Notes under the pieces: model-generated
The model's input: only the letters and a program-made list of their open reading frames with translations
Told to the model about the DNA's origin: nothing
Databases searched by the model: none
Origin: a virus
Reading direction: 5' to 3' (one strand)
Virus record (IMG/VR): IMGVR_UViG_3300029101_000001
DNA: 64,000 bases
Translations under genes and position numbers: made by a program
Shown here: piece after piece, positions 1 through 64,000 of the stretch
How positions within the stretch are numbered: the stretch's first letter is position 1
Layout of the letters: the number at the start of each line of letters is the position of its first letter

Positions 1-126
1 TATATCCTATCCCTCTGTCTTCTCTATTTTTCGGCTTATGAAATCCTCAACCTCCATTCCAGAATGTCCATCCCATTCTGTTGCTAAATCTGTAATCTGA
101 TTAGGTAAATTTTCAAATTTTGCCAT
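1..126 (-). CDS. hypothetical protein, 5' part (ATG at 124-126, gene runs off the window start); in-frame TAG present
   Basis: Minus-strand translation MAKFENLPNQITDLATEWDGHSGMEVEDFISRKIEKTEGQ(TAG)... read by eye. Confidence 0.35.
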
Positions 127-354
127 TTTTTACAAATCAATTATTTTTCCATGAATCATCTTTTAACCAAGGTCTGTCTTGTAGCCAAGTTCCGCTACCA
201 AAACAGCTTCTAACAGCATCGTATACGGTAAGCCAGACTAACTACGACCCTTTATATATAGCTCCAATGTTCTTTTGTACTCTTTGCTAAACTTGTTCTA
301 CAAGTTCTAGAATATCTTTTTGGACCTGTAATATTAACTTACCATTTCTATATA

Positions 355-708
355 TCATATTTTAGCAAAATCTTCTTTGACTTTAGCTTTTATCTATTTT
401 AATATGTTAAGATATTCTTTATATTCGTTAATAACTTCAGAGTCAGAAATAAGATTTTCTGAATAACTATTATATGAATTGATTAAATCAAATTCTTCAT
501 CAACCGTAAGGAATCTTCTAACTATAGCTTTTACACAATCTTTATAATTAGGCTATCCGTTTATTAATACCTATATAAAACTATAGTAAGTTTTTTCTTT
601 TACGGTATTATCTAAATCAGATACTTTAACACTAATTTCTTTTATATCATAGTTATAGTAATAAGTACCGTTCCCAAGTTTTTGGATTGTCTAAGGATAA
701 ACGTCCAT
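355..708 (-). CDS. hypothetical acidic protein, 117 codons with 4 in-frame TAG codons; overlaps the RT 3' end by 56 nt
   Basis: Codon-by-codon minus-strand read, ATG at 706-708, TGA at 355-357. TAGs at 691, 571, 553 and 394. Frame differs from the RT frame. Confidence 0.4.
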
Positions 709-1927
709 TTGTATTCTATTCGGCTCTAACATAAGGTGTTATTTTAAAATTTATAGGAAATTTGTATCTAAGCAAAGAATAGTGTAATCTCCTATTCTTA
801 CTTTTAAAATAGTAGGGTTTATTGTTATACATGAAATGCACTCGAAAATGATTGTCATAATCAACAACCTCTACAATGTGAATATATTTATTATAAAACT
901 TAGATATGTTAACTTCTTTTCCATTCCAGTTAGAGAATTTCAATCCAGTTAACTCCTCTACCTTTCTCAGCAAGTTCTTAGAGTTGCAAAATTTCATCCA
1001 TCCAAAATAAGACCTCATTCTTCTATTCAATTCATCTTTATCAATCTTATTCTATTTATATAGATTTATAAGCCTAAACATCCTCATTTTTATAGATTTT
1101 CTCAGTAGAACATGAGTATGATAGAATTTATAGCCTACGAAATCAATACCTCTGCTTTCTACAGGGAATATTTGATAATTAGGCTTCAACTCTAGGTTAA
1201 GAACCTGTTTCAAATATAGTTTTATAGATACTAATACATTTCTCAAATAATTCTTGTCATTACCAAGAATCACAATATCGTCAGCATATCGAAAGTAGTA
1301 CTTACATTTTAACTCCTCTTTTACCCAGTGGTCAAAATATGTCAGATATAAATTTGCAAAGAATTGTGATAGATAATTTCCAATAGGAACTCCCTTCGCT
1401 GAATAAATTATTTCTTTCAACAGTTTTAATAGTTTTTTATCCTTTATCTTTCTCTATAACATTTCGTATAAAATGTCGTGAGTTATAGAAGGATAGAATT
1501 TTTTTATATCCATTTTCAAGCAATACTTTGTTTCTTCTGGATGTTTCTATAACACCTTAAACAAATCATACTCTACTTTATGAATACCTCTATTTCGTAT
1601 AGAGGAATATGTTTGGTCTATAAATATACTAGTCCAAATAGGCTCCATAATATTCATTATAGCATGGTGAGTTATTCTATCTGGATAGTATGGAAGTCTA
1701 AAGATTAATCTTTCTTTAGGTTCGTATATTATAAAGGTACTATATTCAGAGGTTTGATAAATCAAATCCCTTAACTTATCGGATAATTCCTTATTTTCTT
1801 TTAATCTATTCTTATCATGCTGCTTGATTCCACATCTAATAGACTTATTTCTTCTAGCTTTATCGTCAGCTAGTTCGATGTTATCTTCAGCGTATACTTT
1901 CTCGTGCAAATATCCTACACGTTTCAA
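653..1927 (-). CDS. DGR reverse transcriptase; gene contains at least 3 in-frame TAG codons read as sense
   Basis: Track ORFs 1547-1927, 1052-1420 and 716-1030 are all in one frame (coordinate mod 3 = 2). Each ends at CTA on plus strand (TAG on minus strand) and the frame continues to TAA at 653-655. Motifs RLIFRLPYYPDRITHHAIMNIMEP (RT fingers), GVPIGNYLSQFFANLYL (DGR-type IGxxxSQ signature), YADD catalytic motif. Cognate TR lies about 140 nt upstream. Confidence 0.8.
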
Positions 1928-2070
1928 TTTTTTATATATTTCATCGGAAGCGTTCGAGAATTAACCTACTAACACCCTTCATTCAACACTACGTTATCTT
2001 TTGCCTAGAGGCAAGGATATTACTTAGCAAACTAAAAAAAAATAATAAAATGTTTCTAAATATATAATAA

Positions 2071-2163
2071 CTCGACATTGGAATTGGCATTGCTGACGTC
2101 ATTGTTAGAATTGAAATAGCTGAGACCTGCATTGCTGCCATTATTCGCGTTGCTGCCTACTAG
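2071..2163 (-). repeat. DGR template repeat (TR), non-coding, adenine-rich at the variable positions
   Basis: Minus-strand sequence ctagtaggcagcaacgcgaataatggcagcaatgcaggtctcagctatttcaattctaacaatgacgtcagcaatgccaattccaatgtcgag. About 72% identical to VR1 and VR2. All mismatches sit at TR adenines, apart from one edge position in VR1. Confidence 0.85.
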
Positions 2164-2215
2164 CAGTACTTTTTTTGCCAATCAACGGTTTTTAGAAGTA
2201 ATATCCTACGATTTA

Positions 2216-4063
2216 TCATCTAAATCGATTTTTATATTGTATATCTTAAGATACTCTATTCAGAGTCCTGAACCCGACACCGGAACCGGCAACGCCGACG
2301 CCACCGTTAGAAAAGAAACAGCCGAGACCCGCATCGCCGCCATAATCCGCGCAGCTGCCCACCCGCAGCGTGCGAAGCGCTGTGCTGCTTGCGTTGCAGT
2401 AATGGTAATCGCAAATATAAGTAGTAGCACTTCCTCCAACAGCGGATGGAATTATTTCAGCGGTTTCACCTAAGTCAAATGCCTTAATATAACCATCAGA
2501 TGCTACTTCGTATCCTGCAACGGTTTTCTCTCCAACTACGTCGGTAAATTCCGATACGTTAGTAGTTGTATAGACAGTGCTAATCTCATTAGCAGCTGCT
2601 CTCACTATAACTACTCCGTCCAGGTTAGTCCAAATGTCTCCAAACGGATTATCGAACCCTCTCCAGCGAGGTACTTTAAATGTATGAGTTGCTACTGTAT
2701 TTGTGCCATCTTGAGCTGTACATTCTGGAATAACTAAATCTTTTACTCCAGTGAAGTTACCAAATTCATTGCAGTAACCACAAGGCGTAAGTGGATATGT
2801 TGCATTATATCCTGACCAACTTGTAGCTGCGTTAGCCCAATCTGTAACTCCAGGTCCCAAACCCCCTTGATGATATCCATCCGCAGTTAACTCTGCATTA
2901 TATGCAGCCTAAGAATTAAAATTAGCATATTCAATGACATAATTCCAGTAGAATATCCATTTGTAATATTCATAGCATAGCAATTCTGAACCAGCATTTG
3001 TTGCATATGTTCTCATAGTAGCTCTAGAAATATTAGTTCTAGGCTTTCCTAAATCACTTCTGAATATATCCTTAGTTTCTAATTCTGTAGTTAGATAATC
3101 ATCGTAGTTAGCTCTATTTCCTCCACCTCTAAATGCAGTAGTAGTATTAACTACTGATACAGCTTTTGGAGTTGCGGAGACTGTGGTATCAACTGTACTT
3201 CTGTATGCATCTATTAATAGTTCAGGAATTTCTACCCATGAATCATCAATTTTGACAGTAGAAGTTCTAACCCATCTTTTGTTTCCATCGCTGCCAGATT
3301 TTCCATAAAATTTAGGAGTATTAACTCTTACTGTTCCATCAGTTCCATCTAAGACAGATGGAGTTTCGCCGTCTTCTTTATAAGACCAGTCATCTGGAAA
3401 CAGATAGTAATTTACTACATCATTGTTTGCTACACAACCTCTATACGCTGACTGAATAGGAAGAGATTTATGCAACAAAGGATTACCTATTCTAGTAAGT
3501 TCCGGAGATGCTACTGTAACATCCCATTCTACTCCATAGGAATATAAATCCATATTACTATTTAGCTCAGTAACCTACTTATCAAGCTTTTGTTGTGCCT
3601 TCTACAATTCTTCCCAAGCCTCATTTAGCGCTGTAAATTGCTCTTCTAGCTTAGAACTTGAATCTGCCCATTCAGCAGTACCATCTGCTGAGAAAACTAG
3701 CATCTATCCAGACGCTCCTCCAGATGGAATATGTTTATTTCCAGAAGTAGTTGGGTGTACATAATTATTAGCATTATTAGCTATAGTACTTAACTTTTCC
3801 TTCTCAGTTTCAGTATAATTGGCTTCAGAAAGTCCCTTTCCTAACTCCTTATCTACTTTGCCTTCAAGCTCACCCTTAGTAGCTAATTCACTAATATCCT
3901 AATGCTCAGTTAAATATCCACTATCATTCTGTAACTAAGAAATTTTAGTTGGAATTGCATTAGCCTTGGCATATGTCGTATCTATAACATTTCCAGCACC
4001 ATCGTAAGTAGCTTTTAAATCATATGTGGTTTCCCCAACCTTTATAGATTTGATTGCTGCCAT
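2216..4063 (-). CDS. DGR target protein 1, tail-fibre / receptor-binding-like, about 615 codons with several in-frame TAG codons; VR near C-terminus
   Basis: ATG at 4061-4063 sits directly after an in-frame TAA at 4073-4075. Continuous reading frame verified through TAGs at 3899, 3935, 3704, 3602, 3575, 2909 and 2246, ending at TGA 2216-2218. Track ORFs 2909-3553 and 2246-2860 are in the same frame. Confidence 0.7.
2273..2367 (-). repeat. DGR variable repeat VR1 (3' end of target gene 1)
   Basis: Hand alignment to TR: 26 differences at TR adenines (mostly A to G or T) and 1 non-A mismatch near the 5' edge. GC-rich island in AT-rich DNA. Confidence 0.85.
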
Positions 4064-7000
4064 ATCATTGTATTATTAAAGTTTCATCAACTACATCGTG
4101 ATCTATTCCCTCTATGGAAGCAGTTAGGTCCTCAACAGCCTTCTACAATTCTGCTTTAGTAGCATAGTTCTTGAGAACTTCCTAGTCTACTCCAGAGCCT
4201 CCTCCTATACTTCCTCCAACAACTTTTACTGGTTTGGCAGAACTCTTAAACTGTCCTTCAATATAAATTGTTCCCATATTGTTTAAAATATTAATTGTTC
4301 ATTTTCTCCATCTACCTCTACACTAGAACCTGGCTATAAAGCGTCTATCTTTTTCTACAATTCGGCTACGGCCTAGCTAATTAGTTCTTCTACCTCAGCT
4401 TTGGTGTAGTATCTCTCTATAAGATATTCGCTTCTAACATATCCAGTATCTTGTAAATCTTTTTCTCCATAGGTGCAATAATAAGTATCTTCTTCAGTCT
4501 TACTATTCTCAACTAGGTCATCATAATCAGCTTGTGGTAAGCATACAAGTTTTGGTACTTCTTCAGTAATAGCAACTTGCTTACCTCCAGCAAATAGCCT
4601 GTTATCTTCTGTGGTAAGTTTAACAGAACTCTCAATAACTTGCTCAGTTCCTGTTTCCTCAGAAGGTTCTCCAGTTGTTCCCTATTGTACTTCTTTTTCT
4701 CCAATTTTCTAAATAGTAATATCAGAAGTTTCTACTGATGTAGATTTCAAAAGCTCAGTGCTAAATTCTTTAGCAGCAGCAGCCTAATCATCCTGATATT
4801 TTTTCTAGGTAACAAATATGAAATCATCATCTCCGGTTTCAGGAGAGTCTCCCCTTAAACTTTCTTTTGTTACGTAATCTTCGGCTATCTAATCTGATAA
4901 ATCAGATAATGACTATTGAGTAGCATAAGTAGACTGAGCATTTTCCTTAGTAAGAAATTTGTCATCAACCTGCTAAATAGTATAATAAGCCTTAATATCT
5001 TCTGTAGTAACGTAGTTTCCAAGTTTTTGCAAACCTTGAACTATTTCATCAATCTACTTCTTGGAGTAATAATTTGTAGCAACCCAGGACTGATATTGAT
5101 TAGTAGTATGATAATTCTAATCCAAATATTCCTTAGTAATATAAACCTTTGCATCATTTGTGACGTCATATACATAGTAATATGTATCAGGCTCTACCGT
5201 CCCTTCCTCTACTAACTTTAGATACTCTTCTTCAGTTAATGTTACTAAGTTCGGAATATCAGATTCAGTAGCAATCTAATCTTCACCTATAAATAATCCT
5301 TCAGACCTAACGTCTACTACTAGCTAGCTCTCTCCCTCTACTACAGGAGATTTTATCTATCCAACAGTGATGCTTTCTAAGGAACCATCTCCATCTACCT
5401 TAAGAGTTTTATCTAACTCGTCTTGGATGGCCTACTAATCTTCCTCATATTCTTTCTTTGTAACGAAGACAAAATCATCTCCTTCCATTCCCTCTCCTCT
5501 AAGGCTTTCTTTAGTAACGAAAATATCGTCTGTTTCTTCCTTAGTATAATACTTAGTCAGGGATAGAGCTAAAGAATCATTAGAGACATAATTAGTAGTT
5601 AATTCTTCCAGTGTAGCATAATCTGATAGGCTGGCAATAGTGTTATCTAAGTCTGTTCTAATCTATACTACAGTAGTATTAAGGGCCTTCTGTTTTAATT
5701 GCTCTTCTATCTTTTTTCCCCATTCTGCGGATAGGTAAAACTAGTCATCGTCTAAGCTATCCTCATATATATAATAATATGTCTCAGCATGAAGATACGT
5801 TTTACTTTCATCTATGGGCCTAAAATCGTCTGTAGTATTCTCAGACCATTCTTTATATTCAGCCTCTGTACAGGTGATTATCTAGATAGATTCATAGGAT
5901 GCTTTCCATCCTTCCTTGTATTTAATCTTAGACTTATCAATCAGCATATAAATATTTCCGTTATCTATGTTAGCAACGGTCATACCTTGATAAGCATACT
6001 TCTCTGGAATAGAATAAAGTTCGTCTAAGTTATTAACGACTGTTCTATTATCGAGAGGCTTCGGAGTTTCTACGGTTAAAGCGACACCTAAGGTAGCATC
6101 ACCTGTATATTTAAATGCCATTATTGTGATAGAATAAAGTTAATTTGATGTGGCAATGCTGAGGAGTAAGTATCTTTCTTAGTCCATACCTTGTAAGTAA
6201 ATCCATTTATCTACTCGGTAGACGTTTCCCAACCACTTAGGTCTACATTTAAATATCCAAGTCCTCCATCTACGGTAAATGAATTTAACTATGTGTTACT
6301 TCCTGGCAATTTTATAATAGCCTTACCACTTAGTGAAAATGTGATAGTTCCAGACGATTGTCCAAAAGGAACTAGCGCCTATTTAATCACACTATCAGTA
6401 TTACCAGAATACCAAGGATATGTGGCTACTACCTAAGCGGTAGCGGAAATAGAACCAGCTTCTACTCTCTTATCTGTAACTTCTCCTTTATTGTTTATCA
6501 AATATTCTCCAGCGGCATAACTCACTGTACCAGAGTGAGTATAAGTACCAATAGAATTATATGTATCAGACTCTACAGGAGAACTGTTATAAGTAATAGT
6601 TTCTTGTCTGTCAGTTTCTTCTCCAGCATCATTCTTTATAAATGTAAGTGTAGGAGTTAATAAAGCAGTTCCTACTTCTACTATTTGAGAAGTAAAACTA
6701 TAATAAAGCTATGGGTATACTAAATCTCTAACTACTGTTGGAAATAGTAAAGTATCAATAATCTCATTAAAGGGCTTGCCCTTAAGTTTCTCTACTGTAG
6801 TCCCTTCAATTACTGTTGAAGTAGTATCATCTGGGAGTTCTGTCTAATAAGTAGCTATAGTTTCTAAGTTAGTTTGTATATTAGTAATACTTTCAGTATT
6901 AGCTTCTACTTTAGTATTTGTCTCTTGTTGTGCTTCCTAAGTTTTCTATACTTCTTTCTTTGTTTCTTCTAGAGCAGGTTCAAGATTCTTAACATAGATA

Positions 7001-10000
7001 CCTGGAAGGATAATAGAAGAGGTTTCCTCTCCAATCTCCTATTCTATTAAATGAATAGCATTATCTTCCTAAGTAGATAAAATCACCTCTAAAGAATTAT
7101 CTTCCTTTAGTTCTATAGTTTTGGAATTTTGGAGACTATTCTTAATCCAATTAAGAATGTTTTTATCAACATCTATATTCTCAATAGCATTATTCAACTC
7201 AACTATAGCTTCATTGATTTTTACTATTTCTTCAGATAGATTATTAATCCCTTTTCTATTAGTATCAATTTCTCGTTGTAAATCCTCCTTCAATACAGAT
7301 ATAGAAGTTCTAATATTGCTTATATCGACTTTCAGTTCTTCTATTGCTTCTGTATTAGATTCATATTCACTAATAAAGTATAGGGCATAGTCTAGGGCAT
7401 CCTTCACAGTATTAATACCTTCTGCAACGTCACTAGTATAGGTCCATTTTTGTTCTATATACTATACTAGGTCTTTTTGCAGTTCTATGGTTCCACTAAT
7501 GTTTCCCCACAATAGACTCTACTCATCAGCAATACCTAAGTTCTTTCTTACTTTAGCTTTTTCTAGTTCTGTCCTATATTCTCCTAAATAGTTATTTCTT
7601 AAGAGAGGTATAGGCTCACATTTTATAGGCTTACCCTTTTTACCACAAGGCACTATATCTGCATTACTTACCGAAGTGTAAATAGACTGTATCATTCTAG
7701 TTTAATAATTGCTATTTAATAAATTCGTGATTATCTAGTCTTACAGGTAGGTTAATAAAACAAATTAGATTAAGAATATCTTGATAATCTGGTTTATATC
7801 CCTTTTTGAGTTTTCTTAGAAAATCCTCATACCTTTTAATAGCCTTTCTCTTAAGAGCATCCACAACCTATACGTTTATGTCCATGGTGGTGATTATCAC
7901 AGAATCCTCCACAGGTACGGAACATCGCTAGTAATCTCTCAGCCTCCATGAATTGTTTAAAGCATATTAAATAATCTATAATGTTAAGAGTCATCCATAT
8001 GAAATCTCGAGCAAATATATCTGCTTCCTAATCTCTAGTTAGACACTTATTTAGTAAAGCATCAAAGAGTTTCTTACAATAATTAATGTAGCACTACTAC
8101 AAGTTTCCTGTAAAGAAAACATCTACCTTACATTTTTTTATAGTAGTTCCTTCTATATTTCGTTCAAGAACTTCTTTAACTGTACACTCTTCTAGCTTAC
8201 CTTCTACTTCTTTATATAATTTTTCTCCATCAGTAACATAGATAGTCTCATAGTATTCCTTGTATTCGTCCGATGAATTTTCATACCATTTCATATTAGG
8301 AATAATGATATGGTCTACTACGTAATAACCATCATCCTTGACCTTAAACATACACGAGTCCAAGTCTTCTGTATGGTCATTAAGTAGGACATCTATCAGA
8401 GTAGCATCGCTTATACTAACTTTGATGATAGTATTCAAGGTAGCACTCTCACTATACTTATAGGAGTCGTAAGAAGTTACTACCTCTACATCTTCATCAA
8501 TATACTAGCCATATTCTTTTGAGAAATCTTCTATCAGTATTTCCCCATTAATTTGGGTATGTATATCAATACTAAATTCCATATTGTAATAATTAAGACT
8601 CAATAGGCCACTAACCATATTGAGCAGGGGTAGAAAAAGGTTTCCATTTACCTGCTTGTCTTATTCGTCTAGACATGAAGACGGAAGTAAATGATAAACT
8701 AATATCTTGAGGATAATCTGTCCAGATATAAGAATATCCATCTGGGGTAGGAGGTAGTTTATCTAGTCCAGAAGAAGGCTGACCATTCCAATAGTAGTTA
8801 TAGTCATATGCCTTTAGAGAAGTAACTTCTGTAGTTTCTTTCCCTTCAGCATCTATATACAGCGGATTTCCGTCCTCATCTGTTTTCTATTTATATTCTA
8901 TAACTGGTGTTATTCCCTCGGTTCTAGTATATATAGTCTATATAATAGTAGAGACATCACTCGCTACTATTTCATAGATAGTAGTTCCCTATGATTCATC
9001 AGCTCCCTAAAAAGTAAATTTAGTTCTTTTCCATATATATGGATTCTCTTCTGTTGGAAGCTCAAAAGTATCAGACCACTACTTACTTGATAGTTTTATT
9101 TCAGATTCATCGGCAGTATTAGCAGGGAGATAATGTATTTTAATAATAATACTATTAACTGCCTCACTTGAACCAGATAAATCTGATACCTACTTAAATA
9201 ATTTTTTTAAGTCGTCTTCTACATTTGATTTAGAACCGGAAGCATTACTTATAATTACTGTCCCATCAGAGATAGGATAAATCTACTGCTAATCTTTGTT
9301 GTATACAATTGTTCCAGTTGCCATATTAATGTATTTGTCTTATTTTGTCATTATATGGATTTCCATCATGAAGCTAAGCCAACTCTATTTCAGTTCTTTT
9401 TTCTTCAATATCCATTTGTCTATCTTTATAAGTAGAATCAGACTGAGCTTTAAGCCAGTTAACTTTATATTCTAACTGCATCTTCTACTATTCTAATCCT
9501 AGTCTCTATTCATCTAAGCTTTCAATCTTTTGCTGAGCTTTCTATAATTCTTGCTATAACTACTGAGCCTATTGAGAAGTTTCTTCTAATTTTTCTTGTA
9601 GTTGCTGAAGCTGATTATTTTCCTCTTTGCGAACTTGAACAGCTTTCTTAACCTTATATTTAAGGTCTGTCAGACTCTTAGATGTAAGAGCCTCAAAAAT
9701 AATATCTGGGTCCATCTGTTGACTTTTTACGAACTCTGGAATGATTGCTTTTATAGTCTATAGATCTTCCATCACTTCTGAACTAGCAGTAATATGAATA
9801 TCGTAGTCAGTAACAGTAAAATACTCAGGAAGTGCGGTGAATATCTGTTGATATTTATCCCCAAGTATAATAGTTCCAGTTAATCCTTTCTTATAAGTAA
9901 CTTTAGCCTAATTAAGACTATCTAGTAGTATCTCGCAGGTTATTAAATCCATCTGCTAAAAATAGTGCTTAGTTACTATATACGAGTTAGCTACTCCCTA

Positions 10001-11449
10001 CTTAATATTAGTAACTGCATCTCTAGTTTCTATACCGTTAAGTCGTTCCCTAAATACTCCAGTTATTGATGATGTAGTTTGTTCTACTGATTGAATAGCT
10101 AATTCAATAGCCTATACAGCCTATGCTTTTAAGGTATCATCAAATCCGTTATATATCTAGTTTGGAGCTTGCTGTCCATCATTCCTACCTTCTTGGCTTG
10201 AGTCTATCCACATGATACCACCTTTTTTATAGGCTAACCATTTTTGTACTCGTTCTGGCCATTTAACTCCTAAGTTGGTAGGCAACAGAGACATATCCAT
10301 AATAACTCCGGCAGTACCACTATTAGCTATTAGATTATCTCTATAATAGTTTAATAAGTCGTATCTATCCTACAGATGTGCACATTTTAATATAAGAGAA
10401 TAAGGCTACTAAGAGCGATTTAAGAAATATACTCCATTTACCGATAAAGAACAGAAGTTGGGATTATCTTTAGATCTCATAACAGTCTTGTCTAATCCTC
10501 TAAGAATATATATCTCTTCTCCTATTCTAATAGTATTGTATCTCTACATCACAAAATCATCATCTGTTTCAATCCATTCAACATCATAGACTGGGATTAA
10601 CTAGAACCTATGAGCACTATATTCATTGTCTGGATAGCCGGGAATGGTTTCATGATTCTAATCTTCATTTACTACTGTACAAGTATCTCCATATACTCTT
10701 CTATAAACAGCAGCTGAATCATCAGCTCGCCATTCATCTTTTAGTCTTCTTAAATCTTCTCTAGATATTTCTTTGCCATATTTAGCTAAAATCTAACTCT
10801 TACTCATCCACTTTCTTACTACAACTCTATATGAGTTCCTTACATATGGAGATTCTGGATTTCTATCAACAAATGTATTAAGTGGGTTTAATACCTCTAT
10901 TTCAATATTAGTTCCAGAAGCCGATGATTTCACTCTAAAGAATGTATAACCAGTAATTAATAAGTCTGTTAGTAACTAACGTAACTTAGTAATTAAATCG
11001 GTTTCTCTGGATTGCATAATATAATGTAATATATTCTAAGCTGCAATTTCATATTGAGAAATAAAGGATTGGTCAATATCCTATATAATTTTATCTAACT
11101 AAGTCTTTACAGCTTTATCAGTAATATCCTTGCCATCAATAAACTTAAGAATTGAATTACTTAAATGGTCTTTCAAAAACTTTACTATTCCCTTGGTTAT
11201 TTCTAGCTATTTTTCTCTTGTTATATTACTGATAGTATCTGAATCTTTGCAAGAAATTTTCGGAAGTATAGGAGTTCCTAAATATTCTCCAACTAGGGCA
11301 TCTACGTGTTTCTTTAATAAAGGCGTAAACTCTACCGAAGTGGGGCTACCTATTCCGAAGTTTTCTTCCAGATAACGGAACTATTCAGGATCTCTTTTAC
11401 CATTATAATAATTATAAGCTTTCTGTAACTCATACTTATCATATACAAG

Positions 11450-13900
11450 TTCCGCAATAGCCTCGTTTGTCTTGTCTATCAATTCCTTCTCTTTCATAAC
11501 ATAAATTATGTTGTTCTGGAGGAAGTTTAGTAGCGTTATAATACTTAACTCTTTGTAACTTCCTACTTCTTAATTCTTCCTTAATAAATGGCAGAAATTC
11601 TTCGTCTGGTAAATCTGCTATTATTACTAATGGCATTTCTGACCTATCAAAGTTAAAAGAGACTTTATACCCAACTGGGTCTAAACTCTCAATATCTAGT
11701 CCGCCTATATACTCCATTTTGTACAAGTCCCTCATATATTCTAGGATCACTTGTTTCAACTCTGTATGGGTCATCATATTCGTTTCTTTGCATATTAAGT
11801 TCAGGAGTTTTCTTAGTTGGAATAACTCCAAATCTTTTAATTCCTCTCTCGTCGTAATAGTAACCAAAATCTTGGAACTATTCAACTTCTTTCTCCACAA
11901 GTACGGGCTGTCTTCCTGATAGCTCTTGGTCTGCTAACTCAGTCATACCTACAGCGGCTACAATATCATACTTACCCTTATTTTCATCATTATATGCAGT
12001 GAACTATTCTAGCATTTCTTCGAACCATATAGTATGGCAATAGTCTTCTATAAAGGCGGCTGTTAAATCAGTATGCTATTCGATTATAGTTTTTGTAGCA
12101 GGAGTTCCATACTATTTAGTAGTTCCATTTCTAACGTCAGTTAGAGTAGCTCTTGGGCGCTTCATAAAATAGTTAAGGCATCCTTTTTCTCTAGCCCAAG
12201 TAACCATACCCATACGAGTAGCTTCTATATTTATTTTACAATTATAATAGCGAGCTAAACACATAGCTATTTTATAGGCTTCTCTGATGTCTCCAGGTCT
12301 ATCCTTGTACATAGCAACATACTGAGGGTCATTCATACCAAATGTACGTTTCTTAATCGTTATGCAGAAATCAGACGGGTCTCTGGTTTCCTTAGAAGTC
12401 TAATTCGCTCCAATATCAATACCGTCTATACCTGCTACGTATAAGTCTCGCATCTCTTTATAAACTGGAACTTCAAAATCCTAGCCATTATCTTCTGCCT
12501 CCTATCTAAGCTTTTCCATTTGTTCTTTATATAAGTCAGACCATATTGGATGCTCTAGAATTTTTACTTTACCATTGCTGTTAGGAATCCATTTAAAACC
12601 ATCAATGTTATCCTAAGTATGTTTATTATTTTTGTAAAAATAATCAATATAACCACATTCGGGTCTTGGACCAATTTGTTTAAGTCTTATATTAGCTATC
12701 TATTCGGCAACTAAAATTTTATTAAACTTATTAACACCTTCTAGATTAAATGCTTCTTCTGCATTCCAACAACGTTCAGCACATTTCTTTAGGTAGTCTT
12801 CTGGTACAGCTAATAGATTATCTCGCTCCTCCTATAAGAATTTCTTATATTCCACAGTATTACATACTCCTCTGTGGTCCATAAATTCTGGATTCAAAGA
12901 TTGTATAAAGTATGGAATAAAGAATCCACTCTCTATAGTAGTCCCATCCTAAGTCCAATTATGTCTAAATGGAAGAATCTTATATGCTCTTGGATTATAG
13001 TAAATCTTTTTTAAGCCCTCTAGAGGAGCACCCATATCACCGCCAGTACCTCCAAACAACATTGTTCCACGAGGCATACCTTGAACTTCACAAAGTTCTT
13101 GACCTTGTACTACAGCGGTATCAAGTCCAGGCCAGGAACCAGCTTCATCATATATTAATAAATCTACACGGTCTCCACGAATGTTAGATGGTTTAGCTCC
13201 GTTAATTGCTACAACCTCAGATTTAAATCCTACGTCTTCAAACTAACCATTTATTTTGATTTGTTTACCTGATTTCTTTCTCAAATCCTGGTCAATAAGT
13301 CGTAATTTAAAAAATCCTCCTCCAGTACAGGTATTTAAGAATGTAAGAGCATTATCAAACTTACTAAAGGTACCCTTAAGGAAGGTATCATTAAAGCAAG
13401 TAATCATAACCCTACTTCTTCTAATAACAGAGTACATACGAGCAGAAAGAGAGGCGTTTATTTCAGAGAATCCAATAGAACGAGCTTTCATTAAAGCTGC
13501 GTGCTTGTGTAGCACTCTAGCCATCTATAGATAATGAAAGAACATATAATGTGATGCAAAGAATATTGGGAAGTCATTATCAGTACCCTCACCAGAGGCT
13601 TTCTACTAGTCAATAGTAGGTAACTAATAGAAATTTAAGAAGAAGTAATTATCTCCAGTAATGGTGTACCCATTAACTGTCATTCCATACTTACATCTTC
13701 TATATTGCTCTTTCCAAAATTCGTTGTACCGCTTACTATCTCTAAGGTAGGGACAGTATTGACCAGTTCGTTTATATACTTCCCTAGTCTCGGTAAACCA
13801 ATCTGGATTAAAGTCCAATCCATGAGTTTCGTCAATAGGTCTGTATCCAGTTATTTCATAAGATAAGGTAGGGTCAAATACTTCTATTTTATCTCCTATT
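11450..13900 (-). CDS. putative terminase large subunit (approximate ends); in-frame TAG codons
   Basis: Track ORFs 13624-13818, 13243-13524 and 12112-12336 share one frame, and translation continues through TAGs. Contains hhhhDE-type Walker-B-like LLIYDEAGSW and later YVAGIDGIDIGAN (nuclease-like). Read by eye, the Walker A motif was not located. Confidence 0.35.
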
Positions 13901-15441
13901 TTAACATCCCAATAGTCAGAATTTCTGACCCTTTCCTCTCTTATTTTCTATACTAGTTCTCTAGCTTCTTTAGCATCCTCTTTCTATTCTTTTTCTCTTA
14001 CCTAATCTACAATATTCTATATTTCTTCAGGTAATATCTTTTTTCTTGGCATAATTAAAAGTCTCCTGGGTCAAAACCATCCACAGCTCCAGCTCTAACA
14101 GTAGATTGTTCAGTAAGTTCTTTCTTAACCTAGTCTTCTAGTGTTATGAGTTCTTCATGAACTTTGTGAAGGGTAGCCATTTCCTTCATTACTTTTTCAG
14201 CCTGGAATACTGGCTTGCCGTTATTATCACGCTCATTTAAATCTACAATAGTTTCGAAATAATCAATAAACTAGTCTGCAGCTCTTTTAGCTGCTTCTAG
14301 TAATTTTATTGACTTGTTTGAATCTTGTAACGCTCTGTATTTCCTACAAGCTTCTCTAAATATAGGGTCATTAAATTCTGACTCTGTCAATCCAGAATCA
14401 CTAATAGCTTCGTCATGTCGTTCATGTTCCGAATACTAACTGTACGGACTTTTCCAGTCTATAGCTAAATAAATGTAAGATAGTTCTCTAGTAGCTCTAT
14501 CCTTTTCTGCAGATTTATCCCTCTAGATTAAAGCCTTAAATTCCTTAACTAGCAATATCTCTGGTTCATTTATTTCTAGCTATTTAGTTAAAGTGTTATA
14601 GTTAAATACATTCATAATCATTAATCATTATCATACACATTAGATAATCTTATTATTTCTTTTTCATTTTGGAACCGCACTTATTGACTTTCATTTTTGA
14701 GCCACAAGCGTCTTTCTTAGCATATTGTTTTCTGTCAGGAACCCATTTTCCTCCCTGGAAATTACCCTTATGTCCTTTATTGGCCATAGTTTCCTAATCA
14801 TTGTATTTATTGATTGATATAGAATCTCTTGAGGCTTCGTCTCTAGCAGATTTCATATCTTTCTTATACTAAGCTCTTCCAGCCTTAAATTTATCAACTT
14901 CATTAGCTTTCTTAGTAACTTTAGTTCCTTTTTGTGCTTTCTGGCAAGCTTTACAGATTCTACCGCCTTGCTTAAAATATACAAGCTCTTCTCCTTCTGG
15001 ACATACTCCTTTTAGCTTCTTATAATACTCAAGCTTAGCTCCAAGCCTAGCCATTACTCCTCCTTGCATTTTCTGCATAAATTCCTGATACTTAGCTTTA
15101 ATGCCGTCTTCACCTAATTGTTCAGCATAAGCTTGTAAATCCTATTCAGATTGTACTTGTATTCCCTACGCAGCGGCATCTTGTATTAGATATGCCATAA
15201 ATGCTTTTTGTAATTCTTCCTAGTTAGCCATTACTCTTCTACTTTAATTAAATCCTTAGTATTAAACACTGCTTCCTACATAAGTCCGGAATCAGTAAAC
15301 CATCTACATCTTAATCCTCGTAATCCTTGGTTATCTTTAAATAAAGCTGCTTCTCTTCTTAGAACAAGCATAACTGGAGAATGCATTACTTTACACTACC
15401 GTAAAGTAACACAATCCCCAGGCTTAAAATAAACTTTTTCA

Positions 15442-16044
15442 TCAATTGTTTCCATACTTCAATTCGTTTCTTCTTTCAGTTAGCTTTTCGTTAACTACAG
15501 CCATAATTCTGTTCTCATTAACTACAACAAATCCAAACTTGTAGAACGGAACCATGCACTCGCTAGCTATTGTATAGAATACTATATCTCCAGGTTTTAG
15601 GAACTCACACTTGTGCCCAACCTCAATAACAGTACCCACTTTAATAAATTGTTGTTCTTCTTCTATTTCTCCTGTTTCATTAGATTTATATGTTGGAGCA
15701 AACCCACCTAAGTCTGTAATTAATCCACTCTTAGTAGTTTTAATTTTTTGAAACGGATTTTGTTCGAAAGGTTTAATTAATGCATACCCATACATAGGCA
15801 TAATTTCTACACCATTCATATCCTCAGATAATGATTTGGCGTAAGATTCTAAAGCTGCATTATGTTTAGAGAATTTATCTTCTAATTCATCTACTGCTGT
15901 ATTGAATCTTTCCTGTTTTTCTCTTAATAAAGTTTTATCTGCAGCTTCTCCATTTACTATAAGGTGCTGTCCTGTACCTTCCATACCAGTTATAGCTAGT
16001 GCTAGTTTCTCATTACTGTTTAATTCTGTTCTTAAAGTTTCCAT
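15442..16044 (-). CDS. protein with C-terminal GroES-like co-chaperonin domain
   Basis: C-terminal IKPFEQ...SGLITD...IKVGTVIEVGHKCEFLKPGDIVFY...NENRIMAV resembles GroES/gp31 mobile-loop and beta-barrel motifs. Confidence 0.35.
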   Translation of the reverse strand: METLRTELNSNEKLALAITGMEGTGQHLIVNGEAADKTLLREKQERFNTAVDELEDKFSKHNAALESYAKSLSEDMNGVEIMPMYGYALIKPFEQNPFQKIKTTKSGLITDLGGFAPTYKSNETGEIEEEQQFIKVGTVIEVGHKCEFLKPGDIVFYTIASECMVPFYKFGFVVVNENRIMAVVNEKLTERRNELKYGNN

Positions 16045-16052
16045 AATTCATT

Positions 16053-16391
16053 TTACCATTTACATAAATCACAATGTTCATCTTCTATTCTAGTTTTGTT
16101 CTCTAGTATACAACCACATTCCTCACATACTTCCCCAAATGAAGTCTGTAATTTATGAGGACAAGTATTACAAATATTTAATCTTGTGGTTGCTAAATCT
16201 TGATTAATTCCAAATATATGGAAATATATACTCTTCAATATTACTAAAGGTTTAGTAAATATTGCTTTAATCCATTTCTTTGGCATCTTTTCAGTAGGTT
16301 CTTGAGTCATAAGTATATAAGCCTTAGTAGGGTTAGCCATTACTGGAGTCCCATATAGTAATAAATTATTTACCATTTCTTCGCAGGACAA
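16053..16391 (-). CDS. Cys-rich zinc-ribbon protein
   Basis: Track ORF with multiple CxxC pairs. Confidence 0.4.
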   Translation of the reverse strand: MSCEEMVNNLLLYGTPVMANPTKAYILMTQEPTEKMPKKWIKAIFTKPLVILKSIYFHIFGINQDLATTRLNICNTCPHKLQTSFGEVCEECGCILENKTRIEDEHCDLCKW

Positions 16392-16585
16392 TGCTTCTTC
16401 TCATTAGGTATCTTTAATTCCAGTAGACATCCACATCCTTTTATATACCCTTCTTTTGGGCCAATACTTATGTCATTGTTTTCTGGATTTAAATACAACT
16501 GTCCATTACATATTGCATCTTCTTGATTACATATTGGACAGCGTCTACATATTTTCCATCTTTCTTCTATTTCCTCTAGTGTCAT
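16370..16585 (-). CDS. small zinc-ribbon protein
   Basis: CRRCPICNQ...CGC...HCP motifs. Confidence 0.4.
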   Translation of the reverse strand: MTLEEIEERWKICRRCPICNQEDAICNGQLYLNPENNDISIGPKEGYIKGCGCLLELKIPNEKKHCPAKKW

Positions 16586-16587
16586 AA

Positions 16588-17502
16588 TTAATATTCAATA
16601 CGTTGACGTTTCTTTTTATTTTCTGCCAATATAGATTCTTTCTTGTAAAAAGAAAGCATTCTTATTACTTCATCTTTTAAGTATGGTAAGTGATATACTG
16701 TCATGTTATCACTGTGGTCGAAGTGTACTAAAACTAAATCTTCAATTTCAAATTCTGGGTTTTTCTTCTGAATCATCCAGGCGTAAGTACTTAGCTGAAG
16801 GGCATAATGCCAATAATTAACATCATCTAAATTATTTAGAGGATACTTCATCTTAACTGATGTCTTAGTTTTAGAATTAAAGAAACTCTTTGTTTCTATT
16901 TTTTTATTAGTCTTCCAGTCACCAATAATTATCTTATTACCTCTTTTAACTAATAAGTCAATTTGTCCAGCTATTCTTAGTTTTCCGTCCTCAGATACTC
17001 TAGAGATTAGATACTCAGGATATACCCCATTCTCCAAATCTAGATTGTTATAGTCTTTTATACACTCAAACTTGCCACCTATTTGATATTTACTTAGGTC
17101 TATATCCTTCTTCTTTTTGTAAAAAGAGTTTTCCAAATCTGCATGGATTCTAGTTCCTCTCTCGCAAGAGTTTCTGTTCTCCATATCCCATGCATCTAAG
17201 ATAGCTTGTTGTTCTTTATTAAACTCGTCTTCTGTAATGTTATGAAGTTCAAGTAGAACTTTGTCAAATTTCTTAGTATTCAGCAGAGATTTTTTCTCGA
17301 TAGCCCAATCTTCTTTAGGTAGAAGTTTCTCTAGTGCTTTATAAGCTGACCAGAACTCTTTATCAAAGGGTTGGGTGAAAGAATGAATTAAAGTCGTTAC
17401 AGATATAAATTTCTGTTCTGGCTTTGTAACATCATAATAAATATGAGCTTCCTCTTCGAAAGCTATGTTCCCATTTTGTTTTGTAATTTTACTTTTGTCC
17501 AT
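16588..17502 (-). CDS. PD-(D/E)xK superfamily nuclease (YqaJ / lambda-exonuclease-like)
   Basis: 304 aa ORF without TAG. Motifs ERGTRIHADLE, GQIDLLVKRG, IIGDWKT, QLSTYAWM. Confidence 0.55.
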   Translation of the reverse strand: MDKSKITKQNGNIAFEEEAHIYYDVTKPEQKFISVTTLIHSFTQPFDKEFWSAYKALEKLLPKEDWAIEKKSLLNTKKFDKVLLELHNITEDEFNKEQQAILDAWDMENRNSCERGTRIHADLENSFYKKKKDIDLSKYQIGGKFECIKDYNNLDLENGVYPEYLISRVSEDGKLRIAGQIDLLVKRGNKIIIGDWKTNKKIETKSFFNSKTKTSVKMKYPLNNLDDVNYWHYALQLSTYAWMIQKKNPEFEIEDLVLVHFDHSDNMTVYHLPYLKDEVIRMLSFYKKESILAENKKKRQRIEY

Positions 17503-17616
17503 TAGTCATAATTCATTTAATCATTTATCACATTTATCTATATTTATTTGATACTTTTCAAGTATATTAATATTCTTTGTAAGATACAAATCAATAAATA
17601 ATACATTATATTAAAA

Positions 17617-17958
17617 ATGTCTAATATGACAAAAATGGTAACATTTGGATGTCCAATTTTTAAAAACGGGTCAGGCATTCATATTAAAGAGAAAAACAAA
17701 GGTAAATTTACTGCCTCTGCTAAGGCTGCAGGATAGTCTGTACAGGAACATGCTAAATCTGTACTAAACAATCCTAATGCTACTCCTCTTCAGAAGAAGC
17801 GTGCTAACTTTGCTAGAAACGCGGCTAAATGGAAACACGAAGATGGAGCTAAGATACATAAACCAAGTGGACATAGATCTATTCTAGATAATGGATGGAT
17901 TCCTACTACTAGATTAAAGAAAGGAAATTATGGATTAATTAAAACAAGAAAGCAATGA
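17617..17958 (+). CDS. hypothetical basic protein with in-frame TAG (plus-strand island inside the late block)
   Basis: ATG 17617 to TGA 17956. One TAG read as sense (AAGQSVQEHAK). Confidence 0.4.
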
Positions 17959-18032
17959 ACGCTGTAGTTAAATTAATTAAAGAATTTATACTTAAGATAT
18001 ATCTTTATTTACTATTTATATTTAATAAGTAA

Positions 18033-18227
18033 TATGGACTATAATAGAGCAACTCTTTATGCGGCTACTGGTCGTACTTTATTACTCCCTGGCTGGAAAG
18101 GGTATTTTTATTGGGACTATACTAAGAATGAATTAAATTTTAGAAATGGAGACTATCATTTAGATAACAAATAGCTCAAGGAGAAAGGAGTTATGGAACG
18201 TAATGATTGGTATTATATAATATGATA
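18033..18227 (+). CDS. hypothetical small protein with in-frame TAG
   Basis: MDYNRATLYAATGRT...DNKQ(TAG)LKEKGVMERNDWYYII by eye. Confidence 0.3.
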
Positions 18228-18614
18228 ATTAAAAATAATATTATACCGTTTGGAGGTTATAAAGTAATTAATCTGTTTGGATTAATATTTACTAAGTCGG
18301 ATTTGACTGATGAGGATAAGAATCACGAGAATATCCATTCAGTATAGATTTTAGAATGTGCAATAGCGTTTGCAATACTTATATCTATATTATTTGGATT
18401 AGAATGGGTATGGTTAGCTATTCCATCTTTCTATATCTGGTATGGATTAGAGTATTTAATTATACGACTATTAAGACTTAAAGATTCTCAAAATGATTGC
18501 TACAGAGATGTAAGCTTTGAAGAAGAAGCTTATATGAATGAAGACAATTTACAGTATCTAGAAGGATAGAGAAAGATGTTTTCATGGATAAAATATCTAA
18601 AAGTTAATGCATAA
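18222..18614 (+). CDS. hypothetical membrane protein with 2 in-frame TAG
   Basis: MIIKNNIIPFGGYK...hydrophobic AIAFAILISILFGLEWVWLAIPSFYIWYGL... ends with TAA. Confidence 0.35.
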
Positions 18615-18619
18615 CAAAA

Positions 18620-18660
18620 TAGGCGAACTTAGACAATTAAGTCTAGGCTCGCCTATTTTT
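18620..18660. terminator. bidirectional hairpin terminator between convergent genes
   Basis: Stem taggcga/tcgccta (7 bp), loop about 22 nt. T5 downstream on plus strand and T-run on the minus-strand side. Confidence 0.5.
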
Positions 18661-18871
18661 ATTTACTATTATACGTACAAGTGATTCTGTTTGGCTCTTC
18701 CCACCAAGGTTTATCTGAAAGTGGAGTTCTGATGCTATTGGGCCAATTTATAATTGGAGTAGTTTCCTCTACTATAGCCTCCATTATTTTAAATAATGTA
18801 TCCAAGTCTAGCTCTGGAAGCAGCTCATGAATATTAGTTATTGTTTTCTTATAATTTATCATACCCTTCAA
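18659..18871 (-). CDS. hypothetical protein
   Basis: Track ORF, ends at genuine TAA. Confidence 0.45.
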   Translation of the reverse strand: MKGMINYKKTITNIHELLPELDLDTLFKIMEAIVEETTPIINWPNSIRTPLSDKPWWEEPNRITCTYNSK

Positions 18872-19217
18872 AAGTGTCGTTAATAATTGCTTTCTCTATT
18901 GTAGTATCTTTATATAAACCATGTTGTAGTATATTTCTTACTTGATGGTCTATTTGATTCCATATATCTAATAATATAGAAGAATCATCTGAAAGACTAT
19001 ATTGTGGATAGCTAGCCCTTAAACTGCTAAGTACTTTGCCATTAATGTAAATGTCAAATACGAAATTTTTTATATCATCTGTAGTTTCTCCAGAAATTCC
19101 TGCAGCTCTTTGTAAAAGTTTAAGAGCCTTTTCATATACTTCTCTTTCTTCACGTTCTCTTCTTGAAGAATTAAACATCATCATATTTGCGGCTACTGAC
19201 ATATTAGTACGATACAC
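18849..19217 (-). CDS. hypothetical protein (N-terminus may extend through TAG)
   Basis: Track ORF, genuine TAA stop. Confidence 0.45.
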   Translation of the reverse strand: MYRTNMSVAANMMMFNSSRREREEREVYEKALKLLQRAAGISGETTDDIKNFVFDIYINGKVLSSLRASYPQYSLSDDSSILLDIWNQIDHQVRNILQHGLYKDTTIEKAIINDTFEGYDKL

Positions 19218-19366
19218 TTAGCTTATTTAAGTTGTCTAGATAATCTAAGAACCATTGTTCGTTTTGTTTTCCTTCTTCTACAATAGTATTAATTAAAGAT
19301 TCTGTAGCTAATAGTGTTATTTCTGCTAGTTCCTCTAATTCCGATTTAGTAAGTTCGTTATATTTT

Positions 19367-19681
19367 TCAATCAAGTTTAACATAATCCATCCAGTCTTTT
19401 ATATATGATTTACATTCTTCCAAATCTGGATAGATACTTGTTATAGAGCATCCAGTTTTCGGATTTTTAAAGTGGTGCATCTTAGCCTCTTCTTTTTTCT
19501 CCTCTTCTGTATTTCTATTTAATGTTCTATTCCAATAGTTGTACTTTTCATCTAACATTTCCATATCACATTCCTCTAATATTTTCATATTAGGGTTATT
19601 CATTATCTTGTCGTACTTTCTCTTTAAATTAGAGACTTTGACAACATCATTTCCATTTAATACAACTGCACACTGTTTCAT
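19367..19681 (-). CDS. hypothetical protein
   Basis: Track ORF, TAA stop. Confidence 0.45.
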   Translation of the reverse strand: MKQCAVVLNGNDVVKVSNLKRKYDKIMNNPNMKILEECDMEMLDEKYNYWNRTLNRNTEEEKKEEAKMHHFKNPKTGCSITSIYPDLEECKSYIKDWMDYVKLD

Positions 19682-19905
19682 TTCAATACCTTATAAGTAC
19701 ATATCTTGCCTATCTGTTTTCCTTGAATTGTTATTTGCGGAAGAAAATAGCAGGCTTGATTCTCAAATTCTTGAGGTACAAAGATATAATCAAACTTACT
19801 TCCAACTACCTTCTCACAAACTTTATTCCAATCGTCTCCCTCTTCTATAATAAGAGTTTTAGCTCCTGTTGGAGTTACTATATAATTCTCATTTAATTTT
19901 ATCAT
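19678..19905 (-). CDS. hypothetical small protein (start trimmed to MIKLNENY so it does not overlap the tRNA)
   Basis: Track ORF 19678-19980 overlaps the suppressor tRNA. An internal ATG at 19903-19905 gives a 75-aa product. Confidence 0.35.
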   Translation of the reverse strand: MIKLNENYIVTPTGAKTLIIEEGDDWNKVCEKVVGSKFDYIFVPQEFENQACYFLPQITIQGKQIGKICTYKVLK

Positions 19906-19922
19906 AACTATTAATTTTGGCG

Positions 19923-19994
19923 TTGCCCTACTAGGATTCGAACCCAGACTAAATGATTTAGAGTCATCTGTGCTGACCATTACACCATAGGGCA
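19923..19994 (-). tRNA. amber suppressor tRNA, anticodon CUA, probably charged with Gln
   Basis: Minus-strand cloverleaf: ugcccua ug gugu aauggucagcac a gauga cuCUAaa ucauu uagu cuggg uucgaau ccuag uagggca a. Acceptor, D-arm, variable loop and T-arm nearly identical to the phage tRNA-Gln(UUG) at 34204. Confidence 0.85.
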
Positions 19995-20534
19995 GTAACT
20001 TATTTCTCTTTTAGAGATTTATTTTCTGCTGCCAATTTCTCTAGTTCTTTTCTTAATTGTTCATTTTCGTGAAATAAAGCCTGCATAGTAGCGTTGATAC
20101 TAGCTAATAGTATTCTCATTTGAGCAACCTATTCATACATAAGCTTTCAGTTGTTCAATTCTCTTTTTAGCTATATCTGACAATGCCATTTTGAATTTAG
20201 CAATACCAGCTCTTACTGTTTCTAACTTGCCGCTTTCTAAGCATTCTTGTATTTTATGAACTTCAAGCTCTCCTAGATATTCGCATACATCTATAAATAA
20301 ATCATCATCTAGAGATTCTAAATATTTCTGGAATTGGTCTACCTCTTCATTAGCTAGACAGCTTTCTTCCTTCTATCTTTCATAAGATATTAATAAGAAC
20401 AAAGAATCGTCGGTAGATTCGGACTTAATAGTTAGCCCATTACCAGACATATAATATTCTTGATTCGTATTAATTGCCTCAACTAGCTATTTAAACTAGT
20501 CCTAATTTAACAATGTTTCTAAGTCTGTAATCAT

Positions 20535-20852
20535 AATTGTTTTCTTTTTAGTTATATACAACAATAACCTCCGAAAAGTTAAACGCAAAGTTAAAAAATT
20601 CTAATTCAAATATTATACATATTTTATATATTAAGGGGAAAGCCGGTACAGGTACTTTATATAAATAGCCCCCTGGGGTTATTATAAATTCCGACTTTTA
20701 TATTTGGAGGGCAATTACCTAGATTCCAAAAATTCATAGAGTGAGTGTAGTGGCGGTCCACAACCCCTTTAGTCCCCCCCTGTATATTGATATAAAACTA
20801 AAACAAAAACAAAAATCAATTTCCAGTATTAACATTTTAAAATTTTAAGATT
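20535..20852. promoter_or_regulatory. divergent intergenic control region between minus late block and plus early block
   Basis: 318 bp non-coding with C/G-rich motifs (ccccctggggtt, ccacaaccccttttagtccccccctg) in AT-rich context. Promoters not individually identified. Confidence 0.3.
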
Positions 20853-21299
20853 ATGACACTCGAAGAATTGAAAGACCAGAACGTAAGCGCAGTAGAAAGA
20901 GCTAAGGCAGTAGTATCAGCATTGGGACTGAAAGGTGACGAACGCTCAGTTGTTGTCGGCTTGTCAAAGGGCGATAAGTTTAAGTTGGTAGCAATGAACA
21001 AGGTAGATTTACCTGCAAATGCCAACCAACCAAACCAAAGCAACTTTACACCGATTACATTTAGCACTGACACAGGTGCAACCATTGGTGCAAAACACTT
21101 TGCGGGCGTAGAAATCGACGACGATGCTCCGGCAATCGGTTCAACTCCGTTGGAAAATGCCGCTTTCCTTGTTTATTGCATTGACCACAATGTAACATTT
21201 AAGGTAGACAAAAAGGTAACGGAAGACATCGAAGCTACCACCGACCGCCAAGCCTACAAGAAAAATACTTACAAGCTGGTAGTGGAAGACTATGATTAA
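20853..21299 (+). CDS. hypothetical protein, first plus-strand gene
   Basis: Track ORF 148 aa, TAA stop. Confidence 0.5.
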   Translation: MTLEELKDQNVSAVERAKAVVSALGLKGDERSVVVGLSKGDKFKLVAMNKVDLPANANQPNQSNFTPITFSTDTGATIGAKHFAGVEIDDDAPAIGSTPLENAAFLVYCIDHNVTFKVDKKVTEDIEATTDRQAYKKNTYKLVVEDYD

Positions 21300-21350
21300 A
21301 AGATTGGGGAGAAATCCCCTTTCTTTTACATACAAATAATCTTTGTAGAA

Positions 21351-21545
21351 ATGGACATAAGAAAAAAGTTTAAGACTATAAAGTGTTTGTATAATTGGGG
21401 CATAATCTATGACCCAAAGACTAATGAAAAGTTAAATTTCAAATCCAAACGTGTTTATTGCGTAACTTCTTGGGCTTGGATTATGACCTATCAAAAGTCA
21501 GAAGAAGATATTCCTGAGATAATTAGAATAGTCTTTGTAGATTAA
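21351..21545 (+). CDS. hypothetical small protein
   Basis: Track ORF. Confidence 0.3.
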   Translation: MDIRKKFKTIKCLYNWGIIYDPKTNEKLNFKSKRVYCVTSWAWIMTYQKSEEDIPEIIRIVFVD

Positions 21546-22278
21546 CTCTAAGGTACTATGAGTTTTAAATAAAGTGCCCACATGAACCCCATCATCGGAA
21601 CGTTGGTTAACGGGGAAAACAACATCACAACAAATCAAATCAAAGTTTTTGTTTAGTTTTAGGATTATATCTGGCAGCTTGGAAAGACAAGCAAAATCTT
21701 TATACCTATCTGCTAATAGGTTTAGTGTTCAACGCGAAAATTCGGTAAAGGAAGGAGAGAAATTGTCCACTAAAAAGACCCTCAATTTCCGGACTTTTTC
21801 CGATTTTCAAAAAATCCGCCAGAGTAGGAGTTATATAGCTCACACTCTCTATGGACATTATTTAGTATTTAGCCTATAAAAGGCAACAAAAAGCGAGGCT
21901 ACGCAGAAGAGCCTAACACCAAAAATAACTGCTACAAATTCTATGTGCATATTCGCAAACTTGAGCACTATAGGATTTAGGTTGAGCTATAAGGATTGGT
22001 CACTTATAGCAATATTATGAGTACTGCTGATATGTCAGTGACCGTACATATCACATATAAAATATGTTATACAATTATGTTAGAAGTTGCCAGGTCTAAG
22101 AAGCCTGATTAAAATCTCTAGATAGTAAGAGAGAACCTCATAAGGGTTCATTTTCCATCTCGAACCTATTCGCAAGTTTATAGACTAGCTATCTATAAAT
22201 TTAGTGAACGTTGATAACGTCCTCAGCATGGAAAACTGAGAAATAATCTCCTATCTTATTCTAGATATAGATAGGATT

Positions 22279-22345
22279 TCCCTACTGGTATAATGGATTG
22301 CGTCTCCCGCTGGAGAAGATTCTGGTTCAAGTCCAGAGTAGGGAA
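22279..22345 (+). ncRNA. tRNA-like element with a truncated anticodon arm (4-nt loop)
   Basis: Acceptor ucccuac/guaggga, D-arm gguauaaugg, T-arm ucugg uucaagu ccaga. Anticodon arm ucucc-cgcu-ggaga has no 7-nt loop. Confidence 0.35.
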
Positions 22346-22609
22346 CTACTAAGTTGCAATATTCATATTATTGTCGGACCATAATGGGTATGCCCTGAGA
22401 CTATGCAGTTGTTGTGAAATAACTCAAAGTATTGTGGCACAGGAAGGTCTAGTCGTTACCCTTTGCTTATTTTATTAATTTCCATTTTGACTAAAAGGCA
22501 CAGCGGTGCCTTTACTCTCAAGATAAGAACAACCTTTACGTGGTTTGAGAGATAAGTAAGCTGCTTTAGCTGAAACTAATAGTTCTAGTAACAATTAAAA
22601 ATATTTACC

Positions 22610-22759
22610 ATGAAAGAGAAAATGAAACGTATTGAGGAGTACACTAAAGCAATGAGAGAGCTACTAGATAGACTCTTGGAGCAAAACCCAGATTCAGAGA
22701 ATGAAATCTATGATGAAATATGGGGAGCTTATGTTGCAGGCATGAAGGTGTTCTTATAA
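22610..22759 (+). CDS. hypothetical small protein (49 aa)
   Basis: ATG to TAA, no TAG in frame, read by eye. Confidence 0.3.
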   Translation: MKEKMKRIEEYTKAMRELLDRLLEQNPDSENEIYDEIWGAYVAGMKVFL

Positions 22760-22898
22760 CTCCTATTCTAGCTGAGAATTAAAACTAGCTGGCTTTTATT
22801 ACTCTTTGTAAAAGCTCAAAAATTAAAAAGAGAAATCTAGAACGGTAAGCCCGGCTCTCTTCATCCTTTAACTGATTTAGAAGTAAAACAGAAATTAG

Positions 22899-23411
22899 TT
22901 GGCAGCCTGGAATAGACAGGCATTTTTAACTAAAAATTATAGAAAAAATGAACACGTAGAAATTAACAGCTTAAAGAAGTATTCAGAGTTTACAACAACA
23001 TTTCGTATTCCATTCAAAAAGGCAAATGATGTAGAAGCTAAATGCTATACGCCTATGGATGTAATTGACGCTTGGAAAGAAGTATGCATACAGGCGTTAG
23101 AAATGAGAATGGAGGCGTGTCTGTCAATGTTGCTCAAGAACAGAGATCGAGTGATAGAATCCGACGAAGAATGTGTTGTTTTCAGAAAGCCCAACGGACA
23201 TCTTCATTTCTTCAACCACTCCAGCTTTCAGGCTATGGAAGCTCTAGTAGAAGCTCTTAAAGAAGAGGGTCCAATAGTACTCGACTCCCTCCAAGTAGAC
23301 CAATTATTGAAGGCTTTGTACTGGATTCCAGAAAAGTTGAAAAAAGATCATCAAGAATTTGGATTTGGAGAATTAATAAGCTGTTTGACCTGCCTAGCCT
23401 ACAAAGCTTAG
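22899..23411 (+). CDS. hypothetical protein
   Basis: Track ORF 170 aa. Confidence 0.5.
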   Translation: MAAWNRQAFLTKNYRKNEHVEINSLKKYSEFTTTFRIPFKKANDVEAKCYTPMDVIDAWKEVCIQALEMRMEACLSMLLKNRDRVIESDEECVVFRKPNGHLHFFNHSSFQAMEALVEALKEEGPIVLDSLQVDQLLKALYWIPEKLKKDHQEFGFGELISCLTCLAYKA

Positions 23412-23576
23412 GCTGAATAAAAAACTCAATAACTTCCCAAGACATTGAGGGCACCAGTTTCTTATGAATAAATACTCTGAAAAGCCTATATATGGGCAGG
23501 ACAGAGCCTCGAAAGTCTTAGACCAGAGAGATAGTAAGTTTTAGGTGTAAAATGCGATTAATAAAAGAAAAAGATT

Positions 23577-24170
23577 ATGGAACAGTATTTAGATGCAAAA
23601 ATTAAGAGATTTACTCAAAAGCAATTATTCAAGAAAATAACTAAAGTTAAAACCATGCTAGGTTTGGGAGGATTACATCCTGAGAAATACCTAGAAGTTG
23701 TACCCGAACATAAAAATTGTGTCCTAGTTGACTTCAATCCAGCAGATGCATTAGTAAGAAGAAATTCTCTTATTGGAGAGTTTGATTTACTTACTAATTC
23801 TCCAGCGGAGAGAAGTCCGCTTAACTTCGTTGATTGTGATTTCTGCAAGTCCATTATAAATAATGGAGCAGATTTACTATATATTTATACGAAGATGCAG
23901 CTTTCTCCAATTAGAAACAAGTATATCACATTTACTTTTAGTTGTAGAACTGCGGGAGACGAGAGAACGATTGAGTGGTTGGCAAAGAATTTCCCAGAAC
24001 TTGATATTCCAAGAAATTACGTGTTTATAAATGATACAAGATGTAAGGAGATTGGATATCGTCAATATGTTAAACGTATGTATGATCCAACTAGAGACAG
24101 ATTCTTGGACATATACAAATACAGAGATTCTGGAGATAACATGATTACCGGACTAATTAAAATCCTCTGA
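23577..24170 (+). CDS. hypothetical protein
   Basis: Track ORF 197 aa. Confidence 0.5.
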   Translation: MEQYLDAKIKRFTQKQLFKKITKVKTMLGLGGLHPEKYLEVVPEHKNCVLVDFNPADALVRRNSLIGEFDLLTNSPAERSPLNFVDCDFCKSIINNGADLLYIYTKMQLSPIRNKYITFTFSCRTAGDERTIEWLAKNFPELDIPRNYVFINDTRCKEIGYRQYVKRMYDPTRDRFLDIYKYRDSGDNMITGLIKIL

Positions 24171-24235
24171 TGAGTCTTTGAAAATTAAGACGAAACTACC
24201 CATCTTTGGGTAGTCAGGATTAAAAAGAAAAAGAA

Positions 24236-24436
24236 ATGAGAAAGTACAACAGATTAAATTGCGATTCAACTGTTCGCGCAAGATTTATAGATACTTGGGG
24301 ACGAGTAATAACTTTAGTCGGAACCCATGCCTTCGAATATGCCATTCACATAGAAGGAGTAAGAACAGTTACTGAAACATTCGAGAATGGAACATTAGCA
24401 AGAAAAAGATTTAACGAATTAAAAAAGAAACCATGA
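24236..24436 (+). CDS. hypothetical small protein
   Basis: Track ORF, overlapping stop-start with next gene. Confidence 0.4.
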   Translation: MRKYNRLNCDSTVRARFIDTWGRVITLVGTHAFEYAIHIEGVRTVTETFENGTLARKRFNELKKKP

Positions 24437-24666
24437 GAAAGAGATTTAAGATGAGCAGAATTGCTTCATCAGACAACTATGAGTTGTCAAGAAAGATTCA
24501 CGCAATGTACCTCCAAAGATTTCACGAGGAGAACATAGAAGTGATTACAGAGATTTCATCTACATTAGTAATTAAAGAACAAAAGTATATTCGGGTATTT
24601 GGGAAGTTAATTCCTGTTTCCGAAGAAGAATTGAGAATACATAACACTTTAATATCTGTGAAATGA
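24433..24666 (+). CDS. hypothetical small protein
   Basis: Track ORF. Confidence 0.4.
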   Translation: MRKRFKMSRIASSDNYELSRKIHAMYLQRFHEENIEVITEISSTLVIKEQKYIRVFGKLIPVSEEELRIHNTLISVK

Positions 24667-24905
24667 TGGAAGATTTGTTAACAATAGTAAGATGGGCAAT
24701 AACATTGCCTGTTTGGTTGCTAGAACATATACTTAAGGCTATGACCTTAATAGTTCTGGTATTGGTAATCATCGTCATGGCGGTATTATATCCGCTATTT
24801 CGGTCTATCTGGCGTAAGACAGGACAGTCTGTGATTTTTAAGTATGCAACAAAATGGAGAGGAAACTATCCGCTAACCAAAAAAGTATTTGACTTATGGC
24901 AATGA
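24663..24905 (+). CDS. small membrane protein
   Basis: Track ORF with hydrophobic core LVLVIIVMAVLYPLF. Confidence 0.4.
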   Translation: MMEDLLTIVRWAITLPVWLLEHILKAMTLIVLVLVIIVMAVLYPLFRSIWRKTGQSVIFKYATKWRGNYPLTKKVFDLWQ

Positions 24906-25182
24906 TGAGAAGAATTACCGAAATAAACGGTGAGATAATTGTGGTAGAAACTATGATTATCGTAGGAGAGATAGTATTGATTACAGTACAAATAAATGGA
25001 GAACTAGTTCGCTATGAAATATTATCTGTTAGACAGTTATGGGAAGGTCGTTAGGGCCTTCTCAAGCTGGTCTGAGGCTAACAAATTTCGTATAACTAGA
25101 AATAGACCAGATTGGAGGATTGTATGACATACATCGTTGTATTTATAATATTAATCATCATGTGGAAAATGATTGAAGACGA

Positions 25183-26142
25183 ATGAAAACAGTATTAACC
25201 CATACAGGAAAAATCTATGTTGATACAGAACATAGACTAGAGTTCTTAACTGTAGGAGACTATGGTAAGGAGAACAACATCAAGGCTGATTTCTTAGGTC
25301 TAACTAAGGAAATCAATGGAGTAGAGAATACAGCAGTAGACCTAAGCAAGAAATGGGTAGCAACTATTTCAACTCAGAAAGGCTGTCCTATGCATTGTAA
25401 ATTCTGTGATGTTCCCAAGTTTGGATTCTATGGAAATGCTTCTATAGAAGATATGGATAGACAAATCCGAACTATTATAGAAGGCGAAAGTGTCAGAGAA
25501 ACAGACAGGTTTAATGTGCACTTTGCTAGAATGGGAGAACCAACATGGAATGATAATGTATTAGCATTTGGACTTGCTCTCAGAGGTGTGGTTAAGTCTG
25601 CAGGATTAACAGCTAAAACTGTTCATCCAGTAGTTTCCACGATGCTTCCGAAAGCAAATAATAAGCTTAGAAACTTCTTACAGGTTTGGTGTAGCATAAA
25701 AAATGAGTTCTACAATGGAGAAGCAGGCTTACAGTTTTCAATCAATTCTACAGACGATGAACAGAGAAACGAGCTGTTTGATTCTAAGAGTTTGTCACTA
25801 GCACAAATTTCTCAGTTGGCTAATGAGTTACCAATGCCAGTAGGCAGAAAGTATACTCTAAATTTTCCAGTAACCTCACAAACTATTCTCGATGCGAAGG
25901 AATTGTCAAAGCTATTTGATAGGGAGAAATTTATTGTTAAAATCACTCCTATACATGAAACGGCTTCTGCTATAGAGAATGGTTTCCAGGTAACTGGATA
26001 CTCTGATTATGACGTTTACCGTCGCTTTGAACAACCTTTATTGAAAGAAGGTTGGGATGTTATAGTGTTTGTTCCATCTAAGGAGGAAGATTCTGACCGA
26101 ATTACTTGTGGGAACGCACTAATCTCTGAAGAGAAGATTTAA
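25183..26142 (+). CDS. radical SAM enzyme (specific function unknown)
   Basis: CPMHCKFC matches the CxxxCxxC radical-SAM cluster motif. 319 aa. Confidence 0.55.
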   Translation: MKTVLTHTGKIYVDTEHRLEFLTVGDYGKENNIKADFLGLTKEINGVENTAVDLSKKWVATISTQKGCPMHCKFCDVPKFGFYGNASIEDMDRQIRTIIEGESVRETDRFNVHFARMGEPTWNDNVLAFGLALRGVVKSAGLTAKTVHPVVSTMLPKANNKLRNFLQVWCSIKNEFYNGEAGLQFSINSTDDEQRNELFDSKSLSLAQISQLANELPMPVGRKYTLNFPVTSQTILDAKELSKLFDREKFIVKITPIHETASAIENGFQVTGYSDYDVYRRFEQPLLKEGWDVIVFVPSKEEDSDRITCGNALISEEKI

Positions 26143-26194
26143 CAATTCTTAACTAAGGAGAACGTAGTTCGCTGTATATAATAGCGAACACGAT

Positions 26195-26268
26195 GTCCCG
26201 TTAGCTCAGTTGGATAGAGCAACAGCCTTCTAAGCTGTGGGTCGTAGGTTCGAATCCTACACGGGATA
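26195..26268 (+). tRNA. tRNA-Arg (UCU)
   Basis: Cloverleaf by eye: gucccgu ... acagc cuUCUaa gcugu ... guagg uucgaau ccuac acgggau a. Confidence 0.8.
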
Positions 26269-26290
26269 CTAACAATTAAAAAACAAAACT

Positions 26291-26503
26291 ATGATACTAT
26301 TTATTTATATCTTAGGAGTATTAATGGCATGGTTTCTAATGTATTTAGAAGAGAAATATCGTTATAAGAAGGAAAAGACCTATAAATTTACTTTAGGTAA
26401 TCTATTGTCAAGCATATTCTTTTCTTTATTTTCATGGATTGTAGTAGCAGCGTGCCTAATATCCTTGTCGGATAAAATAATCTTAGTAGATAAATCCGAC
26501 TAA
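26291..26503 (+). CDS. small membrane protein
   Basis: Track ORF, two hydrophobic segments. Confidence 0.35.
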   Translation: MILFIYILGVLMAWFLMYLEEKYRYKKEKTYKFTLGNLLSSIFFSLFSWIVVAACLISLSDKIILVDKSD

Positions 26504-26508
26504 TTAAT

Positions 26509-26582
26509 GACTCCGTAGCTCAGTTGGTTAGAGCACGATACTTTTAATATCGGGGTCCCGAGTTCGAATCTCGGCGGAGTCA
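26509..26582 (+). tRNA. tRNA-Lys (UUU)
   Basis: gacuccg ua gcuc aguugguua gagc a cgaua cuUUUaa uaucg ... ccgag uucgaau cucgg cggaguc a. Confidence 0.85.
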
Positions 26583-26636
26583 CTCTTTTTCTTTTATTCC
26601 GCTAGTAAACATTTGTTGTGAAACACGTGTTTGCAT

Positions 26637-26709
26637 CTGGGTATAGTCGAGTTGGTAAGATGCTACATTTGGGATGTAGAGACCGCAGGTTCGAGTCCTG
26701 CTATCCAGA
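26637..26709 (+). tRNA. tRNA-Pro (UGG)
   Basis: Acceptor cugggua/uauccag, anticodon arm cuaca uuUGGga uguag, T-arm gcagg uucgagu ccugc. Confidence 0.7.
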
Positions 26710-26914
26710 CAAGAAGTAATCAACATTCACTATTAGTACAGCAATTAGGACTGTAGGGTGCCTTTTAGATGAATCCCTGATTACTCCGATTAACAGAGGC
26801 AATGTCCTTAATATCGTTACCACGCACTGCGGCTATTAGCTGTTAGATGATTTGGGGTGCCAAATGGAAGAACGGTAACAGCTATGTTAATTAGAACGAA
26901 TCTGTTAATTGTAT

Positions 26915-26997
26915 GGGAGTGCGCCAACGTTGGAGAGTTGGGCTTGACTGTAAATCAAGTGCCTATGGCTTAGAAGGTTCGAATCCTTCCACTCCCA
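26915..26997 (+). tRNA. tRNA-Tyr (GUA), long variable arm
   Basis: gggagug/cacuccc acceptor, cuuga cuGUAaa ucaag, variable arm ugccuauggcuuagaagg. Confidence 0.8.
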
Positions 26998-27090
26998 CAA
27001 ATTTAATGAATATGTTAATAGGATTTTTAGTATTTATTACTCTAGAAATAGCTATAATAGCTACTATAGGGTTTACTTATTTTCACGAAG

Positions 27091-27462
27091 ATGATAAGAA
27101 TTTCAAGAATTATCGCAAAGGAAAGAATAGCTGATTTGTTAGACTTAAATTTCGTGTCTAAGATAGAATTAAGACAGGGAAAACAAGGATTTAATAATCC
27201 TGCTATTTGTAGAGTAGAAATCTATTTACTACTTGAAAACGACAAAGAGTACTTTAATTCCAAAATGGCTGATATTATGTCATGGGCACAAAAGAACAAA
27301 TGTAACATTGCTTTTACTACTGCTAGTATGGCTCTCAAAGACGGATTTATTAAAGAATCTGCTTTTGATGACTTTAACTATCCAGTTCCTAAAAAGTATA
27401 AAGCATTATGTGATATTTATTCAGCAAGTTACTTTAATCTATTTAATAGAAGAAAATTATGA
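27091..27462 (+). CDS. hypothetical protein
   Basis: Track ORF 123 aa. Confidence 0.45.
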   Translation: MIRISRIIAKERIADLLDLNFVSKIELRQGKQGFNNPAICRVEIYLLLENDKEYFNSKMADIMSWAQKNKCNIAFTTASMALKDGFIKESAFDDFNYPVPKKYKALCDIYSASYFNLFNRRKL

Positions 27463-27680
27463 AAGAATTAAATAATTATATTCTATATTGTTCTAACTTA
27501 GATGATAATGAGTATAATCTATTGTGGGAATACTATAATGAACAGTCCTTTCTTAATAAAATTAAAGAAGATTTTAGTTATTTATTTTTTACGTTATTTA
27601 TATGGAAGATAAGTACGAAGGATTATCTGACGAAGAGCTTAAAGAGATTTTCGAAGATATGGAAGCAGACTATTGGATAG
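27459..27680 (+). CDS. hypothetical small protein
   Basis: Track ORF. Confidence 0.3.
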   Translation: MKELNNYILYCSNLDDNEYNLLWEYYNEQSFLNKIKEDFSYLFFTLFIWKISTKDYLTKSLKRFSKIWKQTIG

Positions 27681-27759
27681 ACTACTATCAGTCTCTTTGC
27701 GAATGAAACGCAGCAGTTGGCTTTCGGAATCTCTGTCTTAACAAAATGAGTCCGTAATT

Positions 27760-27843
27760 GGGATTGTAACCGGTAATTGGTAGCCGCGCAGACTGTAAAT
27801 CTGCTCTCTTTTGAGACTGGAGGTTCGAGTCCTCCCAATCCCA
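27760..27843 (+). tRNA. second tRNA-Tyr-like (GUA), long variable arm, atypical D-arm
   Basis: gggauug/caauccc acceptor, gcaga cuGUAaa ucugc, T-arm ggagg uucgagu ccucc. Confidence 0.65.
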
Positions 27844-27864
27844 CACATTTTAATTAATTAGATT

Positions 27865-28056
27865 ATGACAGAAGAAGCAATTAGAGCTATGTCTGAAGGA
27901 AAGAAAGTAAGGCATAGATACTTTAGTAAAGACGAATGGGTAACTATAAATTCCAGCGGACTATATGAGTTCGAAGATGGTGTAAAAGTTGACTCATCGT
28001 TATTTTGGATGGACAGACAGGATTCCTACTGGAATGATGGATGGAGCTTAGTTTAA
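27865..28056 (+). CDS. hypothetical small protein
   Basis: Track ORF. Confidence 0.35.
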   Translation: MTEEAIRAMSEGKKVRHRYFSKDEWVTINSSGLYEFEDGVKVDSSLFWMDRQDSYWNDGWSLV

Positions 28057-28083
28057 CTTTAAATAAGAATAAAATGACAACGT

Positions 28084-28326
28084 ATGAGTACGGAAAAGGA
28101 TACTTGCCAGAAATCTGGTACTAGTGTAATATTCCAAAAAGAAATTACGCAGTGTAGGGAATGTCCTCATTGTAGAATCGCTCCTGACCCAGACCCTGAT
28201 GACTGGTTCAATGACGATGATGAAAAAGCGCTTTGTAAAGAAGCAGGAAATAAACTAATTGAGGGAATGTTAAGACCTTACGAAAGGGTATTAATTCCAG
28301 ATTGGTGTCCTTTAAAGACCAACTAG
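28084..28326 (+). CDS. small Cys-rich (zinc-ribbon-like) protein; ends at TAG
   Basis: CQKSG...CRECPHCR...CKEAG...WCPLK. Stop is TAG, so read-through would add 12 aa. Confidence 0.4.
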   Translation: MSTEKDTCQKSGTSVIFQKEITQCRECPHCRIAPDPDPDDWFNDDDEKALCKEAGNKLIEGMLRPYERVLIPDWCPLKTN

Positions 28327-28410
28327 ACTCAAGTACCCAATTCCATACACCGAAGAGGTTAAAATGGGGAAGTGGTTCTAAGTATGGATAGCTAGTAGTT
28401 GGTCTTATAT

Positions 28411-28484
28411 GGTGTTATTAGTTCAGTTGGCAGAACGCTACATTGTGACTGTAGAGGTCAGCGGTTCGAATCCGCTATAACACC
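28411..28484 (+). tRNA. tRNA-His (GUG) with encoded G-1
   Basis: G-1 pairs with C73. cuaca uuGUGac uguag, T-arm agcgg uucgaau ccgcu. Confidence 0.8.
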
Positions 28485-28696
28485 CATAGTATAATTCCCA
28501 GAACGATCAATAAATTGGCAGATGTACAGCGTTATCTCATAACAAGACATAGTGTAGAGTCTTAGGAAAGTCTGAATAAGTGAAGAATCGGAACTCTTAT
28601 TAATTATATTATGAAAGATAGAAAATTATTTTGGTTTTGTGTAATATCTATAATTTACATAATTACCTATTGGTGTTTTATTAAAAATTACAACGA

Positions 28697-29257
28697 ATGA
28701 AAAAGACAATTGAAATCGAATGTCCTGATGGTTACAAACCAGTTTACAATGCAGAGACTGGAAAAGTAGAAATTGTGTCTGAAGACATTACTGCAAGGGT
28801 ACAGACTTACGAAGATGCTTGTAAAATCATGAGTAGAGATGTCTATGGTAATGTTCCTGCAAATTTCTCTGTTGATGCTTTACGCAAATTGCACGTCATT
28901 CTCGATGCCTTAAACGAAGGACACAAGTTCAATCTTCTCACTGGAACAGTTTGGTATCCTTGGGTTCGGTTCTTTAGAATGAAATCAGTGCCGAAAGATG
29001 CAGAGGTTATTGGACATTTTAGCTATCAGGGCGAGAAATTCGCACTGGTGGGCAGCAGCGCGAATCTTGGCGGCTTTGCGGGTCTCGGCTGTTTCAATTC
29101 TAGCTCTGACGTCGGCCATGCCGATTCCGGTGTCGGGATGCTTGCGTGCAAATCTGAGGAGATTGCTGAATACGTATCAACTCAGTTTGGCAAACTCGTA
29201 TTCGAAGCTTGTTTTGCCAGACACTTCAATGTAGGAGAATTTAAATGGCTAGACTAA
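28697..29257 (+). CDS. DGR target protein 2 (remote, trans target), small cytoplasmic-type protein with VR2
   Basis: Track ORF 186 aa. Residues LVGSSANLGGFAGLGCFNSSSDVGHADSGVGM are encoded by VR2. Confidence 0.7.
   Translation: MKKTIEIECPDGYKPVYNAETGKVEIVSEDITARVQTYEDACKIMSRDVYGNVPANFSVDALRKLHVILDALNEGHKFNLLTGTVWYPWVRFFRMKSVPKDAEVIGHFSYQGEKFALVGSSANLGGFAGLGCFNSSSDVGHADSGVGMLACKSEEIAEYVSTQFGKLVFEACFARHFNVGEFKWLD
29045..29137 (+). repeat. DGR variable repeat VR2
   Basis: 93-nt alignment to TR: 25 differences, all at TR adenines, no non-A mismatch. All changes fall in codon positions 1-2 of TR AAY codons. Confidence 0.85.
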
Positions 29258-29505
29258 TTGTAATTCTACTATTGCTTGCCTCATGCACACACGATAAGGT
29301 AGTAAATCACAATCAAACTGATACCATAAAGTATGAAGAGATATATTGCCCAAATTGTGATGGAATTGGTCAAGTAAAGATGTCAGCTGGGTCTAGAGTT
29401 GTATTAGGCATCCTTACACTAGGTCCAGGTGCTCTTTGTGATACCGAATCGTGTAGTATGTGTAATGGAACAGGAGTAGTTAAAAGAAGAGTACTAAACA
29501 AATGA
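29245..29505 (+). CDS. lipoprotein with two DnaJ-type CxxCxGxG zinc-finger repeats
   Basis: Lipobox LLLLASC. CPNCDGIG and CSMCNGTG. Confidence 0.5.
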   Translation: MARLIVILLLLASCTHDKVVNHNQTDTIKYEEIYCPNCDGIGQVKMSAGSRVVLGILTLGPGALCDTESCSMCNGTGVVKRRVLNK

Positions 29506-29981
29506 AGAAATTTTTAATGCTTATTGTGGCTATGCTCTTTATGAGTGTAGCCTCATTCTCTCAAATAACCATATCTCAAGAAGATTATGATAGGTTGCCT
29601 GGAGAGACAAGAACCCAAATCGAGAAAATAACTACCGAGAAAGCTATAAAAGGAGAAATCAAAGAAGTATCTGAATATGCAAGTCTCGGAAAGGAGATTG
29701 GAGTTGCAGTAAATGAGACACTAAAAGCAGTTGAAGATTCGGCTATAAGAATATCTGAATCCAATCTAGGACAAACAGCGATAACTATTGTAGTATGGAA
29801 ATTACTATATAAAGAGATAGCTGGAGTCGTAATAGGTATACTACTGCTAGGAATATCTCTATTTTTACTAATAACTGGAAGAGGAAAACTATCTAAAGAC
29901 AATGAAGATGCTGGCGGATGGATAAGTGTAGTCGGTGGCGCAGTATTCTTTATTTCTTCTATGATTTGTGTATTTGGCTGA
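29502..29981 (+). CDS. secreted/membrane protein (signal peptide plus C-terminal TM)
   Basis: MKKFLMLIVAMLFMSVASFSQ signal. Hydrophobic C-terminal segment. Confidence 0.5.
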   Translation: MKKFLMLIVAMLFMSVASFSQITISQEDYDRLPGETRTQIEKITTEKAIKGEIKEVSEYASLGKEIGVAVNETLKAVEDSAIRISESNLGQTAITIVVWKLLYKEIAGVVIGILLLGISLFLLITGRGKLSKDNEDAGGWISVVGGAVFFISSMICVFG

Positions 29982-30077
29982 GGAGCAGTCCAGGCTATAG
30001 GCTGGTGTATTCTAGCTATATTCTGTGTATTATTGCTTCTTGGATGTATGTTAGGCTAACCAATTAGTTAGCCCTTT

Positions 30078-30166
30078 GGAAGGGTGGCAGAGTCAGGTTT
30101 AATGCAACGGTCTTGAAAACCGTCGGGCGGTAAAACGTCCCCAGGGTTCGAATCCCTGTCCTTCCG
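30078..30166 (+). tRNA. tRNA-Ser (UGA), class II
   Basis: acggu cuUGAaa accgu. Long variable arm cgggcgguaaaacgucccc. T-arm caggg uucgaau cccug. Confidence 0.8.
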
Positions 30167-30175
30167 CAATTAACT

Positions 30176-30248
30176 ATAGGATTGGTGTTAACGGTTAGCA
30201 CGTCGGTCTCCAAAACCGAAGGTAAGGGTTCGAATCCTTTATCCTATG
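30176..30248 (+). tRNA. tRNA-Trp (CCA)
   Basis: auaggau/auccuau acceptor, ucggu cuCCAaa accga. Confidence 0.8.
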
Positions 30249-30491
30249 CAAATATCAATAACTAAAAAACTTATGAAGAGAATTAGATTAATTTGTATGA
30301 TGGCTGTTGTAGCAATAGTTACGGCAGTCTGTTGTTCGTTTACTTCTAGGGAAGACCGAAATCATTTTTCGGTTGAAAAGGTATATACCGACCCTAATAG
30401 TCACATGAATGTCTATAGAGTCTCCGTTCCTGGGAGAATGTATTACGTACTTCATAATACGACTCAAGGAGGGTTATGTAAATTACAATGA
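30246..30491 (+). CDS. putative lipoprotein
   Basis: MMAVVAIVTAVCCSF lipobox-like. Confidence 0.4.
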   Translation: MQISITKKLMKRIRLICMMAVVAIVTAVCCSFTSREDRNHFSVEKVYTDPNSHMNVYRVSVPGRMYYVLHNTTQGGLCKLQ

Positions 30492-31015
30492 GCGAAACTT
30501 ATTATCTCTTAGCAGCCATTTCGTATGGCATTTTTATTGTTCAGTTCATACTCTCTTGGTTTGGTGGCGACACTGACTTGGATGTAGATTTAGATGGAGA
30601 ATTGGACATGGATGTGAGTGATATTGTCTCTTTTAAAGGACTAGTACATTTTGTAATGGGAGCAAGTGGATGGCTTTGTATTAAGCATTCAGTTTCCCAT
30701 TCTATAGAATGGTACGATTATTTAATCGCATTAATATGCGGTATTCTTTTTGTGGTTATACTTTACTACTTATATAAACTTTGTTTAAAACTCCAACATC
30801 AAGTTATTCCTGAAAAGGGTGAAGCCTTAATCGGGAGAATTGGAACAATCACTATCCCTAATGATATTTCTGGTGGTAGTTCTGTTATCTTAGTTGAGAT
30901 AAATGGAATGCTTCAAGAATTGTCAGCTTATGCTGAAGAAGAGCATAAGACGTATAAAAACGGGGACAAAGTGAGAATTTCAAAATTTGAGAATGGAAAG
31001 TATTATTTTAACTAA
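30488..31015 (+). CDS. NfeD-like membrane protein (partner of SPFH/flotillin)
   Basis: N-terminal TM segments plus C-terminal OB-fold-like GEALIGRIGTITIPNDISGGSSVILVEINGMLQELSAY...GDKVRISKFENG. Immediately upstream of the flotillin gene. Confidence 0.6.
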   Translation: MSETYYLLAAISYGIFIVQFILSWFGGDTDLDVDLDGELDMDVSDIVSFKGLVHFVMGASGWLCIKHSVSHSIEWYDYLIALICGILFVVILYYLYKLCLKLQHQVIPEKGEALIGRIGTITIPNDISGGSSVILVEINGMLQELSAYAEEEHKTYKNGDKVRISKFENGKYYFN

Positions 31016-31030
31016 AAAGAATTTTTAAAG

Positions 31031-40717: not shown

Positions 40718-40954
40718 CTCCACTATCAAAAGACGAGTTCTTAGGGAAGTGTCTAGAGAGTGCAGAAAGAGGAATATGATGGACAAGAAAGGTGAAATTC
40801 CAAATGATATTAAAGACATATGGGAAGCGATTAAAGTATTAACAAAGAGAAATAAACAATTTGCTGTTAGATATGCATCAATGTGATTATTGTTGTTGGT
40901 ATAATCCTGCCAGTGGGTGCTGTGATTGTCCATACGTAATGAGACGGAAAGCGT

Positions 40955-41152
40955 GTGAGAAGGCTCGTAAACAGAAAGAAGAAAATGAAAAGCCTAGAAA
41001 GTTATAGCATATTTACTAAGCCTAAACTATCTAATCCTGTATCATGGGAGGATATGAAAGAATTTAATACCCATATGAAGGAAGTAGTTAGAGACTATAA
41101 GATTAGGCAAGCTAAAGCTAGAGAAAGCGCTAAGAAAGTAATTATTAAGTAA
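40955..41152 (+). CDS. hypothetical small basic protein
   Basis: Track ORF. Confidence 0.35.
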   Translation: MRRLVNRKKKMKSLESYSIFTKPKLSNPVSWEDMKEFNTHMKEVVRDYKIRQAKARESAKKVIIK

Positions 41153-41406
41153 ATACTAACCTGGCAAGGTAAAAATCCAGTCGGGGTCTGTTAGCATTTA
41201 TGCTAATAAGTCGAAGCCAGTCCCTGCGTAGTTATAATAGGCAAGCTGAACTTGAGAATTGTTAAACGGATGGTTGCCGTTAAAAGATATATAGTTACAA
41301 ACTTATGTATCCAGAATATAACTAATTAAAGACTTATCTGGTGATGTTAGGTTATGGAATCCTAACAGTGGAAATTTATGAGTTATGTCACCAATTAAAA
41401 AGAAAA

Positions 41407-41479
41407 TCTCAAACATGGGCCGTTAGCTCAAATGGCTAGAGCGCTGGTTTTGCACACCGGAAGATAGGGTTCGAGTCCC
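41407..41479 (+). tRNA. tRNA-Ala (UGC) with G3:U70, imperfect base of acceptor stem
   Basis: cuggu uuUGCac accgg. G3-U70 present. Three mismatches at acceptor pairs 5-7. Confidence 0.55.
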
Positions 41480-41507
41480 TGCGTGTCCACAACAAAATTA
41501 AATAATT

Positions 41508-41693
41508 ATGAAAGTATACGTAGTCGTAGTGAACCATCATCCAGCTAATGCGCCTCAGAACTATAAAACTGAGTGTCAGATATTTCTGGATAAAAAGGAA
41601 GCCGAAGGCTATAAGAAAGCCAAGGAAGAAGAATATCCCATACGTTGGGGAGGTGAATACAATCATTGTGAAATATTTAAAAAGCATTTGTAA
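41508..41693 (+). CDS. hypothetical small protein
   Basis: Track ORF. Confidence 0.35.
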   Translation: MKVYVVVVNHHPANAPQNYKTECQIFLDKKEAEGYKKAKEEEYPIRWGGEYNHCEIFKKHL

Positions 41694-41696
41694 TAT

Positions 41697-41769
41697 CGCG
41701 GGGTGTTAGCAGAGGTAGCTAGTCAGGCTCATAACCTGAAGGTCGAGGGTTCGAGTCCCTCTCCCGCTA
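41697..41769 (+). tRNA. tRNA-Met/Ile2 (CAU), second copy, C1-U72 mismatch
   Basis: ucagg cuCAUaa ccuga. T-arm gaggg uucgagu cccuc. Confidence 0.65.
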
Positions 41770-41802
41770 CTAGTAATTAATTAGATACTTAATTTTTAGA
41801 TT

Positions 41803-42228
41803 ATGAATTACAAAAATCTTACTAAAGAAACTCTCCCCGTAGAGTTTCAAAACAGAATCGAACGATTTAATCGTCTATTCTCAGCTGCAACCGACCATTC
41901 CTTTGAAGAGGATGACTTGTTTGAGTATGAAATGTTATGTATAAAGCAGGCTCTTTCATTCTCGGAATTTTTCCAAGATTTCGGTGATGAACAGTATCAA
42001 GACTTCTTGAAGCAATATGAGAGCTTATACGACTTAGTTGATGCTATTAAGGACAAACTTCAGTTCTTTGATAACGGACATACTGGAAACTCTATGAGCA
42101 TGAGTTGGCTTTTATTCCGAACTTATCGAGAAAGACCGGAATTAGTTCCGTATATGCACGGATGCTTGGCTCAGCTCGTTGGGGATGAAGGCTATTATGA
42201 TGACCGTTCAGATGTTCCAGAACTATGA
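41803..42228 (+). CDS. hypothetical protein
   Basis: Track ORF 141 aa. Confidence 0.5.
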   Translation: MNYKNLTKETLPVEFQNRIERFNRLFSAATDHSFEEDDLFEYEMLCIKQALSFSEFFQDFGDEQYQDFLKQYESLYDLVDAIKDKLQFFDNGHTGNSMSMSWLLFRTYRERPELVPYMHGCLAQLVGDEGYYDDRSDVPEL

Positions 42229-42521
42229 GCGTAATACAACAGGTCTACTTAGCTGAATCAGGCAGTTCTATTTACATAAAGGGGATTAAACCTGATAAAG
42301 AGAATGAATATTCTGGTGAGATTACTCTAAACGGTAATCCCACTAGATTAGAGAGAAAAGAACGTTACCATATAAGTAACGGTATGCTTGTTACAGATAG
42401 TTATCATATCCCTATGGAGTTCATTATTAGCTTCTTGCAGGCTAACGGATGTGTTCAAGAAGGAGAAGATGGCAAGTCGTATGTTGTTTTAAGAGAAGTA
42501 GAATTTAAATTGAATAACTAA
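42225..42521 (+). CDS. hypothetical protein
   Basis: Track ORF. Confidence 0.45.
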   Translation: MSVIQQVYLAESGSSIYIKGIKPDKENEYSGEITLNGNPTRLERKERYHISNGMLVTDSYHIPMEFIISFLQANGCVQEGEDGKSYVVLREVEFKLNN

Positions 42522-43102
42522 TGTTATCAGTATTATATAGCGAATATGAGCTGTGGGGTTGTCCTAATTGTGGGTGCGATTCCGTTATAAGTAGTGGAGT
42601 TTCTGGAGGAGGTCTAACATCTGGAACTTGTAGACATTGCAAGTTAAAATTTGAAGTTAGAAGCGAAAATCCAATGGGAATAGTCAAATATGGCTGCCAT
42701 CCAGAAAATCCCTCAGACCCGAAATCTAAATGGGTTATGGAAAGCGCAATCAGAATTGAACATCCTAGAAAAGGTATTCCTGCATGGAATTGGGAACCAG
42801 TTGACGAACGTCCAGAAGAAGGAGAATATTGGAACTCTCGTGGTCCTGGCTATCCAGATGTTTCTGGCTTTGTAAAGACCAAAGCTGCTGGTGAGCGTAT
42901 TCTAGCTATGGTGCATGAAGTGTTAGGAACTGACAAGTGTAAGACTTATCTAGATTTCAGACCAAGTGAACCAACGTGGATTCAATTCAAATTTCATAAA
43001 GACGAGTTTGATATAGAGAAACTAGATTCTCTTACTCGTGATAGTGGAATAATTACTAAAGACATAATCAAACAATGTATTTATGGCAAAAGTAGTAAAT
43101 AG
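42521..43102 (+). CDS. hypothetical protein with N-terminal zinc ribbon
   Basis: CPNCGC...CRHC. Confidence 0.5.
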   Translation: MLSVLYSEYELWGCPNCGCDSVISSGVSGGGLTSGTCRHCKLKFEVRSENPMGIVKYGCHPENPSDPKSKWVMESAIRIEHPRKGIPAWNWEPVDERPEEGEYWNSRGPGYPDVSGFVKTKAAGERILAMVHEVLGTDKCKTYLDFRPSEPTWIQFKFHKDEFDIEKLDSLTRDSGIITKDIIKQCIYGKSSK

Positions 43103-43334
43103 GGCCTCTGATATAATCCAACTTAAAGACCTAAAGGATGGGGAATTTGCAGAAGTGATAGAATGGTTTGAGGATGGAACAGTATCTAACGGAGATATAA
43201 TTCAAAGATGTGGACTTGCACTATTTATATTAGGAAGTTGTTCTTACTATCCTGAGATATTTAGTAAGGGTGCTAGAGACTATACTAATACTAAGTTACG
43301 GACACTACCTGAGGGTACAACTATAATGTTATAA
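43083..43334 (+). CDS. hypothetical protein
   Basis: Track ORF. Confidence 0.4.
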   Translation: MAKVVNRASDIIQLKDLKDGEFAEVIEWFEDGTVSNGDIIQRCGLALFILGSCSYYPEIFSKGARDYTNTKLRTLPEGTTIML

Positions 43335-43374
43335 TTTCTTTTTCCAGTTTTCTAATTAAAGATAAACTGGGTAT

Positions 43375-43936
43375 GGGCCTACTTGGATTTGACAGGCGAT
43401 TACAAATTATAAGGACGTGTAGAGCGCAATCTCTTTAAACGAAGAAAAAACAATAAATGCTACTTATAGCGAAGTAAGAATGGCAGCCTAAGCTGCTGGC
43501 TTGTTGGTAAACACTATTAACTAAGTCGGGTTACGGGAGAGACCTAGAAACAGAAGAGGTTGAGTATATTGATATAATGGAGAGCTAGGCTCTAATCCTA
43601 GTAATATGCTCTTAATCAGAACACTCTAAGAGTTAGTAAGACTGAATCTCCTACGTCATAAAACAGATGGAAGATGTGTTCCGTGAGATGTGACGAATCT
43701 CTAAAGTATCATCCCGTTCTCCAACGTAAATGGAGTGGTGGAACGTTGACTTCGGTCAACCCTATAGTTTGGTAGCTTGTAGATAAGCATCTAGAGAAAT
43801 ACTTAGTATGGACTCTTGTAAGACTTATAAAACTACCTAAATGCTAGAACTCCCTAGCTGATATAATAAAAATGAGACGCACGTTATCCTTGTAACGAGG
43901 GTTGTTTGGACACGGGTTCGACTCCCGTTAGGTCCA
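43375..43936 (+). ncRNA. ssrA: tmRNA-like (ssrA-like) RNA, about 560 nt, with tag reading frame 43459-43491 encoding ATYSEVRMAA then TAA
   Basis: 5' GGGCCUACUUGGAUUUGACAGGCG matches the tmRNA 5' consensus GGGGCUGAUUCUGGAUUCGACGGG. 3' end CGAGGGUUGUUUGGACACGGGUUCGACUCCCGUUAGGUCCACA matches the tmRNA T-arm/acceptor, and 43375-81 pairs with 43929-35 over 7 bp. A-rich run precedes a GCU resume codon at nt 85. Confidence 0.6.
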
Positions 43937-43942
43937 CATAAT

Positions 43943-43974
43943 AGGGCTATAGCTCAACTGGTTAGAGCACCACA
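43943..43974 (+). pseudogene. 5' half of a tRNA (acceptor, D-arm, 5' anticodon stem)
   Basis: agggcua ua gcuc aacugguua gagc a ccaca. Complementary 3' half lies at 44623-44657. Confidence 0.4.
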
Positions 43975-43984
43975 TCAATAATAT

Positions 43985-44056
43985 TGGGATGTAGTTTAAC
44001 GGTTAGAACAAGAAACTGATAATTTCTAGACGGCAGTTCAACTCTGTCCTTCCCAA
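43985..44056 (+). tRNA. tRNA-Ile (GAU)
   Basis: ugggaug ua guuu aacgguua gaac a agaaa cuGAUaa uuucu agac ggcag uucaacu cuguc cuuccca a. Confidence 0.7.
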
Positions 44057-44073
44057 CTAATACTGTAAATAAT

Positions 44074-44622
44074 ATGTAGAAAATTTCTGAACAAATCAAA
44101 CAACAAGTAAAAGTTCTTAGAGAAAATGGATATTCTTATGATAAAATATCTGAAGAATTGTCTATTGGAAAAGGTTCTGTTTCTAATATCTGTAAAGAAT
44201 TTGGATTATGCCAAAAGATAGTTGAGCTAACTCCAGAGAAAATTATAGAAGTTTAGAAAATGTATGACGAAATAGGTAACATAAAAGAGGTTGCGAGACT
44301 CTCTGGAATATCCTATAATAGACTTCGAAACGTTATAGTAAGCAAAAAGATAACTCCTAAAACTGGCTACGACAACGTTAAAGAATATAGAAAGCGTACA
44401 AAATAGGAACTAGTCGAGTATAAAGGTGGAAAGTGTTAGATATGCGGCTATAATAGATGTAATGAAGCATTAGACTTTCATCACCTCGACCCAAGCGAGA
44501 AAGATTTCTCATTATCTGGGTAGCACAAACCTATAGAACTTTTAAAGAAAGAGGTAGATAAATGTATACTTCTCTGTTGTAGGTGTCACAGAGAAATTCA
44601 CGCAGGAGTAATTGCGCTATGA
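44074..44622 (+). CDS. HNH homing endonuclease with N-terminal HTH; 5 in-frame TAG codons read as sense
   Basis: By-eye translation ...YKGGKCQ(TAG)ICGYNRCNEALDFHHLDPSEKDFSLSGQ(TAG)HKPIELLKKEVDKCILLCCRCHREIHAG then TGA. Frame is consistent at both ends. Confidence 0.65.
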
Positions 44623-44657
44623 TGTGGAGGTTATCAGTTCAAGTCTGATTAGCCCTA
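44623..44657 (+). pseudogene. 3' half of a tRNA (3' anticodon stem, T-arm, acceptor), begins right after the HNH stop
   Basis: ugugg aggu uaucag uucaagu cugau uagcccu a. Pairs with the 5' half at 43943 in both acceptor and anticodon stems. Confidence 0.4.
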
Positions 44658-44734
44658 CAAAACCGCCAGCTCACGCGGTATATAAGAAAGGATTGCCGGA
44701 CTCGCAGGTGTAACGAGATAAATACCTGCATTTT

Positions 44735-44807
44735 CGAGGCTGTGGTGTAATGGCTTGCATATCACACTGTCACTGTGAAGGTTGGGGTTCGAATCCCCCA
44801 GTCTCGG
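44735..44807 (+). tRNA. tRNA-Asp (GUC), G73
   Basis: ucaca cuGUCac uguga. T-arm ugggg uucgaau ccccc. Exact acceptor/D boundary ambiguous by 1 nt. Confidence 0.65.
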
Positions 44808-44814
44808 CATTTAT

Positions 44815-44887
44815 TCCCCTGTAGTTTAGTTGGTTAGAACACGTGATTTGTAATCTCGAGACCTCGGTTCGAATCCGAGTGGGGGAT
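44815..44887 (+). tRNA. tRNA-Thr (UGU)
   Basis: ucccug/ugggga acceptor with two GU pairs. Loop uuUGUaa. T-arm cucgg uucgaau ccgag. Confidence 0.7.
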
Positions 44888-44914
44888 CTTAACCATTAAA
44901 TTAGATTAATTTTT

Positions 44915-45589
44915 ATGACTAGATTAGAAAAGTATTTAGTAGCAACTGCTACTGAGATTATCGAAGCGGAAACAACTGTTTCTCGCTACTTTGTCATTGG
45001 AAACGTCAAAGTTAGAGTATCAGACCATTTAAGTAAAATGAGTGATGCAGACTTACAAGTGATTATTCCATTGAACGGAGGGACTAAGTATATAGTTACT
45101 GTTAAGGATAGTCCTGGAAAATTTCTTGTATGGAATGCAACTCAAATAAAAGACTTTATTCCTTCATTGCAGATTATTAAGGGCTTGAAGGAAGGAGTAC
45201 AACTTAAGCCAAAACCTAAAGACTCTGCAGTTCAGAAGATTCAGCTAGCATTAAATAATAGTAATACCGATGGAGGTTCGTTAACGTTCGATGGTACTAT
45301 TATCGAGTCTAGATTGAAAGAAAAGCAACTTACCTCCAAACAGCGGGAAGTTTTCAGGAGAACTAAATCTACTTGGGATATTTCTCAGATTGGAACATTA
45401 CCCAGTATGATTAAAGTAGATTTGGGATTGTCAAATGGTTCTGTAAACGAAGATGTGCAGATATTTCTAACTTGTACATCTTTAACCTACAAAGAAATTC
45501 TGAACATTTATAAAATAATAGTTGTTGATAACCATATGGTTCCAACTATTAAACTGTTGCAAGAAGCTTATAGCTTAATTGTGCAGTAG
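44915..45589 (+). CDS. hypothetical protein
   Basis: Track ORF 224 aa. Confidence 0.5.
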   Translation: MTRLEKYLVATATEIIEAETTVSRYFVIGNVKVRVSDHLSKMSDADLQVIIPLNGGTKYIVTVKDSPGKFLVWNATQIKDFIPSLQIIKGLKEGVQLKPKPKDSAVQKIQLALNNSNTDGGSLTFDGTIIESRLKEKQLTSKQREVFRRTKSTWDISQIGTLPSMIKVDLGLSNGSVNEDVQIFLTCTSLTYKEILNIYKIIVVDNHMVPTIKLLQEAYSLIVQ

Positions 45590-45592
45590 GAT

Positions 45593-45664
45593 AGCGCCAT
45601 CATCTAATGGTTAGGATTCAGGCTTTTCACGCCTGCCATACGGGTTCGAATCCCGTTGGCGTTA
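45593..45664 (+). tRNA. tRNA-Glu (UUC)
   Basis: caggc uuUUCac gccug. T-arm acggg uucgaau cccgu. Confidence 0.75.
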
Positions 45665-45721
45665 CTATGTACCCCAGCAGCGGAAGTTGTTGGGGTATTT
45701 TTTGTTTAATATAATTAATAA

Positions 45722-46042
45722 TTGATGAGAAAAACATTTGAGTTTGTAAAGGTTGGAGGAGTCTGGTTCTATTGGTGGCCAGATTATGACGGAACACCAG
45801 AGGAACTAGCAATGGTTGGTGGTGCAGATGAACTTCTTGATTCTCTAGATAATAAGTTTGTTAGATTGCAGATGGTTGACCCAGCTGCAGCTAAGATAAC
45901 GTTGTCTAAAATTGAGGAGGATGAATGTGGAGCAACTTACTTATGCAAAAGTAAGAATTACAATGACAGGGTATGGATTTGTGCTGTAACTCTATCAGTA
46001 TTCGGGGAATATCCTCAAAATATTTACCTAAAAGATATGTAA
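45722..46042 (+). CDS. hypothetical protein
   Basis: Track ORF. Confidence 0.45.
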   Translation: MMRKTFEFVKVGGVWFYWWPDYDGTPEELAMVGGADELLDSLDNKFVRLQMVDPAAAKITLSKIEEDECGATYLCKSKNYNDRVWICAVTLSVFGEYPQNIYLKDM

Positions 46043-46045
46043 AAA

Positions 46046-46471
46046 ATGAAAACGTTAAATGAGATTTTAGACAATTACAAAGACTATGCCGTAGTTCTCG
46101 ATGACCGTTTCGGTTCTAGATTAGCAAAGTTTTTAACAGAAGAGCAGTTAGAAAAAATAGGCTTCAAGTACGATGGTGATGAGCCTTATCCAGAGCCTAA
46201 GGAATGGACTAGAGAGAATATCCTAGAGCAACTTAAGTCTGACGTGGAGTTTGGTTTTGAGAAGGCTCTAGACCAGAGAGGCATTTCAGCTAGCCTAATG
46301 TTCTACGTGGTACTAAGGTGGAATCAAGTTCTAGAAGAGGGCTTAGAGAATTATCCTGAAGAGAATTATGCTATGTATGGGTTGCCTTTGTTTAAGGCTA
46401 CTGCTGTAAAGTATGGATGGGAGAATCCTATAGGCGACGATAATGGGGACGAAGAGTTCTACAATGAGTAG
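46046..46471 (+). CDS. hypothetical acidic protein
   Basis: Track ORF. Confidence 0.5.
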   Translation: MKTLNEILDNYKDYAVVLDDRFGSRLAKFLTEEQLEKIGFKYDGDEPYPEPKEWTRENILEQLKSDVEFGFEKALDQRGISASLMFYVVLRWNQVLEEGLENYPEENYAMYGLPLFKATAVKYGWENPIGDDNGDEEFYNE

Positions 46472-46667
46472 CGCTATGAAGGAATCTTCTATACTTAAAG
46501 CAATTTCTGACGCTATTGAAGAATACGAGGAAAATCAACAAAGACGAATAGACCTGTTAGAGAGTAAAATTCTGCTATTTGAGAGAGAAAGGGAGGCTTT
46601 TATTCGGCATTTGAGAGAAGGAAACATTCAATTATTAAAGGATTATCTAGGAATTAAAGATGAGTAA
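46443..46667 (+). CDS. hypothetical small protein
   Basis: Track ORF. Confidence 0.35.
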   Translation: MGTKSSTMSSAMKESSILKAISDAIEEYEENQQRRIDLLESKILLFEREREAFIRHLREGNIQLLKDYLGIKDE

Positions 46668-46983
46668 GTACTATTTAATTAAGGAATGTAATAATATTCC
46701 TTTTATCTTAGGACAGTTCGATAGTATTGAAGAGGCTGAGGCCGCTCTTCCTTCTACAAATAAGAAGGGAGCTAAGCACTTTGTCGTTTGTTCTACGGAG
46801 CAATTAAAGTCAGCAAGGGCGGCTATATCCTACTTACAAGAAGAACTTAGAAAGAGTCGAGAGGAGGTACGGCAATGGAGGGATTTAGAACTTAAAACAA
46901 GGCTAGATTTCTCAAACCAAATCTGTGAATTATCGAAGATAGCTAATCTAACTGTAGAGGACCTAACTAAAGTATTGTTATGA
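46660..46983 (+). CDS. hypothetical protein
   Basis: Track ORF. Confidence 0.45.
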   Translation: MSKYYLIKECNNIPFILGQFDSIEEAEAALPSTNKKGAKHFVVCSTEQLKSARAAISYLQEELRKSREEVRQWRDLELKTRLDFSNQICELSKIANLTVEDLTKVLL

Positions 46984-47282
46984 TAGTAAGTTCTCCTTTT
47001 GATAAAGATTTGCTTGGACATGAGATAAGGGGTGTAAATACATCTTACTACGGACTTTCTGCATTGCAGGCTGTAATAAATCATGACGGAATCCGTCAAG
47101 ATATTGCAAAATATATGTATAGAGACTGCATTGTAGATGGAGGACGAAAAGGAGTAATCATAGGATTTGAGGATAATAATCAATTCTTTGATTACTACTA
47201 TATAGTCTATGTGCCAGAGCTAAATACTACTGTGTATCAATTAGCTAATGATGCGAGATTTATTAATTCAATTGAGATATGA
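46980..47282 (+). CDS. hypothetical protein
   Basis: Track ORF. Confidence 0.4.
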   Translation: MIVSSPFDKDLLGHEIRGVNTSYYGLSALQAVINHDGIRQDIAKYMYRDCIVDGGRKGVIIGFEDNNQFFDYYYIVYVPELNTTVYQLANDARFINSIEI

Positions 47283-47436
47283 AAGTATATTATATTTCAA
47301 TTCCCACGGCATATGACGGGCAAGTCCCTATAAACTATGAGAAGATCTCTCCTCTTTTTCTAGAGAAGAAAGACGCTATAGAATGGGCGGTAACTCAAAA
47401 TTACTGGGATATTAGATTAATAGAAGAAGAAGTTTT

Positions 47437-47931
47437 ATGAAAAAGAAAGTTTTAATTATCCTTATGATTAGTATTGTATTCGGATTTGCAACTGGTTATT
47501 CTTTGCATCATCTGATACATTTCAATCAGAAACAGGAGGAAATGGTATTGCTGCCAGAGCATCCATTCTACTTATTGGATGAAGTAAACGAAGAAGTATT
47601 GTACAATACTTTGAAGCATTACGATTTTCCAAATCCAGCAATTATAACAGCTCAGGCTGTTCTGGAATCTGGCAATTTTAAATCGAAACTTTGTAAGGAC
47701 AATAACAATCTGTTCGGATTGTATAATTCCAGAACAATGTCTTACTTCAAGTTCGATAGTTGGATAAGCTGTGTGTTAGCTTATAAACAATTTATCCTTA
47801 GTAAGTATAACCCAGAAGAGGATTACTACAAATTCCTAGACAGAATTGGCTACGCTGAGGATTCCTTGTATGAAAGTAAAGTTAAGGAATTGGAATTAGA
47901 TATACTTAATAAATATGGAAGCTCAAATTGA
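47437..47931 (+). CDS. membrane-anchored peptidoglycan hydrolase, glucosaminidase (FlgJ-like) domain
   Basis: N-terminal TM. AQAVLESGNF...NNLFGLYN resembles the N-acetylglucosaminidase domain motif. Confidence 0.5.
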   Translation: MKKKVLIILMISIVFGFATGYSLHHLIHFNQKQEEMVLLPEHPFYLLDEVNEEVLYNTLKHYDFPNPAIITAQAVLESGNFKSKLCKDNNNLFGLYNSRTMSYFKFDSWISCVLAYKQFILSKYNPEEDYYKFLDRIGYAEDSLYESKVKELELDILNKYGSSN

Positions 47932-48181
47932 AGAAGCTATCAAATTTAGAAAGAAAGCTAATTTCAAGATATTAACTAGATTAAGTCAAATCATTGACCA
48001 ATATCCTTATCTAAGATTTCACCAAATTCTTATGATATATAAGGTTAGTGAACTGGGAGTGGATAAGTTCAATGAGGAGAGTGTAGAAACTTTGAAGAAG
48101 CTAGAGCATGAAATGGTGGAAAAAGGAATTAGTAAGATTACTAGTAATAGTTCTGATGGGAACAATACTATTAGTAACTAG
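47915..48181 (+). CDS. hypothetical protein
   Basis: Track ORF. Confidence 0.4.
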   Translation: MEAQIEEAIKFRKKANFKILTRLSQIIDQYPYLRFHQILMIYKVSELGVDKFNEESVETLKKLEHEMVEKGISKITSNSSDGNNTISN

Positions 48182-48262
48182 GGAAGTAACGGGTTTTGAG
48201 ACCGCAGTTATGACTGGTCTAACTATTATATTATGCAATCAAATATTTAACGAATAAAGATT

Positions 48263-50287
48263 ATGAATTTTAAAGATTTTAAAGATTTCAAGAAAGATGT
48301 AGAGTCTGCTTTCAATGCTATGATTGCAGATAATTTATTTGTAGTTAATGTAGACAAAGACCTTTTGTGGATGAGTTATCTTCTCTCCTTTGAGGACGAA
48401 ACAATTCGGCAAGATCACAATTGTAATGCTTGTAAGTCTTTCATACGTCACTATGGTAAGGTAGTCGCTATAGACCCTCAAACCTACAAGGTGAAAACCT
48501 TCTGGGATGATGTTCACACTCCTGGCTATGAAAAGACCGCATCTGATTTAGCTAAGCTCGTTAAGGAAGCTGGAATAGGAGATATATTCATTCAGGATGT
48601 TAATGAGTTTCACGGTTGTGACCATAATGTGCAACTTCTTCCTGATGGAACTACTAGAACTTGGACTCACTTGTACGTGACTATTCCTAACAAGTTTAAA
48701 TTCAACAAGAGAGTACATCATTTCGATTCTGCCGCAGGTTATCGCGGAGATGTTAGAGCTAGAGCTGGTGTCTTTGAACGCTCTCTTTCCGAGCTTAAAC
48801 TAAGTGCGGTAGAAACCGTAATTGAGTTGATAGAGGATAATAATCTCTATCGCGGAGAAGAGTTCCTAAAGACTCTGCAAGAGTTCAGAAGAACTATGCT
48901 TGAGGCCGATAATCTCTCACCAGAGGTTCGCACTAACTATTGTTGGTTTAACTTCAAATCTCCAATAGCTAAAATTAGAAATACGGCTATGGGAACTCTA
49001 CTGATTGACTTAAGTAATGGTGTAGACCTGGAAAGAGCTGTTAAGTCTTATGAGAACATTATGGCTCCATCTAACTATAAGAGACCTACTGCTCTTATTA
49101 CTAAGAAACAAATTGAGGCTGCTCAGAAGAAGGTTGAAGAACTTGGGTTAACTGATGCCCTTCCTCGCCGTCATGCTCGTGTAGAAGATATTTCTGTAAA
49201 CGACGTTCTGTTCGTAAATAGAGACACTCGTGCACGTATGAAAGGAGGTATATTTGACTCTTTAAAAGAGACCTCAACGGTTAATCCTAAAGAGTATACC
49301 AAAGCTACTGAAATTTCAATTTCGGAGTTTGTAACTAATGTATTGCCACACTCTAAGGATGTGCAAATTCTTGTTGAGAATAAGCATATTCCTAATTTTG
49401 TTACCCTAACTGCTCCAGAGAACCCTGATGCAGGTCAGCTGTTCAAATGGAAGAATAACTTCGCTTGGGTGTATAATGGCTCTATGGCGGATTCATTCAA
49501 GGAGAAAGTAAAAGCAGCAGGTGGTAACGTAAATGGATTCCTAAGATGTTCTCTACACTGGTTTAACTATGATGACCTTGACCTCCATGTAACAGAACCT
49601 GGTGGTAATGAAATCTATTACGGGTATAAGAGAGGATTAACTGGTGGTACACTAGATGTAGATATGAACGCTGGTTCTGGTAAAACCAGAGATGCAGTCG
49701 AGAATATTATCTGGACTGACCAATCTAAACTCAGAGCAGGTCAATATGTAGTGAGAGTGCATAACTTCTGCAAAAGAGAGCATATAGACTTTGGATTCGA
49801 GGTAGAAATCGAAATCAATGGAGAGCTTCATAAGTTCAACTATGATAAGATGGTGCCAGACAGAGAATATATTACGGTAGCAACTATCAAGGTAGATTCT
49901 ATTGGTAATATAACCCTAAGTCCGGTAATTGCCGAAGGTGCAACCTCATATAAGTCTATGAACGAGTGGGGCATTGATACTATGCGTTTCCAAACTGTTT
50001 CTTGCATCATGTATTCTCCAAATTATTGGGAAGGTAATGAAATAGGAAACAAGCACCTATTCTTCATGATTGATGGATGTAAAAATCCTGACCCAGTTCG
50101 GGGATTCTTCAATGAATATCTGAGACCCGATCTCGAAAAAGATCATAAGAGAGTATTCGAAGCTATTGGCTCTAGAGCTAAAGCAGAATACAACGATAAC
50201 CAGTTGAGTGGACTAGGATTCTCTAGTACGTCTCACGACGAGGTTGTAGTTAAAGTCGATAATAAACCATTTAAAATTAAATTCTAA
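48263..50287 (+). CDS. large hypothetical protein (674 aa)
   Basis: Track ORF. No recognisable catalytic motifs by eye. Confidence 0.55.
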   Translation: MNFKDFKDFKKDVESAFNAMIADNLFVVNVDKDLLWMSYLLSFEDETIRQDHNCNACKSFIRHYGKVVAIDPQTYKVKTFWDDVHTPGYEKTASDLAKLVKEAGIGDIFIQDVNEFHGCDHNVQLLPDGTTRTWTHLYVTIPNKFKFNKRVHHFDSAAGYRGDVRARAGVFERSLSELKLSAVETVIELIEDNNLYRGEEFLKTLQEFRRTMLEADNLSPEVRTNYCWFNFKSPIAKIRNTAMGTLLIDLSNGVDLERAVKSYENIMAPSNYKRPTALITKKQIEAAQKKVEELGLTDALPRRHARVEDISVNDVLFVNRDTRARMKGGIFDSLKETSTVNPKEYTKATEISISEFVTNVLPHSKDVQILVENKHIPNFVTLTAPENPDAGQLFKWKNNFAWVYNGSMADSFKEKVKAAGGNVNGFLRCSLHWFNYDDLDLHVTEPGGNEIYYGYKRGLTGGTLDVDMNAGSGKTRDAVENIIWTDQSKLRAGQYVVRVHNFCKREHIDFGFEVEIEINGELHKFNYDKMVPDREYITVATIKVDSIGNITLSPVIAEGATSYKSMNEWGIDTMRFQTVSCIMYSPNYWEGNEIGNKHLFFMIDGCKNPDPVRGFFNEYLRPDLEKDHKRVFEAIGSRAKAEYNDNQLSGLGFSSTSHDEVVVKVDNKPFKIKF

Positions 50288-50289
50288 TT

Positions 50290-50664
50290 ATGTACAAACA
50301 AGCGTCTAAAATGAAGTTGCGCTTTGCAACTAGTAAAGGTAATTTGAGTGTGGAAGATTTGTGGGACTTAAGTCTGCCTGCATTGGACAGACTGGCAGTG
50401 TCCTATGACGAAGAATTAGCCAAGAGTCCTAGAAAATCTTTCATAACTAATGATACTCCTAGCAATAGCGAACTGGAGTTAAAGTTCAACATTGTGAAAG
50501 ATGTTATCACTGATAAGCTGAAAGACAAGGCCGCTAGAGAAGCAGCTAAAGATAAGGCAGCTGAGAAGGCACGCCTGACTGAACTGCTGGCTAAGAAACA
50601 GTCCGAGAAAATGGAAAGTATGTCCGAAGATGAAATCAGACAACGACTTGCAGAACTCGGATAA
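50290..50664 (+). CDS. hypothetical protein
   Basis: Track ORF. Confidence 0.5.
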   Translation: MYKQASKMKLRFATSKGNLSVEDLWDLSLPALDRLAVSYDEELAKSPRKSFITNDTPSNSELELKFNIVKDVITDKLKDKAAREAAKDKAAEKARLTELLAKKQSEKMESMSEDEIRQRLAELG

Positions 50665-50944
50665 TTGTGTCGTATTGAAAACAGTTAGTCCACAAATCTT
50701 AGATAAACTAAGAGAAAGTGGATTGACTGTTTGTACGTGTTGTGAATTTCCAGGTACAGCCTGGTTAGTATTCAGACCAAATATGCCTACATCGGATATT
50801 CACGGTGAGGGGTATGACTTTGAAGAGATAGGACTTTTTGGAACGGAGGCCGTTCTCAAATACTTCGAAGCTAACACTCCGAATTATGTAGATTGCGGAA
50901 CTGATGTTGATAAATTTATTAACATTTGTTTGCAGTTTAAATAA
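50630..50944 (+). CDS. hypothetical protein
   Basis: Track ORF. Confidence 0.4.
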   Translation: MKSDNDLQNSDNCVVLKTVSPQILDKLRESGLTVCTCCEFPGTAWLVFRPNMPTSDIHGEGYDFEEIGLFGTEAVLKYFEANTPNYVDCGTDVDKFINICLQFK

Positions 50945-51030
50945 GTTAACGGTTTTTAACTTTGAATTTAACACTTGTACTGTTATTATAGTAAGTTGGT
51001 TAGCGGTACGTGAGTATAGCTAATCACTAT

Positions 51031-51116
51031 GCCCGAATGGTGGAATTGGCAGACACGTCAGATTTAAGCTCTGATGCCCAGTAATGGGCGTGTGGGTTCG
51101 AGTCCCACTTCGGGTA
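51031..51116 (+). tRNA. tRNA-Leu (UAA), class II
   Basis: ucaga uuUAAgc ucuga. Long variable arm. T-arm guggg uucgagu cccac. Confidence 0.8.
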
Positions 51117-51307
51117 CTAATTTAATATCAATAATATGGAAAGATATATAGAAGAACTTATTGAAATATATAGAAAAAATACTCTAAAGTCAGATGAAGA
51201 ATTAGAATCTCTGAAGAGTTTACTTAGAAATGTTCATCGTGATGGATTTATAGCAGGAGAAGAATCAATAATTAATGTTGTGGATAAACTAACAAAACGT
51301 AACTAAT

Positions 51308-52219
51308 ATGAACAGTGTATTTTTTGGAAATGAAGGGTTGACTTCTACGTCAGCAAACTTCTATGCGAACATCGCACAAGAAATGATTCAAGCAGCACAG
51401 GAACGCTTGAATAATGTGAAATTCTTTCAAGTATCTGTAGCCTCTATCGGTGGAGGAGAAAAGCAGTTAATGACAGTAGGACAAAAGTCCCTTGACTTTA
51501 TAAAAGATGATTTGGAAAAGGTCGCTGCCATGAATAGTTTTTGTGCTTGGGTACGAGAAGCTATTAAAGAGAAAGAAGGAATGATTGGCAAAGTATCTGC
51601 TACTATGCTTGATGATTGGGCAGAAAGTCAGGGAATAGGACTGCCAGAGCAGCCTAAGTATCCAGAAGCTCTACCTTCTCCGACTGAAGAGACTATCATA
51701 AAGTCGTGGGATATTAACAAGAGAAATAAATTCCTAAGATTAGAGGCGTTTGCTTCTACCTATGGAAAGTATATTCATCCAAAAGGAGCCTTTAGTAAAG
51801 CACGAAAAGAAGTTCATGCAGCTGAGAATTGTCCTATCTATAAGGAAGGCTCTGGAAGAGATTTAATTCTCTACTACCAAGACCCTACCATCGAAGTAGA
51901 AAAAGTGGACAATATGTTCATGTCTCTTCAAGACACCTATCGTTCTTACGAGAAGGAGTTAAATGCTCTTAAAGCTGAGCTTAAGGAGGAGGTTAATAAA
52001 CTTTCTAACACTCAAGAACAAGAGTATCGTGAGAAAATGGCTGAATTTAAAGCAAAATACGACAAATATACCTCCGAATTAGGAGAGTTGAGAAGTCGTT
52101 TCAATAGTTGGAAAACTTCTGAAATGGAACGTATTTCCAAACTAAAAATCGCTTTGCCTAAGAATCTTTTAGATATTTTCGAAGAGATTAGGAGACAAGG
52201 CGACTCTTCCTCTAAGTAA
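51308..52219 (+). CDS. hypothetical protein with C-terminal coiled coil
   Basis: Track ORF 303 aa. Confidence 0.55.
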   Translation: MNSVFFGNEGLTSTSANFYANIAQEMIQAAQERLNNVKFFQVSVASIGGGEKQLMTVGQKSLDFIKDDLEKVAAMNSFCAWVREAIKEKEGMIGKVSATMLDDWAESQGIGLPEQPKYPEALPSPTEETIIKSWDINKRNKFLRLEAFASTYGKYIHPKGAFSKARKEVHAAENCPIYKEGSGRDLILYYQDPTIEVEKVDNMFMSLQDTYRSYEKELNALKAELKEEVNKLSNTQEQEYREKMAEFKAKYDKYTSELGELRSRFNSWKTSEMERISKLKIALPKNLLDIFEEIRRQGDSSSK

Positions 52220-52224
52220 TTAGA

Positions 52225-52653
52225 GGACTTCCGTAGGAAGCTAACATAACATACTTAACAGGAATAATTATGAACAGTATATTCTTAAATCCGCATGGAT
52301 TTAATCTTTATTCGCTGGCTACACAAAAATTTACAACCTACTCTCTAATTGAGAGTCTTTGTCTTAGTCTTTGTTAGTGTAGCTAGGTCTTTGACTACGG
52401 CTTCATCTTTGCCTGCGCGTTAGCTTCCTACATAGCTCGTCAACCACGTGTTGAAGGAGTTACGGAATCCCTTCGGGATTCTAGCCTTTTGCTTCAGTTA
52501 CAAGTAATCTTTAAACTTGGTGACTATTATCCCAAATTCTCAACAAGATGAAGAGGGAGGTTGACCAACCTAATAATGGTACAAGCTCTTCGGAGTGATA
52601 GGAGTGGGGAAAGTATCTGGTGAAGCACAGATACTGGAACCACTCTTTTTTTT
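52225..52653 (+). ncRNA. candidate structured non-coding RNA ending in an intrinsic terminator (52603-52653)
   Basis: About 430 nt without ORFs on either strand. Multiple local hairpins (gaaucccuucgggauuc). Terminal nested stem gagugg...ccacuc followed by T8. Confidence 0.35.
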
Positions 52654-52692
52654 GATAGATAAAATGATTATTAACTAATTTAAATTAAGAAA

Positions 52693-52867
52693 AATGAAGA
52701 AAGTACTATTGCTTTTCGGAATGGTTGCACTGATGTCTGCTTGTGCAGGTAATACAAAGACTCAGGCTCCAGAAAACGATTCTATCGCAATCGTTAAAGA
52801 AGTTGCTGACACAATGAGTGTAGACACTCTAGGTGTGGATAGTCTTGTAATTGATAGTATTCAGTAA
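52693..52867 (+). CDS. small lipoprotein (about 58 aa), coordinates about plus or minus 1 nt
   Basis: MKKVLLLFGMVALMSACAGN lipobox. Confidence 0.35.
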
Positions 52868-52868
52868 T

Positions 52869-53192
52869 ATGGATTTTATCGCAACCAGAGTCAATGAACT
52901 CTTAAGTAGGGTATCTCCTATTAAGCGATGGCTTATTTCTGATGTTGCGAATGAATACTATCGAGCAGGATATCAAGATGGTCAGAAACTAGTCTACAGA
53001 AATGTGTTAAAGGGAAGCGCATTGAGAGAGTTTATCGAAATTCTAAATCATTGCGGAATTAAACTTAGTTACAACTTACGTAAGGGTGGGCTACTGGTCA
53101 GTGTAAGAACTGATAAGTTGTCCAACTTACAGAATCTTGTTAATTGTTACAAAAATGAGCAAAACAAAGAGAACAGTCCTGACAAGGGATGA
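52869..53192 (+). CDS. hypothetical protein (start trimmed to MDFIATRV)
   Basis: Track ORF 52851-53192. Confidence 0.4.
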   Translation: MDFIATRVNELLSRVSPIKRWLISDVANEYYRAGYQDGQKLVYRNVLKGSALREFIEILNHCGIKLSYNLRKGGLLVSVRTDKLSNLQNLVNCYKNEQNKENSPDKG

Positions 53193-53535
53193 TTGTCCCC
53201 CATTGGAGGAACAATACAAAAGCATTATGGAGAACTTTGATTTTGATAAGGTTCTGGAGTATATGCAGTGGGACAAGAGTCATAGAGAATATGATGACGA
53301 GGGTCGCTGTATAGGCAAAAGTACATGGAAAATGTATGTAGGTCCGAACGAACACAGAGTTCCCACTCTTTACGAACTATCCAGAAATGCTAGCGTACTA
53401 CTAAGAGAAGTAATGAAGCTGTACAATGACAACAAAAGTCCTTATCTTTCTATAGCTACTGGACCATTCAAGGTTATTTGCAGATATGGGATGCTGGAAC
53501 TTATAGCTTGCCTAGAAACTTGGAGTTATGATTGA
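53137..53535 (+). CDS. hypothetical protein
   Basis: Track ORF. Confidence 0.5.
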   Translation: MLIVTKMSKTKRTVLTRDDCPPLEEQYKSIMENFDFDKVLEYMQWDKSHREYDDEGRCIGKSTWKMYVGPNEHRVPTLYELSRNASVLLREVMKLYNDNKSPYLSIATGPFKVICRYGMLELIACLETWSYD

Positions 53536-53941
53536 ATTTAATCAGATTTTTTGTGAGGATTTGAAAGATGATTTCGAGGAAGCTGGTAGGCATGAGAGAA
53601 ATTTCGAGTTAGACGAGTTTATTCAGAAGGATTTAAGTAGAGCATTTGCGTTTGGTTATTGTCATTTAGACTGGATAAAGGAGAAAATGTGGTTTCCTGT
53701 TCCTATTAGGAAGGCTTTACGGCATTTAGGAGACGACCTAGAAGATTTTGCTCCTCAGCTTAAATGGCTTAACGAAAAATATGGTGCTATAGGAAAGAGA
53801 GTTAGAATTGTTGATTATGCAAACTATATTTTAGATAATATATTTTGTGACAATCAAGACGATTTGCTAAAGATAGCAATATTACTCGGAACTAACATGA
53901 GAGTAAATACTGCTGATGAGCAGGCTAGAAGTGTTCACTGA
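53528..53941 (+). CDS. hypothetical protein
   Basis: Track ORF. Confidence 0.5.
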   Translation: MIEFNQIFCEDLKDDFEEAGRHERNFELDEFIQKDLSRAFAFGYCHLDWIKEKMWFPVPIRKALRHLGDDLEDFAPQLKWLNEKYGAIGKRVRIVDYANYILDNIFCDNQDDLLKIAILLGTNMRVNTADEQARSVH

Positions 53942-54359
53942 TGGAGCTTTTAGCTCGTCTAGAGACACAGGAGGAGTAGGAGTTGTATTCGTAATTGATG
54001 GGGAAAAAGCCTATGAATTTAGTAAGATGATTCCTAATACTACTAATAATAAATGTGAGTTGTTAGCAGTAATTTATGCTCTAAATGCAGTAAGTCGTAA
54101 AATCGAATCTCTGACTATTTACTCAGATTCTCAGTACGTCATAGGATGTGCTACTAAAGGATGGAAAAGAAAGAAGAATGTAGAGTTATGGAATTTATAC
54201 GACAAGGTCTTAAATAAGGCAAAGCAATTTTGTCCTAATATAGACTTTTGTTGGGTGAAAGGACATACTTCAAGTTCAGACTTCTTTTCTCAGATGAATA
54301 ATCTCGCAGATAAATTAGCAGTTGAAGCAAGTCAGGAATATGAAACTAAGAAAGAATAA
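53916..54359 (+). CDS. rnhA: ribonuclease H
   Basis: VFTDGA...GVGVV...CELLAVIYAL...IYSDSQYVI...WVKGH...ADKLA matches the RNase HI catalytic layout. Confidence 0.65.
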   Translation: MSRLEVFTDGAFSSSRDTGGVGVVFVIDGEKAYEFSKMIPNTTNNKCELLAVIYALNAVSRKIESLTIYSDSQYVIGCATKGWKRKKNVELWNLYDKVLNKAKQFCPNIDFCWVKGHTSSSDFFSQMNNLADKLAVEASQEYETKKE

Positions 54360-54756
54360 GAATAAGAAACTTATCAAAGAAGCTATGAAGTTTTATCCAT
54401 TCGATTATGGATTTGTTCTCTCTTTAGAGAAACAAGCCCTAATTAGAATGTATGAATACTTTAAGGTATCTAGAATTGCGGAAGGCAATGAACGTGTCGA
54501 AAAAGAGCTAAATCTAGCACTAAAGCTATTAGATATTGTGCTAGAAATAGATTCTGCGTATCACCATGACTTTAGACCTGGGTCAAAGGGATTTGTAGAT
54601 AGACACATAAATACTAAAAATTGGAATCGATTCCACTCTAAGGCTGCTGATCTCGATTGGAATACCCCAATCCTTAAAGATTATCTGAGAAGAGAAAAAG
54701 CCTGGTACTTATACAACAAACTAAAGTTTGAACGTATGAGGTCTTGGTGGGATTAA
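54322..54756 (+). CDS. hypothetical protein
   Basis: Track ORF. Confidence 0.45.
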   Translation: MKQVRNMKLRKNKNKKLIKEAMKFYPFDYGFVLSLEKQALIRMYEYFKVSRIAEGNERVEKELNLALKLLDIVLEIDSAYHHDFRPGSKGFVDRHINTKNWNRFHSKAADLDWNTPILKDYLRREKAWYLYNKLKFERMRSWWD

Positions 54757-54772
54757 TTTAATTAATAGAATT

Positions 54773-55789
54773 ATGAAGAAAATTTTTAGTATTATTTGTT
54801 TGTGTTTAATGTGCGTGTTTGCTAGCGCACAAGTTGTTGAAACTGGAAGTTTGAAAGATAACTGGTATGTTTCTGGTAATGTAGGTACTACAATTTGGGA
54901 CAACTCAAGAAGTTGGGCTGAACCTCGTGATGTATTAGTAAATATTGCGGTGGGTAAAGAAATTACTCCTATCTTTGGACTAGAGTTAGATATGATGGCA
55001 GGTATGAATCAAGGCAGTGAAACGTTCTTCGATTCCCATAACCTTACAGCTAATGTAACTACTAATCTAACTAATCTTATTTGTGGATACGAAGGCTCTA
55101 GACGTTTATTTGAGCCTGTATTACTGATAGGTGCTGGTTGGTATCATACTTATGGTGATGTTTATAATAATGTATCTGCAAGAGGTGCAATTAGATGCAA
55201 CTTTAATATTACTGATAGTTGGGCACTAAATGTTACTCCAGAGTATATGCTACTTCCAAAGACTACTCCTCTAAATCATGAAGTAAATGTTTATATAGGA
55301 GCCACTTACCGGTTTAAGTCTAATAAAGGAAACTTTCCTATGATGAAACTATATAGTGACGCTGAAGTAGAAAGTCTTAATGCTGCTATTAACGAGTTGA
55401 GGGTTAAGAATAGCGAATTGGAATCTCGTAAACCAGTAGAAATAATTAAGACTGATACTATAGTAGTTACTAAGGTAGAACTTCTTACACCTAAAATTCA
55501 GTTTTTACAGAACTCTTCTGAAATCTCTACAACTTCTAATGTTGCAGTATCGGAGTTAGCAGCTTATATTTCAAATAGTGGTAAGTCATATATGATTGAA
55601 GGATATGCTTCTGAAGAAGGTCCAGTAGATTTTAATGACAACTTAGCTGTAGCTAGAGCAGAATCTATGAAGAAGGCCCTTATCAGTTATGGCGCTCCAG
55701 AGGATAAGCTTATAGTTAAAGGCTGCGGAAGCACTACTGAGTTTGGAGATAGAGAATTTAACAGAATCGTAATCGTAACAGAACAATGA
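54773..55789 (+). CDS. OmpA-family outer-membrane protein (signal peptide, putative beta-barrel, C-terminal OmpA-like domain)
   Basis: Signal CLMCVFASAQ. C-terminal MIEGYASEEGPVDFNDNLAVARAESMKKALISYG OmpA-like peptidoglycan-binding motif. Confidence 0.55.
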   Translation: MKKIFSIICLCLMCVFASAQVVETGSLKDNWYVSGNVGTTIWDNSRSWAEPRDVLVNIAVGKEITPIFGLELDMMAGMNQGSETFFDSHNLTANVTTNLTNLICGYEGSRRLFEPVLLIGAGWYHTYGDVYNNVSARGAIRCNFNITDSWALNVTPEYMLLPKTTPLNHEVNVYIGATYRFKSNKGNFPMMKLYSDAEVESLNAAINELRVKNSELESRKPVEIIKTDTIVVTKVELLTPKIQFLQNSSEISTTSNVAVSELAAYISNSGKSYMIEGYASEEGPVDFNDNLAVARAESMKKALISYGAPEDKLIVKGCGSTTEFGDREFNRIVIVTEQ

Positions 55790-56054
55790 AATACAAGAAA
55801 AAAGTAAAATGGTTAAAGGATAAACAGGCATGGTGGGATAAGCAGGGAAAAGATTTCCAAGCTGCAACCACTAGACCTGGTTCCGTTAAAACTCGATAAT
55901 CTATGTTAGCTATTATACTAGCAATAGTCTTGATAATCGCCTTTATTTATTACGACCCATATGTAGATATTACAGAGGATAATGTCTTATTATGGTATAA
56001 TGGTAAGGGATATAGGGAATACATTATTCTGTGGTCCAGAAATACTAATTAAGT

Positions 56055-56369
56055 ATGGACGTAAAGATTATGTTGATAAGTGATTGTATAGGAGTTGTGC
56101 TCTATGCGCTCCTATACTATACACTTTATCATACCTATGAACTAGATTATTTAGGTTCTGGAAGGTGGAGAAGGTGGAGAAGAATATCTGTGCCTGGTTG
56201 GGCTGTAGTTATAGCCCTAGTGAGCCTATGTCTTCCTCCTGTAGCTGTCTCGCTTTCTATAGTAAGCTGGATTATATATATGCTTAAGTTTCTCGGCGAT
56301 AAATATTACGAGGTAGACGTTTCTTTTATTAAGTTTTTATCAAACTCAATACATGACACGAATATTTAA
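56055..56369 (+). CDS. small membrane protein
   Basis: Track ORF with multiple hydrophobic segments. Confidence 0.4.
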   Translation: MDVKIMLISDCIGVVLYALLYYTLYHTYELDYLGSGRWRRWRRISVPGWAVVIALVSLCLPPVAVSLSIVSWIIYMLKFLGDKYYEVDVSFIKFLSNSIHDTNI

Positions 56370-56865
56370 ACATCTAATTAGGATTATTAAGCATAAATAC
56401 TGGGTAGCACGCTATTGTTTCCAGTTAGGTCTTTATTGGCAGGGAATAGTACATGACTGGTCTAAGTTTAGCTATACTGAATTTAGTAGGTCAATAAAGT
56501 ATTGGGACGATACTATTAGTCCTCTAGCTAATGAGAAAAACATACACGGATATTCTGAAACCTTCCTACATCATCGAGGAAGAAATCCACATCACTATGA
56601 ATATTGGGTTCATAGTTTAGATGAAGGAGGAGTTCCAGCGAAAATGCCAAGAAAATATGCTTTGGAATTAGTCTGTGATTATCTGGCTGCTGGGAGAACC
56701 TATAATAAAGATTTTACCTATGGGAGTGAGTACAACTGGTGGATTAAATTTCTAAGTTCACCTAGAGCTATACATCCCGAAACCAAGGACTTCGTAACTA
56801 AATGCTTTAGGCATTTGAGTGCCGGAGGTAATATTAAATATTTATTGAAAATTGACTATGAGTAA
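56353..56865 (+). CDS. hypothetical protein
   Basis: Track ORF. Confidence 0.5.
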   Translation: MTRIFKHLIRIIKHKYWVARYCFQLGLYWQGIVHDWSKFSYTEFSRSIKYWDDTISPLANEKNIHGYSETFLHHRGRNPHHYEYWVHSLDEGGVPAKMPRKYALELVCDYLAAGRTYNKDFTYGSEYNWWIKFLSSPRAIHPETKDFVTKCFRHLSAGGNIKYLLKIDYE

Positions 56866-57676
56866 GATAATAGGGCAAGACAAGTTAATTAAGGAAGTTA
56901 ATAGAATATTTCAGGTATTTGTAAATAGTAATTGCAAGATAAGACCGCACTTTATTCTTACAGGTGAGAGCGGGTCTGGTAAGAGCTTTACTATTAAACA
57001 GTTATGTGATATGAATGAACTTAGCTTTCTAGAAGTTAATGCAGCTCAAATAACTAAAGAGGGTATTTCTGGAAATAGTTTAAGCAAAATTCTATCTCCA
57101 CTTGTTAACTATAGTCACACACCTATTGTAGTCTTCGTAGACGAGTTTGATAAACTTTTCATCAACGGAAACACTAATAGCCAACTGGCTAATGAATCTA
57201 CTGCCAGTGTACAGAACGAGTTTCTCAAACTTTTAGAGTCTGATACTACTAGTGTTTTTGGCGATTATGGGAAGTACATATCAGTCCCTATTGATAATGT
57301 ACTATTTGTGTTTGCTGGAGCATTCAATAATGAGCCTCACATTACATTAGATAGACTAAGAGACTTTGGAGTTAAAACAGAGTTTCTTGGAAGAGTAGGA
57401 TTAATCTACAATACTAAACCTCTCACTCTAGAGGATTTGTATTCTATCTTGGAGTGTTCAGACTTGTTGCAGAATTATCTTGACTTATTCTTTAATGTAA
57501 ATAGAGAACAAGTCATTAGTGATTTGAAAGGGTATCTCGAAAGTTCTTTTCGCAATAATACTCTTGGAGCAAGAACAATTAATACTCTTATTCACCAATA
57601 CTTTATCAAAGGTGGAAAACTCGAAACTGAAGAAGTAAAAGAAATAACTTTTAACAAAAAATTAGAATGGAAATAA
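56852..57676 (+). CDS. AAA-type ATPase
   Basis: Walker A GESGSGKS and Walker B VVFVDEFDK. Confidence 0.55.
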   Translation: MTMSKIIGQDKLIKEVNRIFQVFVNSNCKIRPHFILTGESGSGKSFTIKQLCDMNELSFLEVNAAQITKEGISGNSLSKILSPLVNYSHTPIVVFVDEFDKLFINGNTNSQLANESTASVQNEFLKLLESDTTSVFGDYGKYISVPIDNVLFVFAGAFNNEPHITLDRLRDFGVKTEFLGRVGLIYNTKPLTLEDLYSILECSDLLQNYLDLFFNVNREQVISDLKGYLESSFRNNTLGARTINTLIHQYFIKGGKLETEEVKEITFNKKLEWK

Positions 57677-59217
57677 TTAATGCTACAGATGGTTACAAGT
57701 TGGGCCATCACAGAATGTACCCCGAAGGTACTGAACAAGTTTATAGTAACTGGACTCCTAGAAGTAATAAATACTTCCCAGAAGCAACCGAAGGTTCAGT
57801 AGTATTTGGTATTCAATACCTAATCAAAGAATATCTCATTAAACAGTTTGAGAAAAACTTCTTTAATCTACCAAAGAAGGAAGCTGTGGAGATGTTCTAT
57901 CGTAGAGTAAACAACTTTGTTGGTATTGAATCCGTTGGGTACAGACATATTGAAGCTTTATATGACCTTGGGTATCTACCAATTCGCATAAAGGCTCTTC
58001 CTGAAGGTTCTGTGTGCCCTATTCGGGTTCCCATGATGACCATTACAAATACTCTACCCGAGTTCTTTTGGTTAACTAACTACTTAGAGACTATTATCAG
58101 CTGTACCTTGTGGATGCCATGCACATCTGCTACTAGAGCTAGGCTTTATAAGAAAGAGCTACATCGTCATGCTTGCAAGACTGGTTTTCCAACAGATGTA
58201 AATCTTGGTTTTTGTTGTCATGATTTCTCAATGCGAGGTATGGCGGGAATGGAAGCCGCAATTATATCTGGTATGGCGCATATGACTTCTTTTGTGGGAA
58301 GTGAAACTATTCCAGCTATTGCTGCTTTGGAAGAATATTATGGAGCTAATTCAGACGAGGAATTGATTGCTGCTACAGTTCCAGCAACAGAACACTCTGT
58401 AATGTGTGCTGGAGGGGAGGAAGATGAGCTGGGCACTTTCAAACGTCTAATTAATGATTTGTATCCTTCTGGGTTTGTTTCTATTGTATCTGATACTTGG
58501 GATTTCTGGAATGTAATTGAAAATTTCTTGCCCAAGCTGAAGAAAGACATTATGGCTCGTGATGGTAGAGTAGTAATCCGTCCTGATAGTGGAGACCCAG
58601 TAGATATAATCTGCGGGTTGAGAACTAATCCTCACTTCAATACCAGAATGAAAGAAGGTAAGTATTATTGCTGCTATGCTCCGTTTAACGACGATGCAGA
58701 GTATGTTGAAGTGTCCGAAGGTCAATATTATGGGGCATATTATATGCTTGGTAAAATCTTCGGATGGAATACTACTTCAAAGGATTACCGTTATCCTAGC
58801 ACTAAGGTTGGTCTGCTTTATGGAGATTCTATTACTCTGGAACGTCAAAAGCAAATCTACTTGAGATTAGAAAACGCTCATATGGCGGCTTGTAATCTCG
58901 TTCTGGGAGTAGGTTCATATTCCTATCAGTATGCAAGTAGAGATAGTCTTGGGTTTGCTATTAAGGCTACTGCTTGCGTAGTAAATGGCGAATTGAAAGA
59001 AATCTTCAAACATCCTAAAACTGATGATGGTACTAAGAACTCTTTGAAAGGTTTGATTGCTGTCTATAAATGTCTGGATGGGAAGTATACTGCTACCGAC
59101 CAGGTCTCAATCGAGGAGGAAAAAGAGGGATGCTTAGAGACTGTCTTTGAAGATGGTATCTTGAAGAAAGAATATTCTCTTGAAGAAATCAGACAAAGAA
59201 TTGACCATGGACTTTAA
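57667..59217 (+). CDS. nicotinamide phosphoribosyltransferase family protein (NadV/NAMPT-like or the NARP1 Namat-type homologue)
   Basis: TDGYKLGHHRMYPEGT, ALPEGSVCPIRVP, FFWLTNYLETI, VSDTWDFWN, VIRPDSGDPVD align by eye with NAMPT landmarks. Confidence 0.7.
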   Translation: MEIINATDGYKLGHHRMYPEGTEQVYSNWTPRSNKYFPEATEGSVVFGIQYLIKEYLIKQFEKNFFNLPKKEAVEMFYRRVNNFVGIESVGYRHIEALYDLGYLPIRIKALPEGSVCPIRVPMMTITNTLPEFFWLTNYLETIISCTLWMPCTSATRARLYKKELHRHACKTGFPTDVNLGFCCHDFSMRGMAGMEAAIISGMAHMTSFVGSETIPAIAALEEYYGANSDEELIAATVPATEHSVMCAGGEEDELGTFKRLINDLYPSGFVSIVSDTWDFWNVIENFLPKLKKDIMARDGRVVIRPDSGDPVDIICGLRTNPHFNTRMKEGKYYCCYAPFNDDAEYVEVSEGQYYGAYYMLGKIFGWNTTSKDYRYPSTKVGLLYGDSITLERQKQIYLRLENAHMAACNLVLGVGSYSYQYASRDSLGFAIKATACVVNGELKEIFKHPKTDDGTKNSLKGLIAVYKCLDGKYTATDQVSIEEEKEGCLETVFEDGILKKEYSLEEIRQRIDHGL

Positions 59218-59644
59218 TCATCCTTTTGGGAAAGAAGCTTGCAAGAAACGACTATTAGAAGAGTATCATAAATACGGAAAGCTAATAGTCGCTTTCGATT
59301 TTGATAATACTATTTTCGATTACCATAATACTGGCGGAGATTATAGTTGCGTTATAGAACTACTTAAAGAATGCTCACTTCTAGGTTTTGAAATGATTTT
59401 ATTCACCACTGATGAAGATGATTATAAAATTATGGCAAAGCAGACAATTTGTATGCGATTAGGAATAGCAAATATTACTTCTAATACTTTATCTGCTCCA
59501 AACATTAGTAGTTCTATATTCTCTAAATCTAAGAAACCTTATTACAATATCCTCCTAGATGATAGGGCAGGTCTGGAAGAAAGTTATGAAATCTTAAAAT
59601 ATGTAGTAGATGAAATTAAACTTAATCAACAAGGAAATCAGTGA
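59180..59644 (+). CDS. HAD-superfamily hydrolase-like protein
   Basis: IVAFDFDNTIFDYH matches HAD motif I (DxDxT). Real start may be the internal ATG at 59207. Confidence 0.45.
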   Translation: MKKSDKELTMDFNHPFGKEACKKRLLEEYHKYGKLIVAFDFDNTIFDYHNTGGDYSCVIELLKECSLLGFEMILFTTDEDDYKIMAKQTICMRLGIANITSNTLSAPNISSSIFSKSKKPYYNILLDDRAGLEESYEILKYVVDEIKLNQQGNQ

Positions 59645-60419
59645 AATTAAGTACGATGTTACTAGATTTCCTGATGGAGAGCCTCAGTTTTTCCTTACTG
59701 AGGAATTAAACAGAAAGGAATCTATTGATGTCATTTGTAGAATATCTAATACTGAGGATTTATTCCTCTTAGTGCAAGTAGGAGATATTTTAGATAGACA
59801 AGAAGTAGAATGGGATTTACACATTACTTATTTAATGTCTATGCGTATGGATAGAGTAATGAGTTTTAATCGTCCATTCTCCTTGAAAGTAGTATGTAAT
59901 ATGTTAAATAGCTTAGGCTATAGAAACATATATGTTCTTGAGGCACATTCTAGTAGAACTTTTCATCTTCTTGGTGACAGATGTTTACCTTGGGAATTTG
60001 GACACCACTCTTGGATTCCAGCCCAAAGTAATATCGTGTTCCCAGACCATGGGGCGAAGGACAGATATGGAAGTAACTATTCTCACTATGGTTATTTAGT
60101 CTTCAAAAAGGAAAGAAATCTAGAGACTGGAAGAATTGAGTCCTTTGAAATAGAGGAGTCTAAGAATTGCTACTATTCTACATTTGTGTTCATTGATGAC
60201 TTGTGTGATGCCGGAGGAACTTTCCTAGGAGAGCTTAAGGTTCTCAAAGAGAGATATCCAAATAGCAAGTTTATCATAATCGTATGTCACGCAGTTAATG
60301 ATAAAGGTCTGATTAATATGTGTAATAATTTTGACCAGGTTATTGTATCTAATTCTCATAGGGATATTAATTATCGTCCCAGCAACGAGAACTTAACTGT
60401 AATAGACGTTTGTAAATAA
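59610..60419 (+). CDS. ribose-phosphate pyrophosphokinase (Prs)-like phosphoribosyltransferase-fold protein (candidate ADPR-pyrophosphokinase Adps)
   Basis: RFPDGEPQ (compare Prs RFSDGE), IVFPDHGA, FVFIDDLCDAGGTF (PRPP-binding loop). Confidence 0.6.
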   Translation: MKLNLINKEISEIKYDVTRFPDGEPQFFLTEELNRKESIDVICRISNTEDLFLLVQVGDILDRQEVEWDLHITYLMSMRMDRVMSFNRPFSLKVVCNMLNSLGYRNIYVLEAHSSRTFHLLGDRCLPWEFGHHSWIPAQSNIVFPDHGAKDRYGSNYSHYGYLVFKKERNLETGRIESFEIEESKNCYYSTFVFIDDLCDAGGTFLGELKVLKERYPNSKFIIIVCHAVNDKGLINMCNNFDQVIVSNSHRDINYRPSNENLTVIDVCK

Positions 60420-60429
60420 CAAAATAAAA

Positions 60430-60732
60430 ATGGTAATTGAAGGTCCTTTTTACAGACTTACTCCCATTAGTGAATCTTCTCCGAGGTTTGACTTGGAATT
60501 GTTGTATGATATTGGTGGGAAAAATCCGAGAAAAGAATTTAAAGTGGAAGGCTATGGCTATCCCCTAGAAGCTGCTATAGAGCGATGTCGCCATTATGCA
60601 GTAAGAAAAAAGTTCGGAAAAGATGAAGTTATAACTTTAGGTAGGTACTTAGATGAGTTTAAAAAGGCAAAGGAGGAAATTAAACTCGAAGTCTCAGGAG
60701 ATTCAGGAGATTCTAGCGGAGAGGCTGAATAA
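60430..60732 (+). CDS. hypothetical protein
   Basis: Track ORF. Confidence 0.45.
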   Translation: MVIEGPFYRLTPISESSPRFDLELLYDIGGKNPRKEFKVEGYGYPLEAAIERCRHYAVRKKFGKDEVITLGRYLDEFKKAKEEIKLEVSGDSGDSSGEAE

Positions 60733-61126
60733 GCTTTGTAGATTCTTAGATGAGGAATATGACGTTAATTGTGGAGGGTGTTGCTATATAGCATACTGTC
60801 TAGCTAGGCTACTAAGTAGAGATAAATTCAAGTTCAAAGTCATTATTTACGAGGATTATGAACTAGAAGAAAAGTTTAGCGAAGTAGCGAGAAGTCATTA
60901 TCATTATGCGATTTCTATTGGAAAGTACACCATAAACGCAGCAGATTGTGATGATGACGATAGCTTTTGCAGAAATGTGTATACTGGCGTAAAAGCTTCC
61001 GAACTACTATCTCACTATCAGAAATGTAGCTGGAATGACTGTTATAATACTCAAAAGAATCAATTCATTTTTAAGACTATAAAGGTGTTTTATGACGACC
61101 TCACGGAGGACTTACGAGAAGGATAA
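60653..61126 (+). CDS. hypothetical Cys-rich protein
   Basis: Track ORF. Overlaps the previous ORF in another frame. Confidence 0.4.
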   Translation: MSLKRQRRKLNSKSQEIQEILAERLNKLCRFLDEEYDVNCGGCCYIAYCLARLLSRDKFKFKVIIYEDYELEEKFSEVARSHYHYAISIGKYTINAADCDDDDSFCRNVYTGVKASELLSHYQKCSWNDCYNTQKNQFIFKTIKVFYDDLTEDLREG

Positions 61127-61376
61127 ACAAATTGTGCATACGCACGATAAGTTTATCTACTGTAGTTCAGTATATCAAATATGGAGCTGGGGAGCTGCTC
61201 TAATGGAAGAAAAATACTACTCTTCTAATAAACCTATTGTATTGAAAAAGAATCAACTATGTTGTAAGAGGAAGAAGTACTCTTTGCATAGATTCTTTGA
61301 ATTACAATTTGCTCCCGAAGAATATTTAATTAATAACGGTTTTAAAATTGTAGAAAATGAAACAGGATGTGATTGA
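61092..61376 (+). CDS. hypothetical protein
   Basis: Track ORF. Confidence 0.35.
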   Translation: MTTSRRTYEKDKQIVHTHDKFIYCSSVYQIWSWGAALMEEKYYSSNKPIVLKKNQLCCKRKKYSLHRFFELQFAPEEYLINNGFKIVENETGCD

Positions 61377-61941
61377 GTACATGGTAGACTCATTTGTAGA
61401 CTTTAAGGGTGAAGAACGTAAAATTGTAGCTTGTGCTTTAAGTCAGGCTGCTGAAGTAAGTGAGGATGATTGTGTCTTAGCAGTAGGTTGGGTAGCTCCC
61501 GATGAATACATATGCACAAATGATCCGGACTATGCTAGAATCTGTAGAGTAGTAACCGTTGGTATTGCAGTATGTAATCCTAGTGATACCTTCGATTTGG
61601 CTAAGGGACAGAAGAAGGCTTACGATAAGGCTCTTCATGATCCAAAGTGTCCAGCTATTTATACTACATCTAGAGGTGTAGCAGGTAAAGTGCTGGTAAA
61701 AGCATTCTTGGAACAGGAGCTTACTTTCTTGAAAGAAAATCCAGAGCGTATCATTAAGGGGTATAACCAAATGAAAGCTCGATTCGAAAGAAAAGAAGCC
61801 CTCAAGAACGAAATCAAAAATCTCTCTGATAAAGAGAAGCAAGCTTTGAATCTAGCTAAAGAAGGTATAGATGTAGTTAAATGCGCTGAACTGGTAACTA
61901 AAGCCAAGGCAATAGGCGTTGAGCTAAATGAACAGGACTAA
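61357..61941 (+). CDS. hypothetical protein
   Basis: Track ORF 194 aa. Confidence 0.5.
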   Translation: MKQDVIEYMVDSFVDFKGEERKIVACALSQAAEVSEDDCVLAVGWVAPDEYICTNDPDYARICRVVTVGIAVCNPSDTFDLAKGQKKAYDKALHDPKCPAIYTTSRGVAGKVLVKAFLEQELTFLKENPERIIKGYNQMKARFERKEALKNEIKNLSDKEKQALNLAKEGIDVVKCAELVTKAKAIGVELNEQD

Positions 61942-62233
61942 GTTTTGCTATATCTTAATAGCCTTGATGGGATTGCTAATTATTTATTTGCTAATACCTA
62001 AGAAGGAAACCGCAGTTTCTCCGCCTAATGTGCAGGAAATAGTAAGGGATTCTATAATTAGAGATAGCATCTATATAGTTAACGATTCCATCGTGGAGAA
62101 AATTAAGTATATAGACAAAGAGTATGATGAGAAAGTATCTACTATTATGTCTAGTTCTGATAGCATCAATTTGTGCTTTTTCTCAGAATACATCGACCGT
62201 TACAATAACCAGCGAGCAACTAAAAACAACTAA
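61928..62233 (+). CDS. small membrane-anchored protein
   Basis: Track ORF. Confidence 0.35.
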   Translation: MNRTKFCYILIALMGLLIIYLLIPKKETAVSPPNVQEIVRDSIIRDSIYIVNDSIVEKIKYIDKEYDEKVSTIMSSSDSINLCFFSEYIDRYNNQRATKNN

Positions 62234-62498
62234 TCTGATATTTGCCGAGCATCAGAAGTTGTCTGAAACTGTTCCGTTATTGAATAAGCGAATAACTAAT
62301 CTAGAACTAATAAATAAGAGTTGGGAAAAAACGGATTCTCTTCGTAGAGTTCAGTTACTGTATTATGGAAACATAATTGAAGATAAAAATAGATCTATTG
62401 AAGGTCTTAATAAGTCTTTAAAAAAGAAGCAGAATGTCATTAAATATGGCGCTGCTGGTTCATGTGTATTAATATTATTATGCCTATTACTGAAGTAA
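62124..62498 (+). CDS. secreted protein (signal peptide)
   Basis: MMRKYLLLCLVLIASICAFSQ. Confidence 0.4.
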   Translation: MMRKYLLLCLVLIASICAFSQNTSTVTITSEQLKTTNLIFAEHQKLSETVPLLNKRITNLELINKSWEKTDSLRRVQLLYYGNIIEDKNRSIEGLNKSLKKKQNVIKYGAAGSCVLILLCLLLK

Positions 62499-62652
62499 TG
62501 TTTAAGGACAAAGATGGTTTTCACTACAAACATCCTGAACGTAGCTGCACTAGGTGTAAGAATTACCCTTGCTTGCCTAACATGGATAAGCTGCAAGGAG
62601 ACTTCGCTTCTTATGGTTGTAGGAAGTTCGAGGATATTAATACATTTGAAGT

Positions 62653-62976
62653 GTGGAAACCAAAGAAGTAACTTACCATGTCAAATTTGTTGCTGAATGT
62701 GAGGACGGGATGGGATACGCTAATTATGTCTTTGAAAGGCTAGAATATGATAATCTAGATTACAAGGATATAATGTGTGTTCGATTCCCGAATTGGAACC
62801 AGTGTTCTATGAAATTAGGAGATGTCGGCTATGTTTCACTAAGATACGTAGAAGAAGGCATCGATAGATGGTACGATGGTAAAGATTTTGTTCCATACAA
62901 GGATAGTAATATAATTTTCTTGAAATTTATTCATGAAAAGCCTATCATTGAAGATGGACAAATATTATTAGATTAA
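62653..62976 (+). CDS. hypothetical protein
   Basis: Track ORF. Confidence 0.45.
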   Translation: METKEVTYHVKFVAECEDGMGYANYVFERLEYDNLDYKDIMCVRFPNWNQCSMKLGDVGYVSLRYVEEGIDRWYDGKDFVPYKDSNIIFLKFIHEKPIIEDGQILLD

Positions 62977-63021
62977 CATTAAAAAGGAGATAAACTATGA
63001 AGTATTTTTAAAGAATAATTT

Positions 63022-63885
63022 ATGACTGTATTAGGAGATAAGCTGAGAGAGGCTTTGAGCGATAAAGCAAACGACGTTAATAGCTATGTATGGAAAGGAC
63101 CTAAGGTAAATGGGGTCCAGGAGGAAATTAAATTGGTAGACGCAGGTTATGACCAGCTGAGACGATTCTACAATCATTGTGAACAAATGTTGTACAACTC
63201 TGATACCAAGAATCCGGGTCGTGTAACATTACTCGGAATTGTGTCCGACCAAATACAAAGATGTCGTGCAGAGCTTCTTATTAGATGGCTTAGAGCTGAA
63301 AAGCAATACACAAACACACGTTGTTTGGAAGACTTGAAAGCTGTTATCAAAAACAATAAGGAAGTGTTAACTAATGAGGCTATTAAGGTCTATCCAATTG
63401 GAGAGATTCTTAATGGAATCCCTGTAGAGTTTAGAGAAGTACCAGTAAGTTTAGTTATGGATGCTTGTTTAGATTCCTTGGGATTGTTTGACAACTCTCA
63501 TTTGACGCTTAACTTCATTGTAAAAATGGGACTGTGGTTTACACAGCAAGAAATGCAGAAAGACTTGTATCGTAAAGACCCAGTGACAGGTAAAGCTGTT
63601 AACAGACTGTTAGTAGTAAGTAAGGAACTTCGTTTGAATCCTTCTATAGCTCTGAAAATCTGTGATACTGGATTAAGTTATGCTGAGTTTAGATCTATGT
63701 GTAGATTGAAACGAGATAAATATGCTAACTTAACTAGTGATCAGCTCAGACTGCTATCAAACAAAGTTCTTTATCGCTTCCAAAATCAATGCGAGAACCA
63801 GGCTAAACAATGGAAGGATAAGATGGAAGAAATCAAGAAAGTTGCAGAACTTAAAGGATGGGACATCACTAGGAATATAGATTGA
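63022..63885 (+). CDS. hypothetical protein
   Basis: Track ORF 287 aa. Confidence 0.55.
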   Translation: MTVLGDKLREALSDKANDVNSYVWKGPKVNGVQEEIKLVDAGYDQLRRFYNHCEQMLYNSDTKNPGRVTLLGIVSDQIQRCRAELLIRWLRAEKQYTNTRCLEDLKAVIKNNKEVLTNEAIKVYPIGEILNGIPVEFREVPVSLVMDACLDSLGLFDNSHLTLNFIVKMGLWFTQQEMQKDLYRKDPVTGKAVNRLLVVSKELRLNPSIALKICDTGLSYAEFRSMCRLKRDKYANLTSDQLRLLSNKVLYRFQNQCENQAKQWKDKMEEIKKVAELKGWDITRNID

Positions 63886-64000
63886 TGAAAGACCTCTTTA
63901 CTCCTGTTACTCGTGATGAGCGACAGGAGCAATGTAAGAGAGCCTGGTTATTACATAAAGGAAGAGGCACCATAGAAGCCTGTACAGGCTTTGGTAAAAC
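63885..64000 (+). CDS. hypothetical protein, 5' part (runs off window end)
   Basis: ATG at 63885 overlaps the previous TGA. Open to window end. Confidence 0.3.
   Translation, partial: MKDLFTPVTRDERQEQCKRAWLLHKGRGTIEACTGFGK

Follow-up and report, generated by a model that had tools for sequence, protein, structure and literature searches.

Organization of the locus

The DNA analysed, hereafter the window, is a stretch of 64 kb out of a phage genome of about 185 kb. The four open reading frames of the original prediction are all present, on the + strand: an AAA+ ATPase (56852-57676; PF00004 at 1e-12, phrog_5534 at 8e-116), a predicted Namat-type nicotinamide ADP-ribose transferase of the NAMPT family (57667-59217, 516 aa), a predicted capless, BT0820-like phosphatase of the HAD superfamily, recognized by four HAD motifs (59207-59644, 145 aa), and a predicted Adps-type, PRPS-like ADP-ribose pyrophosphokinase (59610-60419, 269 aa). 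E-values of the family matches at this locus are far beyond chance. The likely start of the ATPase is the ATG at 56858, and the HAD frame, listed from a TTG at 59180, probably begins at the ATG at 59207, a position which matches the start of its homologues and yields the 145-aa product. The genes overlap by 8 to 35 nt (10 nt between ATPase and Namat, 11 nt between Namat and HAD, 35 nt between HAD and Adps), which suggests co-translation as a single unit; the overlapping Namat, HAD and Adps genes are probably made together.

The ATPase had been proposed as an upstream member of the module. Its reading frame is real, but its inclusion was rejected, as it is a strain-variable insertion carried by only 9 of 78 related loci, a biased sample composed of the closest relatives retrieved by two peptide patterns (about 47 of them from the window's own lineage). 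Elsewhere, DUF5662 directly adjoins Namat.

The NAMPT-family protein

The assignment of the product of 57667-59217 to the nicotinamide phosphoribosyltransferase family is borne out by matches to PF04095 (3e-32), PF18127 (1e-9) and phrog_448 (1e-182). The closest solved structure is 9w5x/9w5w, matched with E 2.4e-145, whereas human NAMPT reaches 3e-66; PDB entry 9w5x is 100% identical to the Namat of SPbetaL1. Identity is 49-51% to the validated Namat of SPbetaL1 and FADO, versus 28-32% to the NARP2-type Nampt of KVP40-like phages, 44RR2, BL02 and CcrSwift. Phage matches are bimodal, at 35-50% for phages carrying an Adps-Namat pair and at 24-30% for Nampt of the T4/KVP40 type. In a neighbour-joining tree of 15 sequences, the protein falls inside the Namat clade, with 100% bootstrap.

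Two motifs, known from mutations as determinants of ADPR-PP specificity (PMC12774641), were identified in the protein. The selectivity-clamp helix (SCH), residues 416-426, reads GSYSYQYASRD; its third, fifth and seventh letters are Tyr, and the ninth is Ser instead of Thr. The same helix reads GGGLLQxxxRD or GGGLATGDLDRD in four NARP2-type Nampt. The selectivity-clamp loop (SCL), PRSNKYFPE, matches PRSNKYFP of the validated FADO enzyme identically. It is of the extended type, which carries an Arg, Lys or Tyr stacking residue, and exceeds the loop of the Nampt sequences by several residues. The catalytic core of two-domain Namat proteins, defined in SPbetaL1 numbering as Asp13, Tyr15, Phe189, Arg192, Asp215, the catalytic His, Arg306 and Asp308, is kept as D8, Y10, F187, R190, the His of ATEHS, R305 and D307; the sole change, of the nicotinamide-binding Asp215 to Glu213, could bear on substrate choice, and is common to all the relatives from Bacteroidota phages. 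Taken at the sequence level, these features support membership of the phage Namat clade, rather than an identity as NadV/Nampt.

A scheme of the NARP2 type, in which the NAMPT-like protein would make NMN, a phage Nmnat encoded elsewhere would adenylate it, and the Prs-like protein would only raise the supply of PRPP, appears extremely unlikely. A Nmnat gene could sit in the part of the genome outside the window, but within the 64 kb no homologue of the Nmnat-like protein of CcrSwift, no GxFxPxHxGH motif (nor its HxGH core) and no box of Nudix, a domain often fused to Nmnat, were found in any frame. The 28-32% identity to the NARP2-type Nampt, the split from them at 100% bootstrap, and the lack of the GGGLLQ motif in the window protein also stand against it.

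The PRPS-like protein

The product of 59610-60419 contains the three Prs landmarks that had been reported for it, RFPDGE, PDHGA and FIDDLCDAGGTF. It is matched at 2e-51 to phrog_619, which is annotated as 'ribose-phosphate pyrophosphokinase'; solved structures of Prs are also matched, at 2.5e-7 at best. It scores 58.3 bits with TIGR01251, below the cut-off of 113, compared with 422.7 for E. coli Prs; the validated Adps of SPbetaL1, FADO and ICP1 also fail (96-106 bits), while a Felixounavirus homologue passes (139.6 bits). In neighbour-joining trees of 15-18 sequences, where the Prs outgroups were few and came mostly from Gammaproteobacteria, the protein is found inside the phage Adps clade with 99-100% bootstrap, and the clade holds (99%) upon addition of archaeal class III and Legionella Prs. 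It is sister (87-92%) to the group containing the validated SPbetaL1 and FADO enzymes, and is bracketed by these on one side, and by ICP1 and a Felixounavirus from the genus of Bas63 on the other. Its identity to the validated enzymes is no more than 26-28%, and it is farther from Prs than those are.

Alignment to ICP1 Adps places K167 at the catalytic Lys185, located in a beta-hairpin in ICP1, and the acceptor residues R79, H113, D146, D196, D197 and D200 at Arg87, His121, Asp161, Asp212, Asp213 and Asp216; being conserved in Prs too, these residues indicate competence and not specificity. The PP loop C199-T204, followed by F205 (CDAGGT-F), corresponds to Cys215-Ser220 and Phe221 of ICP1. The Phe205 position is occupied by Phe in 11 out of 11 phage proteins, and by Leu or Ile in all of the 7 Prs, and the PP-loop Thr, which in Prs holds the phosphate of ribose-5-phosphate, is replaced by Ala201. 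Of the adenine contacts of ICP1, Phe18 corresponds to Phe20 and Phe92 is replaced by Met84; in the donor site, Phe223 is replaced by Gly207. The positions of Phe92 and Phe223 also vary in the validated SPbetaL1 and FADO enzymes. The N-terminal 15 or so residues of Prs are absent from the window protein. At the other end the 269-aa protein stops ahead of LAEAIRRISNEESISAMF, present in all aligned class I Prs, and hence lacks the C-terminal alpha11-alpha12 module; absence of this regulatory/filament module is a defining signature of the Adps family (PMC13586617). The Namat gene is one gene away, and 97% of Adps-clade genes are reported in the literature to adjoin Namat. The evidence supports placing 59610-60419 in the phage Adps clade, and not with canonical Prs.

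Two checks suggested along with the original prediction, clade placement and a search for family-specific substitutions, were both run: the two proteins nest among phage Adps and Namat (99-100% bootstrap), bracketed by validated members, and carry the Namat clamp motifs on one side, and the C-terminal loss, the catalytic Lys and the remodelled PP loop with its Phe lid on the other, the donor-site and adenine contacts of Adps being matched in part. These results favour NARP1, as had been preferred, over the classical combination of NadV and Prs, in which the Prs-like protein would make PRPP, NadV would make NMN, and the host NadR/NadD would complete NAD+. Such salvage would agree with the generic annotations of both proteins (PF04095/PF18127, NF006629, and the phrog labels 'nicotinamide phosphoribosyl transferase' and 'ribose-phosphate pyrophosphokinase'), and with the behaviour of Namat enzymes, which in vitro still convert PRPP to NMN about half as fast as human Nampt does (PMC12774641), so that a measure of such salvage may persist. 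As an account of the operon it is nevertheless judged very unlikely: the Adps and Namat clades stand apart from Prs and Nampt, the adenine clamp is found in the NAMPT-like protein, the Prs-like one has lost the regulatory C-terminus and the PP-loop Thr and scores below the Prs HMM cut-off, and identical annotations proved experimentally wrong for the homologous Bas63 operon.

The HAD phosphatase gene

A HAD-like protein with a DxDxT motif had been indicated between the pair, and the gene at 59207-59644 does encode DFDNT together with the other three HAD motifs, T67, K110 and DD118-119 (145-aa numbering). Among 20-25 homologues, DxDxT, K110 and DD118-119 are invariant, and T67 is nearly so. The protein matches phrog_1238 at 5e-15 and its family profile finds PDB 2obb at 8e-4. 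The fold is HAD; no Pfam model was matched, the assignment being to the generic fold only.

Of 27 non-redundant IMG/VR loci with a homologue of this gene, 24 have it adjoining Adps, Namat or both, in five different orders (Namat-HAD-Adps, Adps-HAD-Namat, Adps-Namat-HAD, HAD-Adps-Namat and HAD-Adps). The linkage spans at least four unrelated phage lineages; crAss-like phages, Lak phages and Bastillevirinae phages of Bacillus show it. The sample of 78 HAD loci, retrieved by two peptide patterns, is biased towards the closest relatives. No family is shared among the other neighbours, the top Pfam family accounting for 4 matches among 131 flanking ORFs. Papers on NARP1 that were open to search make no mention of a HAD phosphatase. 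The gene is a new lead, and may represent an accessory third component of NARP1. It is dispensable for the core reaction, since the two-gene NARP1 of SPbetaL1 and FADO works without it.

That the gene is an unrelated hitch-hiker, encoding for instance a phosphatase for the nucleotide pool or for nucleic-acid ends, could be argued from its generic fold, from the function of those validated operons without it, and from the remaining 3 of the 27 loci, where NARP1 genes are missing from the surrounding 6 kb (one of these loci is at a contig end). This is considered unlikely, given a linkage kept through five arrangements in unrelated lineages, with no comparable neighbouring family, and given that the gene overlaps both its partners.

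As a candidate component of the operon, the HAD protein could tentatively be assigned, as the preferred guess but at less than even chances, the dephosphorylation of an ADP-ribose derivative that carries a phosphomonoester, thereby feeding ADPR to Adps. Candidate substrates would be ADPR-1''-phosphate, produced by NAD+ phosphorylases of the RES type, or 2'-phospho-ADPR, derived from NADP+. A different role within the operon is nearly as probable, and several can be envisaged: a 5'-nucleotidase acting on AMP and relieving product inhibition of Adps, a pyrophosphatase pulling the Namat reaction, the clean-up of breakdown products of ADPR-cyclic-phosphate, or an NADP+ or NADPH phosphatase. AMP and PPi are usually handled by the host adenylate kinase and inorganic pyrophosphatase, which speaks against the first two. 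In favour of such roles, the HAD gene lies immediately upstream of Adps in Lak-type megaphage loci, with Namat elsewhere, which hints at a link with the Adps step; AMP does inhibit ICP1 Adps, leaving about 35% activity at 500 uM (PMC13586617), and ADPR-cP is a known Adps by-product, according to the 2024 methods (bioRxiv 10.1101/2024.02.11.579819). No in silico feature separates these options from a phosphatase of ADPR-1''P or 2'-P-ADPR.

Proposed pathway

Since both proteins belong to the Adps and Namat clades and carry Adps- and Namat-specific features, the locus is very probably a NARP1 operon for NAD+ reconstitution, in an uncultured phage of the human gut whose genome measures about 185-190 kb. 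The observations are the gene content, the family and clade of the proteins, their diagnostic residues and the conserved linkage; the enzymatic activities, and the role of the operon against host defences, are predicted from them. A host NADase defence of the SIR2, TIR, DSR or SEFIR type would split NAD+ into ADP-ribose and nicotinamide. Adps (59610-60419) would then transfer pyrophosphate from ATP onto ADP-ribose at its 1'' hydroxyl, with ADPR-PP and AMP as products, and Namat (57667-59217), whose adenine clamp would favour ADPR-PP over PRPP, would join ADPR-PP to nicotinamide, restoring NAD+ with release of PPi. Among the defences that such a pathway had been expected to overcome, Thoeris, DSR and SEFIR agree with the published list (Thoeris, DSR1, DSR2, SIR2-HerA and SEFIR; bioRxiv 10.1101/2024.02.11.579819), from which CBASS, also expected, is absent.

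Comparison with known systems

NARP1 is already known as a kind, and the crAss-like relatives cr126_1, DAC15 and DAC17, as well as Lak phages, are included in the 2024 supplementary tables (bioRxiv 10.1101/2024.02.11.579819). As in the systems of Bas63, SPbetaL1, FADO and ICP1 (bioRxiv 10.1101/2024.02.11.579819; PMC12774641; PMC13586617), a PRPS-like and a NAMPT-like gene share one operon here, and the common clades, the Namat clamp, the catalytic Lys, acceptor residues and Phe lid of Adps and its C-terminal truncation are found alike. The order is different, with Namat first, HAD in the middle and Adps last, whereas validated operons read Adps-Namat with nothing between. Further differences are the Glu in place of the nicotinamide-binding Asp215, the SRD, instead of TRD, at the end of the clamp, and the 26-28% identity of Adps to the validated enzymes.

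NARP2 (Nampt/NadV with Nmnat, KVP40 type) and NARP3 (PnuC with a NadR-like protein; PMC13464706) are likewise phage-encoded means of restoring NAD+, and NARP2 also uses a NAMPT-family enzyme. However, the 64-kb window has no gene for Nmnat, PnuC or a NadR-like protein, and its NAMPT-family protein lies outside the Nampt clade and possesses the adenine clamp which NARP2 enzymes lack.

The HAD protein is only 20-22% identical to the BT0820 family (PDB 2obb; NCBIfam NF046079), for which a literature search found no published function, and stays outside the NF046079 equivalog, as it scores 20 bits versus a cut-off of 165.

The closest parallel to the three-gene arrangement is NARP1-AP of Vibrio phage Gary, composed of Adps, the Macro-domain phosphatase Adpp and Namat (bioRxiv 10.64898/2026.01.28.702374). 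Both are three-gene operons with a small phosphatase accompanying the NARP1 genes, here between them, and the proposed logic, conversion of phosphorylated ADPR to ADPR, would be the same. No Macro domain was matched among the ORFs around the module, no Macro-like motif was found in any frame of the 64-kb window, and a search with a single query, an Adpp-like protein of Pseudomonas, gave no match in either the window or the 78 HAD loci. The phosphatase has a HAD fold (BT0820-like), while Adpp has the Macro/Poa1p fold, and the two are therefore not homologous; HAD loci occur in phages of Bacteroidota and Bacillus, Macro homologues mostly in phages of Proteobacteria. The HAD protein may be a non-homologous functional counterpart of the NARP1-AP phosphatase.

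Gene layout and relatives

The four ORFs of the original prediction are all present on the + strand. They encode an AAA+ ATPase (56852-57676; PF00004 at 1e-12, phrog_5534 at 8e-116), a NAMPT-family protein, here called Namat (57667-59217; PF04095 at 3e-32, PF18127 at 1e-9, phrog_448 at 1e-182), a small DxDxT protein, here called HAD (59180-59644; phrog_1238 at 5e-15), and a Prs-like protein, here called Adps (59610-60419; phrog_619 at 2e-51), in which the quoted motifs RFPDGE, PDHGA and FIDDLCDAGGTF were all found. Comparison with metagenome homologues places the probable start of HAD at the ATG of position 59207, giving 145 aa, and that of the ATPase at the ATG of position 56858. Overlaps of 8-35 nt between successive genes point to translational coupling as a single unit. 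Sites detected by a sigma-70 promoter scan, the coverage of which does not extend to Bacteroidota promoters, were no commoner than expected by chance, and the 7 sites from a terminator scan, against an expectation of 3.0, did not define the ends of the operon.

A human-faecal phage record (MT836666, 25.6 kb) matches the region at 99.8% identity, and IMG/VR contigs of 185-192 kb, the HAD proteins of which are 99-100% identical to that of the window, match it as well. The nearest annotated relatives of Namat, HAD and Adps belong to crAss-like Steigviridae and Prevotella Lak megaphages; the same trio is found, in the same order, in the Steigviridae cr126_1, cr111_1 and Bacteroides phages DAC15 and DAC17.

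A little upstream of the operon, a 338-aa ORF (54773-55789) has, by eye, an N-terminus resembling a signal peptide and a C-terminal region resembling OmpA; it has weak matches to phage "membrane protein" families and is a possible moron. Elsewhere in the window, the 653-14070 stretch (- strand) contains almost no long ORFs under code 11, and seven ORFs of 269-793 aa when TAG is read as sense. This pattern resembles the TAG-recoded late-gene blocks known from crAss-like and Lak phages. A tRNA with anticodon CTA, of the amber-suppressor type, lies at 19922-19994 (- strand), and 27 further tRNA genes, unusually many for 30 kb, are scattered over the + strand between 22279 and 51117. The operon itself lies in a standard-code block.

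The NAMPT-like protein

The best solved relative of the 57667-59217 product is 9w5x/9w5w (E 2.4e-145, versus 3e-66 for human NAMPT), the chain of which proved, by tblastn, 100% identical to the Namat of phage SPbetaL1. Identities to the window protein, evaluated over 2046 phage records, are bimodal: a 35-50% group corresponds to phages carrying an Adps-Namat pair (Bacillus, Staphylococcus Kayvirus, ICP1, Felixounavirus and Pakpunavirus-like), and a 24-30% group to Nampt of the T4/KVP40 type. In a neighbour-joining tree, the window and crAss-like proteins fall inside the Namat clade, with 100% bootstrap against four Nampt of the type used by NARP2, the Nampt plus Nmnat pathway.

Namat is defined by a conserved Nampt catalytic core plus a two-element adenine "selectivity clamp", one element being an extended beta1-beta2 loop with an Arg, Lys or Tyr stacking residue (PMC12774641). 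The clamp motifs are found in the window protein as GSYSYQYASRD and PRSNKYFPE, and its clamp loop is identical to that of the validated FADO Namat. In the four Nampt the clamp helix motif is replaced by GGGLLQxxxRD or GGGLATGDLDRD, and the loop is shorter. All core residues are kept except the nicotinamide-binding Asp215, replaced by Glu213, a change common to every Bacteroidota-phage relative (cr126_1, cr111_1, DAC15 and 12 IMG/VR loci). In these homologues GSETIP replaces G(S/T)D(T/S), and SRDS replaces TRDT in the clamp; both changes are specific to the lineage and lie at ligand-contacting positions.

The Prs-like protein

The 59610-60419 product is 26-28% identical to the experimentally validated Adps of SPbetaL1 and FADO, and 19-22% identical to Prs. 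Trees were built by neighbour-joining from small sequence sets with limited Prs diversity: the Prs outgroups, collected by a genome-contig scan with E. coli Prs, were Gammaproteobacteria only, at least 80% identical, apart from two incomplete sequences taken from PDB alignments (archaeal class III from S. solfataricus, 4twb, and Legionella). Phage Adps proteins were monophyletic at 99-100% bootstrap, also after adding these two. The window protein and its crAss-like relatives form a group whose sister (87-92%) is a Firmicutes-phage group with SPbetaL1 and FADO, and the Adps of ICP1 and of a Felixounavirus branch outside both. Since the ICP1 enzyme is biochemically validated (PMC13586617), and the validated Bas63 belongs to the genus Felixounavirus, the window Adps is bracketed by validated enzymes.

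The structural determinants of Adps have been worked out in the ICP1 enzyme (PMC13586617). Its catalytic Lys185 is conserved as K167, and the acceptor residues Arg87, His121, Asp161, Asp212, Asp213 and Asp216 as R79, H113, D146, D196, D197 and D200. The PP loop, Cys215-Ser220 in ICP1, is remodelled to C199-D200-A201-G202-G203-T204, with Ala201 replacing the Thr of the Prs loop (DTGGT). The lid residue Phe221 corresponds to F205, which is Phe in 11/11 phage proteins and Leu or Ile in 7/7 Prs. Phe92 and Phe223 are not conserved (Met84 and Gly207), and vary in validated homologues too. The C-terminal alpha11-12 module, the loss of which is a defining signature of the Adps family (PMC13586617), is missing. 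On the Prs profile TIGR01251 of NCBIfam (cut-off 113 bits), the window protein scores 58 bits, the validated SPbetaL1, FADO and ICP1 Adps 96-106 bits and E. coli Prs 423 bits; a Felixounavirus homologue of the Adps clade passes the cut-off, at 139.6 bits. Ninety-seven per cent (97%) of Adps-clade genes adjoin a Namat gene (Osterman et al. 2024, bioRxiv 10.1101/2024.02.11.579819); in the window, Namat is one gene away.

Pathway assignment

Clade placement and most diagnostic residues of both proteins support the proposal that the pair is NARP1, the Adps plus Namat route for rebuilding NAD+, and on these sequence criteria the assignment is highly probable. Across all reading frames of the 64-kb window (genome about 185 kb), no NMNAT, Nudix or Macro signature was found, which argues against both NARP2 and the Macro-type NARP1-AP. 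NARP3 (PnuC plus a NadR-like protein) is unrelated to the module. NARP1 here is not new in kind: cr126_1, DAC15, DAC17 and Lak proteins are already listed as Adps or "Adps-associated" Namat (Osterman et al. 2024, supplement). The new element is the HAD insertion.

The core result is a functional re-annotation of gut-phage genes, confidently predicted to form an anti-defence NAD+ rebuilding operon. In phages abundant in the human gut, it would correct the names that pipelines give these genes, "nicotinamide phosphoribosyltransferase", "phosphoheptose isomerase" and "ribose-phosphate pyrophosphokinase". It implies that phages of gut Bacteroidales are under genuine selection from immunity that depletes NAD+.

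Neighbouring genes

The ATPase, originally counted in the module, had to be removed from it. Of 78 related loci, some 47 of them from the lineage of the window itself, just 9 carry it, and it is missing from crAss-like phages and every other NARP1 lineage examined. In loci without it, nearly identical strains included, DUF5662 directly abuts Namat, and the ATPase is treated as a strain-variable insertion between the two. Its product (56858-57676, phrog_5534) has a ClpX/HslU-like core, and its presence or absence is polymorphic among nearly identical strains. DUF5662 was rejected as well, being confined to the window's lineage (39 loci) and not found in other HAD-NARP1 lineages.

In three metagenome proteins (P0005, P0006 and P0007, contigs of 46-186 kb), about 95-104 residues from the N-terminus of the ATPase are fused in frame to HAD, and the entire Namat gene is gone. 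The two parts meet at strings that resemble each other, VFVDEFD (Walker B) and VAFDFDN (HAD motif I). Such proteins stem either from natural deletions that removed Namat or from faulty assembly.

Linkage and distribution of the HAD gene

The closest relatives of HAD, retrieved from IMG/VR by two peptide patterns, occupy 78 loci, all but five with Adps and/or Namat within 6 kb. In a non-redundant set (27 loci, below 85% HAD identity), 24 are linked to Adps and/or Namat, in the orders Namat-HAD-Adps (16 loci), Adps-HAD-Namat (4), Adps-Namat-HAD (2), HAD-Adps-Namat (1) and HAD-Adps with Namat elsewhere, the Lak type (1). The family is found in 82 GenBank phage records, including 54 from Bacillus, 15 Lak and 9 crAss-like or Bacteroides; the Bacillus carriers are Bastillevirinae, such as Belinda, where gp66 directly follows Namat. 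In Lak-type megaphages (L159, L160 and Lak records) HAD is followed at once by Adps, and Namat is about 100 kb off (MK250015: HAD at 105060, Namat at 209888), so HAD is tied more tightly to Adps than to Namat. The validated two-gene operons of SPbetaL1 and FADO have no HAD gene, which marks it as accessory.

A Pfam census of 131 ORFs flanking the non-redundant HAD-NARP1 loci revealed no further recurrent partner family. Macro was not found in these flanks by a single-query search, nor among the 25 families listed in the census, 26 single-member families falling outside that list. Two candidate homologues were discarded: a 130-aa ORF downstream of Namat in Staphylococcus phage is not homologous, and a Pseudomonas phage "phosphatase" is a Macro domain. 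At E <= 1, Pfam gave only weak generic HAD matches for the family.

Two loci carry additional genes. In L138, a 342-aa ORF between Namat and HAD (4970-5998; stop-to-stop frame of 348 aa at 4955-5998) joins a P-loop kinase domain (AAA_33/dNK-like) to a 5'-nucleotidase domain of the NT5C type, and may be another NAD- or nucleoside-related accessory. L167 (IMGVR_UViG_2872351278_000001, 5941-9960) is an extended NAD module of HAD, an isochorismatase/PncA-like protein (6.6e-22), Adps, a Namat-like protein and the NAD synthase NadE (8.8e-54). In its Namat-like protein, Asp215, which binds the nicotinamide amide, is replaced by Ala, and the clamp helix is interrupted by a 9-residue insertion. The locus may encode a deamido route, in which nicotinic acid and ADPR-PP give NaAD, converted by NadE to NAD+.

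Comparison with NARP1-AP

RES-domain NAD+ phosphorylases make ADPR-1''-phosphate, which in NARP1-AP is turned into ADPR by the Macro-domain phosphatase Adpp (bioRxiv 10.64898/2026.01.28.702374). NARP1-AP is analogous to the HAD trio, both being NARP1 extended by a phosphatase gene, a predicted one in the case of HAD. DAC15, cr126 and Belinda are not in the supplements of that preprint, and no mention of a HAD enzyme was found in searchable NARP1 papers. Macro Poa1p-like proteins occur chiefly in Proteobacteria phages, a host range largely complementary to that of HAD. These observations led to the tentative proposal, held at below even chances, that HAD would be a non-homologous accessory phosphatase supplying ADPR to Adps. 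HAD might instead remove AMP, by which Adps is inhibited (PMC13586617), hydrolyse PPi, act on NADP-derived substrates or clean up ADPR-cyclic-phosphate products.

Taken further, the accessory-phosphatase proposal would make HAD a non-homologous replacement of Adpp. The trio would then be another "NARP1 with associated phosphatase", of separate evolutionary origin, in use among Bacteroidota phages (crAss-like, Lak and the 185-kb window lineage) and Bacillus Bastillevirinae, a reading considered less likely than not. If it held, NARP1 would work against defences whose product is an ADP-ribose that carries a phosphate, for example NADP+ cleavage or NAD+ phosphorylases of the RES type, and these should be common in gut Bacteroidales and Bacillus. 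The added value lies in this third gene, a conserved HAD phosphatase tied to NARP1 across several unrelated phage lineages. If it processes modified ADP-ribose, it would point to host defences with as yet uncharacterised NAD+ cleavage products, and would add a further level to the arms race over NAD+, alongside that of the Macro-domain Adpp.
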